Positions 1 to 64,000 of a stretch of 64,000 nucleotides of DNA are shown here, one piece after another. The stretch's first letter is position 1, and each line of letters starts with the position of its first letter. Below the pieces are notes generated by a model, which was given only the letters and a program-made list of their open reading frames with translations, did no database searches and was not told the origin of the DNA. The translations under genes were made by a program, and so were the position numbers. The stretch covers positions 44,949-108,948 of the forward strand of contig JAPLLX010000006.1 in NCBI GenBank assembly GCA_026387335.1, read 5' to 3'. Origin of the DNA: Candidatus Omnitrophota bacterium. Its GTDB lineage: Bacteria > Omnitrophota > Gorgyraeia > Gygaellales > Profunditerraquicolaceae.

Positions 1-255
1 TATAAAACTAAAGCCTGGGATTGGCTCTTAGAAGCCAGGAAAAAACTGGATAAAATAAATAAAGACCTTAGCGCTGAGAAACTAACCCTGGCCTGGAAAC
101 AAATTTACATACTCGAAGGTAGCGATTGGTTCTGGTGGTACGGAGAAGACCCGGATGGCTCTTTTGATAAGCTCTTTCGCCGGCACTTAAACAACTTCTA
201 CGCGATTATTGGAGAAATTCCTCCGGATTATTTACAGAGCCCTCTAAGTACTTGA
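1..255 (+). CDS. 3' fragment of a glycoside hydrolase family 57 (GH57) alpha-glucan branching/glucanotransferase-like gene; 5' end lies outside the window
   Basis: Frame 1 from nt 1 is open to a TGA at 253-255. It encodes ...GSDWFWWYGEDPDGSFDKLFRRHLNNFYAIIGEIP. The SDWFWWYGE motif is characteristic of GH57 C-terminal regions. Confidence 0.55.
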   Translation, partial: YKTKAWDWLLEARKKLDKINKDLSAEKLTLAWKQIYILEGSDWFWWYGEDPDGSFDKLFRRHLNNFYAIIGEIPPDYLQSPLST

Positions 256-282
256 CATTCAAGGCCTTTTGTGTTATAAATA

Positions 283-861
283 GTGCAAGTTAAAATGGAT
301 AAAAAAGATATCTACGAACATTTAGCCAAGATTTATCTTGACGCTTCTTCTAAGAAGAAAAAACGCAACAAGGCTTACCCGAAACTTTTCCAGAATCTTT
401 TCATCGTAAGCATATTTGTGGTGATCGGCCTGGCGAGTACTTTATTTTCTTCCGCATCTAAGAAGCAGGCCTTGCATTCGGAAACCGCCCTGGTCCTGCA
501 GAATGATCCCGCTAAAATAAATTTTAATTTTAACCCCGCTAAAAAAGAAATCTACACCCTTAACCTAAACCGCCTTAATATAGCCCATTCTAAGGCCTTG
601 GGTTTTTCAGTCAGGAATATCTCCCCTAAGGATAAAATAACTTTAAGGATCGAATTTACCAACGCCTTTAAAGAAAGATCTGAGGTCTACATCCGGGCTA
701 TTCCTTCTAAGTGGCAGGATTTTAAAATCAACTTAGCGGAATTTAAGAATATAACTGACTGGTCAGAAATGACGACTCTGGCTTTTTCGGTTGAAGAATG
801 GAACGCCGCGCAAAAAAAAGGCGTGGTTTATATAGACAATGTCCGGCTTCTTAAAACATGA
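283..861 (+). CDS. Membrane-anchored hypothetical protein with a C-terminal beta-sandwich carbohydrate-binding-module-like domain
   Basis: 192-aa ORF. It has a Lys-rich N-terminus and one strong TM helix (LFIVSIFVVIGLASTLF). The C-terminus ...WNAAQKKGVVYIDNVRL resembles CBM4/9-type domain endings. Its stop lies 18 nt before the ParA start, which has an AAAGGAGA Shine-Dalgarno site. Confidence 0.45.
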   Translation: MQVKMDKKDIYEHLAKIYLDASSKKKKRNKAYPKLFQNLFIVSIFVVIGLASTLFSSASKKQALHSETALVLQNDPAKINFNFNPAKKEIYTLNLNRLNIAHSKALGFSVRNISPKDKITLRIEFTNAFKERSEVYIRAIPSKWQDFKINLAEFKNITDWSEMTTLAFSVEEWNAAQKKGVVYIDNVRLLKT

Positions 862-878
862 AAGGAGAATTTTAAACC

Positions 879-1982
879 ATGCGCATAATAGCGATCACTA
901 ACCAAAAAGGCGGCTGTGGCAAAACTACCACCTCGGTCAATTTAGCTGCGTCTTTAGCCACTAACGGCCGCAAAGTGCTCTTGATTGACCTTGACCCTCA
1001 GTCACACGCTACATTAGGCTTAAATATAAAAGCTCCTTTAAGTATTTATAATGTCCTCTCTAAAACCGCGCATCAAAAGGCCAAGCTTGATGAGATCATC
1101 CAGAATATCAGCCCGGATTTTGATATAGCACCATCTAGCATTATTTTAAGCACAATCGAACAAGAATTATCCGGAGAAATCGGAAGAGAATCCCGGCTCT
1201 GGGATACCTTAAGCGCTTTTAAGGGATGCTACGATTACGTGCTGATAGATTGCCCGCCGAACTTAGGTATTTTAACTATAAACGCCATACGCGCGGCCAC
1301 TGAAGTAATTATCCCGGTTGAGGCCAGCAGATTTTCACTGGAGGGTATGGACCAGTTGCTTGGCATAATCAACTTAGTCCGCGACCGCTTAAACCATGAA
1401 GTCAGTTGTAGAATACTGGTAACGAACTTTGATTCACGGCTAGCGCATTCCTTTAAGATGCTGACGAAGATAAAGACTGATTTTAAAGAGAGACTCTTTA
1501 GCAATATCATCCATGTGAATGTCCGGTTAAAAGAAGCCCAAAATCAGGGCACGCATATATTTAATTTTGACAAATACTGCCGCGGGGCAAAAGATTATTT
1601 CAGCCTTTCCCGGGAAATAATTACTCTGGAAAAAGAACCTAAGCCGGCTACAGTTAAACCGATAGCGGTTTTAGAGAAGAAGATGAATGAAATACTCAAA
1701 AAAGAACTGCCTAAGCTTAATGAAGTAATCTTCTCGGTTTTCGCGCCGGAGGCAAAAGAAGTCTATGTCGCGGGAGAATTCAATAACTGGAAACTGGAAG
1801 ATTCCGGCCGGATGCTTAAAAATAACGGCACCTGGAGCAAAAAATTAAACTTAAACGGCGGCAAATACCGCTATCGCTTTGTTATTGACGGAAACTGGAT
1901 TGAGGATTCCGCTAATCCTTTGAAAGAAGTCAATCCTTACGGTTCAGTTGATTCCCTGATTGAAATAAGCAGCAAAAAATAG
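879..1982 (+). CDS. ParA/MinD-family P-loop ATPase fused to a C-terminal AMPK-beta-type glycogen-binding domain (CBM48)
   Basis: The deviant Walker A motif NQKGGCGKTTTSVNLA and a ParA-like body occupy about aa 1-250. The C-terminal 85 aa read KEVYVAGEFNNW...GKYRYRFVIDGNWIEDSANP...GSVDSLIEI. This aligns with the AMPK beta1 glycogen-binding domain (KEVYLSGSFNNW...GEHQYKFFVDGQWTHDPSEP). Confidence 0.8.
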   Translation: MRIIAITNQKGGCGKTTTSVNLAASLATNGRKVLLIDLDPQSHATLGLNIKAPLSIYNVLSKTAHQKAKLDEIIQNISPDFDIAPSSIILSTIEQELSGEIGRESRLWDTLSAFKGCYDYVLIDCPPNLGILTINAIRAATEVIIPVEASRFSLEGMDQLLGIINLVRDRLNHEVSCRILVTNFDSRLAHSFKMLTKIKTDFKERLFSNIIHVNVRLKEAQNQGTHIFNFDKYCRGAKDYFSLSREIITLEKEPKPATVKPIAVLEKKMNEILKKELPKLNEVIFSVFAPEAKEVYVAGEFNNWKLEDSGRMLKNNGTWSKKLNLNGGKYRYRFVIDGNWIEDSANPLKEVNPYGSVDSLIEISSKK

Positions 1983-2038
1983 TACCCCGCGCTTATAAGG
2001 AATTGCGCGGGTATGCCCGTGTGGGCAAGGAGGTACGT

Positions 2039-2443
2039 ATGGCGCTAAAGAAGAAGCTGAAGAAAAAAGCAGTAAAGAAAGCGGCCAAAAGAAAACCTTT
2101 AAAGAAAAAAACCGCTAAGAGAGTAGCCAGTAAGAAGAAACCCGCCAAGAAAGTCGTATCCAAAAGAAAAACCTCGGTTGCTAAAGTTAAACGGCCCAAG
2201 GAAAAAGTAATTGGTAATATTACGCATTATTTTCCGCATGTGCAGGCTGCGGTAATTAAATTAAAGGCACCCCTAGCGGTTGGCGACACAATCAAGATTA
2301 AAGGCCACACAACAGACTTTAACCAAACCATAAGCTCTATGCAGATTGACCATGTTCCTGTGAATTTGGCTAAAATAGGGCAAGAGATAGGCTTACTGGT
2401 GAATTCCCGGGTTAGGCAGCACGATTTAGTCTATAAAGTATAA
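2039..2443 (+). CDS. Histone H1-like Lys/Ala-rich basic protein with a C-terminal EF-Tu-domain-2-like beta-barrel
   Basis: AAGGAGG lies 6 nt upstream of ATG 2039. The N-terminal 70 aa are KKAVKKAAKRKPLKKKTAKR repeats. The C-terminus ...AVIKLKAPLAVGDTIKIKGHTT...IGLLVNSRVRQHDLVY fits the EF-Tu domain 2 pattern. The ORF-track start at 2003 is probably too far upstream. Confidence 0.6.
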   Translation: MALKKKLKKKAVKKAAKRKPLKKKTAKRVASKKKPAKKVVSKRKTSVAKVKRPKEKVIGNITHYFPHVQAAVIKLKAPLAVGDTIKIKGHTTDFNQTISSMQIDHVPVNLAKIGQEIGLLVNSRVRQHDLVYKV

Positions 2444-2457
2444 AAAGGAGGGGAGCG

Positions 2458-2640
2458 GTGAGACTTTCAGAGGTAGAAAAGAAAGCGAAAGTCCTAGGGA
2501 TTAAAGACACCTGGAGGCTTTCCAAGAAAGAGTTAATCAAGACTATCCAGCGCGTAGAAGGTAACTCTACCTGCTTTGGGACCGGTAAAAACTCCTGTGA
2601 CCAGCTAACCTGCTGCTGGAGGGGCGACTGCGTAAGATGA
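2458..2640 (+). CDS. Small protein with a Rho_N-like N-terminus and a Cys-rich C-terminus
   Basis: 60 aa. LSEVEKKAKVLGIKDTWRLSKKELIKTIQ resembles the Rho termination factor N-terminal motif. The C-terminus is CFGTGKNSCDQLTCCWRGDC. A GGAGGGGAG Shine-Dalgarno site lies upstream. Confidence 0.4.
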   Translation: MRLSEVEKKAKVLGIKDTWRLSKKELIKTIQRVEGNSTCFGTGKNSCDQLTCCWRGDCVR

Positions 2641-2822
2641 AATACCACTGCCAGATTTGCGACCGCGACATTGATGATTTTGCCAGCCTTGCCCATATAA
2701 AAGCTGAGGAGTATCTGTTGGATCTAATCCGACGCGACCATCCTGAATGGCATGAGAAAAAGAAGACCTGCCATAAATGCGTTGAATACTACCGTAAATT
2801 AGTCAAGGAAAACGAAGTTTAA
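2637..2822 (+). CDS. Small zinc-ribbon protein (CxxC...CxxC)
   Basis: 61 aa with CQIC...CHKC. Its start overlaps the previous stop (ATGA). Confidence 0.4.
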   Translation: MKYHCQICDRDIDDFASLAHIKAEEYLLDLIRRDHPEWHEKKKTCHKCVEYYRKLVKENEV

Positions 2823-2930
2823 CCAGCGCGCTTTAAGGCCTGTTCTTAACCGGATAGGCCTTAAAAATGAACTATTTTCGGGTAAGTACCCATAATAAAT
2901 ACGGTGTTAAAACCCGGTAAGTCTAAGTAA

Positions 2931-3281
2931 ATGCAGACTCGAGGCAGGCCCAAAAAATACAGGATAGTGCATCTTGACCCTAAGATAAGCCAGTTTAGCC
3001 CAAGGGGTAAGCCCGGTAGGCCAAATGAGGTAGATCTGAGTATGGATGAGTTTGAGGCTATGCGGCTAAACGACTATATGGGATTACCGCAGAAAGAAGC
3101 AGCCAAATCCATGCATATATCCCAGCAAACCTTTAGCCGGATACTCAAGAAAGCGCATAGAAGCATTGCTAGCGGCTTAATCAACGGAAATACCATAAAG
3201 ATCCAGGGCGGCCATTACGTATTCAGTTCCCGCGAAGAAGATCCTAATCCCAACGTAAAACAACCCGGCGAAAACACCTAA
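2931..3281 (+). CDS. DUF134/UPF0251 family predicted DNA-binding protein
   Basis: GRPKKYRIV...FSPRGKPG...LSMDEFEAMRLNDYMGLPQKEAAKSMHISQQTFSRIL...TIKIQGGHY matches the conserved DUF134 pattern. Confidence 0.7.
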   Translation: MQTRGRPKKYRIVHLDPKISQFSPRGKPGRPNEVDLSMDEFEAMRLNDYMGLPQKEAAKSMHISQQTFSRILKKAHRSIASGLINGNTIKIQGGHYVFSSREEDPNPNVKQPGENT

Positions 3282-3548
3282 AAGCAAGGTAGATTTACCC
3301 TTAAAAACCTTGTTTTTCCCCTCAGCACACCTTGTGCTCAACTTCCTATAATATATCTTATGTTAACTTCAGCATATTGGCTAAGCTGCTTTAACCTCTT
3401 GTTTGGTAATGGTTTAGCTTATACCTGTATTTTCCTGTGAATAAGCGTTTTTTCATTTACTTAAACTTACCGCCTTCTTTTAAGCTTAACACCCAAGGAA
3501 GGATTTATGCGGGAATTTACCGGGATTTTTTGCCTTTAATCGCCTATT

Positions 3549-4652
3549 TTACTTTCGGGTTAAAATAACCTGGGCAGGAAAAATGGAACTCTCTCCAAAG
3601 CGGCTATTGATTCTATCCGTAGCCTTAATCAAGGCCTCTCTGCGTTTTTCCTCAGTTAATAAAGGCAGGTAGCTTTGCCGGCTTAAACCACTGGCAGTTA
3701 CTCCCAAGGCTCGGATTTTATAGCCTTTTTTAGGCATCCTAGCCATCACTCTAAGGGATCTTAGGTATATCTCATAGCTATCATTAGTGGCGCTAGAGAA
3801 GGTTTTTTGGGCTAAGAAATCGCCTGCTTGGGGGTTGTTTAACCAAAGATGCACAGTCCTGGCTATCAAGTTTTGCTGGCGCAGGCGCTGGCCAACCATC
3901 TCTGACAATAGCCTGATCCAGGCCAAGATAAACTGGGGGTTTCCGGATGCGCTGGGTAAAGTGTAGGAATGGCTTATGGACTTAGGCTGCTCCTTACTTT
4001 CATCAGCTTCCTCAAACTTACCGGGATTTTCATCAAAGAACTCCGGCAGCTTTAAATACAGGTCCCAACAGGTCTTTAAACCTTGGGCTATGAAAGCCTG
4101 GCCGGTTTTACCCGCCATCCCGCAGAGCTTACCTATCGCGGTACGAGCTAAGACCTCTTTAAAGTTAGACTCATTTATCAGGGTTAGGCCATTGGGCTTA
4201 TTGATTTTAGAGGCAAGCTTAGCTAAGAGCCAGTTCTTGGCTAGACCTATGGAAGCAGTGATGTTAAAGTTTGCATATATTTGCTCCCGGATCCTTTCGG
4301 CAAGCTTAAGCGGCTCTGGATGCTCCAGAATATCCATCTGGAATTCATCAACTGAAGCATAATTCAGTATGAACCCATAGCCCTTAAGCAGTTCAAAAAT
4401 CTGCTCTGAAGTCCAGATATACTTAGCCTGGTCCGCGGCTACAAATTCCAGATTTGGACATAGGTTAAAGGCATCTTTTGAAGGCATCCCAGAATGGATC
4501 CCTAAAGTTTTGGCTTCATAGCTAGCGGCGCAGACCACAGTGCGCATTTTATTGGCGCGCGAACCCACGATTAAAGGCTTTCCCAAAAGGTGCGGGTTTA
4601 TAGCCTGCTCAATTGAGGCAAAAAACGCGTCCATATCAATATGCAGAATCAT
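3549..4652 (-). CDS. dinB: DNA polymerase IV (Y-family translesion polymerase)
   Basis: MILHIDMDAFFASIEQ is the N-terminus, with catalytic DMDAFFAS and an IMPB/UmuC-like body. GAGG lies 5 nt upstream of ATG 4652. The ORF-track start at 4709 falls inside the upstream hairpin and is unlikely. Confidence 0.85.
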   Translation of the reverse strand: MILHIDMDAFFASIEQAINPHLLGKPLIVGSRANKMRTVVCAASYEAKTLGIHSGMPSKDAFNLCPNLEFVAADQAKYIWTSEQIFELLKGYGFILNYASVDEFQMDILEHPEPLKLAERIREQIYANFNITASIGLAKNWLLAKLASKINKPNGLTLINESNFKEVLARTAIGKLCGMAGKTGQAFIAQGLKTCWDLYLKLPEFFDENPGKFEEADESKEQPKSISHSYTLPSASGNPQFILAWIRLLSEMVGQRLRQQNLIARTVHLWLNNPQAGDFLAQKTFSSATNDSYEIYLRSLRVMARMPKKGYKIRALGVTASGLSRQSYLPLLTEEKRREALIKATDRINSRFGESSIFPAQVILTRK

Positions 4653-4661
4653 ATAAACCTC

Positions 4662-4736
4662 AGGGACGGTTCTCAACTCAAAGCAAAAGTGTCCCCTGTT
4701 AGGGGACACTTTGAGATTAGCTTGAGAACCGTCCCT
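4662..4736 (-). promoter_or_regulatory. 75-nt compound stem-loop immediately upstream of the dinB Shine-Dalgarno site; it includes a terminator-like hairpin plus U-tract
   Basis: It has 15-bp outer arms AGGGACGGTTCTCAA/TTGAGAACCGTCCCT, a 6-7-bp middle stem CTCAAAG/CTTTGAG, and an inner hairpin GTGTCCCCT-gtta-AGGGGACAC. On the minus strand this is followed by UUUUGCUUUG. Confidence 0.6.
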
Positions 4737-5043
4737 AACTAATCAGCTTATCAATCTGCCAGCGGAAGGTGGAATTATTAAATGAAATCTGATATAACTG
4801 GCCCAAGCAGCTAACCGAGAAATAATTAACTAACGCCTGGCCTAAGCGCTCCTGCCAATTGTAAGTGATAGTTTCAATCTGGTATTCTTTATTATTCCAG
4901 GTGAAGCTTTTAGGAAAAATCCTGGCGTTCTTAAAATAAGCTAGGACCTCAATCCGTTCGTCTAGTTCATCCGGATTAAAACCTTGGGGTTGCGGCTCAA
5001 ACCTATCCCAGCGGGCCTTAGGATTAAAACTATTTTGATTCAT
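4735..5043 (-). CDS. Hypothetical 102-aa protein between lexA and dinB; possibly a YolD-like accessory protein of Y-family polymerases
   Basis: Its start overlaps the lexA stop by 14 nt, and a terminator-like hairpin follows its stop. Similarity to YolD is weak (basic-W-acidic DELDE segment) and judged by eye only. Confidence 0.4.
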   Translation of the reverse strand: MNQNSFNPKARWDRFEPQPQGFNPDELDERIEVLAYFKNARIFPKSFTWNNKEYQIETITYNWQERLGQALVNYFSVSCLGQLYQISFNNSTFRWQIDKLIS

Positions 5044-5644
5044 ATTTCCTGATTACTGTCATCAACTTCCCGATTACCTTAAATTCTTCAAAAATTGGCG
5101 GGTAATTCGGGTTAGCCGCTTCCAAATGATATTTATTGCTTTTACGAATCAACCTTTTTAAGGTAACTTCATTATCATCCAAAAGCGCGGCTACAATCGC
5201 ATTATTCTCAGCATAGGGCTGTTTCTTGATAATCGCCACATCGCCTTCCAAGATACCGGCATTAACCATACTATCGCCCTTCACCTTTAAAGCAAAAACA
5301 TCGTCAAAGCCTAAACGGCCCAAAAAGAGATTATCCACATCCACGTACCCTTGAATTTCTTCATAAGCCAGATTTGGCTTGCCAGCCATAATGGTGCCGA
5401 TTATGGGTATTTTATTACAGCTCGCGCGTTCAGTTAATTCCAAAGCCCGGGATTTATTATTCATACGCCGTACCAAACCTTTCTGTTGTAAAGCCTTTAA
5501 GTAATCTCTCGCTGTGCCGGTAGATTTAAATCCCAGCTCCCCTGCTATCTCTCTGATAGTAGGAGGAAGCCTCTCCCCTACCTTTTTGCGGATAAAATTA
5601 AGCACCTTTTCCTGCTTTGGCGTCAGAAACGGCTTCTCTTTCAT
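5030..5644 (-). CDS. lexA: LexA repressor (S24 peptidase)
   Basis: MKEKPFLTPKQEKVLNFIRK...IREIAGELGFKSTGTARDYL is the HTH region. The cleavage site and catalytic region are ...VAAL..., ...VKGDSM... and ...IIKK.... The start was chosen by alignment to canonical LexA N-termini. Confidence 0.9.
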   Translation of the reverse strand: MKEKPFLTPKQEKVLNFIRKKVGERLPPTIREIAGELGFKSTGTARDYLKALQQKGLVRRMNNKSRALELTERASCNKIPIIGTIMAGKPNLAYEEIQGYVDVDNLFLGRLGFDDVFALKVKGDSMVNAGILEGDVAIIKKQPYAENNAIVAALLDDNEVTLKRLIRKSNKYHLEAANPNYPPIFEEFKVIGKLMTVIRKYESK

Positions 5645-5656
5645 GTTTATAGGTAT

Positions 5657-5674
5657 ACCACACATTTGTGTGGT
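5657..5674 (-). promoter_or_regulatory. Candidate LexA operator: a perfect palindrome in the spacer of the lexA promoter
   Basis: ACCACACA-TT-TGTGTGGT has 8-bp arms. On the minus strand it sits between TTGACA and TATACC. An ATG follows 7 nt after the -10, which gives leaderless geometry. Confidence 0.45.
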
Positions 5675-5699
5675 TTGTCAAGAAAAAAAATAAGGGGAA

Positions 5700-6317
5700 T
5701 TAAAGATCTACGCTTGTGACTGTTATGGTGGGTGTCTTAGGGCAAAAAAATGGTATGCCGTTATCTAATGTACCAAACTCTAAGGCTGCGCTTACATCAA
5801 AAGAAACCCTTATTTTATGATCAACGATACCGTTTGTAATCGTAATCGCTGAAAAAGACTTCTCTTGCGCGGTGACATCTGTATCTAAAACCAAAGTATC
5901 GCAGTCGGCTGCAGAACCAGAAGTAGATGCAACGGAAACCGTCCGGCCATCTATAGGCTGAATCGTAGTCTCTGCAGTGGTATGATAGGATCCAGAAGTT
6001 CCCCTTATTTTAAACGCTTTGGACACAGTGACCTTGCACGTCGCATAAGTACCGTCAGGTACCTCTAAGCCTGATAGGAAATTTCCTACAGATTGGCCTG
6101 CTGCGCCTGAAGCTATATCCAGCGCGCTTGACACACCAGTGTATGCCGTAACCCAATCTCCGGTACTGCTATTTTTAAGTTCAAATTTAGTTATCTTGAC
6201 TTCGTATTTCGCAGCTGCGACCAATATTCCAGCAAAACATAAAGGGCTAAACAGCAATACAGACGAAATTACTAAAACTAGTTTTACGATATTCTGCTTC
6301 ATAGTTCTTTTATCCAC
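5700..6317 (-). CDS. Secreted hypothetical protein with a signal peptide
   Basis: It has an N-terminal hydrophobic signal (LVLVISSVLLFSPLCFAG). The mature part is Thr/Ser-rich and beta-rich. Confidence 0.4.
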   Translation of the reverse strand: MDKRTMKQNIVKLVLVISSVLLFSPLCFAGILVAAAKYEVKITKFELKNSSTGDWVTAYTGVSSALDIASGAAGQSVGNFLSGLEVPDGTYATCKVTVSKAFKIRGTSGSYHTTAETTIQPIDGRTVSVASTSGSAADCDTLVLDTDVTAQEKSFSAITITNGIVDHKIRVSFDVSAALEFGTLDNGIPFFCPKTPTITVTSVDL

Positions 6318-6699
6318 TCAATCCGCCTTCTATCGTTAATCCTGTGCCTTTACTTACGGTTGATTTTATAAGAGTTATATCAAAGTCTCTGACTACCCTA
6401 TCCAGCACTCTATCCTCTAAATTAATTTTGGGATACGCGGTTGTAACTGAGGTTATATCATTCATAATTTCCCTTGGCGAGAACGAGGTAAAGGCAAAGG
6501 TAAGCGCTCCTTCAAATTTATAACCGGCTTCATCTCTTTTGGTGTCATTAAACATTTCAAAATTAAGCCTGGAGTATTTCATCGGAGTAAATTCAGCCCG
6601 GAATTTCCAGCCGTATTTATTTTTAAAATGTTCAAAATTATACCAATCGCCTCCCCCGTATACTTTTACCGAAGGAATATATGGTAGCGGCATACCCAA
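6310..6699 (-). CDS. C-terminal part of a putative outer-membrane beta-barrel-like protein; probably continuous with 6767..7261 through a frameshift
   Basis: It shows alternating hydrophobic beta-strand patterning. Its frame stays open upstream to the 6767 region in a frame shifted by one relative to the preceding ORF. Confidence 0.35.
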   Translation of the reverse strand: MGMPLPYIPSVKVYGGGDWYNFEHFKNKYGWKFRAEFTPMKYSRLNFEMFNDTKRDEAGYKFEGALTFAFTSFSPREIMNDITSVTTAYPKINLEDRVLDRVVRDFDITLIKSTVSKGTGLTIEGGLSG

Positions 6700-6766
6700 C
6701 TCCCAGTCAAAACCATTAGCTACCTTTTCATAATACTTATTTAAAAAATCTTCGCCTACCAGGTGC

Positions 6767-7261
6767 CTACCAGAAATCGCTATATAAGTATTTAGCCTGG
6801 CTTCTGTTAACGCCCAAAAGCAGGCTTTCCCAAAAGATTTTCCTTAGGCCAAAACCAATGTTATACTTTGGCCTTTCACCTTGGGAAGATATGCGGGTTT
6901 GATTAAAAATCACTATATCTTTAAATTGTGAACCAAACAAAGGCTGGATTGTTTCTATAAAATACTGCGGTTTTTGGTCAGAACCGGCTTGTACTGTAAA
7001 ATTCGTACGCCTGACCCATTCCGGGACAACCCAAGAATCTTCCTGATCATCTTCTTTTTTTACTTTTTCTTTGGGGGATCCTAGCTTATTAACAGTATTA
7101 TCAGCTTTTTTCAATTCAGCGAGATGGAATGAAGAATCAACGGCCCTATCTGATGAAGCTGCGGAAAGATATGTGGAAGGAAAACAGAATGAAATGAAAA
7201 AGACTAAAATTATCTTTTTATTCATTTGAAATAGTCTATTACTATCTATTTTATTTGTCAA
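6767..7261 (-). CDS. N-terminal part of the same putative secreted/outer-membrane protein; has a signal peptide
   Basis: MNKKIILVFFISFCFPSTYLSAAS is a signal peptide. The ORF ends at a TAG next to the GCCTACCAG-GT-GCCTACCAG tandem repeat. Confidence 0.35.
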   Translation of the reverse strand: MTNKIDSNRLFQMNKKIILVFFISFCFPSTYLSAASSDRAVDSSFHLAELKKADNTVNKLGSPKEKVKKEDDQEDSWVVPEWVRRTNFTVQAGSDQKPQYFIETIQPLFGSQFKDIVIFNQTRISSQGERPKYNIGFGLRKIFWESLLLGVNRSQAKYLYSDFW

Positions 7262-7290
7262 GAACTTTTTTTTGCGCTTTGTATGGTTTG

Positions 7291-7330
7291 TCCAGAAAAA
7301 ATAAGGGCTGAACGATTAAGCCCAGCCCTT
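7291..7330 (-). terminator. Rho-independent terminator after ORF 7340..7708
   Basis: On the minus strand, AAGGGCTG-12 nt loop-CAGCCCTT is followed by AUUUUUUCU. Confidence 0.6.
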
Positions 7331-7339
7331 AAGGTAAAA

Positions 7340-7708
7340 CTAACTCTTAGTTTTCTCCTGATAAACCTCCAGCACTTCATTGGTATCTTTATCAATAAAT
7401 ACCCAGATATCCGGAAGCGGCTCTTTATAATCAAAAAGGACTATCTTGTAGTTCTTCAGGAAACCCCTGCGCATGATCCCGTGATTTGGCGATTGGTCCT
7501 CCCCTACTAAATAACCCGCCCTTTCATTCCAGAGTTTTCCGCCCTCGTCATAAATAACATCGACATCTTTAACGTCAAAATTATTCGCTTTCACCGCTTC
7601 GGTAGCTATAGCAATAACCTCGCTATTTGTTTTCTCCTGCGCGTAAAGCCAAGCTACGCCTAGAAATAAGCACATTACCATTAACGCCATTATTGTGAAT
7701 TTCTTCAT
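7340..7708 (-). CDS. Small secreted protein with a signal peptide
   Basis: MKKFTIMALMVMCLFLGVAWLYAQ is a signal peptide. A rho-independent terminator follows the gene. Confidence 0.45.
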   Translation of the reverse strand: MKKFTIMALMVMCLFLGVAWLYAQEKTNSEVIAIATEAVKANNFDVKDVDVIYDEGGKLWNERAGYLVGEDQSPNHGIMRRGFLKNYKIVLFDYKEPLPDIWVFIDKDTNEVLEVYQEKTKS

Positions 7709-7737
7709 CCCTTCCCCTTTCTAAATGCCAATTTTTC

Positions 7738-7902
7738 TTAACGTCCTTCGTTCTTACGCTTGGAATAACATTCTTTACAGTATATCGGACGGTCTTCTCT
7801 GGGTTTAAAAGGTACTTCGCACTCTTTTTTACATTCTGAACAAATCGCCTTGTGCATCTCTCTTGGTCCACCGAATCCACCGCCGCCGCCTTGATACGCC
7901 AT
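7738..7902 (-). CDS. Unannotated 54-aa Gly-rich CxxC...CxxC zinc-ribbon mini-protein
   Basis: Translating the reverse complement gives MAYQGGGGGFGGPREMHKAICSECKKECEVPFKPREDRPIYCKECYSKRKNEGR*. GGAGGAAAC lies just upstream of the ATG. The overlapping ORF-track call 7623..7880 is in a different frame. Confidence 0.5.
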   Translation of the reverse strand: MAYQGGGGGFGGPREMHKAICSECKKECEVPFKPREDRPIYCKECYSKRKNEGR

Positions 7903-7944
7903 GTTTCCTCCTTTTTTATCCAGCCTTACTTATGCTGGTTCCGG

Positions 7945-10900
7945 TTATTTTTTTATATGGTATTCCTGTAATGACTTAAGACAAATATCGCTTCCCTGCA
8001 TTGCCTCAATCGCTTCCACGCTGGCCCGGGCAGCGGCCATAGTGGTAATATAGGGCAATTTATGCTGAATAGCCATTATCCGGATATAGCTGTCATCAAA
8101 CTTGCTGGCCCGGCCAACAGGAGTATTTAAAATTAAATTAACCTCCTTATTTTTAATCGCATCGGCGATATTGGGCCTACCCTCATGCAGCTTTTTAATA
8201 GGAGAGCTCTCTATGCCTTTGCCTTTAAGAAACGCGCCGGTGTTTTCAGTGGCAAAAATAGAAAACCCTAATTTTTTAAGCCGGCGGGCAATATCCACTA
8301 CCTCTTCTTTATCTTTATCATTCACCGTCAGTAATACACTTCCGGAAAGCGGCAGCTTTAAGCCGGCTGCTTCCTGGGCCTTATAAAAGGCCAGGCCAAA
8401 GGTATCGGCAATCCCCATTACCTCTCCGGTGGCTTTCATCTCCGGCCCTAAAACCGGGTCAACTTCCGGAAACATATTAAACGGAAAGACCGCTTCCTTT
8501 ACCCCAAACCAGGCAAGTTTGCGTTTTTCATCTAATTCCGGAAAATCCTTTAATTTTTTCCCCAGCATTAATTGGGTGGCGATACGCGCGATGAGGACCC
8601 CGGTGACTTTTGAGACAACCGGAACAGTGCGGGAAGCGCGCGGGTTTGCCTCTAAAATATAAACCTTATCATTGCAAATCGCGTATTGAATATTCATTAA
8701 ACCCACGACTTTCAAAGTAGTAGCGATTTTATGGGTATACTTCCGGATAGTTTCTAAATGCTCCGGTTTAATCGAGCGGGATGGAATCGCGCAGGCGGAA
8801 TCTCCGGAATGAATCCCTGCGTATTCAATATGCTCCATAATTGCGGCGACAAATGTATCATTGCCGTCCGAGAGCGCGTCTACTTCAGTTTCCAGCGCGT
8901 TATCCAGGAAGCGGTCAATAAGCATCGGGAATTCGGGACGCACCTGTATTGCTTCCAGCGCGCATTTACGCAGCATAGCCTCATCGTAAATGATCTCCAT
9001 TCCCCTGCCGCCTAAAACAAAAGAAGGCCGCACCATTAAGGGATAGCCTATTGCGTTAGCGATCTTAACTGCCTCATCCAGCGAACGGGCAGTCCCGCTC
9101 TCCGGTTGGGGAATATCTAACTCGATCATTTTCTGCCTGAAGAGTTCGCGGTCCTCGGCAAAAGCGATACTTTCAGGAGTCGTCCCTAAAATCTTTACCC
9201 CGCATTCTTTTAACTCCTGGGCAATGTTTAAGGGAGTCTGGCCGCCAAACTGCACAATCACACCAGCGGGCTTTTCCTTTTCATAAATTGCTAAAACATC
9301 TTCAATGGTGAGCGGCTCAAAATAAAGTTTATTGGAAGTATCGTAATCGGTAGAGACTGTTTCCGGATTACAATTAACCATTATTGACTCCAAACCAGCG
9401 TCGCGCAGCGCGAAAGCCGCGTGCACGCAGGTATAATCAAATTCAATACCCTGGCCGATACGGTTAGGCCCGCCGCCTAAAATCATAATCTTCTTACGGC
9501 TGGATACCGGAACTTCGTCCTTTCCCGGGCTGTAAGTAGAATAATAATATTTGGCATCTTCTACCCCGCTCACCGGGACTGCCTCAAACCTGGCGATTTT
9601 ACCCAGCTTAACCCTGCGCAGCCTAACCTCTGATTCCTTTACGCTGAAAAGTTTGGCCATATATTTATCCGCAAAACCCCATTCCTTGGCTTTGAGCAAC
9701 TGGGCATCGGGTAATTTATTCCAGGTATAGGTTAAAAGTTTTTCTTCAAAATCCACTAACTCTTTTATCTCATTTATGAACCACTCGCCGATATACGTCA
9801 TCTCATACAATTCATTAACGCCCATTCCTTTACGCAAGGCTTCATACATAAGAAAAATCCGTTCACTGGACGGCATGCTCAAGCGCTGTTTTAACTCATC
9901 GAGAGATAATTCTTTGAAATTTTTTGCTCCTCCTACGCCATACCTGCCGATTTCCAGCGAACGTATGGACTTCTGGAAGGCCTCCTTAAAAGTTTTACCT
10001 ATACTCATCACTTCGCCGACTGCTTTCATTTGGGTCCCTAAAATATCTTTTGCCTTGGGGAATTTTTCAAATGCCCAACGGGCGAATTTAATTACCACAT
10101 AGTCACCGCTAGGGGTATATTTTTCCAGGGTCCCATCCCTCCAGTAAGGGATTTCATCCAACGTAAGGCCTGCGGCAAGTTTTGTTGACACAGAAGCAAT
10201 CGGAAAACCGGTTGCCTTTGAGGCCAATGCCGATGAACGCGAGGTGCGCGGGTTAATTTCAATTACAACCAAACGATCATCTTTTTTATTATGCGCAAAC
10301 TGGATATTGGTTCCGCCAACTACTCCAATCGCGTCAACAATCTTATAGGATAACTCCTGCATCCTAATCTGCAACTCCTGCGGGACAGTAAGCATAGGCG
10401 CAACGCAGAAACTGTCTCCGGTATGTACACCCATCGCGTCTATGTTCTCAATAAAACAAACAGTGATCTTCTGGTTTTTATTATCCCGCACTACCTCAAG
10501 CTCAAGTTCCTCCCATCCGATTACCGCCTCTTCCACTAAAATCTGATGGACTAAACTCATATTTAACCCGCGCTGGGCAATCACTCTTAATTCTTCAACA
10601 TTGTAGACTATCCCGCCGCCGGTCCCGCCTAATGTATATGCCGGCCGGATTACTACCGGATAGCCTAATTTTGAGGCAATGACTTCAGCTTCTTCTACAC
10701 AAAGAGCAATCTCTGATTGCGGAACAGGAATACCTAATTGTTTCATAGTTTGCTTAAAGACTTCCCGGTCCTCTCCGCGCTCAATCGCGTCAGCTTTGAC
10801 TCCGATTACTTCCACTCCGTATTTTTTCAAAACCCCGGATTTAAAAAGGCTGGAAGCCAGGTTCAGGCCGGTCTGACCGCCTAAATTCGGAAGTAAGGCG

Positions 10901-11151
10901 TCGGGTTTTTCTTTCGCGATTATCTTTTCCAGGCTTTCCGGAGTAAGCGGCTCAATATAGGTCCTGTCCGCCATTTCCGGGTCAGTCATAATCGTGGCCG
11001 GATTAGAATTAACTAAGACAATTTCATAACCTTCTTTCCTAAGCGCCTTACAGGCTTGCGTGCCGGAATAATCAAACTCGCAGGCCTGGCCGATAATAAT
11101 CGGGCCCGATCCAATAATTAATACTTTTTTAATATCTGAACGCCGGGGCAT
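7945..11151 (-). CDS. carB: Carbamoyl-phosphate synthase large subunit
   Basis: It starts MPRRSDIKKVLIIGSGPIIIGQACEFDYSGTQACKAL. It has duplicated ATP-grasp halves and a C-terminal MGS-like domain. Length is about 1068 aa. Confidence 0.93.
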   Translation of the reverse strand: MPRRSDIKKVLIIGSGPIIIGQACEFDYSGTQACKALRKEGYEIVLVNSNPATIMTDPEMADRTYIEPLTPESLEKIIAKEKPDALLPNLGGQTGLNLASSLFKSGVLKKYGVEVIGVKADAIERGEDREVFKQTMKQLGIPVPQSEIALCVEEAEVIASKLGYPVVIRPAYTLGGTGGGIVYNVEELRVIAQRGLNMSLVHQILVEEAVIGWEELELEVVRDNKNQKITVCFIENIDAMGVHTGDSFCVAPMLTVPQELQIRMQELSYKIVDAIGVVGGTNIQFAHNKKDDRLVVIEINPRTSRSSALASKATGFPIASVSTKLAAGLTLDEIPYWRDGTLEKYTPSGDYVVIKFARWAFEKFPKAKDILGTQMKAVGEVMSIGKTFKEAFQKSIRSLEIGRYGVGGAKNFKELSLDELKQRLSMPSSERIFLMYEALRKGMGVNELYEMTYIGEWFINEIKELVDFEEKLLTYTWNKLPDAQLLKAKEWGFADKYMAKLFSVKESEVRLRRVKLGKIARFEAVPVSGVEDAKYYYSTYSPGKDEVPVSSRKKIMILGGGPNRIGQGIEFDYTCVHAAFALRDAGLESIMVNCNPETVSTDYDTSNKLYFEPLTIEDVLAIYEKEKPAGVIVQFGGQTPLNIAQELKECGVKILGTTPESIAFAEDRELFRQKMIELDIPQPESGTARSLDEAVKIANAIGYPLMVRPSFVLGGRGMEIIYDEAMLRKCALEAIQVRPEFPMLIDRFLDNALETEVDALSDGNDTFVAAIMEHIEYAGIHSGDSACAIPSRSIKPEHLETIRKYTHKIATTLKVVGLMNIQYAICNDKVYILEANPRASRTVPVVSKVTGVLIARIATQLMLGKKLKDFPELDEKRKLAWFGVKEAVFPFNMFPEVDPVLGPEMKATGEVMGIADTFGLAFYKAQEAAGLKLPLSGSVLLTVNDKDKEEVVDIARRLKKLGFSIFATENTGAFLKGKGIESSPIKKLHEGRPNIADAIKNKEVNLILNTPVGRASKFDDSYIRIMAIQHKLPYITTMAAARASVEAIEAMQGSDICLKSLQEYHIKK

Positions 11152-11292
11152 AACTCCTCCTTGCGCAGAAGCGCATCCACCTCGCCCGATTGGAGTGGCG
11201 AGTGTATGCTTTCTGCATAACCGGCCTATTGCCGCACTGGGCGGCACACCCGCCATTCCGATATGGCGGGGTGCTAGATAAGGCCGGGTGTA

Positions 11293-11787
11293 TTAACGAT
11301 AATTACCAAAACTAAGCGGAATGGAAAAATCTAATCCTCTTAGGTGAACGATGACTGCCTGTAATTCATCTTTTTTAGCGGAACTGACCTTTATCTTCTC
11401 TCCTTCTATTTGAGTCTGCACTTTTAAACCTAACCCTTTTATAATGCCGGCCAATTCTTTGGCCTTTTCTTTTTCAATACCCATACAAATTTGAACTGTC
11501 TGGCGCAGATAACCTTCAAAGGCCTTTTCCGGATCATTAAATTTAAGGGACTTAAGAGAAACTCCTCTTTTAGCCAGCCGCGTAGCCAGCATATCAGTAA
11601 GGGCGCGCAGCTTAAATTCATCATCCGCGACTAAAGTAATTTTCTCTTCTTTACGATCAAAAACAATGGAAGCCTTGCTATCTTTAAAATCATAGCGTTG
11701 AGCCAGTTCCTTACACGCTTGATTTACCGCGTTATCCACTTCCTGTAAATCAACTTCCGAAACAATATCAAATGAAAAATTTGCCAT
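11293..11787 (-). CDS. yajQ: YajQ/UPF0234 family nucleotide-binding protein
   Basis: MANFSFDIVSEVDLQEVDNAVNQA...KDSKASIVFDRKEEKITL is the conserved YajQ pattern. Confidence 0.8.
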   Translation of the reverse strand: MANFSFDIVSEVDLQEVDNAVNQACKELAQRYDFKDSKASIVFDRKEEKITLVADDEFKLRALTDMLATRLAKRGVSLKSLKFNDPEKAFEGYLRQTVQICMGIEKEKAKELAGIIKGLGLKVQTQIEGEKIKVSSAKKDELQAVIVHLRGLDFSIPLSFGNYR

Positions 11788-11806
11788 ATCTATTTCTCCT
11801 TAAGCC

Positions 11807-12877
11807 TTACAACTCTATGAGTTCGTAATCCAGGCTGCCTAAGCCGATGCTTTGAGCGTATTCCAGTTGCTTAATTCCATCCTGGTCAGGATGCGTAGCT
11901 TTAAAGATATCTTTGCCGCTTGCCTTATTCACTAAATCTAAACTGGCCTTATCAATGCTTACCGGGTCAAGTGCAGCAAGTATTCCGACATCCGGCGCTA
12001 TCCGCGGGTTATCCGCGCCCCAACAGTCGCACTCTTTATTTATTTTAAGCGCAAAATTTATAAAAGCTGACCGGTTCTTCTTATCTTTAAGCACCGCTAA
12101 GCTATATTCAGCCATCTTACTCTGGGTCTTATCCCCTGCCGCAAAGTCTATAAACATCGCCATAGTCGGACAAACTGCCATACAGCTGGCGCAACCAATA
12201 CATTTTGTTTTATCTATTACGGACTTCTTTTTTTCAATGCGAATCGCCTTTACCGGGCATATTCTGGCGCATTCAGCGCAGCCAATACATTTATCTAAAT
12301 GGACAACCGGAGAAACATCGCAATGCTGGGCAAGCTTGCCATCTCTAGTGGCACAACCCATACCGATATTCTTTATTGCCCCTCCAAAGCCGGTCAGTAT
12401 ATGGCCCTTAAAATGGCTGACTGCGACAAGCGCATCCGCGTCGATAAAAATACGGGCGACTTTAGCAGTTTTAATAAATTCTTGGTTAATCGGTATCTCA
12501 ATTTTATCGGCTACGCTATTATCGTCAGGGATAATAAGCTCAACCCCTACCGCTTCTCTGGTAAAACCGTGCTCGTAAGCAACTGCCAAGTGGTCTTTAG
12601 AATTCAGGCGCCGGCCGCGATAAAGCGTGTTGGCGTCTGATAAAAACGCTTTTCCGCCCCGGCTAGCGATAGCCTCGCAGATTACGGCCGCATGAGCGGG
12701 ATTTACAAAGCCGGTATTGCCTTCTTCGCCGAAATGGATCTTTACCGCAACTTTATATTCTTCCTGAATAAAATCAAATAGCGAGCTTTCTTTAAGCAGC
12801 CGCTTGATCTTTGCGTTGATAACGTAAATGTTATCTGCCGGGCCTACCGGGATAAAATATACTTTGCTTGCCATAAG
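11807..12877 (-). CDS. DUF362 domain protein with two 4Fe-4S ferredoxin motifs
   Basis: [12 protein letters not shown] and [12 protein letters not shown] are the ferredoxin motifs, and the body is DUF362-like. The start is moved to [12 protein letters not shown]. Confidence 0.7.
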
Positions 12878-14628
12878 AGAAAGATACTCCTGAGAGATCC
12901 CAAGAATACGATTACGACCAAAGAAATCATCACCCCGCAAAGACCGGCATTTAAGTTGCCTTGCAAATTATGTTTAGGCAAATAATTACCGGTAATACTT
13001 AAGACGCCGGCAACCACTGTTGTGGCAAACATAAAGAGCGCCGGAATAAAAGTAACCAGGGAATAGCTCCACTTTTTAGTATGCCTGAGGATAAATAAGG
13101 TCCCGATGAGCAAGGCCAGAGTTGCCAAAAGCTGATTAGCCACTCCAAACATCGGCCAGATAGTGGAGATTTCCCCATTATACACCATATACCCCCAGAA
13201 AGTAGTGATAATCCCGGCGGTAAGCATAATCCCCCATAAAGATTTAGTTATTTTTTGCCTGGGACTGCCTAATTTTACCAGTTCTTCCAGGATATAGCGG
13301 GCTACGCGCGTACCGGTATCCACTGTAGTCAAGATAAAAAGCGCCTCAAACATAATCGCGAAATGATACCAATAACCCATAAGCGCCTTCATCCCGGGGA
13401 TAGCGGATAAAATTACCGACATTCCGGCTGCTAGAGAGACCGCCCCTCCGGTTCTTCCGGCTAATACCTCCCCGGTCATCTTTTCTATCTCCGCCAGATG
13501 AGTAACGCTTAGCCCTAATTTCTGAAAGACATCTACCGGCACATTGATCGCAAAATAATCACCCGGCAAAAGCACGGTCGCCGCGATTAAAGCCATAATA
13601 GAAACTACTGCCTCCACCAGCATCGCGCCAAATCCGATCATCCGGATATCTGACTCTTTATTGATCATTTTAGGAGTAGTCCCGGAACTTATCAGGCTAT
13701 GAAATCCGCTGATCGCGCCGCAGGCAATGGTAATACAGACAAACGGCCAGACCTTTCCCGGGATGATCGGCCCGCCTCCGTGAATAAAACTCGTTACTGC
13801 CGGCATATTTAAGCGCGGATTAACCACAAATATCCCCACTACCAAAAGTAAAATAGTCCCTATCTTCATATATGAACTCATATAATCGCGCGGGCACAAT
13901 AAAAGCCATACCGGAAGAACCGAAGCGATAAATCCGTAAATAGGAAGAATTATGGAAAGCTGGGGTTTAGAAAATAAAAAATAGTGGCCGAATGCGGATT
14001 TAGAAAATGGTTCGCCCAAAACTACACCGGCAGTGACTATTAGAACTCCGATTAAAGATGCTTCAAATATTTTACCCGGCCGCAGCTTATACATATACAA
14101 AGCGACAATTAAAGCTGCCGGAATTGTAATAGCGATAGTAAATGTCGCCCAGGAACTCTCGCTAAGCGCGTTAACCACAACTAGGGCCAACCCGGCTAAA
14201 GCGGTAATAATAATAAAGAGAACAGCAAAACCTGTAGCTAGCCCCGCTGTTTTACCGATATTCTTACGCGCAAGACGGGTAAGCGAAAGCCCTTTTGTCC
14301 TTACCGAAGCAAAAAGGATGACTGTATCGTGCACAGCGCCGCCTAAAACCGCTCCGATAAGAATCCATAAAAAACCGGGCAGATATCCAAACTGCGCGGC
14401 TAAGACCGGGCCGACTAAAGGCCCGGCTCCGGAAATCGCGGCAAAGTGGTGTCCAAAAAGCACAAATTTATTGGTAGGATGATAATCCCGGCCATCCTTA
14501 TAGGTATGGCCGGGCGTAGGACGTTTATCGTTAAGTACAAGAATCTTAGTTATGATAAACTTGGCGTAAAAGCGGTAGGCCAGGGCAAATACCAGCAGGC
14601 TGACTATTACTAAGGTTAAGGCGTGCAT
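12844..14628 (-). CDS. cstA: Carbon starvation protein A (peptide/pyruvate transporter family)
   Basis: 594-aa polytopic membrane protein. The N-terminus [25 protein letters not shown] and the conserved ...[28 protein letters not shown]... are typical of CstA. Confidence 0.85.
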
Positions 14629-14637
14629 TTATGTTGA

Positions 14638-15417
14638 TTAATCCAATATTATCTCTTGAAATGGCCCAGGGGAGACTGCAACAGAACCTGTAAAAGGATA
14701 ATCCATTGACATAATAGCGAATAAAATTAAGGCTATGGTTGCCGAAAGTAAAACCCCCATGATGATTTGGGCCTTAAGATTCTCCACCCCAAACAAGAAT
14801 GTAAAAGAAATAGTAGCTACAGCCCCTGCTACTAAAACAAACCACAATAAAGGCTGCATTCCGCTCCTGGAATCCATCAAGCGCAACCTCCTAAGCTCCC
14901 TAAAGGAATTTAACTTACGCACTGATTCATCAAAGAATGATTGCTCGGTCGAGTTTTTGGGCGCGTAAGTCGTATATAATTCCCAGACTTGTTTCATTAA
15001 TTTCTCTACTTCCGGGCTCATCTGGCCCCTGGACATAGTCTTCCATTCATATTTAATCACCGCATCCCTATATTCCTGTAATAAAACGCTTACCTTGGCC
15101 CTAAAATCAGGCGAGAGGCCTTCGGCATCCCGGTAAATATCAGCCAGCGAATTTGCTTCCTGCTGCACGTTAGAATTTGATTTATCAAAACTCACCCAGA
15201 CAGTAACCACGACAAACGCCAAAAGCACCGAATAAATCGCGCCCATTACCCCAAGAAGCGGATCCGCGACATCATGATGTAATTTTAATTTATGGTGGGG
15301 AATTAGACGGCGCGTAATTAACACCCCAACCACGGTCAAAAGCACAGCCCCTCCTACCACCAGAAAACCTAAAACAAAAAAAGGGACTTCTACTAACAAC
15401 CTTTGCATTATGGGCAT
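14638..15417 (-). CDS. Hypothetical membrane protein with TM segments at both ends and a soluble central region
   Basis: It has hydrophobic N- and C-terminal segments. I did not recognise a family with confidence. Confidence 0.35.
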   Translation of the reverse strand: MPIMQRLLVEVPFFVLGFLVVGGAVLLTVVGVLITRRLIPHHKLKLHHDVADPLLGVMGAIYSVLLAFVVVTVWVSFDKSNSNVQQEANSLADIYRDAEGLSPDFRAKVSVLLQEYRDAVIKYEWKTMSRGQMSPEVEKLMKQVWELYTTYAPKNSTEQSFFDESVRKLNSFRELRRLRLMDSRSGMQPLLWFVLVAGAVATISFTFLFGVENLKAQIIMGVLLSATIALILFAIMSMDYPFTGSVAVSPGPFQEIILD

Positions 15418-15441
15418 TTATTTCTCCTGGATTAAAAAACC

Positions 15442-15948
15442 TTATCTAGATTTATCTAAATCTATTATCCGGGTGTTCCCGAATATTGTTTTAGTGACCG
15501 GCTTGGAAAGATTACTTAACTTATCGGTGACTTCGCTGATACGCTCAAAATTACCCTTAATGGCAGTCAACCTATCCCGCATCTCCTGCGGAAGTTCCAG
15601 TTTCTTGGCTTCATCCTCAATCAACTGAAAGTTGCCTCTTATAACCAATAGCGGATTGCTTATCTCATCCCCCAAAGCCAGGGTAGTCTCGGTTATGGCG
15701 GCCAGCCTGTTCTTTTCAATCAATTCGGTGATCAAAGACATGAGCATCTTCCTGCCCACAACTATGCCTAAGATAAAAACTACTACCGTAAAGAACATAA
15801 CGTAACCTATTTCTCCCACAAAAACCTTAAAAGAAGAAATCTTGGTCGCTAATAAATAGACAAAAACCAGAAAGGGGATAATTCCGATAAGAGATATTGT
15901 CATATTGAAATTACGTCTTTCTTTTAGAATAAGCTCTTTAATAGTCAT
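15442..15948 (-). CDS. Membrane protein with a coiled-coil, HisKA-like dimerization segment but no phospho-acceptor His
   Basis: It has two N-terminal TM helices. ...LALGDEISNPLLVIRGNFQLI... resembles a kinase H-box without the His. Confidence 0.3.
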   Translation of the reverse strand: MTIKELILKERRNFNMTISLIGIIPFLVFVYLLATKISSFKVFVGEIGYVMFFTVVVFILGIVVGRKMLMSLITELIEKNRLAAITETTLALGDEISNPLLVIRGNFQLIEDEAKKLELPQEMRDRLTAIKGNFERISEVTDKLSNLSKPVTKTIFGNTRIIDLDKSR

Positions 15949-16438
15949 TATTTCCTCTCCGCCTGTTTATAGACAGGCTATTTTTAAGTATGATCAATAA
16001 AACAACATAAGAAATTGCCGCCAGCAATAAAGAAATAACCAAATACCCGGTTACAACCGGTAGGGCTATCTTTAAAATTGAGGCGCTAAAGAAGTTTTGC
16101 CAATGCCAATTGCTTATAACCAGAGCCCAATCAGACTTTAGGCTTGGCCAACTTACATTAAATATAGCAGAACCGGTTTTAATTGCCAAGAGAAAAGTTA
16201 CCAAACTTAGCCAGGTATTGGTAAGCAGGCTTGAGGCTAAGGCGCTGGCGCGGTTGGCCCTGAATACAAATGCCAGAAACAAAGCTGCCAATGGCCCTGT
16301 CCCGGGTAAAATACCGGCAAAAACACCTAAGCCAAAGCCAAAAGCTATCCTTTGAGGTGTATCGTTAATCTTAAAAAGCTTCTCGTATAAGAAATCTTTT
16401 ATTTTTAGAAATACGCTTTTAGCCTTCTCTTTATCCAT
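15938..16438 (-). CDS. DUF2062 family membrane protein
   Basis: TPQRIAFGFGLGVFAGILPGTGPLAALFLAFVFRANRASAL matches the DUF2062 signature. Confidence 0.55.
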   Translation of the reverse strand: MDKEKAKSVFLKIKDFLYEKLFKINDTPQRIAFGFGLGVFAGILPGTGPLAALFLAFVFRANRASALASSLLTNTWLSLVTFLLAIKTGSAIFNVSWPSLKSDWALVISNWHWQNFFSASILKIALPVVTGYLVISLLLAAISYVVLLIILKNSLSINRRRGNNDY

Positions 16439-17417
16439 CTTTTAATACTGATTTTATATTTACTCCGGCAAACCTTTCTGAGGCCAATGATTCCTGGACC
16501 CAGCCGTTGTGTAAATTATACTTATCCATAATCTCTTTAGCCTGTGTATATTCCTTAAGTTTCAGCCGCCGGCTGATTTCTTTAAACTCTTGGGCCCTAT
16601 GATACGGCAGATACTGGCTCATCAGGCTTATGTAAGTATCCGTAGATAGCTCTTGAGCAATAAACTGCATAATTTTTTCTGTCCCGGAAATATTATTAGG
16701 CAAAACCAGGTGCCTGATGATTATCCCGCGTTCCATTATTCCGTTTTCATCCAGTTGAGCGTTTCCCACCTGCCTGAACATCTCCTTTAAGGCCTGACGG
16801 TTATATTCCGGATAACCCTCGGCTAGAGAAAACTTAACCGCGCAAGGCTCATCGGCATAACGCATATCCGGTAAATATATATCTATAATACCGTCGAGTA
16901 ACTGGATGATTTCAGGCAATTCATAACCGCTGGTATTATAAACCAGCGGGATGTTTAGCCCCAAAGTAATAGCTATTTTTAAACTTTTAAGGATCTGCGG
17001 CAATACATGCGTAGGAGTGACTAAATTGATGTTATGGCACTCCCGAGACTGTAATTCCAGCATATAACCGGCTAAATCCTGAAACTCAACTTCTCTTCCC
17101 CTGCCCATCTGGCTGAATTCATAATTCTGGCAGTAAACACATCCCATATTGCAATTTGAAAAGAAGATCGTGCCTGAACCTTTCACTCCTGAAATGGCTG
17201 GCTCCTCTCCTCTATGCGCCATATAGCTATAAACCTTGGGCTTGCATCCGGTTTTACAAAAACCCCGTTCACCCTTGAGCCGGTTGACTTTACATTTACG
17301 CGGGCAAATAACGCAAGCCTTAAGCATCTCTTCCAGCTTCTTAATGGCCGCATCAAGTTTGCCGTTTTGAAAAGACTCTAAATAAACCGGTCTAACGCTT
17401 TTTTGTTTGTTCGGCAT
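16431..17417 (-). CDS. Radical SAM protein, AmmeMemoRadiSam-system / PFL-activase-like
   Basis: CNMGCVYCQN is the radical-SAM CxxxCxxC motif. The N-terminus carries an extra cluster, CVICPRKCKV...GFCKTGC. Length is 328 aa. Confidence 0.65.
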   Translation of the reverse strand: MPNKQKSVRPVYLESFQNGKLDAAIKKLEEMLKACVICPRKCKVNRLKGERGFCKTGCKPKVYSYMAHRGEEPAISGVKGSGTIFFSNCNMGCVYCQNYEFSQMGRGREVEFQDLAGYMLELQSRECHNINLVTPTHVLPQILKSLKIAITLGLNIPLVYNTSGYELPEIIQLLDGIIDIYLPDMRYADEPCAVKFSLAEGYPEYNRQALKEMFRQVGNAQLDENGIMERGIIIRHLVLPNNISGTEKIMQFIAQELSTDTYISLMSQYLPYHRAQEFKEISRRLKLKEYTQAKEIMDKYNLHNGWVQESLASERFAGVNIKSVLKDG

Positions 17418-17919
17418 ACATTTCTCTGATCTGATTGAAAATATCTATGTACTCACTGGTCCGAAAATCAGGGTAGGTCCACTGCCAACTTTGAAAGCTT
17501 TTACCCTGGTAAAACAAAGTAGTCTCCGCGTATATTCCTTTATCCAGATATATGCGGTGCACGTAATCCTTAGTTGAAGCTAAAACAAGTTTGGCTAAAT
17601 CCAGGTATCCCGGGTCAATATTGACCCGGCGCTTATTTTGGGAAGATAGTTTTCTTTCGATATTATTGGTGAGGATCTTTATTCCCGCGATTTGCTCAAG
17701 GCGGATGAGTTTACGAAAGCTTAAAAATATCCTGGATAGGCCATCCCCGAATTCTTCCCTGTAATAATCTGTCCGGTTAAACGGGAGCTCTGGGCTTACA
17801 AAATCAATTTTGCCAAAACGCCGGACAAGGAGTAATTTCGCTTGATTAAATGCCTGAATATCTTTGAAGATAAAACCGATGACCAGCTTAACCGGATTAT
17901 GAGGAGTTATTTTCCCCAT
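17392..17919 (-). CDS. Hypothetical protein co-transcribed with the radical SAM and PilZ genes
   Basis: 175 aa. It overlaps both neighbouring genes. I did not recognise a domain. Confidence 0.4.
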   Translation of the reverse strand: MGKITPHNPVKLVIGFIFKDIQAFNQAKLLLVRRFGKIDFVSPELPFNRTDYYREEFGDGLSRIFLSFRKLIRLEQIAGIKILTNNIERKLSSQNKRRVNIDPGYLDLAKLVLASTKDYVHRIYLDKGIYAETTLFYQGKSFQSWQWTYPDFRTSEYIDIFNQIREMYAEQTKKR

Positions 17920-18305
17920 CTCTTGCTTGCAGGGGTTTTTAAAGAGGAGTTTACGGGAAGAAATTGATTTATGTATTCGGTTATTACCTTACGCTGGGAA
18001 TTATTTATCCGGTTAAAGAAAATAGCTATATTAAAACCTTCTTTTTCCTTATCTTCTGTCCGCACAATCACTCCCTGACAGTCAATAGTATAGTTCTTTT
18101 TATCTTCTTTTGTTTTAACCGGAAGGGTTAATTTAATCGAAACCCTGGTAAACGGAGGGATATATTTCTTTATCTGGCAATAAGCGCCTACGCAGCTTAT
18201 ATTTTGCGTGCTGGTAGAAAAATCATAGCCGTTCGCCGCGACCTTAAAAGGGAGTTTCTTATCCAGGCGCGGGTGGACTCTTCTTTCTATTGCGGTCTTG
18301 GTCAT
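17907..18305 (-). CDS. PilZ domain protein (c-di-GMP receptor family)
   Basis: It has RVHPRLDKK (RxxxR) and NISCVGA (D/NxSxxG). Confidence 0.6.
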   Translation of the reverse strand: MTKTAIERRVHPRLDKKLPFKVAANGYDFSTSTQNISCVGAYCQIKKYIPPFTRVSIKLTLPVKTKEDKKNYTIDCQGVIVRTEDKEKEGFNIAIFFNRINNSQRKVITEYINQFLPVNSSLKTPASKRWGK

Positions 18306-18496
18306 TTTTCTTCGGTTTTAGCCTTTTTGATAAAATTTGACCAGCATCTTTTGGTGCAATAAAGCTTGCCGTCGCGGTAGTAACGCCTTATTTTCTTTAT
18401 CGGCTTGTTACAGCTTAAGCAATTTGTCTGCTTCTCTTCCTTGGGCTTGGCTTCGGCTGCAACAGGAGCAGCTGTTTTAGCTTGTTCAGTGACCAT
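18302..18496 (-). CDS. Small Cys4 zinc-ribbon protein
   Basis: CLSCNKPI...YCTKRCW. Its start and stop overlap the flanking PilZ genes. Confidence 0.4.
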   Translation of the reverse strand: MVTEQAKTAAPVAAEAKPKEEKQTNCLSCNKPIKKIRRYYRDGKLYCTKRCWSNFIKKAKTEEK

Positions 18497-18520
18497 CTTC
18501 TTTTAGTTTCCTTTCTTTCT

Positions 18521-18868
18521 TTAAAACCTGGTTGTTTGCATCTTGATGTAATCTTCCAGATAATTCCTCTCTAGCGGATCAATCTCCAGGAATTCAACGC
18601 CTAACTTATTTCTTTCGCAATGCGGCAGCGGCTGACACCAGGCCACCCTTCCGATCGGATGCAGCACCCTGGATAAAACGTCAATTTCCAGCATCAGAGG
18701 GGTTTGGGGGGCCAGGAACTTATTCGTATTAAAAGCTACTCCGCTGGCGCTTATATTATTAGAAACAACATTGTCAAATTCCGATGGGAGGCCTCTTACC
18801 TGATAGCGTATTTGCGCCCGCAGGTCTATTCTGGGAGCACGCCTTTTAACCTCTTGATTGGTAAACAA
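18521..18868 (-). CDS. PilZ domain protein
   Basis: It has RRAPRIDLR (RxxxR) and NISASGVAF. Confidence 0.6.
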   Translation of the reverse strand: MFTNQEVKRRAPRIDLRAQIRYQVRGLPSEFDNVVSNNISASGVAFNTNKFLAPQTPLMLEIDVLSRVLHPIGRVAWCQPLPHCERNKLGVEFLEIDPLERNYLEDYIKMQTTRF

Positions 18869-18989
18869 GTTTTCCTTCTTTCCAAATAAGAGGAAGCCGT
18901 GGCTTTACTTCCATTTAGGAAAATATAGCACATATTCACGCATATGTCAATCACCCTCTTAAAATGCTAACGCCAAGCCCCGGCTAGAG

Positions 18990-19050
18990 CCCAGCATACG
19001 CTCTTTACAATAAACTAATTTTTGTTATAATGAATTTGAAAGAGGACTAA
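18990..19050 (+). promoter_or_regulatory. Candidate sigma70-type promoter with extended -10 for the gspA-like gene; the region is a divergent promoter
   Basis: CTTTACA...TTGTTATAATG lies about 20 nt upstream of ATG 19051. The spacing was not verified. Confidence 0.35.
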
Positions 19051-19875
19051 ATGTATTGTAACTTTTACGGACTAAAAGAGCGGCCATTTAATGTTACATC
19101 GGATCCGGATTTCTTTTTTTTAAGCGCAAAACATAAAGAAGCGCTGGCCCACCTGCATTACGGAGTCAGTCAACGCAAAGGGATTATTGTTCTGACCGGC
19201 GAAATCGGGACCGGCAAAACTACCATCTGTAGATTTTTTATTAACCAGCTGGAAAAAAATGTCCGCACCGCCCTCATCCTTAACCCCCACTTCTCGGAAA
19301 TACAGTTGCTGGAAGCCATAGTCCGGGACTTTGGGATACGCGCGAACAATAAAAACCGCTTAGGCCTGGTCAGAGAATTGAACACCTTCCTGCTTAATGA
19401 ATCCGGCTGCGGGAATAATGTAGTCCTGATAATCGATGAGGCTCAGAATTTAAAACCCGCGGTCCTTGAGCAGGTACGCCTGCTTTCCAATCTTGAGACA
19501 GAAAAAGAAAAATTACTCCAGGTAATATTGGTAGGCCAGCCGGAGTTAAACACCCGGCTAAATCTCTATGAACTACGCCAGTTAAGGCAAAGGATAATGG
19601 TGCGTTACCATATCCTTCCGTTAGAACGCTTTGAGATCAGGGATTATATTCAACACCGCCTTAATGTCGCCGGATTAACCAGCGGAATTGAGTTTAGCGA
19701 TGATGCTATTATGGCTATTGCGGATTTTTCTAGCGGCACGCCGCGCTTAATCAATATGATCTGCGACCGGGCACTGCTCGCGGGTTTTAGCGCTGAAACA
19801 AAAAAAATAGGCCGGGATATTATCAATAGATGCCTTGAGGAACTAAACAGCTATGTCGCGGAGGGACGCCTGTGA
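19051..19875 (+). CDS. ExeA/GspA-like AAA ATPase (secretin/pilus assembly accessory)
   Basis: YGLKERPFNVTSDPDFFF...GIIVLTGEIGTGKTT is the conserved GspA/ExeA N-terminus with a Walker A motif. Confidence 0.7.
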   Translation: MYCNFYGLKERPFNVTSDPDFFFLSAKHKEALAHLHYGVSQRKGIIVLTGEIGTGKTTICRFFINQLEKNVRTALILNPHFSEIQLLEAIVRDFGIRANNKNRLGLVRELNTFLLNESGCGNNVVLIIDEAQNLKPAVLEQVRLLSNLETEKEKLLQVILVGQPELNTRLNLYELRQLRQRIMVRYHILPLERFEIRDYIQHRLNVAGLTSGIEFSDDAIMAIADFSSGTPRLINMICDRALLAGFSAETKKIGRDIINRCLEELNSYVAEGRL

Positions 19876-20375
19876 GCATAATTTATGACGCCTTAATGAA
19901 AGTGCAAAAAAATTTCAACAAAGAAACTACTACCGCTAAAACTTCCCCCCCACCCCAAACATCTAGGCCAGTTCATCCAAAAATAAGAATGAAGTTTATT
20001 CTTATCTATATAGTTGTAGTCTGTCTGGGATTGATATTAGGTAATTTCGCGTATAATTTCTTTGCTCATCCCAAGAATATCGTTAGCCCACCTCTGCCTA
20101 CTCCCATTAAGCCGGAACCCGTAGCCCCGGTTATAAATACGGAAGCACCAGCGGCGGCCGCAGCCAGCGGCGTAAGCCTCCCCAGCCCGGTTCCTGAACC
20201 GACACTGGTTTTAAATGGCGTCTTCTTTGAGCAGGGCGATGGCTATGCCTTAATTAATAATAAAATTATGCGCCTGGGAGATGAAATCAGCCATGCTAAA
20301 GTAAAAGAAATTACGATAGACGGCGTGGTGTTGGAATTTGAAGGAAAAACAATAAAACTATCCAGCCCTTCTTAA
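19872..20375 (+). CDS. GspB-like Pro-rich single-pass membrane protein
   Basis: MSIIYDALMKVQ is a GspB-type N-terminus. It has a TM helix and a Pro-rich linker. It is translationally coupled to the preceding gene. Confidence 0.45.
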   Translation: MSIIYDALMKVQKNFNKETTTAKTSPPPQTSRPVHPKIRMKFILIYIVVVCLGLILGNFAYNFFAHPKNIVSPPLPTPIKPEPVAPVINTEAPAAAAASGVSLPSPVPEPTLVLNGVFFEQGDGYALINNKIMRLGDEISHAKVKEITIDGVVLEFEGKTIKLSSPS

Positions 20376-21473
20376 AACACTTGGCTGCTTAATCCTATTT
20401 TTAAGCGCCTTTTCGATTATTTCTAAAGGCACGTTTTCCACAATTTTTACTTTTCCTAATCCAGTAATTAAAACCAGCCTGTTTTTCGCTCCGCTAAATT
20501 TCTTATCCCTATAAAAAGCCTGCATCAGCTCATTTAAGCGGATACTCTCAATTTTTGTCGGTAGGCCGGCTTTTTTTATTAAAGACTCTACCCTTTTATT
20601 TAAGCTAGAGTTTATAAGTTTAAGGCTTTGGCTTATGTCTAAAGCGATAAGCATCCCCAGGGCCACCGCTTCGCCATGGTTATACTTCTTAAAACTAAAA
20701 GCAGCTTCAATGGCATGAGCCAGGGTATGCCCGAAATTTAAGGCCGTGCGTATACCTTTGGCTTCCCTTTCATCTCTGCCGACAATATCCGCCTTAATCA
20801 AACTAGAAGACCTAACTATACGCTCTAAGGCTAAAACTTTAAGCTTAAGGATATTCCGGTATTCTCTCTCTAAATAGGTAAATAACCGACTGTCCTTTAT
20901 TATGCCGTATTTGATTACTTCGGCCAGCCCCGCGCGCAACTGCCGGATATCCAGGCTCTTAAGCAGACAACAATCGCTAAGGACCAGGCGCGGCTGATAA
21001 ATCGCTCCGATTAAGTTCTTGCCTTCCTTTAAATCCACCGCGGTCTTTCCTCCGATCGCCGAATCCACCTGAGCAAGTAAAGTAGTAGGTATCTGTATGT
21101 AAGGAATACCCCGCTTATAAATTGAGGCGACTAAACCGCTTAAATCGCCGACGACTCCCCCTCCTAAGGCAATAATAAATACGCGCTTCTTCAGGTCAAA
21201 TTTTGCCAGGTCATTGATTACCGCGGTTAAAACAGGAATGGATTTGCTTTTTTCAGTGTCCGGAATAACTTTTATCTTAAAATTTAGGCCGGATTTTTTT
21301 AATTCCCTGATCAGGCCGCGGGAACATCTTTCTTTAACATAAGTATTGGTGATTATGTAAGCGGAGTTTCCGATATCCAGTTTTTTAATATACTTACCCA
21401 GTAAAGGGATTATATCCGTACCGATAACTATATCGTAAGAACGTTTATCCAATTTTACTCTAATGGTACGCAT
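20358..21473 (-). CDS. aroB: 3-dehydroquinate synthase
   Basis: GGGVVGDLSGLVA...IPTTLLAQVDSAIGGKTAVDL and a HTLAHAIE-type metal site. Confidence 0.85.
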   Translation of the reverse strand: MRTIRVKLDKRSYDIVIGTDIIPLLGKYIKKLDIGNSAYIITNTYVKERCSRGLIRELKKSGLNFKIKVIPDTEKSKSIPVLTAVINDLAKFDLKKRVFIIALGGGVVGDLSGLVASIYKRGIPYIQIPTTLLAQVDSAIGGKTAVDLKEGKNLIGAIYQPRLVLSDCCLLKSLDIRQLRAGLAEVIKYGIIKDSRLFTYLEREYRNILKLKVLALERIVRSSSLIKADIVGRDEREAKGIRTALNFGHTLAHAIEAAFSFKKYNHGEAVALGMLIALDISQSLKLINSSLNKRVESLIKKAGLPTKIESIRLNELMQAFYRDKKFSGAKNRLVLITGLGKVKIVENVPLEIIEKALKNRIKQPSVLRRAG

Positions 21474-21475
21474 CT

Positions 21476-22102
21476 CTAAACTCCCAAAAGCCTTAATATA
21501 AACTCTACCCCCGGCCAAACCAGCCAGTTCAAAGCCCCCATCCAGATAAGGGCCAGCAATATAATAAAAGAATACGGTTCAATAGCGGCGTAACTGGAAG
21601 CCAAAGGCTCAGGAAGCAGGCCTGCCAATATGCGGGAGCCATCCAAGGGCGGTATGGGTATAAGGTTAAAAACCCCCAAGACAACATTTATAGCAATCAG
21701 GTTTATAATTAAAGCCACCGCCAACTGCGGCAAAGGCATAACTTTTATAAGGAGAGCCAATAGACAAGCGAAAGCAAAGTTGGCTAACGGGCCTCCTGCC
21801 CCGATTAAAACCATATCCCTTTTGGGGTTTTTTAATGCCCAATAATTTACCGGAATCGGTTTGGCCGCGCCAAAGACAAACCTGCCACCGGAAGTGATAA
21901 AAAGAAAGAGAGGTAAAAGAAAGGTCCAGAAAATATCTACGTGGGCCAGCGGGTTAAGAGTCAATCTCCCGGAATATTTGGCGGTAGGATCTCCCAATTT
22001 ATAGGCTATCCAGCCATGAGCGAACTCATGAACACTCATAGCAATAATCAAAAGGCCAAACGATATAGCAAAAGATAAAAGCACGCCTGAATTTAGGCTC
22101 AA
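21476..22102 (-). CDS. Site-2 protease family zinc metalloprotease (M50)
   Basis: HEFAHGWIAYKLGD is the HExxH motif. It is a polytopic membrane protein. Confidence 0.7.
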   Translation of the reverse strand: MSLNSGVLLSFAISFGLLIIAMSVHEFAHGWIAYKLGDPTAKYSGRLTLNPLAHVDIFWTFLLPLFLFITSGGRFVFGAAKPIPVNYWALKNPKRDMVLIGAGGPLANFAFACLLALLIKVMPLPQLAVALIINLIAINVVLGVFNLIPIPPLDGSRILAGLLPEPLASSYAAIEPYSFIILLALIWMGALNWLVWPGVEFILRLLGV

Positions 22103-22890
22103 CTTACAACCTCGATTATCTTAACTTCTATTATGGGATATTTGGCGCCAGTCGCACTGATTATTTTACCGATAACCTTGACCTTTTGGTGGTTCAGGGC
22201 GTTCAGGGTAGAGCGGTTACCTTTAAGCAAGAATATTTGATTATCCGCGGTTAGAAGTTTGTGGGTGGCCGACCGCATAAATACCACTCCATAAGGCTTA
22301 ACTGTACCCACAAGGAGAATATTACTCTCTTCATCCTGAGCGGGCTTAAGAGTTTGAGCGCTAGTTAAAACCGAAGCTTTATTAATAAACCTTTTATGGA
22401 CCCAACCAAAACTGTTTTGAATGGGTTCAATTTTATACCAATCCCCTAATTCAGAAATCACATTTACTATTTCATTTCTATCGGCTACGCCGACAATAGG
22501 GGCTGACTCCGAAGGTTTCGAGCGGATATTAACCCGCTCTCCTAAGACCTTGGCGCTTACACATTGTTTAATACTTAAGGTTGTTGGCGCAGCTGGCTGG
22601 CTTTCTGTATATTTTATACAGGTAGCTAAAGACTTTTTGATGTAGAGAGCCAGGCTTTTAGGGAGCCTTACCTTATACCATTCATACTGCTCTAAAATAA
22701 CCTCTAGCCGCTCTCCTTTATCTAAAACGGATAATACTGCCGCGGTAGTTGTCGCGTCCGCGCGCAGGTTAATATTATCAGCATTAATCTCACCGCTAAA
22801 TGGCAGATCTTCAGCGCAACAAAAGCTAAAAAATAACGCCAAGCTAGCTAATACCAAAGAGGAGACTTTTAAGGGATAATTTAAGCTCAT
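22099..22890 (-). CDS. Secreted protein with bacterial SH3 (SH3b) repeats
   Basis: It has a signal peptide and repeated ...NIRSKPSESAPIVGV..GDWYKI... SH3b-like segments. Confidence 0.5.
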   Translation of the reverse strand: MSLNYPLKVSSLVLASLALFFSFCCAEDLPFSGEINADNINLRADATTTAAVLSVLDKGERLEVILEQYEWYKVRLPKSLALYIKKSLATCIKYTESQPAAPTTLSIKQCVSAKVLGERVNIRSKPSESAPIVGVADRNEIVNVISELGDWYKIEPIQNSFGWVHKRFINKASVLTSAQTLKPAQDEESNILLVGTVKPYGVVFMRSATHKLLTADNQIFLLKGNRSTLNALNHQKVKVIGKIISATGAKYPIIEVKIIEVVS

Positions 22891-22893
22891 AAA

Positions 22894-23196
22894 CTATTTC
22901 TTTTCCTGAGCTTTACCTGCCGCTTTAGGAGCAGCCGCCTTAGGAGCAGCTTCTTTACCGGCGGCTGGCGCAGCTGCTGCTGGGGCGCCTTCGGCAACTG
23001 TTGTTTCCGCTACTTTTTCGGCTTTTTCCTTCTTGATCTTGATCCTTAAGGTCTTTATCTTCGGTAAACCGTAAACCCGGTCTCCTTCTTTCCACTGGTT
23101 TTTCTCCTGCATGATCCGGATACGCTCGGTGCGCTTGAGCACCGACCTCTGTTTTTTATCCTGCTCCGATGTCGCTAATGATGGATGTATTGACAT
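22894..23196 (-). CDS. Small basic protein with an Ala/Pro/Lys-rich histone-H1-like tail
   Basis: The C-terminus is AAPAAGKEAAPKAAAPKAAGKAQEKK. Confidence 0.4.
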   Translation of the reverse strand: MSIHPSLATSEQDKKQRSVLKRTERIRIMQEKNQWKEGDRVYGLPKIKTLRIKIKKEKAEKVAETTVAEGAPAAAAPAAGKEAAPKAAAPKAAGKAQEKK

Positions 23197-23201
23197 TGTA
23201 T

Positions 23202-23735
23202 TTACAACCTCCTTATTTGGCAGCTTCCGTATCTCCTACTCAATTCCGATAATAAAGGCTGCGCGGTTTCTTTATTAGGAAAATTCCCCACACACAAGAT
23301 GACATAACTACCCTTGTTTAACAAAATCGCGCTCAGGCCCCGCTTTTTAATGTTTTCCGCTTCTTTCTGGGCGTTAGCTTTAGTTTTAAAGCTAGCTACC
23401 TGGATGGTAAAAGCCCCCTGCTTTTGCGCGGTTAGAGGAACAACCTGCGTAAGAGCTTCTTCTTTTCTGACTATTACCGCAGGGGCAGGCGCTGTATTTT
23501 GCGGCTTGACCAAAACCAACTGCTTACCTTGCTCATTCAATATGTTTCTTTTGCCCTTCTCCACCCCGGCGGAAAAAGCGATGATCCCAGTGACCAAAAA
23601 AGCGATAATAATAAGTACTGTTTTTTCATGAGCCCAGATACGCTCAATGATCCCGTTACCGGAATTAACCTTAAGGTGGCTGGAGTCACTTGCCTGCGCG
23701 AATAACTCCATCTGGGGGTTACTTTGCTTTTCCAT
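23202..23735 (-). CDS. SPOR domain protein (septal peptidoglycan binding)
   Basis: It has a TM helix. The C-terminus FTIQVASFKTKANAQKEAENIKKRGLSAILL is a SPOR fold motif. Confidence 0.6.
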   Translation of the reverse strand: MEKQSNPQMELFAQASDSSHLKVNSGNGIIERIWAHEKTVLIIIAFLVTGIIAFSAGVEKGKRNILNEQGKQLVLVKPQNTAPAPAVIVRKEEALTQVVPLTAQKQGAFTIQVASFKTKANAQKEAENIKKRGLSAILLNKGSYVILCVGNFPNKETAQPLLSELSRRYGSCQIRRL

Positions 23736-24818
23736 TTAATTAGTTATTGATTTAGGCTTATCTTGTTTAAGGTAAACCTTGGTATTGATCTTCTTGATTA
23801 TTTTTAAAAAAGCCTCTACAACCCGGGGGTCAAATTGCGTACCGCTCTTTTTCTTTATTTCCTTTATCGCCGAGCTTATATCTTTTCTTTCCCGATACGG
23901 CCGTCCGTAAACCATAGCCTCAAAAGCGTCCGCCACCGCCATAATCCGCGCTCCCTCCGGAATCTGGCCTTTTTTCAGATGGGACGGATAACCTGTCCCG
24001 TTATATTTTTCATGATGGTGCATTATAATCGGTATAACCGGCCGCAATACCTGTAATGGCCGTAATATCTGCGCGCCCTTCACAGGATGTTTTTTAATAA
24101 TAGCGTACTCTCTGGCCGTAAGCTTAGTGGTTTTAGTCAATATCTCCGGCGGAATATCCACCTTGCCTGTATCATGCAGGAGGCTGGCGTATTTTAAACT
24201 CTGGATCTGCTTTTCATCCAGGTGCATCTGATGGCCTATGGCGGTAACCAACCGGCTAAAATACGGCGAATGCGTATATTCCTGAGGAACGCGCGTATCT
24301 AATAAGGTGACCAGGGATTTAATACTCCCTAAAACAATTTTCTGCTGATCCTCGTAAAGCTGCAGGTTCCTTATCCCGATTATTGCCTGCTCTATCAAAG
24401 TCATCAGGGTCTCTTGGTCCGTTCTCTCAAAGGAATGCGCGCCTTTTTTGCGCTTCAAGATAATAATTCCGATAAGGTCATCCGAAATTAAAGGAGCAGC
24501 CATAAAAATGCCCTGGATCATAACCGAGCTGGTCCGGATTATCTTCTTTTCTATCCGGTTAACTATGCGGATCCTTTGGTCAGTGCAATACTTGTTTTTC
24601 CCGCTGATAATGCATTTTAAAACAGAGTATTTTTTTGTCGCGTCCAGCATAATAATCTGGCAATAATCGGCAGTTAATATCTGGCTGATCAGCCGGGCCA
24701 GACGGGGTATTAAATCGGTTAAATCATAAGTGGAATTAACCAGCCTGTAAATGCTATGGATGGTAGATATTAGGTTTTTATACCTTTTTGTAGGGGTCAA
24801 ATAGTTTTTTGTATTCAT
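23736..24818 (-). CDS. GAF + HD-GYP domain c-di-GMP phosphodiesterase
   Basis: HHHEKYNGTGYP is the HD-GYP signature. HDTGK is also present. Confidence 0.75.
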   Translation of the reverse strand: MNTKNYLTPTKRYKNLISTIHSIYRLVNSTYDLTDLIPRLARLISQILTADYCQIIMLDATKKYSVLKCIISGKNKYCTDQRIRIVNRIEKKIIRTSSVMIQGIFMAAPLISDDLIGIIILKRKKGAHSFERTDQETLMTLIEQAIIGIRNLQLYEDQQKIVLGSIKSLVTLLDTRVPQEYTHSPYFSRLVTAIGHQMHLDEKQIQSLKYASLLHDTGKVDIPPEILTKTTKLTAREYAIIKKHPVKGAQILRPLQVLRPVIPIIMHHHEKYNGTGYPSHLKKGQIPEGARIMAVADAFEAMVYGRPYRERKDISSAIKEIKKKSGTQFDPRVVEAFLKIIKKINTKVYLKQDKPKSITN

Positions 24819-25932
24819 CTAAAGCATACCTATCGGTCATTCCGGCGATATAATCGCAGACTGAACGTTTTACGCCATCGCGTTTAATCCTCTTTTGAAT
24901 TTTATCAGGAAGCTGCCTGGGGTTAGCTATATAAACCTTAAATAATTCCTGTATAAAACGCTTGGCTTTAATGCTCATCCGCACTACGCGGTAGTGATTA
25001 TACAGCCTCTCCATAAGAAAGGCGCGCAGCGGTTTTCTTAATTTTAGCATATCCTGGCTAAAAGTGACAACTTTTTTATCTATTTTCTTGGCATCCATAT
25101 AGGACTTAAGCTTTAATTTTATGATGTTCCTCTGAGTCTCCCGGATCAAATCTGTCACTTGCAAGTCAATTAACGAGCGGATAATCAGGTACCTGCGTTT
25201 TTCCGGAGAAATTTTAGGGTATTTCTTAGTGATATTTCTGTTTAGCTCGCTCCAAATGGGCAGCTCTTCTAAATCCGCTTCCTTGATTAACCCGGAAGCC
25301 AGCCCGTCATCCAGGTCATGGTTATCATAAGCTATCTCATCAGCGATATCAACTACCTGCGTTTCCAAAGTAGGAGATTCTTGCGGAGCCAGGCCTTTTA
25401 TCCTTGTGCTTAGGTCAAAAGCCGTTGAATGCTTGGCTATCCCTTCTCTTACTTCCCAGGTTAAATTAATTCCGGGGAAATCCGGATACCTTTCTTCCAG
25501 ATAATCTACGACTCTTAAGCCCTGGGTGTTATGGTTAAACCCTCCGCATTGAGACATTAATTCATTTAGGGCGTCCTCTCCGGAATGGCCGAAGGCAGTG
25601 TGACCTAAATCATGGGCGAGAGCGATGGCCTCGGTTAAATCCATATTTAAATGCAGGACACTGGCTATAGTCCGGGCTATTTGAGCTACTTCAAGGGTAT
25701 GCGTAAGTCTGGTGCGGTAATCATCGCCTTCATGATTGACAAATACCTGGGTCTTATACTCAAGCCGCCTAAAGGCAGCGGAATGCACGATTCTATCGCG
25801 GTCGCGCTGATAAACCGACCGGTAAGGATGCTCCTTTTCCGGGTAGACCCTTCCTCGGCTATCCTTGCTCTTCATGGCGTAAGGCGCCAGGATCAGGCCT
25901 TCAATATCTTTAATCTGTTTTGGATTGGGCAT
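24778..25932 (-). CDS. dGTP triphosphohydrolase-like HD domain protein
   Basis: ...YRTRLTHTLEVAQIAR...AHDLGHTAFGHSGE is the Dgt-like HD motif. Confidence 0.8.
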   Translation of the reverse strand: MPNPKQIKDIEGLILAPYAMKSKDSRGRVYPEKEHPYRSVYQRDRDRIVHSAAFRRLEYKTQVFVNHEGDDYRTRLTHTLEVAQIARTIASVLHLNMDLTEAIALAHDLGHTAFGHSGEDALNELMSQCGGFNHNTQGLRVVDYLEERYPDFPGINLTWEVREGIAKHSTAFDLSTRIKGLAPQESPTLETQVVDIADEIAYDNHDLDDGLASGLIKEADLEELPIWSELNRNITKKYPKISPEKRRYLIIRSLIDLQVTDLIRETQRNIIKLKLKSYMDAKKIDKKVVTFSQDMLKLRKPLRAFLMERLYNHYRVVRMSIKAKRFIQELFKVYIANPRQLPDKIQKRIKRDGVKRSVCDYIAGMTDRYALDEYKKLFDPYKKV

Positions 25933-26386
25933 TTTTTAATTGTTTACACAACTCCTCTAAAGACTGCGAAATTACTTTTGCCCCGGCTAACGCGGGCATA
26001 AAATTAGTATCGCCTACCCAGCGCGGGACTATATGCACGTGCAAATGCCCGGTAATGCCGGCGCCCGCGCTGCGGGATAAATTTATCCCTATATTATACC
26101 CCTGAGGCCTCAAGGTTTTAGCTAGAAGTTTTTGAGCTCTTTTAATGGCCTTAAACAAATCCAACGCCTCTATATCCTTTAATTGCTCAAGCGAACGCAC
26201 GTGCCTCAATGGAGAAACCAGGATATGCCCGTTGTTATACGGATAGATATTCAGCATCGCGATGGAATGCTCGGTCTTAAAGACAACATAATTATTTTTC
26301 CCGGCCCGGGCACTACAAAATATGCAGCCTTTTTTCTTTATATTCCTTATATATTTGATTCTCCAGGGAGCCCAAAGTTTATCCAT
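25910..26386 (-). CDS. HIT family hydrolase
   Basis: HLHVHIVPR is the histidine triad. Confidence 0.8.
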   Translation of the reverse strand: MDKLWAPWRIKYIRNIKKKGCIFCSARAGKNNYVVFKTEHSIAMLNIYPYNNGHILVSPLRHVRSLEQLKDIEALDLFKAIKRAQKLLAKTLRPQGYNIGINLSRSAGAGITGHLHVHIVPRWVGDTNFMPALAGAKVISQSLEELCKQLKNAQSKTD

Positions 26387-26387
26387 A

Positions 26388-26876
26388 TTATAATTGAACT
26401 ATCCTTGATTCTATATTATCGTTAATCTCGATTATTCCATAGGTATTAACGGCAGCAAAGACTTTATCCGTCGGGCTGCCGGGATTAAAAAACAGTATGC
26501 CTGCCCGCTTTTCGTTCAGCGCGGAATGCGAATGCCCGAATATAATTATATCCGGCTTATCATTCTTAAATTCAGCGCTTAAGGTATCCACCATGCTGCT
26601 GGGAGCGCCGCAGCCGTGGTAGAGCCCTATCTTAAAATTACCTACTTTAAAAATTTCCTTTTGGGTAAGTTCTTCCCTTATCTCCTGCGGGTCCATATTC
26701 CCCCAAACCGCTTTAACATTCTTACAAAGCGATTTAAGCTCTTTAAACAACTCCGGGCTTACAAAATCTCCCGCGTGAACCAACATATCCGCGCTCTTTA
26801 TTTCTTCCAGCAATTTCGCCGGCAGCCTATCTGCCCTTTCAGGAAGATGCGTATCCGAAATCACTACTATCTTCAA
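26388..26876 (-). CDS. YfcE-like metallophosphoesterase
   Basis: It has SDTHLP, HAGDF and GHSH motifs. Confidence 0.75.
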   Translation of the reverse strand: MKIVVISDTHLPERADRLPAKLLEEIKSADMLVHAGDFVSPELFKELKSLCKNVKAVWGNMDPQEIREELTQKEIFKVGNFKIGLYHGCGAPSSMVDTLSAEFKNDKPDIIIFGHSHSALNEKRAGILFFNPGSPTDKVFAAVNTYGIIEINDNIESRIVQL

Positions 26877-26888
26877 TCCCCCTCCTCT

Positions 26889-28481
26889 TTAAGCGATTAC
26901 CCGCGGCTTAGAATACAGATCCAGCATTTGATTCAGGTTATTAATATCCCAGGTCCAGATTTTCTCTTCCAGAGCCCTAAGCCTAGTGTTCGTATCAATA
27001 TCTTTAAGCGTCACGATTATCTTCCGCTGTAGCTTATGCCTGTACCTGCGGCATTCCCTGGAAAATTCTACCACATCCTCTTCGCTCAGCTGCTCCTGCT
27101 TAACCGCTACCAGCCAGAGGCTATCGTTAGAACGGCCGATTAAACCGTTTTTAAGGATGCGGCTATGGAACTCTAACGGCTTGATTTCGCGAAAATGATT
27201 CAGGCGGACTCTCCTTTGCTCCATCTGGACCATTTCGTCTTCAAACGACCCCAATAACTCATTCATCCGCTCCATAAGCGGCTTCTGGGCATTAAGTATA
27301 AATTCCTGGATCATTCCTTCCAGGCTGTCGCGGAATTTATTCTTCTGGCTTCTGGCGTCAAAAGTCAAAGAGGAGAGTTTTTCCTGGTAGACGAATTTCA
27401 TCCAAAAACTAAAGACCCGGTCATTGATCTTTAAGAAATCCCCGCTGCGGGTGACCGCATCCAGCTCCAATAAATGCGTGACCCGGGAAATCAAATCTTT
27501 CTTTTGCAGGCGTAAAAGTTGGGAAATATCCTTGATCCGGTTCCGGCCGCTGGAAATTAGATAAAGTATAGATATGTAATCGTTACTGCAGGGATGGTCC
27601 AGGAAACTTTTTATATAATTAGAGAACCTTTGGTTAAGGATACCGCTGGATTCAAAAAGAAGGTTTTCCAAAATCTCCGCGAGAGAGCCTTCTTTATTTT
27701 TAAGGAGCGCGTCAGCCACTACCTCAAGGTACATAGGATAACCGCCGGTAAAATGGACGATGAAATTATTTAAAGGGAGAGCCAGATTTATACCGGAGAG
27801 CCTAAGGCCTAAATATTCACTGCTGGATTTAACGTCAAACGGCTCAACCGTTATGACTTCAAAGTTACCGAATAAAAGAGATAGGTTTTTAGAAAGTATG
27901 TTCTTGGCCTTAAGCTTCATTGAGCTGACGATAATATACATCGTATTCTTATTGGTAATAAGCAACTTAGACCATTCCCGGTAAAGATTCAGGAAACCTA
28001 TTGCCTCAAGATTTTGGAATTCGTCAAATATCACTACGCAGGATTTTCCTGTTTCCTGGTAGAGGACTTCGCAGAGAAGATTTAATTCGGTGAATATACT
28101 TTTCTTCTTCCTTTTATTCAGGCTGCTTAGGATAAACTTGGCTTTTTCTACTGTTTTGGGCGCGAACCTTTCCGACTTATTGATTAAGAAATCCAGATCT
28201 TCTTTTAAGACCATCGCGCTGTTATTAAGAAAATTATAAAACAGGACCCCGATAAATCTTTTGGCAAAAGAATTAAGCGATTCCGGACGCACGTCAAGAT
28301 AGAGGCTGATGATGCGGTTATCCTGAAATTTATTCAGGAAATTAAATATTATAGAGGTTTTGCCTACCAGTTCATCGCCGATTATGGCAATATTCTGACG
28401 GTAATTGTCTTTTAAGCCGCTTACGCGCTTAACCAATATCTCTTCATAAGCCTTACGGCCAAAGAATATCTTCTTCATCAT
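26889..28481 (-). CDS. Arch_ATPase/ATPase_2 family P-loop ATPase with a C-terminal DUF234-like region
   Basis: Walker A is IIGDELVGKTS and Walker B is VVIFDEFQ. Length is 530 aa. Confidence 0.55.
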   Translation of the reverse strand: MMKKIFFGRKAYEEILVKRVSGLKDNYRQNIAIIGDELVGKTSIIFNFLNKFQDNRIISLYLDVRPESLNSFAKRFIGVLFYNFLNNSAMVLKEDLDFLINKSERFAPKTVEKAKFILSSLNKRKKKSIFTELNLLCEVLYQETGKSCVVIFDEFQNLEAIGFLNLYREWSKLLITNKNTMYIIVSSMKLKAKNILSKNLSLLFGNFEVITVEPFDVKSSSEYLGLRLSGINLALPLNNFIVHFTGGYPMYLEVVADALLKNKEGSLAEILENLLFESSGILNQRFSNYIKSFLDHPCSNDYISILYLISSGRNRIKDISQLLRLQKKDLISRVTHLLELDAVTRSGDFLKINDRVFSFWMKFVYQEKLSSLTFDARSQKNKFRDSLEGMIQEFILNAQKPLMERMNELLGSFEDEMVQMEQRRVRLNHFREIKPLEFHSRILKNGLIGRSNDSLWLVAVKQEQLSEEDVVEFSRECRRYRHKLQRKIIVTLKDIDTNTRLRALEEKIWTWDINNLNQMLDLYSKPRVIA

Positions 28482-29140
28482 GGTAAATAAAATAACGGGT
28501 TTTGCGCAAGATGTCCCCGGCGTACTTCAAAATGTAAATATATGCCCCTGTCTCTTCCGCCGGAGCCGGCCTTAGCGATATTCGTTCCTTTGCGCACGAT
28601 ATCTCCGGCCTGGACAAACACCTCGGCGTTCCTTCCATAAACGGTAAATAACCCGTCGCTATGTTCAATAATTATAGTTTTGCCTAATCCGGCAAAATCC
28701 TTATCCACAAAAACTATTCTACCGCTCCTGGAAGCCAACACATCCACAGAACCATAGGGCGCTATATTTATGCCTTTGTTGAGCATATTATTAATGTTCT
28801 GGCCAAAGGTCCCGGTCACTCTCCCGCGTAACGGCCAGATAAAATCATCATTGTCGTCATATTGAATAGCCTGCGTTTGGGGTTGAGAACGATTGGGAAT
28901 AAAAACCTGCTGGCCTACCTCTACCGCCGTAGTATCGGCTATGCGGTTTACCCTAGCCAATTCTTCCAGATCCACTCCATAAATCTTGGATATCTTCCAG
29001 AGGGTTTGGCCTTTTTCTACTTTATGGTAAATACCTCTTATGCCCAAAGGCGCCTTTAGCGCGGCAGGCTTTATATAAGGCGCGGTCGCGCAACCGACTA
29101 ATCCCAGAACCATAAAAATCATTACCGCTATTCTTTTCAT
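28478..29140 (-). CDS. LysM + M23 peptidase lipoprotein
   Basis: MKRIAVMIFMVLGLVGC is a lipobox. GQTLWKISKIYGVDLEELARVN is the LysM segment. HFEV is the M23 His motif. The start was trimmed so it does not overlap the tRNA. Confidence 0.75.
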   Translation of the reverse strand: MKRIAVMIFMVLGLVGCATAPYIKPAALKAPLGIRGIYHKVEKGQTLWKISKIYGVDLEELARVNRIADTTAVEVGQQVFIPNRSQPQTQAIQYDDNDDFIWPLRGRVTGTFGQNINNMLNKGINIAPYGSVDVLASRSGRIVFVDKDFAGLGKTIIIEHSDGLFTVYGRNAEVFVQAGDIVRKGTNIAKAGSGGRDRGIYLHFEVRRGHLAQNPLFYLP

Positions 29141-29161
29141 TTTCTCTGTGCTTACTATATT

Positions 29162-29235
29162 TGGAGCGGGCGAAGGGAATTGAACCCTCCTATCCAGCTT
29201 GGGAAGCTGGTGTTCTACCGATGAACTACGCCCGC
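29162..29235 (-). tRNA. tRNA-Gly (anticodon CCC)
   Basis: The reverse complement reads GCGGGCGTAGTTCATCGGTAGAACACCAGCTTCCCAAGCTGGATAGGAGGGTTCAATTCCCTTCGCCCGCTCCA. It has a cloverleaf with GTTCAATTC in the T-arm, the anticodon loop TTCCCAA, and an encoded CCA. Confidence 0.88.
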
Positions 29236-30509
29236 ATACACTCATCCATCAACTTAATAGAACAATACTTCCCGCACATTGTGCATACGTCATTATTCCG
29301 TGGCACAGACGATTTACGGTACTCTCCGGCTTTTAGCGGGTCTATAGAAAGCTTGATCTGTTTTTTCCAATCGCGCTTTAAACGGGCCAAAGAAATCTGC
29401 CTATCCCATTCAATCGAACGTTTATTGTTTTTAACAATGTCGGCGGCGTGAGCGGCGATCCTTGAGGCGATTATCCCTTCTCGAACATCATTAGCTGAGG
29501 GATGCCTTAAATGTTCGGCCGGAGTGACATAACATAAAAAATCCGCTCCGCAACTGGCAGCCAAAGCCCCGCCTATCGCGGCGTTAATATGATCGTAACC
29601 GCTGGCTACATCCGTTACTAACGGGCCTAAAACATAAAAAGGCGCGCCAAAACAAAGTTTTTTCTCTAGCCTTATATTCTTCTCAATTTGATTTAAAGGC
29701 ACATGTCCCGGGCCTTCAATCATGACCTGGACATTCCTTTTTTTGGCCCGCTTACTCAACTCTCCTAAAGTCTTTAATTCCGCGATTTGGGACTTATCCG
29801 TAGCGTCCAAGATGGAGCCCGGACGCATCCCGTCCCCTAAACTTAAAACCACATCATACTCATAGGCAATATCCAGTATTTCATCAAAATATTCATAGAA
29901 AGGATTTTCCTGGTTATGGAAAGAGATCCAGTTAGCGATTATTGCCCCGCCCCGGGAAACAATGCTCAGTATTCTTTTATTTTTTTTAAGTATTTGAATA
30001 TTTTTTTGGGTAACGCCTGAATGAATGGTAAAGAAATCCACTCCTTCTTTGGCCTGCTCCCTTAAAACATCCAGCATATCCAACGCAGTAAATTTAAGGA
30101 AGTTCCCTTCCCTTTTTTGGGCATTGACCGCTATTTCATATACCGGGACTGTGCCTAAAGGAACAGTTGAACGCTGGAGGATCTCTTTACGGATGCGCCT
30201 TAAATTTCCGCCAACGCTTAAATCCATAACCGCATCGGCTCCGAATTTTAGGGAAACGTCTAACTTTGCGAGTTCAACTTTCAGGCTGGATTTATCTGTT
30301 GAGGTGCCTAGATTAGAATTTACTTTAGTGCGTAACCCAAAACCCACGGCGCAGGGCTGAGCTAGTTTGTGATATTTATTCTTAAGTATGACAACTTTAC
30401 CTTCTTTAATATATTTCAAAAGGCTTATTTGGCGGACTCCTTCTTCCCGCGCGATTTTACGCATCAAAGGAGTAATGATATTTTTCTTAGCGAACTCAAG
30501 CTGCGTCAT
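29226..30509 (-). CDS. thiC: Phosphomethylpyrimidine synthase
   Basis: It has the C-terminal CTMCGKYCS cluster and a ThiC body (...DHINAAIGGALAAS...). The last 10 nt overlap the tRNA-Gly 5' end. Confidence 0.85.
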   Translation of the reverse strand: MTQLEFAKKNIITPLMRKIAREEGVRQISLLKYIKEGKVVILKNKYHKLAQPCAVGFGLRTKVNSNLGTSTDKSSLKVELAKLDVSLKFGADAVMDLSVGGNLRRIRKEILQRSTVPLGTVPVYEIAVNAQKREGNFLKFTALDMLDVLREQAKEGVDFFTIHSGVTQKNIQILKKNKRILSIVSRGGAIIANWISFHNQENPFYEYFDEILDIAYEYDVVLSLGDGMRPGSILDATDKSQIAELKTLGELSKRAKKRNVQVMIEGPGHVPLNQIEKNIRLEKKLCFGAPFYVLGPLVTDVASGYDHINAAIGGALAASCGADFLCYVTPAEHLRHPSANDVREGIIASRIAAHAADIVKNNKRSIEWDRQISLARLKRDWKKQIKLSIDPLKAGEYRKSSVPRNNDVCTMCGKYCSIKLMDECMRA

Positions 30510-31147
30510 TTGATCTCTTTTAGCTTAGTGGCAAAAAAACTTGCGGACCTAAAACTATCCTTAGAGCTTAAAATTGCCCGGCATAACGCTATTCTATTTA
30601 TTCCGGATGCCACAATCTTTTTTAAGTTAATACGGTTTATATTTCCTATGGCAAAAACCGGTATTTTAATTCTTTGGCTTAAACCACTTAAGCCTTTTAG
30701 GCCTATCGGTTGGCAATCCCGTTTTGTTTTTGTCTTAAATATCGGCCCGATTCCTATATAATCGGCGCCTTCTTTTTGGGCTTTAAGCGCCTGCTTCAGG
30801 TTTGAACAGGAGACCCCGATAATCTTATTTCTGCCCAGCAGGCGTCTGGCCTCCTGAATCGGAATATCCTTTTGACCGATATGTAAACCATCGCTTCCGG
30901 AAAGCTTGGCAATATCCGGATTGTCATTAACGATAAAGAGCGTAGGCGTATTTTTGAGTTCTTGATTAAGGAGAATAGCCTCTTCCAAGAGAACTTCCGG
31001 GAAAGAGCTTTTATCCCTTAACTGGATCATATCTACGCCGGATTTGGCTAGCTTCCTGGCAGTATCTAAAACAGAACGCTTGAATACATCTTTATCCAGG
31101 ATTAGATATAGACGAGATTTTTCCAGCAGCTTTCTTCTCAATCTCAT
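30506..31147 (-). CDS. thiE: Thiamine-phosphate synthase
   Basis: 213-aa TMP-TENI fold (...DGLHIGQKD..., ...GVSCS...). Confidence 0.8.
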   Translation of the reverse strand: MRLRRKLLEKSRLYLILDKDVFKRSVLDTARKLAKSGVDMIQLRDKSSFPEVLLEEAILLNQELKNTPTLFIVNDNPDIAKLSGSDGLHIGQKDIPIQEARRLLGRNKIIGVSCSNLKQALKAQKEGADYIGIGPIFKTKTKRDCQPIGLKGLSGLSQRIKIPVFAIGNINRINLKKIVASGINRIALCRAILSSKDSFRSASFFATKLKEIK

Positions 31148-31535
31148 AAATTTTATACCTGATTCTTTTAAATTTAAGAGCAGAATTTATGTTGATAAGT
31201 TTACTGAATTCTTCTAAAACCCGCGTTGATTCTTTCACCCGCTGGATATTGGCAAAAAAAACATCCTTCAGGCTGCCGCGTTTCAATTCATTCCCTTGGA
31301 GTTTCCTGCCCACATCCTTCTCGGCCGATCTTTCTTTAAGGAGTAAGGACCGCGGAACTAAGGTTCTGGTCAGGGCATCAATTTCGTGCCTTAATTTCTT
31401 CAACTGAAGCGTGAGAGCCCGGTTATTTAATATAAAACGGGTAACTTCCTCGCAGACGCGTAAGCCTTCTTTTAAACGGTTAATATTGGCGTCAATGATC
31501 CGGTTAACTGTACTCTTTTTATTTTGCTTTAGCAA
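31092..31535 (-). CDS. Hypothetical protein encoded immediately upstream of and overlapping thiE; possibly a ThiE-associated N-terminal-domain homolog
   Basis: 147 aa. It overlaps thiE by 56 nt. I did not recognise a domain with confidence. Confidence 0.35.
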   Translation of the reverse strand: MLKQNKKSTVNRIIDANINRLKEGLRVCEEVTRFILNNRALTLQLKKLRHEIDALTRTLVPRSLLLKERSAEKDVGRKLQGNELKRGSLKDVFFANIQRVKESTRVLEEFSKLININSALKFKRIRYKIYEIEKKAAGKISSISNPG

Positions 31536-32025
31536 TTTTCTTTATCAGGTTAGTAGTGGAAAGCCCTTTTACTAACTTTATGGTTGAGACTTTTCCCCCG
31601 TAAGCTTCGACAAGATCGCTTCCGATTATCTTATTCTTCTTCCAGTCCGCTCCCTTAATTAAAATGTCCGGTTTAACCGCTTTTATTATTTTCAGAGGGG
31701 TAGTTTCCTTAAATAAAGTGAGATAGTCAATACTCTCTAGGCTAGCTAATAGCTTAAGGCGATTAGCTTCATCCACTATAGGCCTGTTTTTGCCTTTAAT
31801 CTTTCTAACGGATGAATCGCTGTTAACGGCTACAACTAAGATATCGCCTTTAGCTTTTGAATCCTGAAGGTACTTAGCGTGGCCGTAATGTAAAATATCA
31901 AAACAACCATTGGTAAAAACAATCTTTTTGCCTTGTTTTCTTAGTTTGGCTAGCTCTCTTTTAAGGGATTTTAAAGATTTGATTTTTCTCATCAAGAAAT
32001 GCCGGCTTCTTCTATTAGTTCGCAT
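31519..32025 (-). CDS. D-beta-D-heptose 1-phosphate adenylyltransferase (RfaE domain II-like cytidylyltransferase)
   Basis: GCFDILHYGH is the HxGH nucleotidyltransferase motif. Size is about 160 aa. Confidence 0.75.
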   Translation of the reverse strand: MRTNRRSRHFLMRKIKSLKSLKRELAKLRKQGKKIVFTNGCFDILHYGHAKYLQDSKAKGDILVVAVNSDSSVRKIKGKNRPIVDEANRLKLLASLESIDYLTLFKETTPLKIIKAVKPDILIKGADWKKNKIIGSDLVEAYGGKVSTIKLVKGLSTTNLIKKIAKAK

Positions 32026-32561
32026 ATAATATGCCCTATTACGATATGGGCTTCCTGGATGCGGGCAGTAACACTTGAAGGGACAATCAAAGATATATCG
32101 GCTAACTTTACTATCTCCCCTCCGTCTCCTCCGGTTAAAGCTATTGTCTTAAGCCCCATCTTCTTAGCTTGTTTAAACCCTAATGCCACATTTTTTGCCC
32201 TGCCGCTGGTAGATATGCCCAGGGCCACATCAAATTTTCCGGCTAAAGCTTCGATCTGCCGGGCAAAAACAACTTCATAACCAAAATCATTGGCTAAAGC
32301 GGTAATTACGGATGTATTCGCGGTTAAGGCTATCGCGCCTAAAGCCGGACGGTCTTTTTTAAACCTTCCCACGAGTTCGGCAGCTATATGCTGGGCGTCA
32401 CTGGCCGAACCACCGTTACCAAATATAATTAATTTTCCGCCTTTCCTAAGCGACTCGATTATTGCTGCGGAGATCTTAAGTATTGCACTGACTTCACTCT
32501 TTAATAGCTCTTCTTTAACCTGAATGCTCTCTAATATAATCTCTTTAACTCTTTCTCGCAT
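31992..32561 (-). CDS. gmhA: Phosphoheptose isomerase (SIS domain)
   Basis: The SIS motifs GNGGSASDAQH and ...ISTSGRAKN... are present. Confidence 0.8.
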   Translation of the reverse strand: MRERVKEIILESIQVKEELLKSEVSAILKISAAIIESLRKGGKLIIFGNGGSASDAQHIAAELVGRFKKDRPALGAIALTANTSVITALANDFGYEVVFARQIEALAGKFDVALGISTSGRAKNVALGFKQAKKMGLKTIALTGGDGGEIVKLADISLIVPSSVTARIQEAHIVIGHIICELIEEAGIS

Positions 32562-32580
32562 TTAAATACCTCCCCTACGG

Positions 32581-33612
32581 TTAACCAAAGAATACTTTGG
32601 CGATTTCGTAGAGTTCCATATCTACGGTCTTTAAAGCCTTAACCGCGTCAGCTAAAGGAACATCGATTATTTTCATTCCTTGCAGAGCAACCATTCTGGC
32701 GAATTTCTTATTTTTAATTAATTCTACCGCCTTTACCCCCAATCTTGTCCCTAAAACTCGGTCAAATGCTGTCGGTGACCCGCCTCTTTGTATATGGCCC
32801 AAAACGCTGACCCTAGTTTCATAACCGGTCCTCTTTTCTATTTCATTGCCTAATGCCTCGCCAATCCCGCCTAAGCGCACATGGCCAAATGAATCCAGCT
32901 TCTGCTCCTGGGTGATCATTCCTTTATCGCTAAATTGGGCGCCTTCAGCTACGACCACGATGCTGAATGTTTTACCCCTGGAATGCCTTCTTTTAATTAT
33001 ATTGCAGACTTCTTCAATATCAATAGGGACCTCCGGGATTAAAACCACATCCGCACCTCCGGCAATACCCGCTTCCACGGCAATCCAACCGGCATGCCTG
33101 CCCATTACTTCAGCCACGATAATACGGTGATGGCTTTCAGCGGTAGTATGCAAGCGGTCAATACATTCAGTCGCGACATTTAAAGCAGTATCAAAACCAA
33201 AGGTATAATCTGTCGCTGAAAGATCATTATCTATTGTTTTAGGCACGCCGACAATGTTCGGTATCCCGTCTTGGGTCAACTTAGAAGCGACACCTAAAGT
33301 ATCCTCTCCGCCGACAGCCACTAACGCGTATAAACCCATCTTCTTAAAATTTTCTTTAACCTTCTTTAACTCTTCTTCGTTTTTGTAGGGGTTAGTCCGG
33401 GATGTGCCTAATATAGTCCCGCCCTTAGGCAATATGCCGGAGACCGCGTTTAAATTTAAAGGCATTGTGTCGTTTTCCACTAAACCCTTCCAGCCGTTTT
33501 TTATACCGACCACCTCATAGCCTTCTAAGAAAGATTTCCTCACCACCGCCCGAATGACCGGGTTTAAACCGGGGCAATCCCCCCCGCCTGTCAGTATTCC
33601 GATTTTTTCCAT
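32581..33612 (-). CDS. pfkA: 6-phosphofructokinase
   Basis: IGILTGGGDCPGLN and the PFK core are present. Confidence 0.85.
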   Translation of the reverse strand: MEKIGILTGGGDCPGLNPVIRAVVRKSFLEGYEVVGIKNGWKGLVENDTMPLNLNAVSGILPKGGTILGTSRTNPYKNEEELKKVKENFKKMGLYALVAVGGEDTLGVASKLTQDGIPNIVGVPKTIDNDLSATDYTFGFDTALNVATECIDRLHTTAESHHRIIVAEVMGRHAGWIAVEAGIAGGADVVLIPEVPIDIEEVCNIIKRRHSRGKTFSIVVVAEGAQFSDKGMITQEQKLDSFGHVRLGGIGEALGNEIEKRTGYETRVSVLGHIQRGGSPTAFDRVLGTRLGVKAVELIKNKKFARMVALQGMKIIDVPLADAVKALKTVDMELYEIAKVFFG

Positions 33613-33631
33613 CTTATCCTCTCCTTAAATA

Positions 33632-34237
33632 TTATACCTTGCCATAGCCGCTGAATGGAACAATAGGCCCTTCCTTTTCAAGGTCTTTCTTTCTTTTGTC
33701 TTTTTCGTCTATAGTGATAATTTTAGCCACGTGAATCTTAACGGTAATTTGTTCCTCAATACCTAAAACTTCCTGTATTTTAGACTTGGTTATATCTTGA
33801 AGCCGCGAGGTTAATTCCGGGATATTCGCCTCTTGCTTTAAGACTACCCTTAGGTCTACAATAATACCCTTTTTGGTGGCGATAACATCCGGCCTTAATT
33901 CCTTAATTTCAGGAATTACCCCGGCGAGCCTGCGGATCAGGTCTTCTACCGCTGATAAGGCGATGGTCACTTCTCCGGATGAAGTCGTAAAGGCGATTGT
34001 TTTCTCGCGTTGCAGACGGCCCAGAATCAATTGGGCGAAAGATAAACTTATAAGGATCAATAAAAGCCCGGAGAGCCCGATTATAACCCGGGAATTGGAG
34101 CTGCTTTGAGTATAAATGAATAGATTATTTATATCCTGAGGCTGAAGTAAATTTAAGGCAAAAACAATTAAAACTATTCCCGCTAAGATAATTACCGAAG
34201 AGTAAAACAAAACTCCCAGAACCGTAAATATCCTCAT
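33632..34237 (-). CDS. AmaP-like membrane anchor protein of the Asp23/Gls24 system
   Basis: It has an N-terminal TM and an Asp23-like C-terminus. It is adjacent to Asp23 and overlaps it by 4 nt. Confidence 0.5.
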   Translation of the reverse strand: MRIFTVLGVLFYSSVIILAGIVLIVFALNLLQPQDINNLFIYTQSSSNSRVIIGLSGLLLILISLSFAQLILGRLQREKTIAFTTSSGEVTIALSAVEDLIRRLAGVIPEIKELRPDVIATKKGIIVDLRVVLKQEANIPELTSRLQDITKSKIQEVLGIEEQITVKIHVAKIITIDEKDKRKKDLEKEGPIVPFSGYGKV

Positions 34238-34593
34238 ATAGTGCCCCTTTCTATGCCCTGGACATTAACGTCTATATCCTTTACCGAAAGATTGGTCATT
34301 CTCTCCAACGCCTGCCGCACATTCTCCTGAACCTTACTGGCTACTTCCGGAATATTGTAGCCATATTTGATAAACAAGGGAATTTCAACTTTTACTTCAT
34401 CGGACTTATTTATCTCAATTTTTATCGCCGAAGAAGACGGCTTTCCCATTAATTCCAAAATCCTGCTTTTAAGGTTTGTTCCAAGGCGCTTGACTCCCTC
34501 AATCTCCAGAGAAGCCAAGGAAGATACGGAAGCTATCGCGTTTTTGTGTATGCGTATAAGCCCCAGGTCTGTGCGCGAATTATCCTGCTGCAT
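34234..34593 (-). CDS. Asp23/Gls24 family alkaline shock protein
   Basis: The conserved Asp23 segments are ...IRIHKNAIASVSSLASLEIEGV... and ...KVEIPLFIKYGYNIPEVASKVQ.... Confidence 0.75.
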   Translation of the reverse strand: MQQDNSRTDLGLIRIHKNAIASVSSLASLEIEGVKRLGTNLKSRILELMGKPSSSAIKIEINKSDEVKVEIPLFIKYGYNIPEVASKVQENVRQALERMTNLSVKDIDVNVQGIERGTI

Positions 34594-34595
34594 TA

Positions 34596-35957
34596 CTATT
34601 CTCCTTTTATTTCTTCTTTAAACATATCCTGGACAAAATGCGTGGAGATATCGCCTTTTAAGAAAAGCGGATCAGACATAAGCTTAAGATGAAACGGTAT
34701 AGTTGTCTTTATCGGCGCGATATGGAATTCACTTAATGCCCTGCGCATTATCCTTATCGCTTCCTGACGGTTATTGCCATGAACAATCAACTTAGCTATG
34801 AGAGAATCGTAATAAGGAGGGATTTCATAACCCGCGTAAATATGCGTATCCACGCGCACGTTCGGGCCCCCGGGTAAAACCAGGCTCTCAATCCTGCCGG
34901 GAGAAGGCATAAAATTATTATCCGGGTCTTCGGCGTTAATCCGGCATTCAATTGCTACGCCCTTAATATGGATATCTTCCTGCTTAATTTTAAGTTTTTC
35001 TCCCGCGGCCACCCGTATCTGTTCCTTAATCAGGTCGATCCCGGTAACCATCTCCGTGACCGGATGCTCAACCTGGATACGGGTATTCATTTCCATAAAA
35101 TAGAAATTATTTGTTTTTTCATCCAGCAGAAATTCGATTGTCCCGCAGCTCACATAATTTATAGACTTTATGCCCTTAAGGACCATTTCTCCCAGACGCT
35201 TGCGCATTTTGCTGTCAACCGCCGATGAAGGAGATTCTTCCAGCAGCTTTTGATGGCGCCTTTGAATACTGCAATCCCTCTCGCCCAGTTGTAAAATATG
35301 GCCCTGGCGATCCCCGATAATCTGGACTTCAATATGCCGGGGCTCCTCAATATACTTTTCAATATAAACATTGGGATTGCCGAAATTCGCTTCGGCTTCG
35401 GATTGAGCGGTCATCAGGCTAGAGACCAGGGTAAGGTCATTGTGGCAAATACGCATGCCCTTGCCGCCGCCGCCGGCAGCAGCCTTAATAATTACCGGAT
35501 AGCCTATGGCTTTAGCTGTCTTAAGGGCTTCTTCTTTACTCTTAATTACCGCGGCGCTCCCCGGGACAATAGGCAAACCCGCCTTATGCATGGATGAACG
35601 CGCAGCCATCTTATCGCCCATAAGCCGGATATTCTCCGGGGTAGGTCCGATAAAAGTGATCTTGCAGGATTCACAAATTTCCGCGAAATGCGGATTTTCC
35701 GCCAGGAACCCATAACCCGGATGTATTGCTTCGACATCAGTGATTTCCGCTGCACTTATAATCGCCGGTATGTTTAAATAACTATTGGCGGAAGACGCCT
35801 GGCCTATGCAGATAGCTTCGTCGGCAAACCGCACGTGCAAGGAATCCCTGTCGGCCTGGGAATAAACAGCGACAGTCCGGATCCCTAATTCGTGACAGGC
35901 ACGGATAATTCTTAAGGCGATTTCGCCTCGGTTGGCAATGAGAATTTTTGAGAACAT
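34596..35957 (-). CDS. accC: Acetyl-CoA carboxylase biotin carboxylase subunit
   Basis: It starts [21 protein letters not shown] and has an ATP-grasp body. Confidence 0.92.
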
Positions 35958-35962
35958 ATTAT

Positions 35963-36415
35963 TTAGAGAGGCTCGATTAGAAATACGGGCTGCCCGAATT
36001 CTACGGGCTCAGCGTTATCAACAAGGATCTCCAGGATTTTACCCCGGACCTCTGATTTTATCTCGTTCATCAGTTTCATTGCTTCAATTATACAGATGAC
36101 CTGGCCTGGCTCAATATTCTGGCCTACTTCCACATAGGCCGCGGCTTCCGGGCTGGGAGAACGATAAAATGTTCCGACCATAGGCGATTTTACTTCTAAT
36201 GTCTTAACGGAAGATTCTTTGGCCGTTTCAACAATCTGTTTTAGCCCTGCTTCAGTTACTGCCTGTCTCTCTACGACGATGGGCCCATTATAGCTTTCCG
36301 TTCCCAAGGAGGTTTTTTTAAGCCGGATACGCATGCCTTCTTTTTCTATTTCCAGTTCCACCAGGCCGTTTTCATTCATAAGGTTAATCATCTCTTTGAT
36401 TTCTTTGACGTTCAT
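35963..36415 (-). CDS. accB: Biotin carboxyl carrier protein
   Basis: EAMKLMNEI is the biotinyl-Lys motif. Confidence 0.88.
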
Positions 36416-36428
36416 TTAAGGCTCCTCT

Positions 36429-36992
36429 TTAATTGACCCGCTCCACATATTGGCCGGTACGGGTATCCACTTTGATCTTGTCGCCTACATCAATGAACAA
36501 AGGCACCTGAATATTAGCGCCGGTTTCGATTTCCGCCGGTTTGGTCCCGCTTTTAGCGGTATCGCCTTTTATCCCGGGCTCAGTATTAACGATCTTGACC
36601 TCAATAAAATTAGGGAGATTAACAGTAAGGGCTTCATTTTTGTAAAAATAACCCATTACTTCTATATTATCCTTCAGGAACCTTTTATTATCACCTATAC
36701 TGTCCTCGGAAACAGCGATCTCTTCAAAATTATCCTGGTCCATAAAATGAAAAAGGTGGCCCGAGTAATACTGATACTGAAGTTTTCTTTCGTCCACAAA
36801 AGCCTGGTCTATCTTCTCGTCTCCGCGGAAAGTCTTCTCTTGGATATTGGAGTTTTTCATATTTCTTAACCTGGCCCGCACAAAAGCCGCGCCCTTGCCG
36901 GGCTTGACATGCTGGGCGTCAACGACGACATAAACTACGTCATCAACTAATATGGTGACTCCGGATTTTATTTCATTTATGGATAAAGCCAC
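36429..36992 (-). CDS. efp: Elongation factor P
   Basis: ...VKPGKGAAFVRARLRNM... is the conserved EF-P loop. Confidence 0.9.
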   Translation of the reverse strand: MALSINEIKSGVTILVDDVVYVVVDAQHVKPGKGAAFVRARLRNMKNSNIQEKTFRGDEKIDQAFVDERKLQYQYYSGHLFHFMDQDNFEEIAVSEDSIGDNKRFLKDNIEVMGYFYKNEALTVNLPNFIEVKIVNTEPGIKGDTAKSGTKPAEIETGANIQVPLFIDVGDKIKVDTRTGQYVERVN

Positions 36993-38031
36993 TGAGCACC
37001 TCGCATCCTTTCTTAGTCACCAAAACCATATCTTCTATTCTGATCCCAAACCTACCCGGCAGATATATAGCCGGCTCCACCGTAAAAACCATACCCGGGA
37101 TCAAAATACCGTCATTTTTCGCCGATACACTCGGCGCTTCATGCGTCTCCAGGCCTATTCCGTGGCCTAAACTATGCCCGAAGTATTTCGCGTAACCTTT
37201 GTCCGCGATATACTTACGCGCCACCCCATCAATCCGGGCGATCTCTGCGCCAGGTTTAATCCTACTTATCGCCCTGCCTTGCGCTTTAAGGACTATATTG
37301 TAAATCCGACGGGTAAGACTGTTTATTTTATCTAAAAAGTAAACCCTTGTCAAGTCAGATTTGTACCCACAATAGTCGACCCCGATATCAACTAATACCG
37401 GCTCGTTCTTTTGCGCCTTTCTTTGGCCCGGCCGATGATGGGGAAAGGCCGAATTAGGCCCTGAAGCGACAATAATATCAAATGCCGCCCCGATTGCCCC
37501 GTGATAACGGATAAATCGTTCTAATTCCGCGGCAATTTCCAGTTCTTTTAAACCCGGCCTAAGAAAACCCTTTATGAATTCCAGGGCCAAACCTGTAATC
37601 CTAAGCGCTTCCCTTATTTTATCTAGTTCCTTGGGCTCTTTAATCAGCCTTAAGGTTTCAATTAAATTATGGGTGGGGATCAGATACGCCCTGGACTTAA
37701 AACTCTCTTTAATCTTCTTATACTCGGCATAGGGCATATGCCTTTCTTCAAAACCAATCCTCTTTAAATCTAAGTCCAGGGAGGTTTTGGCAATAAGCTC
37801 AAATACTGAAGCCTCGATCCTCTTTAGGCTTACGGATTTAAGTTTTGGCTTTACCTCTTCAGTATATCTGGAATCGGTAAAGTAAATCCTTTCTTTTTTT
37901 GCTACTAAGAGATACGCCTCAGAAGAGTTAAATCCGGTAAGGTAAGCTATGTTCGCGGGAGTGGAAACAATTAAGCCGTCCAGATTTTCTTTTACCAGCC
38001 TGTTTAATAAATTTCGTAGGCGCGCTTTCAT
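36973..38031 (-). CDS. pepP: Xaa-Pro aminopeptidase (M24B)
   Basis: HGLGHGIGLETHE and the pita-bread fold are present. Confidence 0.85.
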   Translation of the reverse strand: MKARLRNLLNRLVKENLDGLIVSTPANIAYLTGFNSSEAYLLVAKKERIYFTDSRYTEEVKPKLKSVSLKRIEASVFELIAKTSLDLDLKRIGFEERHMPYAEYKKIKESFKSRAYLIPTHNLIETLRLIKEPKELDKIREALRITGLALEFIKGFLRPGLKELEIAAELERFIRYHGAIGAAFDIIVASGPNSAFPHHRPGQRKAQKNEPVLVDIGVDYCGYKSDLTRVYFLDKINSLTRRIYNIVLKAQGRAISRIKPGAEIARIDGVARKYIADKGYAKYFGHSLGHGIGLETHEAPSVSAKNDGILIPGMVFTVEPAIYLPGRFGIRIEDMVLVTKKGCEVLSGFIHK

Positions 38032-38474
38032 TATGCATTCAGTAAATCCAAAAGGGCCTCAAGCCCTAAGGTATAGCTTTTATAGCCAAAACCCATAATT
38101 GTGCCTTGGACTACGGGGCTGATGAGGGATTTATGCCGGAATTCTTCACGGGAATAAATATTAGAGATATGCACTTCTATTGTCAATACGCCCGAGGCGG
38201 CTAACGCGTCCCTTATGGCTACACTAGTATGGGTGTAGGCCGCCGGATTAATTAAAATCGCGTTAAATTTGAGCCTGGCTTGGCCAATCAAATCCACAAT
38301 CTCTCCCTCATGGTTAGATTGCTTAATCATCAGGGATACTTTATTCTTTTTAGCGATTTTCTTTAGTTCCTTATTAATGGCCTCCAAAGTCACTTTGCCG
38401 TAGACCTTAGGCTCTCTTTGGCCTAACAGATTCAGGTTCGGGCCGTGAATGACTAAAATTTTTTTCATTCTCAT
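38031..38474 (-). CDS. aroQ: 3-dehydroquinate dehydratase type II
   Basis: ...[16 protein letters not shown]... and ...[12 protein letters not shown]... are the type II DHQase motifs. Confidence 0.9.
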
Positions 38475-38623
38475 TCCGCCTCATCAATAAGCATTACCGG
38501 GATACCGTCTTTTACCGGATATTTCTTCCCGCATTTTTTACAGACAATCCTGCTCTTCTTGAATTCCACGTCGCCTTTACAGGCGGGGCAAGCTAAGATA
38601 TCCAACAGTTCCTTATCCATCAT
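38471..38623 (-). CDS. Unannotated Trm112/YcaR (UPF0434) family zinc-ribbon mini-protein
   Basis: Translating the reverse complement gives [50 protein letters not shown]. Its TGA stop overlaps the aroQ ATG (ATGA). Confidence 0.6.
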
Positions 38624-38919
38624 TTAATTTCTCCTTGGCCAGGGATAGTTTTATTTTTAGAAAGATAGAACGTCCTTAATTCATAGAGGAAATTTTCCAG
38701 CAGGCTGGCTTCCGCGTCGGTTAAATTCCCTTTAGTCTTTTCCTGAAGCATACCCAGCGTATCAATAATTAATTTTGCCTGCGGCAAATCTTCCTCGGTC
38801 TTTTGGGTAACCGGATTGGGAATCTGGCCCAGAAATATCGTGGCCTGCAGGCAGAGTGTAGAAATAAAAAACTTAAAATCAGGAATAGGAGGAGTAAATT
38901 CTTTTTTATTTTCGTCCAT
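38620..38919 (-). CDS. DUF1844-like small protein
   Basis: FKFFISTLCLQATIFLG...AKLIIDTLGMLQEKTKGNL fits the DUF1844 pattern. Confidence 0.45.
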   Translation of the reverse strand: MDENKKEFTPPIPDFKFFISTLCLQATIFLGQIPNPVTQKTEEDLPQAKLIIDTLGMLQEKTKGNLTDAEASLLENFLYELRTFYLSKNKTIPGQGEIK

Positions 38920-38920
38920 A

Positions 38921-39811
38921 TTATTCTAGGATTATACCGGCATATCCTACCACCGAGCTTCTATCTCCTGTCGCCTCCGAGCTTGTCTGGTAATTAGCCA
39001 AGCGGGCGGTTTTAGCGCCTAAGGCCCGGGCCGCGCTGAGCATGACTATAACCGGCGCGTAACCACACATGGAAATATTATATTGTCCTATTACTTCCAA
39101 CAATTTATCCGGGTCAAGCTCTAGTATAGCATCTATCGCGATTTTATCTTTTGTCTCTGCCTTTTCCTGCGGCTCATAATGCGTCATATCTGAACTGGCT
39201 AAAAGCAGGACTTTATCCTCTAGGCTGTTCTTTTTTATGACCCGGGAGATGTCTTCCCCTATTTTCTTAAGAACAGTTAAATCATCCGACATAAACGCTA
39301 TCGGCACGATCTCAAAGCTTTTCTTGAAATACTGCAATAGCGGCAGCTGAACTTCTAAAGAATGCTCTTGAGCGTGGGCTAGAAAATCGTTTTTTAGGTA
39401 CCCGCAAGACCCTAAGATATTTTTGGCTAATTGAGCGTCAATATTTACTTGGCCCAACGGCGTAACCCAAGAACCCTCAGCCATTATGCTGTAGGCTTCG
39501 CCAAAACCGGTATGATTCGGGCCTAAGAGGATTACCTTATCTCTTATATTTATTCCAGCCAGTGTCTGAGCGGCAACCTTGCCTGAATATTTATATCCTG
39601 CGTGAGGAAGCATGCAGGCGATAGCGTTAACCTTAGAACTCTTGGAATCCAGGAAACCGTTGATGACTTTTTTTATATCCGCGGCTGACGCGGGATAAAA
39701 CTGCCCCGCCACTATAGCCTGGCGCGTTTTAGATAAGCCCATCAAATATTCTTTCCAGAAGCTCTTTGCTATTTTTAATATCTTTGGCTGTAGCCGGTTG
39801 ATGCGCTTCAA
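38921..39811 (-). CDS. MEMO1-family protein (AmmeMemoRadiSam system protein B-like)
   Basis: It has VAGQFYP, CMLPHAGYKYSG and LLGPNHTG motifs. Confidence 0.75.
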   Translation of the reverse strand: MKRINRLQPKILKIAKSFWKEYLMGLSKTRQAIVAGQFYPASAADIKKVINGFLDSKSSKVNAIACMLPHAGYKYSGKVAAQTLAGINIRDKVILLGPNHTGFGEAYSIMAEGSWVTPLGQVNIDAQLAKNILGSCGYLKNDFLAHAQEHSLEVQLPLLQYFKKSFEIVPIAFMSDDLTVLKKIGEDISRVIKKNSLEDKVLLLASSDMTHYEPQEKAETKDKIAIDAILELDPDKLLEVIGQYNISMCGYAPVIVMLSAARALGAKTARLANYQTSSEATGDRSSVVGYAGIILE

Positions 39812-40652
39812 TAACTTTTAAGGTCTCTTTTTTCAGGTAAGGCTTAAGCATGGAAAAATCCAGATCTCCGCTGGCCGGCGCCTGATGATCCCGGCAACCT
39901 ATTACATTATGTATATGCGCGCCGATCATTGCCTTACCGTATAATTCCAGATAGTCTTGTTGAGCGTAAAAACCTAAATTCTCCATCACCCGGGCGTGGC
40001 CTGTATCATGCCAATAAAAAATTCGGGAAGATTTGAATTCTCCTAAGATTACGCCTAACTCTTCTAAGTTGGGAATTTCGCGGTAATAAAACCTGTTTTC
40101 TACGCCTAGATATACGGATTTCTCCGCGGCGTATTTATTTAACTCTTCCAGGCTGCTCAGGGTATAATCAAGAAACGGGGTGGCGATACTGGCCCTATCC
40201 CTGAGGAACTCCTGTTTAACCAAGCGGTAACTTTCTGTATCTTTTAGCCCCCGGTCATAAAGATCAATGAGTTTCCTGGTCTGATCCTCCATTTCCACCC
40301 TACCGCAGTGTAAAATAACCACTTGGGCTCCCAAGAGGCTGGCTGTATCTATAGTCCTCTTGGTATATTTTAAGGCCTGGGCTCTTTCTTCCTTATCAAA
40401 AGAAGATATTGAATAACAATCAGGCAGGGCGTCTTTACGCTGGAACTCATCTGGTATGGGGCAGAAATTATGCACGCTCCTGACTTTAAGTTTGAGCTTT
40501 TCCTTTAACGCGGCTATCTCGGATACCATTAAAGGAGTAAGGTTAAAACTCAACTCTAAATCCGTAAAGCCGAGCTTGCTTATCTCAAAGAGCATATCTC
40601 TTGCTTTAGCGTAACGCAAGGCGTTCCAAGAAGTTGAAAGGGCAAGAGGCAT
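39729..40652 (-). CDS. Sugar phosphate isomerase/epimerase, xylose-isomerase-like TIM barrel
   Basis: 307 aa. Its pattern resembles the AP endonuclease 2 / Xyl_isomerase-like TIM barrel family. Confidence 0.5.
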   Translation of the reverse strand: MPLALSTSWNALRYAKARDMLFEISKLGFTDLELSFNLTPLMVSEIAALKEKLKLKVRSVHNFCPIPDEFQRKDALPDCYSISSFDKEERAQALKYTKRTIDTASLLGAQVVILHCGRVEMEDQTRKLIDLYDRGLKDTESYRLVKQEFLRDRASIATPFLDYTLSSLEELNKYAAEKSVYLGVENRFYYREIPNLEELGVILGEFKSSRIFYWHDTGHARVMENLGFYAQQDYLELYGKAMIGAHIHNVIGCRDHQAPASGDLDFSMLKPYLKKETLKVIEAHQPATAKDIKNSKELLERIFDGLI

Positions 40653-40654
40653 TG

Positions 40655-40828
40655 TTATTTTCTTCTCTCTTTGGCTTTCTTTCTCTTGCGCTCGCTGGGC
40701 TTCTCGTAATGTTTGCGATCCCGGACTTCTCTGAGGATACCTTCCTGCTCTATCTTCTTCTTAAAACGGCGCAAGGCTGACTCAAAAGACTCGTCTTTCT
40801 TAACTTCGACTTCTGACAATATAATCAT
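40655..40828 (-). CDS. rpsU: 30S ribosomal protein S21 (not in the ORF track)
   Basis: Translating the reverse complement gives [61 protein letters not shown] lies upstream of the ATG. Confidence 0.85.
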
Positions 40829-40889
40829 CTCCTTTCATTTAGAAATATTGGGCTAAAATCTTCAATATTTGGTTTTAATATACCACTCT

Positions 40890-41300
40890 TTACAGGGAGT
40901 GTCAACAGCTTGTATATCCTATTAGCGTCTGCCTTGTCTTGTTTCTCGCAGGGCCGCACGATTTTCCCCAGCGTGGAAAATCGTGCTCGGCTACTCGGCT
41001 GCGCTCTCGCTAATTCTTGGATAGCGGGCGAACCCTGCCCGCTCCGCCTGCGTTACGCCCTGCTCCGAAACAAACCAAGTCATCCGCTAATGTAATCTAT
41101 AGATATTTTGCTTGAGGGTATTGTTAAGCGTGCAATTAGAAATTTTTCGGCAAATGTGTGCAAGGCTTTACGGCGAGTGTAGGCAATACCCTTTAGCGTG
41201 AGGAACCTTGCGCTGCCGGAGCGAGCCGTAAACCGTAGCACACGGCGAAAAATTTCGCACGCGAACAATACCCGAAGAGCGAGATATCAATAATTATGTA
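40890..41300. other. GC-rich, hairpin-dense intergenic stretch; candidate structured ncRNA. Strand and identity are unknown.
   Basis: GC is locally much higher than the flanks. Perfect hairpins are CACGATTTTCC/GGAAAATCGTG (40957-40985) and GCGGGC/GCCCGC (41024-41042). A long imperfect inverted repeat spans about 41140-41270. Confidence 0.35.
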
Positions 41301-41324
41301 GAAAAAGATAGCTAACGAATCGGG

Positions 41325-42020
41325 TTATTCGACTTCAAAAGAGATTACTACGTTGAAGGAGAGCTGGGAATAGTCCAGTTCTTTGGGGAATTTCGGGAAG
41401 GGAGAGGCGTTTTTCACGCTGGCTAAAGCAACATCTTTAAGATAAGGCGCGCCTTGAGACTTTTCCTCCACTAACCGCACATCTTTAAGATATCCGGCGC
41501 TTGAGATTATAAAAGTAATATATACCTCTCCGGTATCGTTGCGGTTATAATTTTGATAGGCTGCCCGGCGGATTTTTTCGCGCACAATCTGATAATAGCT
41601 TATATAAGAAGGATTTCCGATTTTACCCATATCCACCGCCGGCAGGGTTATCTTCTTCTTTATCGCGATTATATCCGGCTTAATTAAGGCCGGCCGCTCA
41701 AGGATGAATTCTTTACGGGCGGCCTGCATATTGGATTTAGAGATAGCCTCCCTCTCTACAAAAGGCGGAGGATTCCTCTTCTCCATGTTAAGCTTAGAAG
41801 ACAAATCTAACAACGGTTCCCTTTTTGGTGGACTGGCCTTTTTTAGGCCCTTATTTAATTCCGGCTTTTCAGTTTTCGGCTGCTTAATATAATTGATTTC
41901 AATCTTGCGGTTCTCCTGCGCAGAAGAAAAAAACAGGTAACCCGAATTTTGGGCCACTATAACAGCGTGGACCGTAAAAGAGGCCAGAAAAGCAATTTGA
42001 AAACTGCGGTTGGATAACAT
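41325..42020 (-). CDS. tonB: TonB-like energy transducer
   Basis: It has a TM helix and a Pro/Lys-rich spacer. The C-terminus ...GEVYITFIISSAGYLKDVRLV... is a TonB_C fold. Confidence 0.7.
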   Translation of the reverse strand: MLSNRSFQIAFLASFTVHAVIVAQNSGYLFFSSAQENRKIEINYIKQPKTEKPELNKGLKKASPPKREPLLDLSSKLNMEKRNPPPFVEREAISKSNMQAARKEFILERPALIKPDIIAIKKKITLPAVDMGKIGNPSYISYYQIVREKIRRAAYQNYNRNDTGEVYITFIISSAGYLKDVRLVEEKSQGAPYLKDVALASVKNASPFPKFPKELDYSQLSFNVVISFEVE

Positions 42021-42070
42021 ATATTTATATTAACATAAAATTATATTTTTTTAAAGCCTTACTGCATTGC

Positions 42071-43897
42071 CTAGAATTCTGCTTTAAGGCCGCCAGTAAA
42101 AGAAAAACCCGGCATGGGATAACCATCCTGAATCTGATATTTACGATTTAGAAGATTATCTATATAGCCAAAACAAGTTATACCCGACTTAAATTTCTTG
42201 GATGCACTAAGCCCAAAAATATAAAAACTTTTTACCTTGATGTCATTACCAGCATCACCATATCTTATACCTGTAAATTGGCCTTTTAATTCAATAGTCA
42301 ACCCATTATGATCATTATATTTCAAACCAGCATCAATCTTATTCTCCGGTTGATAAAGAAGATATTTATGTGTTTGGGTATCCTTAGCGATTAAAAATGA
42401 ATAATCTAGCCCTAGTTCAAGGTTACCAGTAATAAATATTTTATTCTCGAATTCCAACCCTTGAATTACCGCGGATGCTACATTTGTCGGCCGCCATACA
42501 TTATTGCTATCTGGAGACCATTGGATAAGCTGTTTGTAATCACTATAAAAATAATTTAGCTTCGAAGTAAGGTACTGATTTATCTTTGCCTCAACGCCAA
42601 CTTCTTCACTTAGGCCTTTTTCTGGATTAAGGTTAGGATTCCCATCTGCCTCATAACCAGGATACGCCACATGAGGATAATACAAATCATTAAAAGTAGG
42701 CGCGCGGAATGAACGAGCAACTAAGGCATGAATCTTTACACTCTCATTAAATTTGTAAAGCATGCTTAAACTGGGATCTGTTGCTAAGCCGAAATTAGAA
42801 TAATCATCAATACGGCAGCTAAGATTGATATTCATTTTTTTATCAAATAAATCTAGGATATTCTCCAGGTATCCGGCGTTAACATTATATTTATGCTTTC
42901 CGCTAGTAGTACTATCGTTTAGGTTCCCTACATAATTAAATCCAAACACAACCTTATATATATCCCACAACTGCTCATCCAACTGTAAATTAAAACCTCT
43001 TACCGTAGTAGCCTCATTAATTTGAGTATAAGTGGTTGCCAGTCGGTCGTAATTCTGATAAGCCCTAGCAGATAACTCGGTTTTTACATCCGGTTTAAAA
43101 TTCCAGCTAAAATCAAAGAATCTTTTTAGTGTATTTTGTTTATCGCCAACATCAAGTGCGGTTATTGATCCCGGAAGACCTGATTTACTTTTATAAAAGC
43201 CGGAATTAAACTTTAAATTGTTTTCGTTATTGAGTTCATACCCTAATTTTAAATTACAATCTTCGGTATTAAGTTCGGAATTCGGGCGGAAACCTGCGGA
43301 ACTCTCATATCCTCCGCTAATCAGAAAATCAAATTTTGAAACATTTACTCCGTAAAGCATGCGCTCAATATAAGTTCGAGCAGTACCAAAACTTGAATAT
43401 AGTTCTGCCTTTTGACCTTTTTTAGGGGGATCCTTAGTAATAATATTCACCACCCCTCCCATTGCCGAGCTACCGTACAAGCTTGAACCGGGTCCATGCA
43501 TAACCTCAACCTGAGATATATTATCTAAAGGCATACTAGATAAATCCACTACGCCATCTCTTGGGTTATTGATTGGCCGGCCATCCATTAAAACTAAGAC
43601 TTGAGCGGAAGTAGAGCCGCGCATCCTGATGTTTTTATTGGTGCCCGGCCCGCCATAGTTGCTTATATCAACGGAAGTAAGCTCAGTTAAGGCATCGGCT
43701 AAATTTTGCGCTCCACCTCTTTCCATTTCTTTGGAGGTAACTACATCTACTGTGCGACCGATATCTCCAACGGATTCTTCTATTCTTGAAGGAGTGACTA
43801 CGATTTTATCTAACTCAACATCTTCTGCGCGGGCTGTGCCTGACAGGATTATTACCAATAACGCGGGGATGAACGATTTTCTACAAACATTTTTCAT
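42071..43897 (-). CDS. btuB: TonB-dependent outer-membrane receptor, BtuB-like, in cobalamin context
   Basis: Signal peptide MKNVCRKSFIPALLVIILSGTARA. TonB box/plug VVTPSRIEES...NIRMRGS. C-terminal ...GGLKAEF. The start was moved to 43897 (ATG with GAGGAAAGG Shine-Dalgarno site). Confidence 0.8.
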   Translation of the reverse strand: MKNVCRKSFIPALLVIILSGTARAEDVELDKIVVTPSRIEESVGDIGRTVDVVTSKEMERGGAQNLADALTELTSVDISNYGGPGTNKNIRMRGSTSAQVLVLMDGRPINNPRDGVVDLSSMPLDNISQVEVMHGPGSSLYGSSAMGGVVNIITKDPPKKGQKAELYSSFGTARTYIERMLYGVNVSKFDFLISGGYESSAGFRPNSELNTEDCNLKLGYELNNENNLKFNSGFYKSKSGLPGSITALDVGDKQNTLKRFFDFSWNFKPDVKTELSARAYQNYDRLATTYTQINEATTVRGFNLQLDEQLWDIYKVVFGFNYVGNLNDSTTSGKHKYNVNAGYLENILDLFDKKMNINLSCRIDDYSNFGLATDPSLSMLYKFNESVKIHALVARSFRAPTFNDLYYPHVAYPGYEADGNPNLNPEKGLSEEVGVEAKINQYLTSKLNYFYSDYKQLIQWSPDSNNVWRPTNVASAVIQGLEFENKIFITGNLELGLDYSFLIAKDTQTHKYLLYQPENKIDAGLKYNDHNGLTIELKGQFTGIRYGDAGNDIKVKSFYIFGLSASKKFKSGITCFGYIDNLLNRKYQIQDGYPMPGFSFTGGLKAEF

Positions 43898-43899
43898 TA

Positions 43900-44050
43900 T
43901 AAATTCCTTTCCTCTTCTCCGAAAGTACTTTCCCTGATAAATGATCGTCCGGGCTTTCACTATAAGAAATTTTAGTGTTTACCGTTGCGGGACAGCGCCT
44001 GGGCTCTCACCAGGACTTCCTCCATTTATCCGGTTTTGTATCCTTAAAGA
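43900..44050 (-). ncRNA. Cobalamin riboswitch, compact variant, in the btuB leader
   Basis: The minus strand reads GGAGGAAGUCCUGGUGAGAGCCCAGGCGCUGUCCCGCAACGGUAAAC. This matches the core GGGAA..GGUG..AA.CC...GC.G..CCCGC.AC.GU.A. The 3' B12-box region is divergent. Confidence 0.55.
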
Positions 44051-44054
44051 AGCT

Positions 44055-44729
44055 TTAAGAGTATTCTTGAATATCTAAGAACCAGTGTTTCCAGAAACTT
44101 TCTTTGATTATCGGTTCAGCCTTTAATATTTTAATCGGTTTTCTGAATATCGGCCCATCAACCACCAAAGTATGGAATTCTCCTTTCTCCCCACAGGGAC
44201 AAATTCCCTTTTTCTTTAACTCCTCAACTAATTCTTTATCAATATAGCGGCCAAGAAATTCTTTACCCATTATATCCGCCTTACAACTGACAATGATTGC
44301 CTTAAATCCTGCCTTTATAAACTCATCAACAATGCTCTCCGGGTCATTATTCCAAAGCGGCTCTATGGCGTTAATATTCAAATCGCCGCAGACCCGCTCG
44401 ATCCAGCTTTCATGTTCTAGAAGATAGATGTCACCAAAAACCATAGAGCCGATATCCTTACCCCTTAATTCAGTAACAGCAGCCTTAAATTCTTCTTCAT
44501 ATTTCTGCATATCCGGACTGACTTCTTTCTGCGTAAGAGGCACTCCGATTAAATCCGCCTGGAACTTTAACAATCTTCCTTCAATTCCATGAAAGCAACC
44601 CCGTTTTGACTCCCTTGAAATAAAGTTTAAAAGCAATTTTACATCAAAACCCTGCTTGATTGCCCTATAATAAGCCAAACAGCTGTCTTTGCCTCCACTC
44701 CACGATGATATTGCTTTTTGATTATCCAT
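44055..44729 (-). CDS. PP-loop ATPase of the Dph6/MJ0570 (COG2102) family, inside the cobalamin operon
   Basis: SWSGGKDSCLAYY is the PP-loop SGGxDS motif. Size is 224 aa. It overlaps the cobS stop by 8 nt. Confidence 0.7.
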   Translation of the reverse strand: MDNQKAISSWSGGKDSCLAYYRAIKQGFDVKLLLNFISRESKRGCFHGIEGRLLKFQADLIGVPLTQKEVSPDMQKYEEEFKAAVTELRGKDIGSMVFGDIYLLEHESWIERVCGDLNINAIEPLWNNDPESIVDEFIKAGFKAIIVSCKADIMGKEFLGRYIDKELVEELKKKGICPCGEKGEFHTLVVDGPIFRKPIKILKAEPIIKESFWKHWFLDIQEYS

Positions 44730-45471
44730 ATATCACCCCCCTTGTAATACAAACAATTAATAAAGTAATAACTTCGGTTAATTCGATTGTCGCTCCTAAC
44801 GTATCTCCGGTTATTCCACCGATTTTTCTACTGGCAAATCTGCCGAATAGATAAACAAAACCGGCTATAATTAATAACGCGATTAACCCTTTAATCTGCC
44901 AAATCGCAAATGAAAATACTAAAACCGATATTAATGCCAGTACAAAAATCCCCGGTGTCCTGCCTTGCATAAAAATCTTAGCCTTACCTTCCCTGCGGGC
45001 ATAAGGGAATAAAAATATAGCCGCTACCACTGACCAGCGGCTTAAAAGGCACATAAGAAGTAACGCGGTTATCTTTAATGGCGCCTGTAGCGCAGCAAGT
45101 AAACCGATTTTTAACAAGATAACGCTGATAACGCTTAAAACCCCCATTACCCCGATGTGCGGGTCGCGCATAATTGCCAGCATTTCATCTTTAGGTTTAT
45201 TGCTTAAGAAAGCATCCGCTGTATCGGAAAGCCCGTCCAGATGCATACCCCCGGTAAGAGCGATCAAGGCAACTACCAAGATTACGTTCGATGTAAAAGA
45301 AGGAAAATTCAGAATTGATATAATATAATTTATTCCCAAAAGAACCAACCCGATAAGCAACCCAACAAGCGGAAAATACGCTGCGGCTTTAGCTATCTTT
45401 TTCTCACCTGCATCTTTAATTTTAAGCGGTATAAGAGTCAGGAATTGAACTGCTAATAGGAAACTACTCAT
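44722..45471 (-). CDS. cobS: Adenosylcobinamide-GDP ribazoletransferase (cobalamin synthase)
   Basis: 249-aa polytopic membrane protein with ...LDGLSDTADAF..., the CobS signature. Confidence 0.85.
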   Translation of the reverse strand: MSSFLLAVQFLTLIPLKIKDAGEKKIAKAAAYFPLVGLLIGLVLLGINYIISILNFPSFTSNVILVVALIALTGGMHLDGLSDTADAFLSNKPKDEMLAIMRDPHIGVMGVLSVISVILLKIGLLAALQAPLKITALLLMCLLSRWSVVAAIFLFPYARREGKAKIFMQGRTPGIFVLALISVLVFSFAIWQIKGLIALLIIAGFVYLFGRFASRKIGGITGDTLGATIELTEVITLLIVCITRGVIYG

Positions 45472-46526
45472 TTATTCTTCTCCGAAACATTGGCGCTCTT
45501 AAAAGTAGCCATCTGGGTCAGGATCTTTATCGCGGCATCAGCTAATCCTATACCCAAAGCCCCGCCTGTGCCTTCGCCAAGCCTTAAATCCAGATCCAAG
45601 AGCGGTTTCAACCCTAAATAATTTAAAATTATCTTATGCCCGCTCTCTACAGAACAATGCGCCGAAATCATATAATCTTTTACCTTGGGCTCTAAGTTAT
45701 AAGCGACCAACGCCGCAGATCCCGAGATAAATCCATCAATAACCACAGGAACTTTTTTAGAAGCGGCAGCCAGGATTATCCCGGCTAATCCGCTTATCTC
45801 AAAACCGCCAACTTTAGCTAAAACATCAATAGGATCAGAAGAATCAGGCTGGTTTAAGGATAACGCTTTCTTAATAATATCTATTTTATTTTTAAGGCCC
45901 TTATCGTCAAGGCCGGCGCCCCGGCCGGTTATTTCTTCAACCGGTTTCTTAGTAAAACAGAAAGTTATAGCGCTGGCAGCGGTGGTATTACCAATGCCCA
46001 TCTCCCCTATCCCTACGATATCAATCCCTTTCCTGTATTCATTCTCAAATATTTCTATACCCGTTTCAATCGCTTTTATTGCCTCTTCTCTGGTCATTGC
46101 CGCGCCCTTAGCCATATTCTTTGTTCCATAATTAATTTTCTTAACCACCAGTCTGGGATCAGGCTCTAAATCGACACAAACACCCATATCCACAACCACT
46201 ACTCTTGCTCCAACGTGAGCGGCTAAAACATTTATTCCCGCGCCGCCCCTTAAAAAATTATAGACCATTTGAGCGGTAACTTCTTTAGGATAGGCGCTTA
46301 CCCCTTCATCAGTAACTCCGTGGTCGCTAGCTAAGGTAAAAATTACTTTATTCTTCAGTTGCGGATTTTCTTTTGCCGTTATACCGCATATTTGCTTAGC
46401 TAATTCCTCTAACCTGCCTAAACTTCCCAAAGGCTTAGTTAAATTATCCAACCTACTTTGAGCCTCCCGCATAATAACGGTATCTAGACCGGAAATATTC
46501 CTGATTACCTCATTTATCTTCTCCAC
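45468..46526 (-). CDS. cobT: Nicotinate-nucleotide--dimethylbenzimidazole phosphoribosyltransferase
   Basis: ...GIGEMGIGNTTAASA... and ...GGFEISGLAG... are CobT motifs. Confidence 0.88.
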   Translation of the reverse strand: MEKINEVIRNISGLDTVIMREAQSRLDNLTKPLGSLGRLEELAKQICGITAKENPQLKNKVIFTLASDHGVTDEGVSAYPKEVTAQMVYNFLRGGAGINVLAAHVGARVVVVDMGVCVDLEPDPRLVVKKINYGTKNMAKGAAMTREEAIKAIETGIEIFENEYRKGIDIVGIGEMGIGNTTAASAITFCFTKKPVEEITGRGAGLDDKGLKNKIDIIKKALSLNQPDSSDPIDVLAKVGGFEISGLAGIILAAASKKVPVVIDGFISGSAALVAYNLEPKVKDYMISAHCSVESGHKIILNYLGLKPLLDLDLRLGEGTGGALGIGLADAAIKILTQMATFKSANVSEKNK

Positions 46527-47051
46527 TTATTTTTCTCCTTTTATTTTCAGCGGTAGGCCCGAAATAGTAAAATAAACTTCCCCGGCTTCTTTGGCTATCG
46601 TTTGATTGACCCTTCCGGCAATATCGCGGAAGGCTCTTCCCAATTTATTATCCGGCACAATCCCTAAACCTACTTCATTAGAAACCAAAATTACCTTGGC
46701 TTTCTTTTTCTTTAAAACAACTACCAAATCTTCAATCTTTTTAAGGATTTGCTCCTGGCTCTTCCCGGACAAAATAAGATTGGAGACCAAAAGAGTCAAA
46801 CAATCAATGATTATGCAGTCGAATGAATCGCCGATTTTTGTCATTAAATCCGCTAATTCTTTCGGCTCTTCAAAAGTTTTCCAGTTCTTCGGCCGGGATG
46901 CCTGATGCTTCAAGATACGTTCTCGCATTTCTTTATCCAAACCCTGGCCAGTAGCAATAAAAGCCACTTTCTTCTTCCCTTTTGCCAAACTTAAAGCCTG
47001 CGCGCTCTTTCCGCTCCTTGCTCCCCCTAAAATTAAAATTATCTTATTCAT
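46527..47051 (-). CDS. cobU: Bifunctional adenosylcobinamide kinase / adenosylcobinamide-phosphate guanylyltransferase
   Basis: ILILGGARSGKSAQA is the P-loop. Size is 174 aa. Confidence 0.88.
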   Translation of the reverse strand: MNKIILILGGARSGKSAQALSLAKGKKKVAFIATGQGLDKEMRERILKHQASRPKNWKTFEEPKELADLMTKIGDSFDCIIIDCLTLLVSNLILSGKSQEQILKKIEDLVVVLKKKKAKVILVSNEVGLGIVPDNKLGRAFRDIAGRVNQTIAKEAGEVYFTISGLPLKIKGEK

Positions 47052-47054
47052 AAC

Positions 47055-47651
47055 TTACTCCAAGTGTTTTGTCTTGTTGAATTGTTTTATCCTGGGTTTC
47101 CCTTTTTTGTATTCAATCACGGTCAGGCTGGTCGCTTTCGGGACATAGCGCCAGAAATTATTTTTTTTCAATATACCGCATACTAATATTCCGATCACCC
47201 CTCCGTGGCAGACTATGGCCAGGTCTTTTCCGCTATTTAACCGGACAATCTTCTCTATGGCTTGATTGACTCTTTTTTTAAACACGCTCATCGGCTCAGC
47301 TTTAGGTATACAATCCTGATAAGGATCGCTCAACCATTTTTTATAAGCTAAAGGGTATTTTTTCATAATCTCTTTATGTTTTAAGCCTTCCAGGACACCG
47401 AAATTAATCTCCCTTAAAGCGCGCACCCGGATAATTTTGCATTCTTTAAAGAGGATCCGGCCAGTCTGGAGCGCACGCGACCTATCGCTAGAATAAATCT
47501 TATCGAACTTAAAGGATTTTAAACTTTTGGCTAAACTCTTAGCCTGCTCCTCTCCTTCTTTACTTAAGCCTACATCCCGAAAGCCGCAATAACGGCCTTT
47601 CTTATTCCATTCAGTCACTCCATGGCGGATCAAAGTAAGCCTGGTCACCAT
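47055..47651 (-). CDS. cobC: Alpha-ribazole phosphatase (histidine phosphatase family)
   Basis: LTLIRHGVTEWN is the RHG motif. Its position in the cob operon supports the call. Confidence 0.8.
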   Translation of the reverse strand: MVTRLTLIRHGVTEWNKKGRYCGFRDVGLSKEGEEQAKSLAKSLKSFKFDKIYSSDRSRALQTGRILFKECKIIRVRALREINFGVLEGLKHKEIMKKYPLAYKKWLSDPYQDCIPKAEPMSVFKKRVNQAIEKIVRLNSGKDLAIVCHGGVIGILVCGILKKNNFWRYVPKATSLTVIEYKKGKPRIKQFNKTKHLE

Positions 47652-48442
47652 TATTTCTCTCCCGGGACCAAAATCACGTTCGGCCTGCCTGTAACAGGAT
47701 TATTATTTACCAGGACAATAGTCTTATATACCGCCTCGATATTCTTATAGGTCAGCACATCTTCAGGGGTTCCTTCTTTGAATATGGAGCCGCTATCCAA
47801 CAAACAGATGCGGTTGCAGTAAGCGCTGGCCAGGTTTAGATCGTGTAAAACCATAACAATAGTCAGGTTACTCTGACGATTGAGTTTATTCAGCAGATCC
47901 ATAATCTGTATCTGATGTCCGATATCAAGATGCGAGGTCGGCTCATCCAGAAATAAAAGCACCGGCTCCTGAGCCAGGGAGCGCGCGATTACTACTCTCT
48001 GGCGCTCTCCCGCGCTTAGTTCATCAATCCTTTTGTCTTTTAAATCCGAAGAATCCGTTAAGGCCAAGGCCCTTTCGGAAATATCGAAATCTTTTTTAGT
48101 TTCAAACTGCAGTCTCTTTAGATGCGGGATCCTTCCCATTAAAACCAGTTCCAGCGCGCTAAAGGAAAAACTGGTAGAGATATCCTGGGCAACAAACGCT
48201 ACGCTCCGGCAGAATTCCTTTAAATCCATATTAAAAATATTTTTACCCTGAAAATAAATACCGCCTTTGCGCGGATATATTACGCGGGAACTTAAGCGTA
48301 AAAGCGTAGTCTTACCGGAGCCATTAGGACCGATAATCCCCATAAAATCACCCGGATTGATCTCCAGAGAAACATTTCTGATAATATCCAATTTAAAATA
48401 CCCGGCGCTCAAATTACTTATTTTAAAAAATGCCTTCATCAA
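47651..48442 (-). CDS. btuD: ABC transporter ATP-binding protein, BtuD/FepC type
   Basis: GPNGSGKTT, LSAGERQRV and LLFLDEPTSHLD motifs. Confidence 0.8.
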   Translation of the reverse strand: MMKAFFKISNLSAGYFKLDIIRNVSLEINPGDFMGIIGPNGSGKTTLLRLSSRVIYPRKGGIYFQGKNIFNMDLKEFCRSVAFVAQDISTSFSFSALELVLMGRIPHLKRLQFETKKDFDISERALALTDSSDLKDKRIDELSAGERQRVVIARSLAQEPVLLFLDEPTSHLDIGHQIQIMDLLNKLNRQSNLTIVMVLHDLNLASAYCNRICLLDSGSIFKEGTPEDVLTYKNIEAVYKTIVLVNNNPVTGRPNVILVPGEK

Positions 48443-49401
48443 ATCCTTTTTCCCCGTTTTAATAAAATAATAAAGGCCGGCGCTCCGATCATCGCGGTAA
48501 TCACTCCGATAGGGATCTCAACCGGAGCGAATAGGGTGCGCGCGAAAACATCACAGACTATCATAAATATGGAAGCCGCCAGGCAAGTAGTTGGGATTAA
48601 CATCCTATGATTCGGCCCTACAATCGACCGCATCATATGCGGCACAATCAAACCTACAAACCCGATTATTCCGCAAATACAAATCAGGCTGGCAGTGATT
48701 AAGGAAGTAGTAACGATTAAAATATTTTTAACCTTATGCATATCTATCCCCAGGTGCACGGCTTCCTCTTCGCCCAGCTGAATCGCATTCAGGTCCTGGG
48801 CAAAAGCATAAATCACGCCTATCCCTGATATTACCGGTATTGAAATTAAAAGGACTAACTTCCAGTCATAAACCTGCAAGGAACCCCACAACCACCAGTT
48901 CATTTCATGCATAGCCTCATCGCCGAAGAGAGAAACCAAAAAGACTATTATTGAAGAGAAAGCTACCGAGATGATTACCCCGGAAAGAATCAGGGATTTA
49001 TCCGCTATTTTTTTTCTTTCGGCAGACAAGGTATAAACTAAAACAATACTTACCAGCGCTCCCAGGAATGCTGCCAGAGGCATATAGATCCTGGAAAGGC
49101 CTAGAATCACCGCTATTACCGCTGCCAGTCCTGCGCCGCTAGAAGTTCCTAAAAGGTAGGGTTCAGCTAACGGGTTTCTTAAAATTGCCTGCAGGGCTAT
49201 ACCGGAAACCGCTAAGCCGCTTCCGACAAGAATAGCCGCCAGTATTCTAAGCAGGCGCAGATTAAGAATAACCGCGTTATCTTTAAATAAAAGATTGACT
49301 AAGGGAATATGCACCGCGCCCTTCACTAACCCCAGGATTACCGCTAGGCAAAGTAGTAAAAATAAGACCAGTAATGTTTTCTTTAAGCGTTTAATTATCA
49401 T
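48439..49401 (-). CDS. btuC: FecCD-family ABC permease (BtuC-like)
   Basis: 320-aa polytopic permease with the FecCD signature. Confidence 0.8.
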   Translation of the reverse strand: MIIKRLKKTLLVLFLLLCLAVILGLVKGAVHIPLVNLLFKDNAVILNLRLLRILAAILVGSGLAVSGIALQAILRNPLAEPYLLGTSSGAGLAAVIAVILGLSRIYMPLAAFLGALVSIVLVYTLSAERKKIADKSLILSGVIISVAFSSIIVFLVSLFGDEAMHEMNWWLWGSLQVYDWKLVLLISIPVISGIGVIYAFAQDLNAIQLGEEEAVHLGIDMHKVKNILIVTTSLITASLICICGIIGFVGLIVPHMMRSIVGPNHRMLIPTTCLAASIFMIVCDVFARTLFAPVEIPIGVITAMIGAPAFIILLKRGKRI

Positions 49402-50225
49402 TGAGAATAAAATCGTTTATAGAGCTCTCTTAATCCTTGCGTAATTCTTGGGCCTGGCCTAAGTAATGTATCCGGATCAATATCATTAAATACCCGCTTA
49501 TTCCTTACTGCTTCAATATTCTTCCAGCCAAAACGCCCCTCTACCAGCTTTAAAGGAGATTCTTTATCCATGTAAGCCATAATAATACAACCGGGATTAA
49601 GGCTGATTACCTTCTCCGCGCTAAAATAACAGTAAGGCCGCGGGACATCATGCGCGACATTGATACCTCCCGCTAAAATAATAAGTTCGTCAATAATTGA
49701 ACCGGCCCCCGCGGTCATCAGCGGCTCATGCCAAATCTCGACAAAAACCTTGACCCTCTTTTCTTGAGGTATAAGCCTCACCTTTACGCTTATCTCCTCA
49801 ATATCATCTTCCATATTCTTAATTAAGGCGAGCGCCTCTTTATCTTTATGGGTAATCGAACCTATATCCTTAATGGATTTAAGCAATTCCTCCATAGTCT
49901 TAGGATAAGCCACATAGAGATTAAATCCTAAACGCCTTAATTCCTCGACGACCGGCGCCTGCTCCAGACCAGTACAGAAAATATAATCCGGCTTCAATGA
50001 TATTATAGTCTCGATGTTGGGATGGCTAAAATCTCCGACCTTAGCCTTATTTTTAGTTAAGAGAGGATAATTACAATATGAACTCACTCCAATAATATTC
50101 TTATCCAGTCCTAAGGCAAAAAGAATCTCGGTTGTTGAAGGCGCCAGAGAAATGTATTTCGCAGCGGCTTCTGCCTTGGCCCAGATTATCGATAGGAATA
50201 TTATGCTGACTATTATTTTCTTCAT
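49398..50225 (-). CDS. btuF: Periplasmic cobalamin-binding protein (class III substrate-binding protein, BtuF-like)
   Basis: MKKIIVSIIFLSIIWAKA is a signal peptide. YISLAPSTTEILFALG... is BtuF-like. The start was moved downstream of the riboswitch terminator. Confidence 0.75.
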   Translation of the reverse strand: MKKIIVSIIFLSIIWAKAEAAAKYISLAPSTTEILFALGLDKNIIGVSSYCNYPLLTKNKAKVGDFSHPNIETIISLKPDYIFCTGLEQAPVVEELRRLGFNLYVAYPKTMEELLKSIKDIGSITHKDKEALALIKNMEDDIEEISVKVRLIPQEKRVKVFVEIWHEPLMTAGAGSIIDELIILAGGINVAHDVPRPYCYFSAEKVISLNPGCIIMAYMDKESPLKLVEGRFGWKNIEAVRNKRVFNDIDPDTLLRPGPRITQGLRELYKRFYSQ

Positions 50226-50242
50226 ACAATACACCCGGTAAC

Positions 50243-50470
50243 AAAAAACCCGATCCGGCATTTCTGCCTGAATCGGGCTGCACCCTAATAATACTATGGC
50301 CCATTCCACGAGGCGAATCTACTGATATAGGCAGGTCTTCTGGCTTGGGGTCGCTCTACTCGCTTTTTAGCCTTCCCATCCAAATCCGGACAGTGGCTTA
50401 ACTCTCTAGCTTTCGTCACCCTTACAGCGGCGGGACCGCATCAGCTTATCACTGATTTCCCTAACCTATA
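50243..50470 (-). ncRNA. Cobalamin (AdoCbl) riboswitch with an intrinsic-terminator expression platform
   Basis: The minus strand reads GGGAAAUCAGUGAUAAGCUGAUGCGGUCCCGCCGCUGUAAGG ... B12 box GCCACUG ... GGGAAGGC ... GCCAGAAGACCUGCC. It ends with the hairpin CCCGAUUCAGGCAGAAAUGCCGGAUCGGG followed by UUUUUUG. Confidence 0.85.
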
Positions 50471-50519
50471 ATTAAATGGCTTTGCCTAAATGAAGGCAAA
50501 CCATGGCCTTGCGGCCAAT

Positions 50520-50557
50520 TATCTTCTCTACTTTAACACTCAGAAAATATTTGTCAA
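50520..50557 (-). promoter_or_regulatory. Candidate sigma70 promoter driving the riboswitch and btuF operon
   Basis: On the minus strand, TTGACA is followed after 16 nt by TAAAGT, about 60 nt upstream of the riboswitch 5' end. Confidence 0.4.
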
Positions 50558-50575
50558 CAAAATTTTAGCCAACTT

Positions 50576-51079
50576 TTAGAATTCAATACCCTTTCGCGCC
50601 CGGAGGCCCTTCTTGAAATAATGTTTTCTCTCTCTTATCTCGCTGACTAAATCCGCTAACTTTATAATATCCGGGTGAGCGTAGCGGCCGGTAAGGATCA
50701 ATTCTGTTTTCTTGGGTAGACTTTTTAGAAGGCTTAAAACATCTTTTAAATCGACGAGTTTAAGTTTTAAAGCAATGTTTATTTCATCAAGCACGATTAA
50801 TGAATAACTTTTGTCTCGAATTGCTTTTTTTGCCGCTACTAATCCGGCTTGCGCCAGCTTAATATCTTCTTCCCGAGGTAAATGCCGAATAAAACATTTT
50901 GACCCAAATTGTTCGACTTTTATATTCTTAAATTTCTTCAGAGAATGCAATTCACAGTAATCTTTGCCTTTTAAGAATTGACAGATATATACCTTATGGC
51001 CTGCGCCGCTTGCCCTTAAAGCCAAACCCAGCGCCGCCGTAGTCTTTCCTTTTCCATTACCGGTATAGACTTGAATCAA
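50576..51079 (-). CDS. cobO: Cob(I)yrinic acid a,c-diamide adenosyltransferase
   Basis: It starts MIQVYTGNGKGKTTAALGLALRASGAG and has the CobA/BtuR P-loop. Confidence 0.85.
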   Translation of the reverse strand: MIQVYTGNGKGKTTAALGLALRASGAGHKVYICQFLKGKDYCELHSLKKFKNIKVEQFGSKCFIRHLPREEDIKLAQAGLVAAKKAIRDKSYSLIVLDEINIALKLKLVDLKDVLSLLKSLPKKTELILTGRYAHPDIIKLADLVSEIRERKHYFKKGLRARKGIEF

Positions 51080-51086
51080 GGTAACC

Positions 51087-51755
51087 TCACTTTGACCCTT
51101 TGATAACCAGCCTCAAGAATCTGAAGGTATCCACAAAGGGATTAATCTGGCTCTTTTCTCCCCTGTAAACAGTCTTCACAGGGACTGATTCAATTTTAAA
51201 ACCTAAACGCGCAGCTTTAATTAAAATCTCGGTTTCTGTCTCAAACTTATTTGTTTTTAGCTCAACCTTCTCAAGAACAGCCCTTTTTATCAACCTGAAC
51301 CCGCATTGCGTATCGGGAATACTCTGTTTGCTTAAAACTGATATTACCAACGACATAAATTTATTCGTGATAACCCGCAACCAGGGCATATCCTTGGTCT
51401 GGCGCATGCGGTTTCCTACAAATACATCGCTCCGGGATTTTAGGGCTTGGTGTATTAAGCAGGATAAATCCTCAGGCAGGTGCTGGCCGTCTCCGTCCAT
51501 AGTTATTACAGCGTCAAAATCATGCGTAAGCGCGTACTTAAAACCTTTTTTTAAACACGCTCCCTTTCCTTCATTAACCGGATTTATTAAAACTACAGCC
51601 CCGGCGCTGGAGGCGATTCTAGCGGTAGAATCTGTTGAGCCGTCATCTACCACTAAAACATCCAGGTTACTCTCCTTAATCTGCTTAACCAGCCTGAATA
51701 TTTCTTTTGCTTCGTTATATGTCGGTATAATAACGCAGGTAATCATTCTTTCCAA
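51087..51755 (-). CDS. Family 2 glycosyltransferase (polyprenyl-phosphate sugar transferase-like)
   Basis: It has the VIIPTYNE start and DDGSTD...DGDGQH GT-A motifs. Confidence 0.75.
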   Translation of the reverse strand: MERMITCVIIPTYNEAKEIFRLVKQIKESNLDVLVVDDGSTDSTARIASSAGAVVLINPVNEGKGACLKKGFKYALTHDFDAVITMDGDGQHLPEDLSCLIHQALKSRSDVFVGNRMRQTKDMPWLRVITNKFMSLVISVLSKQSIPDTQCGFRLIKRAVLEKVELKTNKFETETEILIKAARLGFKIESVPVKTVYRGEKSQINPFVDTFRFLRLVIKGSK

Positions 51756-52600
51756 AATCTTCTAAACATATACCACTGATCGGGATAACGCCTTATATAA
51801 TCTTCAAAGACAGTTTTATACCTTCTAATTATTTCTTTGACGTCCTTTTCTTTATCTGTGCCGGGCTCATATTCAATTGGTTTATCCATTATCAGATCAA
51901 AGCTATCATCGGCATTACGCAGCATAAATGCGGGGACTATCTTAGCCTTGGTCTGTAAAGAAAGAACAGCCGGGCCCAAAGGAAAAATTGTCGGCTTACC
52001 GAAGAAATCCATGACTATCCCCTTACCTACAAAGTCACGGTCACCGACTAAAGCTAATACCTCATTCCTTCTTAAGGCCTTAATACACCCTTTAGCCGCA
52101 TTCCCCAGAGGAAGGACATGCACGCCCTTACTTTGCCTCTGACCGTTAAAAAACGCGTTAACTTTCTTAGATTTATGCGGGAGGGCAACTGTAAGAAAAG
52201 AATACCCCAGCATTGAAACAACTACCGCTCCCAATTCCCAGTTTCCCAAATGCGCGCTAGCCAGTATTACTCCATTGCTCTCTGACAAAGAGCTATCCAC
52301 ATAATGCATATTCTTTACGTGTATATTTTCTTTAATATATTCCATATCCAGCTTATGAAACCGGAAGAAATCAACAAGGTACTTGGCAAAATTATGAAAT
52401 AATTTCTTGCGGATAATAACCAATTCACAGGAAGATTTTTCCGGGAATATTATTTTAAGGTTTTCTAAAACTCTACGGCGGTCAATAAAAGCAAACGCGG
52501 AATATAAATCTCCCGCAAAAATCCCTAGGCGATAAGCTGTCTTTAAAGGTAGACTTAAAGCCAAAAACTGAGCGAACCTATAGAATAAATAGCTAAACAT
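51743..52600 (-). CDS. Lysophospholipid/lipid A acyltransferase (LpxL/HtrB family)
   Basis: It has an N-terminal TM and an acyltransferase HX4D-like region. Size is 285 aa. Confidence 0.6.
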   Translation of the reverse strand: MFSYLFYRFAQFLALSLPLKTAYRLGIFAGDLYSAFAFIDRRRVLENLKIIFPEKSSCELVIIRKKLFHNFAKYLVDFFRFHKLDMEYIKENIHVKNMHYVDSSLSESNGVILASAHLGNWELGAVVVSMLGYSFLTVALPHKSKKVNAFFNGQRQSKGVHVLPLGNAAKGCIKALRRNEVLALVGDRDFVGKGIVMDFFGKPTIFPLGPAVLSLQTKAKIVPAFMLRNADDSFDLIMDKPIEYEPGTDKEKDVKEIIRRYKTVFEDYIRRYPDQWYMFRRFWKE

Positions 52601-53718
52601 TATGGATTCTTAAGCAAAAACCTGGCTATATCCATACTGGAATTAGGCTTGCTTATTTGTTTTGCGCAGGCGCAAAGTTGAGCTAATTTATTGGGGTTCT
52701 TAAGTAGATCTTCGATAACCAGGTTAATCTTAGCCGGGTCCTCTATTTTAAGCGCGGCTCCTTTTTGAATAAGATAAGTGGTATTATTCGCCTCTTGCCC
52801 CGGTAAGGGCTTGATGATGATCATCGGCTTACCCTTGGCCAGGACTTCGGATGTAGTCACTCCTCCGGGTTTGCTTATTACAATATCCGCAATATACATT
52901 AACTCATTAATGTTTTGCGTATAGCCAAAAAGCAATATCTTTTTTCTGTATTTACGTATTTTACGCTTTAAAGAATTGTATAATTTCTTATTAGTCCCGG
53001 TTATGACAATCTCTTGTATTGGGCCATTAACTTTTTCCAGAGACTTTACGATCGTTTTTATAGGGCCTAAGCCTTGTCCGCCTCCCATAATCAATATCGT
53101 CGGAAGATGGGAAGAAAGTCTATGTTTGTGAAAAACGTTATTTCTATCCAGATTTTCGTTAAATTTAGGGTCAAAAGGAATACCCAGTGATTTTACCTTC
53201 TGCGCGCTTACCCCTTTCTTTATCAGACGTAAGCTCACATCATCGGACGGAGTAATATAATAGTCTACTGCGTCATAAACCCAATAGGAATGCGGGATAT
53301 AATCGGTTAAAACCGCGACTAGCGGTAAATTCAATCCGTATTTATTTTTATAATACGCGACCATCCCGCAGGGAAATGCCTGAGTGCAAACGACTATATC
53401 GGGCTTAAGCCTCTCAAAAAGCCGTTTTAGTTTTGGCGAATTATTTTTATGGACGTTTTGCTTGGCCTTCTCCAGGCTTTTAGCGACTTTGGGGTTGTCA
53501 TAAAGATAATCCCAAATCTGAGGGGCGATCTTGATTATCCCCATATAAATACTATTAACTATTTTCTCGGCTAAGGGGTTAGTATAATTGAAAGCATTAA
53601 TATTGGTGATTTCCGCGTTCGGTTCCAATATCTTAATGGCCTTCTCAATAGCCAAAGTCGCATTATGATGACCGGAGACTTCCGAAATGTACATTAAAAC
53701 TATGCGTTTTCGCTGCAT
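52600..53718 (-). CDS. MGDG-synthase/UgtP-like GT28 diacylglycerol glycosyltransferase
   Basis: IVLMYISEVSGHHNATLAI is an MGDG_synth N-terminal motif. The C-terminus is a GT-B domain. Confidence 0.65.
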   Translation of the reverse strand: MQRKRIVLMYISEVSGHHNATLAIEKAIKILEPNAEITNINAFNYTNPLAEKIVNSIYMGIIKIAPQIWDYLYDNPKVAKSLEKAKQNVHKNNSPKLKRLFERLKPDIVVCTQAFPCGMVAYYKNKYGLNLPLVAVLTDYIPHSYWVYDAVDYYITPSDDVSLRLIKKGVSAQKVKSLGIPFDPKFNENLDRNNVFHKHRLSSHLPTILIMGGGQGLGPIKTIVKSLEKVNGPIQEIVITGTNKKLYNSLKRKIRKYRKKILLFGYTQNINELMYIADIVISKPGGVTTSEVLAKGKPMIIIKPLPGQEANNTTYLIQKGAALKIEDPAKINLVIEDLLKNPNKLAQLCACAKQISKPNSSMDIARFLLKNP

Positions 53719-53724
53719 GTATTT

Positions 53725-54891
53725 TTAGAATTTCCCTTCTTCGCACAATTCCAGAAAGGCTTTTGTTACGTAGGGATTAAACTGAAGATTACTTAATTTC
53801 TTAATTTCTTTTACGGCATCATTTTTGTATAAGGCTGCCCGATACGGCCTATCCGAAGTCATGGCGTCAAAAGAATCCGCTACGGATATTATAGACGCGA
53901 TCAAAGGAATCTCATCCCCCTTCAAACCCTCCGGATAGCCTAAACCATCCGGCCTTTCATGATGATATTTTATTCCGGCTAAAGAATGTTCCAGCTCCTT
54001 TATCGGCTTGAGGATGGTTACACCGATTAAAGGATGTTCTTTTATTTTATTTCTTTCGCCGATAGTCAAACTTCCTCTTTTATTCAGTATCTGCTCAGGA
54101 ACGCCGATCTTACCGACATCATGCAGAAGACTGGCTATATGCAGGCTTTCAATGAATTTACTATCCATTGTTTTTTTATTCTTTTGGGCGAGCCTTTTGG
54201 CGATTTCAATGCTTAAATTAGTCACCCTGGTGGTATGGCCATGCGTATAGTTATCCTTTGCCTCTATGGCAGCGACGAGCGCGATAGTAGTCCGCATAAA
54301 AAGCTGGTGTTTCTTATCCAGCTCGGATTTGAGTTCTTTAAAGAGATAGGAATTTCTTATGGCCATGGACATATTGGACGCCAGGGCAACAAAAAAATCT
54401 AACTCTCTTTTGGTAAACCTGCTTCCGTCTTTTTTCTTACCCAAGAGCAGAACACCCAAGAGGTCATCCCGGTAATAACTTGGAACGCAACTGACGGTCT
54501 CTAGTAACTGCATCTGATAAAGCACATCGGTCAAAAGATGCTTCAAACGTTCCTTAGTACTGGCTGCCTTTATGGCGGCCTGCGCGTTTTCCAGGGTTAA
54601 GACATCATTATTAAATAAAAGCCGGTTATTGCGCTCCCTAAAATAGCGGATAAGCGAATCATCTTTATCAAAACAGGCCAAACCTACCGGTATTTTTTTG
54701 GCTAGAGAGCCGCCGGAAACAGTAAGGAGATAGGCCTGGCGTTCCGGCTTATAAAGAAGAATACTGGCGTGCTCAACATTCATTTTATCCACCACCATGC
54801 GCACGATTATTTTGATCAGCAGGTCCGGGTCATGCACGAAAATCATATTCCGCGCGGCAGTCTCTAATTCTTTTTTGAAATCAATGGCCAT
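53725..54891 (-). CDS. GAF + HD-GYP c-di-GMP phosphodiesterase
   Basis: HHERPDGLGYP and HDVGK are present. Confidence 0.75.
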   Translation of the reverse strand: MAIDFKKELETAARNMIFVHDPDLLIKIIVRMVVDKMNVEHASILLYKPERQAYLLTVSGGSLAKKIPVGLACFDKDDSLIRYFRERNNRLLFNNDVLTLENAQAAIKAASTKERLKHLLTDVLYQMQLLETVSCVPSYYRDDLLGVLLLGKKKDGSRFTKRELDFFVALASNMSMAIRNSYLFKELKSELDKKHQLFMRTTIALVAAIEAKDNYTHGHTTRVTNLSIEIAKRLAQKNKKTMDSKFIESLHIASLLHDVGKIGVPEQILNKRGSLTIGERNKIKEHPLIGVTILKPIKELEHSLAGIKYHHERPDGLGYPEGLKGDEIPLIASIISVADSFDAMTSDRPYRAALYKNDAVKEIKKLSNLQFNPYVTKAFLELCEEGKF

Positions 54892-54896
54892 ATTTT

Positions 54897-55133
54897 TTAA
54901 CTTTCTTCAAGCGTACCCAAAGTATCGCCCGGTTTTACTGTCTGGCCTTCGGCAAAGATTATTTCCGTAAGCGTCCCCGAAGATGGGCTGGGCAGGTTAA
55001 AGGTGGCTTTGTCTGTAGTAAGCTCGACCAGATCGTCTTTTTCATTAACCTTCTCGCCGGTTTTAAAATACCAGTAGGAAACAGTTGCCTTTTGAATGCC
55101 TTCGCTTAATTCCGGTAAAATTACTTTAACCAT
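54897..55133 (-). CDS. Stand-alone lipoyl/biotinyl attachment domain protein (78 aa)
   Basis: ELTTDKATFNL is the lipoyl-Lys ETDKA-type motif, and the fold pattern fits. Confidence 0.6.
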   Translation of the reverse strand: MVKVILPELSEGIQKATVSYWYFKTGEKVNEKDDLVELTTDKATFNLPSPSSGTLTEIIFAEGQTVKPGDTLGTLEES

Positions 55134-55152
55134 TTTATATCCTTTATTTCGC

Positions 55153-55569
55153 CTAAAATATAATTACCCCTGTATCGCTCATCCTCTTTTTTTCCCCCTT
55201 AGCCGGCTCTTTATTCACGACTATGCCGGAAAGAGGAGGAGTGGTTGACGCAAGCTCTTCCTGCTTTAGGCTATTGGAAGCGGAATTTTGAGATTGAAAA
55301 ACTCTTGCCTCTCTCTTTTGGTCCACGGAAATACTCAGCCTGCTCTCAACCGGAACCGCCCCAACAATAGTAACCGCTGGTTTGACTTCCGAAAGCCCTT
55401 GTTCCATAATTGCAACCGGAGGCTCTCGATTAACAGAGTATTCCTGAGCCCTGACTTCTTCGTTAACCGCGCTGGTAACTTTATTTAGATGTGAATTAAT
55501 AGACCTTAAAACCATAAAGATGACCGCGCCTATAATAATCAAAAGAATGAATTTGTTCCTCTTTCCCAT
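55153..55569 (-). CDS. Single-pass membrane protein in the pseudopilin cluster
   Basis: It has an N-terminal TM. I did not recognise a domain. Confidence 0.35.
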   Translation of the reverse strand: MGKRNKFILLIIIGAVIFMVLRSINSHLNKVTSAVNEEVRAQEYSVNREPPVAIMEQGLSEVKPAVTIVGAVPVESRLSISVDQKREARVFQSQNSASNSLKQEELASTTPPLSGIVVNKEPAKGEKKRMSDTGVIIF

Positions 55570-55571
55570 AA

Positions 55572-56885
55572 TTAATCCTCCTGCCAGGCTAAAGTCACAT
55601 AATCTCCGGTGGTGGGGAAAAACGGAGGCGGCGTATCCAACATTCTTGAGTCATAAGTATAATTTTTGGAATATCCGGTTAATTTCTCTCCGCCTATTCC
55701 GTCAAAAGTGCCCACTGGCCCGCGCTGGTCTTGAATAATTCCGCCATAAACAGTCAACGTTCCTTTAGGCGAACCTTTCCACCAATTTTCAAGCATAAAA
55801 GAGGTATTGAGAGCCATGATTGAAGCGTCGACTTCCAGGTTATAAGAGGCGCTACTGGCAATAGTCACATCGCTCTCCGAAATAAGGCCAAGCATATTGG
55901 TTGAACTGGGGTTAACCCGCGGATTATTGAAATAAGTAGTACTACCGACTATTATTACATCGCCGCTTGCTCCGGCAGTAAGCCTTCCATTTAACGTCCC
56001 GGAAACAGTAAGCGTTCCGTTATCCACAAAAAGCGCGCCATTAGCCGGAAGCGGACGAGCTGTCAAAGTGCAACAGTGGCTGCAACTACCTGTGCAATTA
56101 GCGTAATAATAGTCGTTATTAGTAATATCCATAGTTCCGGTAGAATTTAAAACTACAGTTGCATCATCATTTAACCTTAAGCCGCCGCTTGATGACGCGT
56201 TGCGTAGATAAGTAGCCTGCCGGGGCATATTGACAGAGTTAGACCCAAGCGTTAGGCCCCCGTTAAAAGCAGGCGTATCATAAGGAGAGTTGGTTGAATT
56301 ACTCGAAACAATATTGTTCCCGTTATTAAAGTAGTTAATCTGGTCGTTAGTCGAGCGCACCTCGCCGTCAAAGATCGGGCCGGGGTTATGCCCGGCTATA
56401 TTGAGCTGGCCATTGGTATGAGTCGGCCCGTTGAGATGATCCTGATCCCAAAACCAGACATTTGAGCTTCCGTAATTCTCTCCATCGGTAAACCAGATAT
56501 ATCTGGCATAATTATCCACCTGAACAATGTTAGTAAGCCTTTTACTTATGTTCCCTGCAATTCCTACGGAAACAATCTTATATCTGCGCATGGTCCCGTA
56601 TAACCCTAAATCCGTGATTGTTACAGCATAGGTGCCGACAGGCGAAAGTGTCCCCGGGAAATCACTTGCCGAGCCGTCTCTTAACTGTTGAACAGCTTTA
56701 TCCAGCCCTGATTCAGCCAGATCAAAAGCCTGCATCTGCTTTTTAAACAAGTTAACGGCGCTATTCTGGCCGATGCTCGCGTTGACAAAGGTAATAACAA
56801 AAACGATCAGCACCGCTACCACCAGATACGTAGCGATAAGCGCGATACCCTTTTTATTAGCCGCCAGCTTATGGATATATCCCAT
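55572..56885 (-). CDS. PilX_N-domain large minor pseudopilin/tip protein (GspK/PilX-like)
   Basis: KKGIALIATYLVVAVLIVFVITF is a PilX_N-like N-terminus. The 400-aa C-terminus is Asn/Gly/Thr-rich, beta-rich and carries a Cys cluster. Confidence 0.55.
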   Translation of the reverse strand: MGYIHKLAANKKGIALIATYLVVAVLIVFVITFVNASIGQNSAVNLFKKQMQAFDLAESGLDKAVQQLRDGSASDFPGTLSPVGTYAVTITDLGLYGTMRRYKIVSVGIAGNISKRLTNIVQVDNYARYIWFTDGENYGSSNVWFWDQDHLNGPTHTNGQLNIAGHNPGPIFDGEVRSTNDQINYFNNGNNIVSSNSTNSPYDTPAFNGGLTLGSNSVNMPRQATYLRNASSSGGLRLNDDATVVLNSTGTMDITNNDYYYANCTGSCSHCCTLTARPLPANGALFVDNGTLTVSGTLNGRLTAGASGDVIIVGSTTYFNNPRVNPSSTNMLGLISESDVTIASSASYNLEVDASIMALNTSFMLENWWKGSPKGTLTVYGGIIQDQRGPVGTFDGIGGEKLTGYSKNYTYDSRMLDTPPPFFPTTGDYVTLAWQED

Positions 56886-56886
56886 A

Positions 56887-57402
56887 TTAATTCCTCAGCT
56901 TTACAACAAACTCGCCGGTATCCTGAACCAACCTGCCGGTATTCGAAACCTTACTTGCCGTTAAATTAACCTGGATAGTTTCATTCTGCGTTCTGGTAAA
57001 TTGCAACCCCGTGATATTATTGGCGATAATTGTAGTAGCCCCCCCGCTAACTGCTCGCTGAATCCGATTAGAGGCGTTTAGCGAATAGGTTATATTCGGC
57101 GACCACTCTATATCCCCCGCCGTAGTAACAACATATCCATCCCCGTTTAAATCCTGAGGTATTTTAAACACAACGGAACTAGCGGGGCTGTTTAACGTTA
57201 TATTTATTTTAGCCGGGCTGGTTTCGTTTAATTCCTGCCCCATAACGATAATCGAGCGGGCAATCTCCTGCCTCAGCTGAATACTTACATCCGCGTTCAA
57301 CCACGAGCGTTGGCCTATGGATAAAACCAGAAAAAGCGACACTATTAAAATAGCGAGAACAACACTCGTAACCATAATCTCTACCAGAGTAAAACCACGC
57401 AT
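56887..57402 (-). CDS. Pseudopilin with a prepilin N-terminal methylation motif
   Basis: MRGFTLVEIMV is the G^FTLxE class III signal. Confidence 0.7.
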   Translation of the reverse strand: MRGFTLVEIMVTSVVLAILIVSLFLVLSIGQRSWLNADVSIQLRQEIARSIIVMGQELNETSPAKINITLNSPASSVVFKIPQDLNGDGYVVTTAGDIEWSPNITYSLNASNRIQRAVSGGATTIIANNITGLQFTRTQNETIQVNLTASKVSNTGRLVQDTGEFVVKLRN

Positions 57403-57405
57403 AGT

Positions 57406-57936
57406 TTACCTGTTCGCAATCTGGGTGATTAATTCCATCGGAGAGTCTATGATACCGTTTCCGTTAGTATCCTCTCCGGAATTAAGACTGCCGTTTAAGT
57501 TTACGTCTTCGCCGAGTACCCTGTTTCCTTGCCGCCAACAAACACTTACCGTTGCTGTCAGGATCTTAGGCGCGGTTGCGTTGTCTATATCTATATACAC
57601 CACACCCATATTAGCCGGCATATTGTTTACGCTAAAAGTCAAGGCCCAACGATTGGTAGCCACATTAGTCAGGTTATAAAAATTTCCGTTCAACCTTATC
57701 TGAGGCTGCACTTTGTCGGAAAGAGTAGTAAAGGGAGTAGCCCGGATTTGTTCGATAACTCCTTGAGAGGCTGAAGCAGCGATGTTAGTATTCTTGGAAA
57801 TACTTACTAAGTTAAAAGAAGCAAGATAAGTAGCTAAAATCCCGCAAAGGGCAAAACCCAGAATACCTACAGCCAGAAGAACCTCGGCCAAGGTAAATCC
57901 GCTTTTAGCTAAACTCCTAGCCAACTTTAACCGCAT
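57406..57936 (-). CDS. Pseudopilin with a prepilin N-terminal methylation motif
   Basis: KSGFTLAEVLLAVGILGF is the class III signal. Confidence 0.7.
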   Translation of the reverse strand: MRLKLARSLAKSGFTLAEVLLAVGILGFALCGILATYLASFNLVSISKNTNIAASASQGVIEQIRATPFTTLSDKVQPQIRLNGNFYNLTNVATNRWALTFSVNNMPANMGVVYIDIDNATAPKILTATVSVCWRQGNRVLGEDVNLNGSLNSGEDTNGNGIIDSPMELITQIANR

Positions 57937-58570
57937 GATCGCTCCCGATACTTGACTCTAGCGTATTTATGAATTTTTTCTTAAAATCTTCCGCGCAAAT
58001 ATTATTCCCTAATTCTGACTCAACAGACGTTATCATTATATCCATACCGCAGGGCCTAATCAAGGAAAAATTGGCTAAATCGTCCCGTTTAATATTAATA
58101 CTTAACCCGTGAAAAGTGATCCAGTTTCTGACCGCAATACCGATAGAAGCTATTTTACGCTCCCCAACCCAGACACCGGTCAGGCCTAGGCGCCTTTTTC
58201 CTTTTATCCCGCACTCGCTTAATGCGCTGATAATTAGCCCTTCCAGGAACCTTAAGAACCAATTAATATCTTTTTTTAGATAATTCAGGTTAAATACCGG
58301 ATATACGGTTAACTGGCCCGGACCGTGATAAGTAACATCACCACCCCGCTCCACATCATAAATAGTTATTCCTTTATTTTTTAGTTCCTCGACGGAAACG
58401 GTAATATTGCTTTTTTTAGCGCTTCTACCGCAGGTAATAACCGGATAATGCCGGCAAATAACCAAAACTTTATCCAAAACCCCACTTTTTACCTCCTGGA
58501 ATAATTCCCTTTGTAAGGCATAAGCCTCCGGGAAACTAACCAGGCCTAAGTCAATTATTTTTAAAGCCAT
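57917..58570 (-). CDS. lipB: Octanoyltransferase (lipoyl(octanoyl) transferase)
   Basis: ERGGDVTYHGPGQLTVYP matches the LipB RGGxxTYHGPGQ motif. Confidence 0.85.
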   Translation of the reverse strand: MALKIIDLGLVSFPEAYALQRELFQEVKSGVLDKVLVICRHYPVITCGRSAKKSNITVSVEELKNKGITIYDVERGGDVTYHGPGQLTVYPVFNLNYLKKDINWFLRFLEGLIISALSECGIKGKRRLGLTGVWVGERKIASIGIAVRNWITFHGLSINIKRDDLANFSLIRPCGMDIMITSVESELGNNICAEDFKKKFINTLESSIGSDHAVKVG

Positions 58571-58580
58571 TTTATTAATA

Positions 58581-59870
58581 TTATCTTAATGCTTCGGTTA
58601 TGGTTTCGCAAAGGGTGGGGTGAGCAAATAAAGTTTGGCGCAGGTTTTTTACAGTAAGAGAATTCCGGACGGCTAAAGTCATTATCCCGATTAATTCCGT
58701 TGCTTTTGGCCCGATGATGGAAGCGCCTATGACCATACCGGATTTTTTCTCCGAGATAATTTTTAGGAATCCCTCTGTTTCATCCATTATCCGGGCCATA
58801 CCTGAACCCAGGAAATCAAACCTATGGATATCTATATCTATTCCTTTGGATTCAGCTTTATCTTCATTCAGGCCGATAGAACCAATCTCAGGCTCGGTAA
58901 AAATACAGGCCGGGACAGAAGTTAAATCGTCAGGCTTAGCATTAGCCGGATCAGCTAGATTCTGGACCGCTAAAATACCCTGATAACCGGCAAAGTGGGC
59001 CAGCATGATTTTAGAAGCGCAATCACCGGCCGCGTAAATATTTTTTATATTTGTGCGCAGGTAATCGTCAACAATGACCCTGCCTTTATCCAGCCCTATA
59101 CCCAGTTTTTCCAATCCTAAGCTTTGAGTTTGAGGGGTTCTTCCGACACAGACTAAGAGAGTATCAAAGTCAGCTGGATTAAAAGTTAGGTCATCAGTAT
59201 TAGTGTTTACCTTGATCCCCTTCTTTTTAAACTGGGTTTCTATTTTTTTGGCCACTTCTTTATCTTCTTCCGGAAGAAGCTGGGGCATCTTCTCAACAAT
59301 AGTGACTTTTGAACCGAGAATGGAAAAAAGGCTGGCGAACTCGCAGCCTATTACCCCGCCGCCGATTATTAAAAGGGTGCCGGGGATCTTTTTAAGAGAA
59401 AGGATTTCATCACTAGAGAGGACTTTCTGGGAATCGAATTTAAATTGCGCCAGTTCGTATGGTCTGGAGCCACTGGCAATAAGAATGTTTTTTGCCTGGA
59501 GAGTTCCACTAGAAACCTTTATCTCCTGAGGCGAGATTATTTGGGCTGGGCTAGCTATAAAATCAATGCCGCTGAGCCTGGATCGCATTCCGGACCTTAA
59601 CTGTTGGATTAGCTTATCTTTTCTATCCTGAATCTTGCTAAAATCCAGCGCCGGCTCCGGCGTATTAATGCCGAAAGCGGAAGATTTCTTGATAAGGTTA
59701 AATACTTTAGCGGATTGAATTAATGTTTTGGTGGGGATACAGCCAAGATTCAGGCAGGTGCCGCCTATTTCCGATCTATCCACTAAGGCGCATTTAAGCC
59801 CAAGTTGTTTTGCTTTTAGGCTGGCGTTAAAACCAGCCCAACCCGCGCCGATTATAGCTAAATCATACAT
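58581..59870 (-). CDS. lpd: Dihydrolipoyl dehydrogenase-family flavoprotein disulfide reductase
   Basis: GGTCLNLGCIPTK is the redox disulfide motif. The C-terminus has HAHPTLCE. Confidence 0.8.
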   Translation of the reverse strand: MYDLAIIGAGWAGFNASLKAKQLGLKCALVDRSEIGGTCLNLGCIPTKTLIQSAKVFNLIKKSSAFGINTPEPALDFSKIQDRKDKLIQQLRSGMRSRLSGIDFIASPAQIISPQEIKVSSGTLQAKNILIASGSRPYELAQFKFDSQKVLSSDEILSLKKIPGTLLIIGGGVIGCEFASLFSILGSKVTIVEKMPQLLPEEDKEVAKKIETQFKKKGIKVNTNTDDLTFNPADFDTLLVCVGRTPQTQSLGLEKLGIGLDKGRVIVDDYLRTNIKNIYAAGDCASKIMLAHFAGYQGILAVQNLADPANAKPDDLTSVPACIFTEPEIGSIGLNEDKAESKGIDIDIHRFDFLGSGMARIMDETEGFLKIISEKKSGMVIGASIIGPKATELIGIMTLAVRNSLTVKNLRQTLFAHPTLCETITEALR

Positions 59871-59876
59871 AGGTTA

Positions 59877-60800
59877 TTAGCCAACAGGCAATTGCCGCAA
59901 TAAATTCCGGATAGAATCAGCTGAATGCAAAAACTTTTCTTTCTCTTCCTCGCTTAAATCCAGCTCAATGATATTCTCAATCCCGGTCTTACCCAGGCGG
60001 CAGGGGACTCCGATACAGGTATCTTTAATTCCATACTCGCCGCTTAAATAGGCGCAGACGCCTAAAATCTTTTTTTCATCTTTAGCGACAGCCTTGACTA
60101 CTTCCGTAACCGCCGCCGATGGAGCAAAGAAAGCGCTGCCGCTTCCTAAAAATGCAACAATTTCAGCGCCCCTTCCTACAGTCTTATCTACCAGGCTAGC
60201 AATTTTCTCTTTATTTAAAAACTTTTCCAGGCTTACCCCTTTTATCTTGGTATGTTTAGCCAAAGGCAACATCCCCTCACCATGCGCGCCGATTACAACC
60301 GCGTCTATATCCGCCGGCTGCAGGTTTAATTCCTCAGAAATGAGATTAGCGAATCTTGAGGCATCCAGGCTAATCCCCATCCCCAAAACTTTATTTTTAG
60401 AAAAACCCGTGACTTTCAAGGCTAAATAAGTCATCAGGTCAAGCGGATTAGTAACCATGATAACAACCGAATTAGCGGCTAACGACTTTATACTTAAACA
60501 TACTTCTTTTAATATCTGGCTGTTCTTGGCTAAAAGCTCTTCCCGGGTCATTCCGGGTTTACGGGCTAAGCCAGCGGTAATCACCACGATATCAGAATCC
60601 CGGATAGCGTTTATATCGTCAGAACCCTGAACATTATAATTAATTTTTAATATTGAACGGGCATCCTCTAGATCCAGGGCTTTTCCTTTAGCCAGGCCTT
60701 TAGCAATATCAACAAGCACAACATCGCCCAGGCCGCATTGGGCAATGCGCATAGCACTTATTGCCCCCACATTTCCCGCTCCGATAATACTTATTTTCAT
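59877..60800 (-). CDS. mdh: Malate dehydrogenase (LDH-like MDH)
   Basis: IIGAGNVGA and AGLARKPGMTRE are present. The Arg at the substrate-specificity position indicates MDH. Confidence 0.8.
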   Translation of the reverse strand: MKISIIGAGNVGAISAMRIAQCGLGDVVLVDIAKGLAKGKALDLEDARSILKINYNVQGSDDINAIRDSDIVVITAGLARKPGMTREELLAKNSQILKEVCLSIKSLAANSVVIMVTNPLDLMTYLALKVTGFSKNKVLGMGISLDASRFANLISEELNLQPADIDAVVIGAHGEGMLPLAKHTKIKGVSLEKFLNKEKIASLVDKTVGRGAEIVAFLGSGSAFFAPSAAVTEVVKAVAKDEKKILGVCAYLSGEYGIKDTCIGVPCRLGKTGIENIIELDLSEEEKEKFLHSADSIRNLLRQLPVG

Positions 60801-60803
60801 TGA

Positions 60804-61892
60804 TTACTTCTCTTTTATTTTTTGGATAATTGCGTCGGCCATTTGAGCAGTGCCGACAATTCCAGATTCGCTGGGGCTAGGCTTAAAATCGTAGGTGACC
60901 TCTTTTCCCTCAGAAATGACTTCTTTTACCGCGTTCTCTAAAATACGGGCGGCTCTATCTTCTTTTAGGTATTCAAGCATAAGCACGCCGGATAAAATCA
61001 TCGCGGTAGGATTTACTTTATTTAACCCCTTGTATTTCGGCGCTGAACCATGGACCGCCTCAAATACCGCCATATCTTTTCCGATATTTGCTCCGGGAGC
61101 AATACCCAATCCGCCGATTAAGCCGGCGCATAAATCTGAAAGGATATCCCCGTATAAGTTAGGCAGGACTAAAACATCGTAGAGATGAGGTTTCTGGACC
61201 AATTGCATGCACATATTATCAACTATGGATTCCCCGAAAGCGATTCTCCCCGCGTAATCTTTGGCCACTTCCCGTCCCGTCTTTAAGAAGAGGCCGTCGG
61301 TAAACTTCATAATATTAGCCTTATGCACGATAGTAACTTTTTTACGATTATGCTCTAAAGCGTATTCAAAAGCAAACTTGACTATTCTTTCGGAACCGCT
61401 TTTAGATATAGGCTTAATGGAAATTCCGGAATCCGGGCGGATCTTCTTCTTAGTTGCCTCTGCAATCTCTTGAATGAGTTTTCTAGTTTCGCTTTTTCCT
61501 TCTTCAAACTCTATCCCCGCGTAAAGGTCTTCGCTATTTTCACGCACAATCACCAAATCAATATTTTTATAAAGGCTTCTTACCCCGGGATAAGTTTTTG
61601 CCGGACGAACACAAGCGTATAAATCTAAAGCCTGCCTTAGAGCCACATTAACCGAACGAAAGCCCTCGCCGATAGGCGTGATTATCGGGCCCTTAAGAGC
61701 GACTTTATTTCTTTTTATGGAATCAATGGTGGATTTTGGAAGCAACTCACCCGTTTTCTCCAAAGCCTCGGTCCCGGCTAAAGCCTCTTCCCAATCAATT
61801 TTTACGCCGGTAGCCTCTATACATCTCCTGGCGGCCGCGCTTACTTCAGGCCCTATACCGTCTCCGGGAATTAAGGTGACTTTATGGCTCAT
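60804..61892 (-). CDS. Isocitrate / 3-isopropylmalate / homoisocitrate dehydrogenase family protein
   Basis: [10 protein letters not shown] and the Iso_dh fold are present. Confidence 0.8.
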
Positions 61893-62393
61893 TTAGACCT
61901 TAAGCTCTCCATGTTTCTTATAATAACTGATTATGCCGCCTTCTTTAAGCAGCTCCTGCATAAATTTAGGGAAGGGTTTTATCGGCAGGTCCATATTCTT
62001 AGTCATATTTCTGACTATGCCTTTATCTAAATCTATATCGATTAAATCGCTTTCGGCTATCTTATCCGTATCTGTTTCGATCAGGGCCAAACCGATGTTA
62101 AAGGCGTTACGGTAAAATATGCGGGCAAAACTCTTGGCTAAAACAGCTACCAGGCCGGCCTCTTTTATCACTAAAGGAGCCTGTTCGCGCGATGAGCCCA
62201 TTCCAAAATTACTGCCGGCTACTATCAGGGATTTACCCGGAATGATTTTGGCGGCAAAGCCCGGGTCAATATCTTCCATAATATGCTTAGCCAGCTCTTG
62301 CATATCGGTAATGGCAAATTTATACCTTCCGGAAATAATAAAATCCGTATTAATATTATCGCCTAACTTTAGAGCCTTACCTTCCAGTTTCAT
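61893..62393 (-). CDS. Aconitase-family small subunit (LeuD-like swivel domain)
   Basis: KLGDNINTDFIISGRY is a LeuD motif. Confidence 0.75.
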   Translation of the reverse strand: MKLEGKALKLGDNINTDFIISGRYKFAITDMQELAKHIMEDIDPGFAAKIIPGKSLIVAGSNFGMGSSREQAPLVIKEAGLVAVLAKSFARIFYRNAFNIGLALIETDTDKIAESDLIDIDLDKGIVRNMTKNMDLPIKPFPKFMQELLKEGGIISYYKKHGELKV

Positions 62394-63436
62394 AGTTGCC
62401 TGAATTCGTCCTGGTTTTTAACCTTAGAAAGCGCGACATCTAAAGTGATCAAACCTTTTTGGGTCAACTCCTTTAAACATTTATCCATAGTCTTCATTCC
62501 GTATTGCGAGCCTGTCTGCATAAGCGTAGGTATCTGCTCAATCTCCTGTTCGCGGATAAGGTTTCTAATTCCGGAGGTGCCGATCATTATTTCTGTAGCC
62601 AACACTCTTCCCTTACCGGATGCATGCGGAAGCAACAATTGCGAAACCACACCTTGAAGACAATCTGCCAATTGCAATTTTACCTGCTGCTGCTGGTACG
62701 GAGGGAAGACGTCAATAATCCTTTCAATGGTTTGCGGCGCGTCCGGAGTGTGTAAAGTCGCTAAAACCAAGTGGCCGGTTTCCGCCGCGGTCAAAGCAGT
62801 AGATATGGTCTCTAAGTCCCGCATTTCTCCCACAACAATAACATTGGGGTCCTGGCGCAGCGCGTGTTTTAAGGCATCGGCAAAAGATCGCGTATCCGAA
62901 TAAACTTCCCGCTGCTTAATAACGCTCTTTTCATTTTTATATATAAATTCAATCGGGTCCTCTATGCACATAATCAGGCATTCTTTTTCCTTATTAATCA
63001 AATCAATCATGGTAGCCAGGGTCGTGGTTTTTCCCATACCGGTAGGCCCGGTAACCAAAACTAAACCGTTTGGCCTACGGGCCAGGTCACTGATGATCTG
63101 CGGAAGCCCTAATTTCTCAACTGTGGGAATCTCTAATGGCACGCGCCTGAATGCCGCTTCCGGAGAACCTTTTTGTAAATGGACATTGACGCGAAACCTA
63201 TCCAATCCCGGCAGGGCAAGAGAAAAATCCAGCTCCAGGTCCTTTTCAAACATCTCCTTCTGAGTATTGGTCAATATGCCATAAATCATGCGTTTGAGGT
63301 CCTGTTTATCCAAGGGAGGAAATTCCGTGCGGTGGAGACTACCGTCAATACGTAAAATCGGAGGCTCATTTTCGGTTATATGCAAATCAGAAGCGCCTTT
63401 AGCAATACACATTAAAAGCAATTCCCTTATTTCCAT
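62390..63436 (-). CDS. pilT: Type IV pilus retraction ATPase PilT
   Basis: It starts MEIRELLLMCIAKGASDLHI. Walker A is GPTGMGKTT. It is a PilT/GspE-type hexameric ATPase. Confidence 0.85.
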   Translation of the reverse strand: MEIRELLLMCIAKGASDLHITENEPPILRIDGSLHRTEFPPLDKQDLKRMIYGILTNTQKEMFEKDLELDFSLALPGLDRFRVNVHLQKGSPEAAFRRVPLEIPTVEKLGLPQIISDLARRPNGLVLVTGPTGMGKTTTLATMIDLINKEKECLIMCIEDPIEFIYKNEKSVIKQREVYSDTRSFADALKHALRQDPNVIVVGEMRDLETISTALTAAETGHLVLATLHTPDAPQTIERIIDVFPPYQQQQVKLQLADCLQGVVSQLLLPHASGKGRVLATEIMIGTSGIRNLIREQEIEQIPTLMQTGSQYGMKTMDKCLKELTQKGLITLDVALSKVKNQDEFRQL

Positions 63437-63511
63437 TATTGCCTCCCTGCCCAGAAGGGCGCACCGACGCAAATCCGATCAGCGTCGGGTGTAACTCATA
63501 AAACCAAATTA

Positions 63512-64000
63512 TTAAAGAAAAATTTTTGGATCAGTAATACAGCCTTTGATTGCCGAAGCAGCCACGGTTGCCGGAGAAGCTAAATATATAAAAGCGTTAG
63601 GATTACCCATCCTGCCTTTAAAATTCCTGTTCGCTGTGGATATGACTATTTCTCCATCGCTGGGGATACCGTTATGCGTGCCTACGCATGGCCCGCATCC
63701 CGGAGACAGGATTATTGCCCCGGCTTCTATAAATACATTCACTAACTTTAACTTTATGGCGCTAAGTAATACTGACCGCGAGCTGGGAGCAATGATCAGC
63801 CGCACACCCGCAGCCACTCTCCTACCTTTTAATATTTTAGCAGCAATTTTAAGATCTTGCAACCTTCCATTTGTGCAGGTGCCTAAAAACGCTTCGTTTA
63901 TCTTTATCTCCTTTAATTCCTCTGCCGGCCTGGCGTTATCCACGCAGTGGGGGCTGGATACCTGAGGCTTAAGTCCGGATATATCAAACTCCCAAACTTT
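63512..64000 (-). CDS. Aconitase-family large subunit (LeuC-like), C-terminal part; the gene continues past the window end
   Basis: ...SPGCGPCVGTHNGIPSDGEIVISTANRNFKGRMG is the aconitase Fe-S ligand region. The ORF is open to position 64000. Confidence 0.7.
   Translation of the reverse strand, partial: KVWEFDISGLKPQVSSPHCVDNARPAEELKEIKINEAFLGTCTNGRLQDLKIAAKILKGRRVAAGVRLIIAPSSRSVLLSAIKLKLVNVFIEAGAIILSPGCGPCVGTHNGIPSDGEIVISTANRNFKGRMGNPNAFIYLASPATVAASAIKGCITDPKIFL

Follow-up and report, generated by a model that had tools for sequence, protein, structure and literature searches.

Dph6, the diphthine–ammonia ligase (EC 6.3.1.14), is represented by PF0828 of P. furiosus (structures 3RJZ, 3RK0, and 3RK1), PH1257 of P. 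horikoshii (2D13), and YLR143W of yeast. PP-loop ATP pyrophosphatases adenylate an oxygen atom, after which a nitrogen displaces AMP. This chemistry is common to the DUF71-B12 proteins considered here, to NadE, to QueC, and to the C-terminal domain of asparagine synthetase; the last three differ from DUF71-B12 in their C-terminal domains and substrates, and we know of none among them that acts on corrinoids. Cobamide sharing shapes microbial communities, salvage is commoner than synthesis among bacteria, and few entry points into salvage are known: Cbi enters via CobU, and remodelling proceeds via CbiZ, CbiR, or CobS. The side-chain amidotransferases of the de novo pathway, CbiA/CobB and CbiP/CobQ, belong to another family (CbiA P-loop domain plus GATase_3), use glutamine as the donor, and form ADP rather than AMP; their net reaction, ATP-dependent amidation of a corrinoid carboxylate, would be the same as that of DUF71-B12 under the model favoured below. 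CbiZ (adenosylcobinamide/pseudo-B12 amidohydrolase, PF01955) is ATP-independent and belongs to a family unrelated to DUF71-B12, but likewise occurs in riboswitch-controlled salvage operons beside btu genes, and was proposed in 2012 as the counterpart of DUF71-B12 (PMC3541065). CbiR, a cobamide remodelling phosphodiesterase of the AP endonuclease 2 superfamily (Mok et al. 2020, PMC7733943), is, like DUF71-B12, encoded in cobamide salvage operons as an accessory enzyme; it acts upstream of CobU/CobS with no need for CbiB (PMC7733943), and its fold and chemistry are unrelated to those of DUF71-B12.

The DUF71-B12 subgroup of DUF71/COG2102 was defined in 2012 by de Crécy-Lagard, Forouhar, Brochier-Armanet, Tong, and Hunt (Biol Direct, PMC3541065). 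It was tied there by comparative genomics to B12 salvage, with clustering with btuFCD and cbiB and with 75 of 102 genes adjoining B12 transporters, and was given the signature ENGEF/YH, in which His stands in place of Glu188 of Dph6. In the same paper bacterial CbiZ and DUF71-B12 are reported to be strictly anticorrelated, DUF71-B12 to co-occur with CbiB, and genomes encoding CbiB to have either one or the other. A 2016 listing (PMC5041015) again gave the subgroup as “function unknown, B12 salvage”, and no experimentally established function was found in the literature searched. The subgroup and its link to B12 salvage are thus already known, and a preceding sequence-only reading of the present DNA, which had put the gene forward as a candidate for a novel corrinoid-modifying enzyme, had been anticipated by the 2012 paper; its remark that no PP-loop enzyme has been characterised in B12 metabolism agrees with the literature searched.

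The window, that is, the whole 64-kb stretch of Candidatus Omnitrophota DNA that was analysed (64,000 nucleotides), contains the following features around the DUF71-B12 gene:

41325..42020, minus strand: TonB C-terminal-domain protein (PF03544, TIGR01352), downstream of btuB
42071..43897, minus strand: btuB-like TonB-dependent receptor (Plug and TonB_dep_Rec; best NCBIfam match TonB-B12, under its cut-off)
43902..44047, minus strand: cobalamin riboswitch 2, a variant form taken as real, leader of btuB (RF01482 (AdoCbl), 45.6 bits, below the gathering threshold of 50; E=2.6e-7 in a local search)
44055..44729, minus strand: DUF71-B12 PP-loop ATP pyrophosphatase (PF01902, His at the Glu188 position)
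44722..45471, minus strand: cobS, adenosylcobinamide-GDP ribazoletransferase (PF02654, E=9.8e-56; TIGR00317, 150 bits versus cut-off 110)
45468..46526, minus strand: cobT, NaMN:DMB phosphoribosyltransferase (TIGR03160, 466.8 bits versus cut-off 319)
46527..47051, minus strand: cobU, adenosylcobinamide kinase/AdoCbi-P guanylyltransferase (NF004469, 207.9 bits versus cut-off 161)
47055..47651, minus strand: cobC-like α-ribazole phosphatase of the histidine phosphatase family (PF00300, E=3.7e-55; TIGR03162, 149.7 bits, just under 162.9)
47651..48442, minus strand: btuD-like ABC ATPase (member of a BtuD cluster present in 35/80 loci; Pfam ABC_tran on the identical gene of locus L001)
48439..49401, minus strand: btuC-like ABC permease (assigned as the seed of a BtuC group that lies beside BtuF/BtuD in related loci)
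49398..50309, minus strand: btuF-like periplasmic corrinoid-binding protein (PF01497; best NCBIfam match BtuF NF002894, under its cut-off)
50313..50504, minus strand: cobalamin riboswitch 1, leader of btuF through DUF71-B12 (RF00174, 98.9 bits versus gathering threshold 31.5)
50530..50557, minus strand: candidate sigma-70-like promoter before riboswitch 1 (TTGACA-16-TAAAGT with an upstream TG; a consensus match only)
50576..51079, minus strand: cobA/btuR, corrinoid adenosyltransferase (PF02572, E=1.5e-62; NF004637, 194.7 bits versus cut-off 185)

The genes btuFCD–cobC–cobU–cobT–cobS–DUF71-B12 follow riboswitch 1 in this order on the minus strand, with riboswitch 1 directly upstream of btuF and DUF71-B12 as the last gene. 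Between neighbouring genes the junctions vary from 8 nt of overlap to 3 nt of spacing, and the start of DUF71-B12 shares 8 nt with the end of cobS. The overlap with cobS and the grouping with cobU, cobT, cobC, cobS, and btuFCD behind a cobalamin riboswitch, as described in the sequence-only reading, were accordingly recovered as a tight minus-strand operon. The candidate promoter (50557..50530) has ten of twelve consensus matches and is top-listed among several 10/12 sites in the region; cobA/btuR lies upstream of both the promoter and riboswitch 1, and therefore outside the riboswitch-controlled unit. When the 64-kb window was searched with phmmer (seeds from related loci, E<1e-3), no homolog of CbiB, CobD, or CbiP was obtained, in line with the earlier description of a salvage operon lacking CbiB/CobD. 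The window likewise holds no CbiZ homolog, and no source of aminopropanol was found in the operon. An ORF of the AP_endonuc_2 family at 39729..40652 was considered as a CbiR and rejected: it does not resemble the genuine CbiR encoded in L004, has no homologs in the 80 loci described below, and is located beyond rpsU.

A second riboswitch, before btuB, had also been claimed. An RF01482 element is indeed present there in synteny, with counterparts at the same position in L003, L004, L005, L006, and L038, and its closing helix P1 shows compensatory changes in a 7-sequence alignment; on the other side, it lies under the Rfam threshold and was not detected when gathering thresholds were applied. 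On these sequence features riboswitch 2 is taken as real despite its score. A first 7-sequence riboswitch alignment (A2) was discarded, long and short forms having been mixed and poorly aligned. The start of btuB is likely to be the ATG at 43897 rather than the GTG at 43960 given by the ORF tool, which falls within riboswitch 2.

The DUF71-B12 ORF (224 aa, 44055..44729, minus strand, ATG start) is preceded at 7–13 nt by the Shine–Dalgarno-like AGGGGGG, and encodes the PP-loop SGGKDS at residues 11–16 and the C-terminal motif GEKGEFHT at residues 180–187; the coordinates and PP-loop reported beforehand are correct. Pfam PF01902 (Diphthami_syn_2) matches residues 5–223 with E=5.5e-59 (profile positions 2–217 of 219; 199.8 bits versus cut-off 23.2), and the earlier assignment to the COG2102/PF01902 PP-loop family holds over the full length. 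An identical protein is encoded in a Candidatus Omnitrophica MAG, for which PF01902 and PF28410 are precomputed; by these two Pfam families the window protein is predicted to have the same two-domain architecture as Dph6, an N-terminal HUP domain followed by a C-terminal domain of novel type. The sequence-based structure matches were the Dph6 structures 3RJZ and 2D13 only, aligning over residues 10–207, with none from the DUF71-B12 subgroup. An AlphaFold2 model was computed from a shallow alignment (37 homologs, all 80–92% identical) and reached a mean pLDDT of 63, with values under 50 over large parts of the C-terminal region (141–165, 175–200, 208–218); it was dropped for reasoning on fold or pocket, the C-terminal, substrate-side domain being too poor.

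Comparison with Dph6 (alignment E-value 6.6e-27) gave a set of common residues, namely SGGKD, His47, Gln57, Gly99, Pro124, Trp126, and G-E-x-G-E, with the window SGGKDS aligning with S12–D16 of PF0828. It also gave a set of changes from Dph6 to the window protein: Glu188 to His, Tyr11 to Trp, Glu78 to Tyr, Ala98 to Asp, and Arg107 to Trp. Window His186 is the residue aligned with PF0828 Glu188, so that the motif GEKGEFH lacks the Glu188 of the EGGE/DxE motif of Dph6. In the 150 nearest cluster representatives, position 188 (PF0828 numbering) is His in 140 and Glu in none; the second motif position, Lys in the window protein, is Lys in 11 of the 150 and most commonly Asn. The PP-loop is retained in the same representatives (S in 141, G in 137, G in 142, K in 142, and D in 133 with E in a further 9; 7 gaps per position). 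Eight residues, W10, Y77, F98, D100, I101, W109, L125, and G192, are each at least 80% conserved in 79 subgroup sequences and are all present in the window protein, unlike in PF0828 and PH1257; in the unfiltered set W10, Y77, D100, W109, and L125 were again conserved. The score for the Dph6 equivalog TIGR03679 is 154.8 bits, below the cut-off of 197.3. The active-site comparison suggested in the sequence-only reading thus yields a protein that is Dph6-like and yet no true Dph6. On sequence grounds the window protein almost certainly belongs to the DUF71-B12 subgroup within the PF01902/COG2102 PP-loop ATP pyrophosphatases, because PF01902 is matched over its full length, TIGR03679 stays below its cut-off, His replaces Glu188, and every tested subfamily residue is present. 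It shares with the 2012 subgroup the PP-loop, ExGE[F/Y]H, the subgroup residues, and the btuFCD/cob clustering, and shows no essential difference, its motif carrying Lys for the commonest Asn; its operon has no cbiB. Candidatus Omnitrophota seems not to be among the genomes of the 2012 paper (PMC3541065).

The subfamily is widespread, with 4417 matches in the representative library at E≤0.001, and the motif occurs in no fewer than 599 GTDB species genomes. A census was made of 80 DUF71-B12 loci, each from a different GTDB species. At least one specific cob/btu gene lies within 10 kb in 47 of the 80, and at least three in 31. An immediately upstream same-strand gene of cob/btu context occurs in 34/80 (5 AsnB-like and 3 CbpB radical SAM genes counted in). 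A same-strand Cobalamin riboswitch lies upstream in at least 19/80; riboswitch counts are lower bounds, because the covariance model R1, which was built from four riboswitches and found the classical form well, missed window riboswitch 2 and L013. The nearest relatives (Omnitrophota, Planctomycetales) retain the core order cobC–cobU–cobT–cobS–DUF71-B12, preceded by btuFCD except in L005 and followed by btuB wherever the locus DNA reaches. A search for co-occurrence with B12 regulons had been proposed beforehand; the link was found to recur across phyla, rather than being absent throughout.

The remaining 33 loci have no recognisable cob/btu neighbour. Unrelated genes surround those of Atribacterota, Chitinophagaceae, and Methanothrix, and the Atribacterota proteins without cob/btu neighbours are 54–55% identical to the window protein. 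These loci would suit a general ATP pyrophosphatase with no role in B12 metabolism, brought near cob genes by chance or operon shuffling. Such a bystander is highly improbable in view of the same-strand, often overlapping cob/btu genes in Omnitrophota, Planctomycetota, Nitrospirota, Chloroflexota, Deltaproteobacteria, Clostridia, and Bathyarchaeia, of the upstream riboswitches, and of the independent 2012 study, in which the same B12 link is reported from other genomes (PMC3541065). A role of the DUF71-B12 protein in corrinoid salvage is considered probable. Diphthamide is stated in the 2012 paper to be absent from bacteria (PMC3541065), and the host here is bacterial; recruitment of bacterial and archaeal Dph6 paralogs to corrinoid salvage is the best explanation of the DUF71-B12 proteins.

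Two kinds of partner gene bear on the substrate. In 12/80 loci, bacterial and archaeal, DUF71-B12 is paired with an AsnB-like protein that lacks a glutaminase domain, and in 9/80 a peptide-modifying radical SAM protein (TIGR04163 rSAM_cobopep CbpB, 686.6 bits) lies beside DUF71-B12. For CbpB the literature searched contained unrelated papers only. The substrate of Dph6 itself is a protein side chain, which it amidates, and the Asn-synthase family includes lasso-peptide/macrolactam cyclases (here as weak secondary NCBIfam matches only); DUF71-B12 might accordingly modify a small “cobalamin-operon peptide” or a Btu/Cob protein. This is thought very improbable: 71 of the 80 loci, the window among them, are without CbpB, no candidate peptide gene was identified, and the Dph6 residues assigned to EF-2 binding are all changed in the DUF71-B12 subgroup, as stated in the 2012 paper (PMC3541065). 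Fusions of DUF71 were also seen (DUF71–DUF71, GNAT–DUF71, and a long repeat protein–DUF71), and were uninformative as a clue to function.

The distribution of CbiB and CbiZ bears on two further explanations. CbiB is encoded in the same locus in 10/80 cases, in some of them directly adjacent (e.g., L041 and L048); CbiB and a CobD-like aminotransferase lie beside DUF71-B12 in 10 to 12 loci; and 19 loci have CobS/T/U without CbiB in the locus DNA examined. CbiZ shares an operon with DUF71-B12 in L045 (Nitrospirae) and L064 (Deltaproteobacteria, a BtuF–CbiZ fusion), both without CbiB in the examined DNA, so that the 2012 pattern of CbiB present and bacterial CbiZ absent is broken by these two loci. 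CbiR (NF041277, 254.6 bits) is encoded directly downstream of an 83%-identical DUF71-B12 gene in L004. The proposal of de Crécy-Lagard et al. (2012) is a CbiZ-like role, in which unusable cobamides (e.g., adenosyl-pseudo-B12) would be cleaved or rerouted to adenosylcobyric acid and the linker rebuilt by CbiB. It agrees with the loci containing CbiB, and with the anticorrelation with bacterial CbiZ and the co-occurrence with CbiB reported in 2012 (PMC3541065). An amidohydrolase requires no ATP, however, although the PP-loop is conserved, and by chemical reasoning an O-adenylated amide does not favour C–N cleavage. Neither the window operon nor those of its nearest relatives contain cbiB/cobD, and CbiZ and DUF71-B12, being encoded in one operon in L045 and L064, are not simply interchangeable. 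A CbiZ-like role is for these reasons judged quite unlikely.

Alternatively, the f-carboxylate of (adenosyl)cobyric acid might be adenylated and coupled to aminopropanol (phosphate), making DUF71-B12 a soluble alternative to CbiB or its helper. The chemistry suits an adenylating carboxylate–amine ligase without a glutaminase domain, the cobyric acid-producing enzyme CbiZ is encoded alongside in L045 and L064, and the window operon provides CobU, with its cobinamide kinase activity, and no CbiB. The adjoining CbiB and CobD-like aminotransferase genes are, on the other hand, unexpected for a replacement, and the window operon lacks an aminopropanol source; formation of the linker by DUF71-B12 is regarded as unlikely.

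The sharing of operons with CbiR and CbiZ and the frequent AsnB-like partner argue against mere replacement of CbiZ, and mildly favour an ATP-dependent amidation or ligation of carboxylates on salvaged corrinoids. Ligation or re-amidation is somewhat favoured over CbiZ replacement because the PP-loop is retained and operons are shared with CbiZ and CbiR. The ligase model that we prefer would operate as follows. The DUF71-B12 gene would be transcribed together with btuFCD–cobC–cobU–cobT–cobS from one riboswitch-gated promoter and translationally coupled to cobS; with the promoter gated by a cobalamin riboswitch, the protein would be made only under B12 shortage. ATP would be bound at SGGKDS and a carboxylate adenylated with release of PPi, as in Dph6. 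Free ammonia, or else a small amine, would then accept the acyl group; a glutaminase domain is absent from DUF71-B12. An imported corrinoid, incompletely amidated or deamidated, would supply the carboxylate on one of its side chains, and the amidated product could feed the nucleotide-loop pathway of the adjacently encoded CobU/CobS/CobT/CobC. His186 (in place of Glu188), Asp100, Tyr77, Trp10, and Trp109 would build the new substrate site.

Confidence differs between the parts of this model. The explanation as a whole, a riboswitch-gated DUF71-B12 protein acting as an ATP-dependent ligase on salvaged corrinoids, is a tentative one, with a chance of being correct that we put a little below even. 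Amidation or ligation as the specific chemistry of DUF71-B12 is possible, though doubtful. The same doubt attaches to the suggestion that an ammonia- or amine-dependent ligase, in some lineages with an AsnB-like partner, finishes or repairs incompletely amidated imported corrinoids. A paired AsnB-like protein as a second adenylating enzyme fits a substrate with several carboxylates. Counting against the suggestion, CbiP lies beside DUF71-B12 in 7/80 loci, so that the need for a further amidating enzyme is not obvious there; the suggestion also assumes enough deamidated corrinoids in natural pools to select for such an enzyme.

New in this work are an Omnitrophota example of a subgroup that was flagged in 2012 and sits in B12 regulons of many phyla, and an argument, drawn from this example and the related loci, against a simple substitute for CbiZ; no new kind of element is added. 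If DUF71-B12 acts on corrinoids, a missing ATP-dependent step would be added to salvage, and genome-based predictions of “Cbi salvagers” would change. If the ligase reading is true, that step would be one without a described enzyme, B12 metabolism would gain its first PP-loop enzyme, and DUF71-B12 would complement its operon partners CbiZ and CbiR while differing from both.

ORF calling gave, as the last gene of the btuF operon, a protein of 224 amino acids with an ATG start. The following elements of the window were considered:

44055..44729 (−): DUF71-B12 gene
44722..45471 (−): cobS
50313..50504 (−): cobalamin riboswitch 1 (Rfam, 98.9 bits), directly 5′ of btuF
43902–44047 (−): variant cobalamin riboswitch 2 (AdoCbl model, 45.6 bits against a gathering score of 50, local E=2.6e-7)

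The protein starts with MDNQKAISSWSGGKDSCLAYY, which places the PP-loop SGGKDS at residues 11–16, and its ATG, preceded by a Shine–Dalgarno-like purine-rich run, lies 8 nt inside the 3′ end of cobS. The same-strand genes 5′ of it are btuF, btuC, btuD, a cobC-like phosphatase gene, cobU, cobT and cobS, with neighbouring genes overlapping by up to 8 nt or separated by at most 3 nt, and the top sigma-70-like site of the region is located just 5′ of riboswitch 1. By this operon anatomy, the DUF71-B12 gene is co-regulated in a B12-dependent manner; the sequence-only reading had described the ORF, the PP-loop, the cobS overlap and the riboswitch-led cob/btu operon, all correctly according to the ORF, Pfam and Rfam results. 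The cobA/btuR gene is found farther upstream and is outside the riboswitch-controlled unit. A family 2 glycosyltransferase gene and then cobA/btuR occupy window 50576–51755 (−), 5′ of the btuF riboswitch, and likewise in L003, L004 and L028, three of 80 related DUF71-B12 loci from different GTDB species (L001–L080, each with its own flank coordinates). A homology search for CbiB, CobD, CbiP, CbiZ, CbiR, the AsnB-like protein and CbpB gave none within the 64-kb window.

The match to riboswitch 2 spans the 94-nt spacer that follows the DUF71-B12 gene and runs 60 nt into the tool-called btuB ORF. The riboswitch has the core GGAAGTCCTGGTGA...CTGTCSCGCAACGGTAA and an atypical B12-box, which reads AGYCCGGTCGATC and not AGYCAGAAGACCTGCC. 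Five related loci have a counterpart in the same place, and every tested copy scored under the Rfam gathering score (29–46 bits).

Counterparts of riboswitch 2 (locus coordinates)
L003: 10683–10811
L004: 11571–11755
L005: 10676–10905
L006: 10664–10850
L038: 3777–3896

This conserved position, together with compensatory changes in the closing helix, argues that the btuB-leader element is a real riboswitch, a variant missed by the Rfam thresholds; the 'btuB riboswitch' of the sequence-only reading thus holds as a sub-threshold variant. The tool-called btuB start (GTG 43960) falls within the element, and the start is probably ATG 43897 (−), giving MKNVCRKSF... and then a signal-peptide-like stretch. 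Farther along, an ORF-free gap of ~450 nt separates a tonB-like gene from rpsU (window 40930–41300 (−)); Rfam gave no match there at E≤1, and the region folds to −144 kcal/mol, far more stable than its shuffled controls (z=−5.4; none of 100 shuffles did as well). A short palindrome (16199–16259) occupies the corresponding place in L004. Downstream of rpsU lies a 307-aa AP_endonuc_2 ORF (xylose-isomerase-like TIM barrel, window 39729–40652 (−)), which shares a superfamily with CbiR but has no similarity to the CbiR of L004; since homologs were also absent from the 80 loci, a link to the operon is improbable.

Pfam PF01902 (Diphthami_syn_2) matched the DUF71-B12 protein over nearly the entire profile (E=5.5e-59). 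An identical database protein from a Candidatus Omnitrophica MAG is labelled 'diphthine--ammonia ligase', and one 87%-identical relative 'Dph6-related ATP pyrophosphatase'. Residues 10–207 align with the archaeal Dph6 structures PF0828 (3RJZ/3RK0/3RK1, E=6.6e-27) and PH1257 (2D13), and the archaeal Dph6 equivalog model gave 154.8 bits, below its cut-off of 197.3. Because GEKGEFHT aligns with GEGGEFET of PF0828, His replaces Glu188. A homolog search of 1.84 billion cluster representatives returned 4417 matches at E≤0.001; among the best 150 of these, unfiltered, 140 carry His at the position equivalent to 188 and 8 have a gap there, Gln and Tyr occur once each and Glu never, and the PP-loop is kept almost without exception. 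When 79 full-length subgroup sequences were compared with PF0828 and PH1257, SGGKD, His47, Gln57, Gly99, Pro124, Trp126 and G-E-x-G-E were common to DUF71-B12 and Dph6, whereas Trp10, Tyr77, Phe98, Asp100, Ile101, Trp109, Leu125, His186 and Gly192 were specific to DUF71-B12; as the 79 had been selected for having both motifs, independent evidence comes only from positions outside the motifs and from the unfiltered 150-count. All nine subgroup-specific residues are found in the window protein. Fusion forms occur among the subgroup proteins (P0122, P0224, P0124, P0189): a tandem DUF71–DUF71 protein of 458 aa, one of 386 aa with ~170 N-terminal residues that appear GNAT acetyltransferase-like by eye, and forms of 523 and 2455 aa with a long repeat region before the DUF71 domain.

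The division of the family into Dph6 and 'DUF71-B12' (bacterial and some archaeal copies) was published in 2012 (PMC3541065), with the subgroup signature ENGEF/YH188 set against EGGE/DxE188. In that study, B12 transporter genes adjoined 75 of 102 subgroup genes and cbiB 18 of 102, DUF71-B12 was anticorrelated with bacterial CbiZ, and the subgroup was cautiously proposed to be an Ado-pseudo-B12 amidohydrolase or to serve pseudo-B12 salvage in some other way. A review by that group in 2016 (PMC5041015) still gives the subgroup's role as 'function unknown, B12 salvage', and a literature search for its experimental characterisation found none. The proposal of a candidate novel corrinoid-modifying enzyme was therefore the rediscovery of a published prediction: the window protein adds one more member to a subfamily described in 2012 and represents no new kind of enzyme.

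A subgroup profile scan over one genome per GTDB species gave at least 599 confirmed matches, 80 of which, with flanks of at most 10 kb, formed the census. They came from Omnitrophota, Planctomycetota, Lentisphaerota, Atribacterota, Chloroflexota/Dehalococcoidia, Nitrospirota, Deltaproteobacteria, Clostridia, Bacteroidota, Bathyarchaeia, Methanosarcinales/ANME and others. Neighbour families were obtained by unsupervised BLAST clustering of all flanking ORFs and then checked.

Neighbour families of DUF71-B12 (loci of 80; lower bounds, because BLAST clustering misses divergent members)
BtuD: 35
BtuF: 29
CobS: 27
BtuC: 24
CobT: 23
CobU: 22
CobC: 19
BtuB: 17
CobA: 13
CobD-like aminotransferase: 12
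Asn-synthase-like protein: 12
CbiB: 10
Radical SAM/SPASM enzyme: 9
CbiP: 7
Archaeal CobT with CobY: 4

At least one specific cob/btu gene was present in 47 of the 80 loci and at least three in 31; a neighbour-family gene lay directly upstream on the same strand in 34 (5 AsnB-like and 3 CbpB radical SAM genes counted in). The core order cobC-cobU-cobT-cobS-DUF71-B12 is kept in the closest relatives (57–87% identity), with btuFCD before it except in L005 and btuB after it where the sequence extends. Rfam cobalamin riboswitches were found in 6 of 8 loci tested, and a purpose-built covariance model, not very sensitive, detected riboswitches in 17 loci at E<1e-9; at least 19 of the 80 loci have one upstream on the same strand, all counts across the 80 being lower bounds. 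Association with cob/btu genes or riboswitches clearly recurs in other genomes, contrary to the refuting condition set in the sequence-only reading, and this census and the literature both give good support to a link with B12 salvage. The remaining 33 loci have no cob/btu neighbour; some are on short contigs, and others, among them those of Atribacterota, Chitinophagaceae and Methanothrix, have unrelated genes around DUF71-B12. That DUF71-B12 has no role in B12 metabolism is nevertheless the least probable reading considered. Two DUF71-B12 copies flank btuB in L021 (Planctomycetia MAG; 6182–6961 and 9998–10678, with a cobalamin riboswitch between them and a family 2 glycosyltransferase and cobA/btuR pair upstream) and in L009 (Omnitrophota MAG; 7663–8388 and 10251–10943).

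According to the available text of the 2020 CbiR paper (PMC7733943), the known remodelling enzymes are CbiZ, some CobS proteins and CbiR. A Pfam scan covered 110 unassigned same-strand ORFs no more than 1.2 kb from the DUF71-B12 gene. In L004, a close Omnitrophota relative with the same operon and a DUF71-B12 protein 83% identical to that of the window, a true CbiR (10735–11508 (+); NF041277, 254.6 bits against a cut-off of 105) is encoded directly 3′, in the order DUF71-B12, CbiR, variant riboswitch, btuB. CbiZ (PF01955) shares an operon with DUF71-B12 in two bacterial MAGs: in L045 (Nitrospirae, 3502–4257 (+)) it overlaps the DUF71-B12 gene end, and in L064 (Deltaproteobacteria, 5214–7277 (+)) it forms a 687-aa fusion with a BtuF-like periplasmic binding domain. 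These two loci are exceptions to the strict anticorrelation that the 2012 study described for bacteria. The published CbiZ-like role (PMC3541065) is quite unlikely, since ATP-independent hydrolysis would make little use of the kept PP-loop and other features, and DUF71-B12 occurs in operons with both known loop-cleaving enzymes.

The Asn-synthase-like neighbour, found in bacteria and archaea (L032, L035, L037, L044, L045, L050, L053, L059, L063, L064, L071, L076), contains PF00733 and a zinc ribbon but no glutaminase domain. The radical SAM/SPASM neighbour (L009, L041, L045, L048, L063, L067, L070, L073, L075) matched TIGR04163 'rSAM_cobopep CbpB' (686.6 bits), named in NCBIfam 'peptide-modifying radical SAM enzyme CbpB'; that DUF71-B12 itself acts on a peptide or protein is improbable.

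To our knowledge, all characterised PP-loop ATP pyrophosphatases adenylate a substrate oxygen, after which an N or S nucleophile displaces AMP. Dph6, the nearest characterised relative, amidates a carboxylate with free ammonia. DUF71-B12 retains the PP-loop and has no glutaminase domain, whereas the substrate-side residues of Dph6 are replaced. Because CbiZ-type hydrolysis barely uses these features, and because operons are shared with CbiZ and CbiR, ATP-dependent ligation on a corrinoid carboxylate is tentatively favoured, close to what the sequence-only reading had proposed. Coupling of cobyric acid to aminopropanol(-phosphate) by DUF71-B12 is unlikely, and the leftover probability belongs to possibilities outside these readings. 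In the simplest version of the favoured ligation, ammonia would re-amidate one side chain of a corrinoid imported in an incompletely amidated or hydrolysed form, making it usable by the adjacently encoded CobU, CobT, CobC and CobS; the AsnB-like partner would make sense if the substrate carried several carboxylates. Both this partner and the operons shared with CbiR and CbiZ provide modest new arguments on the biochemical function of the subfamily.
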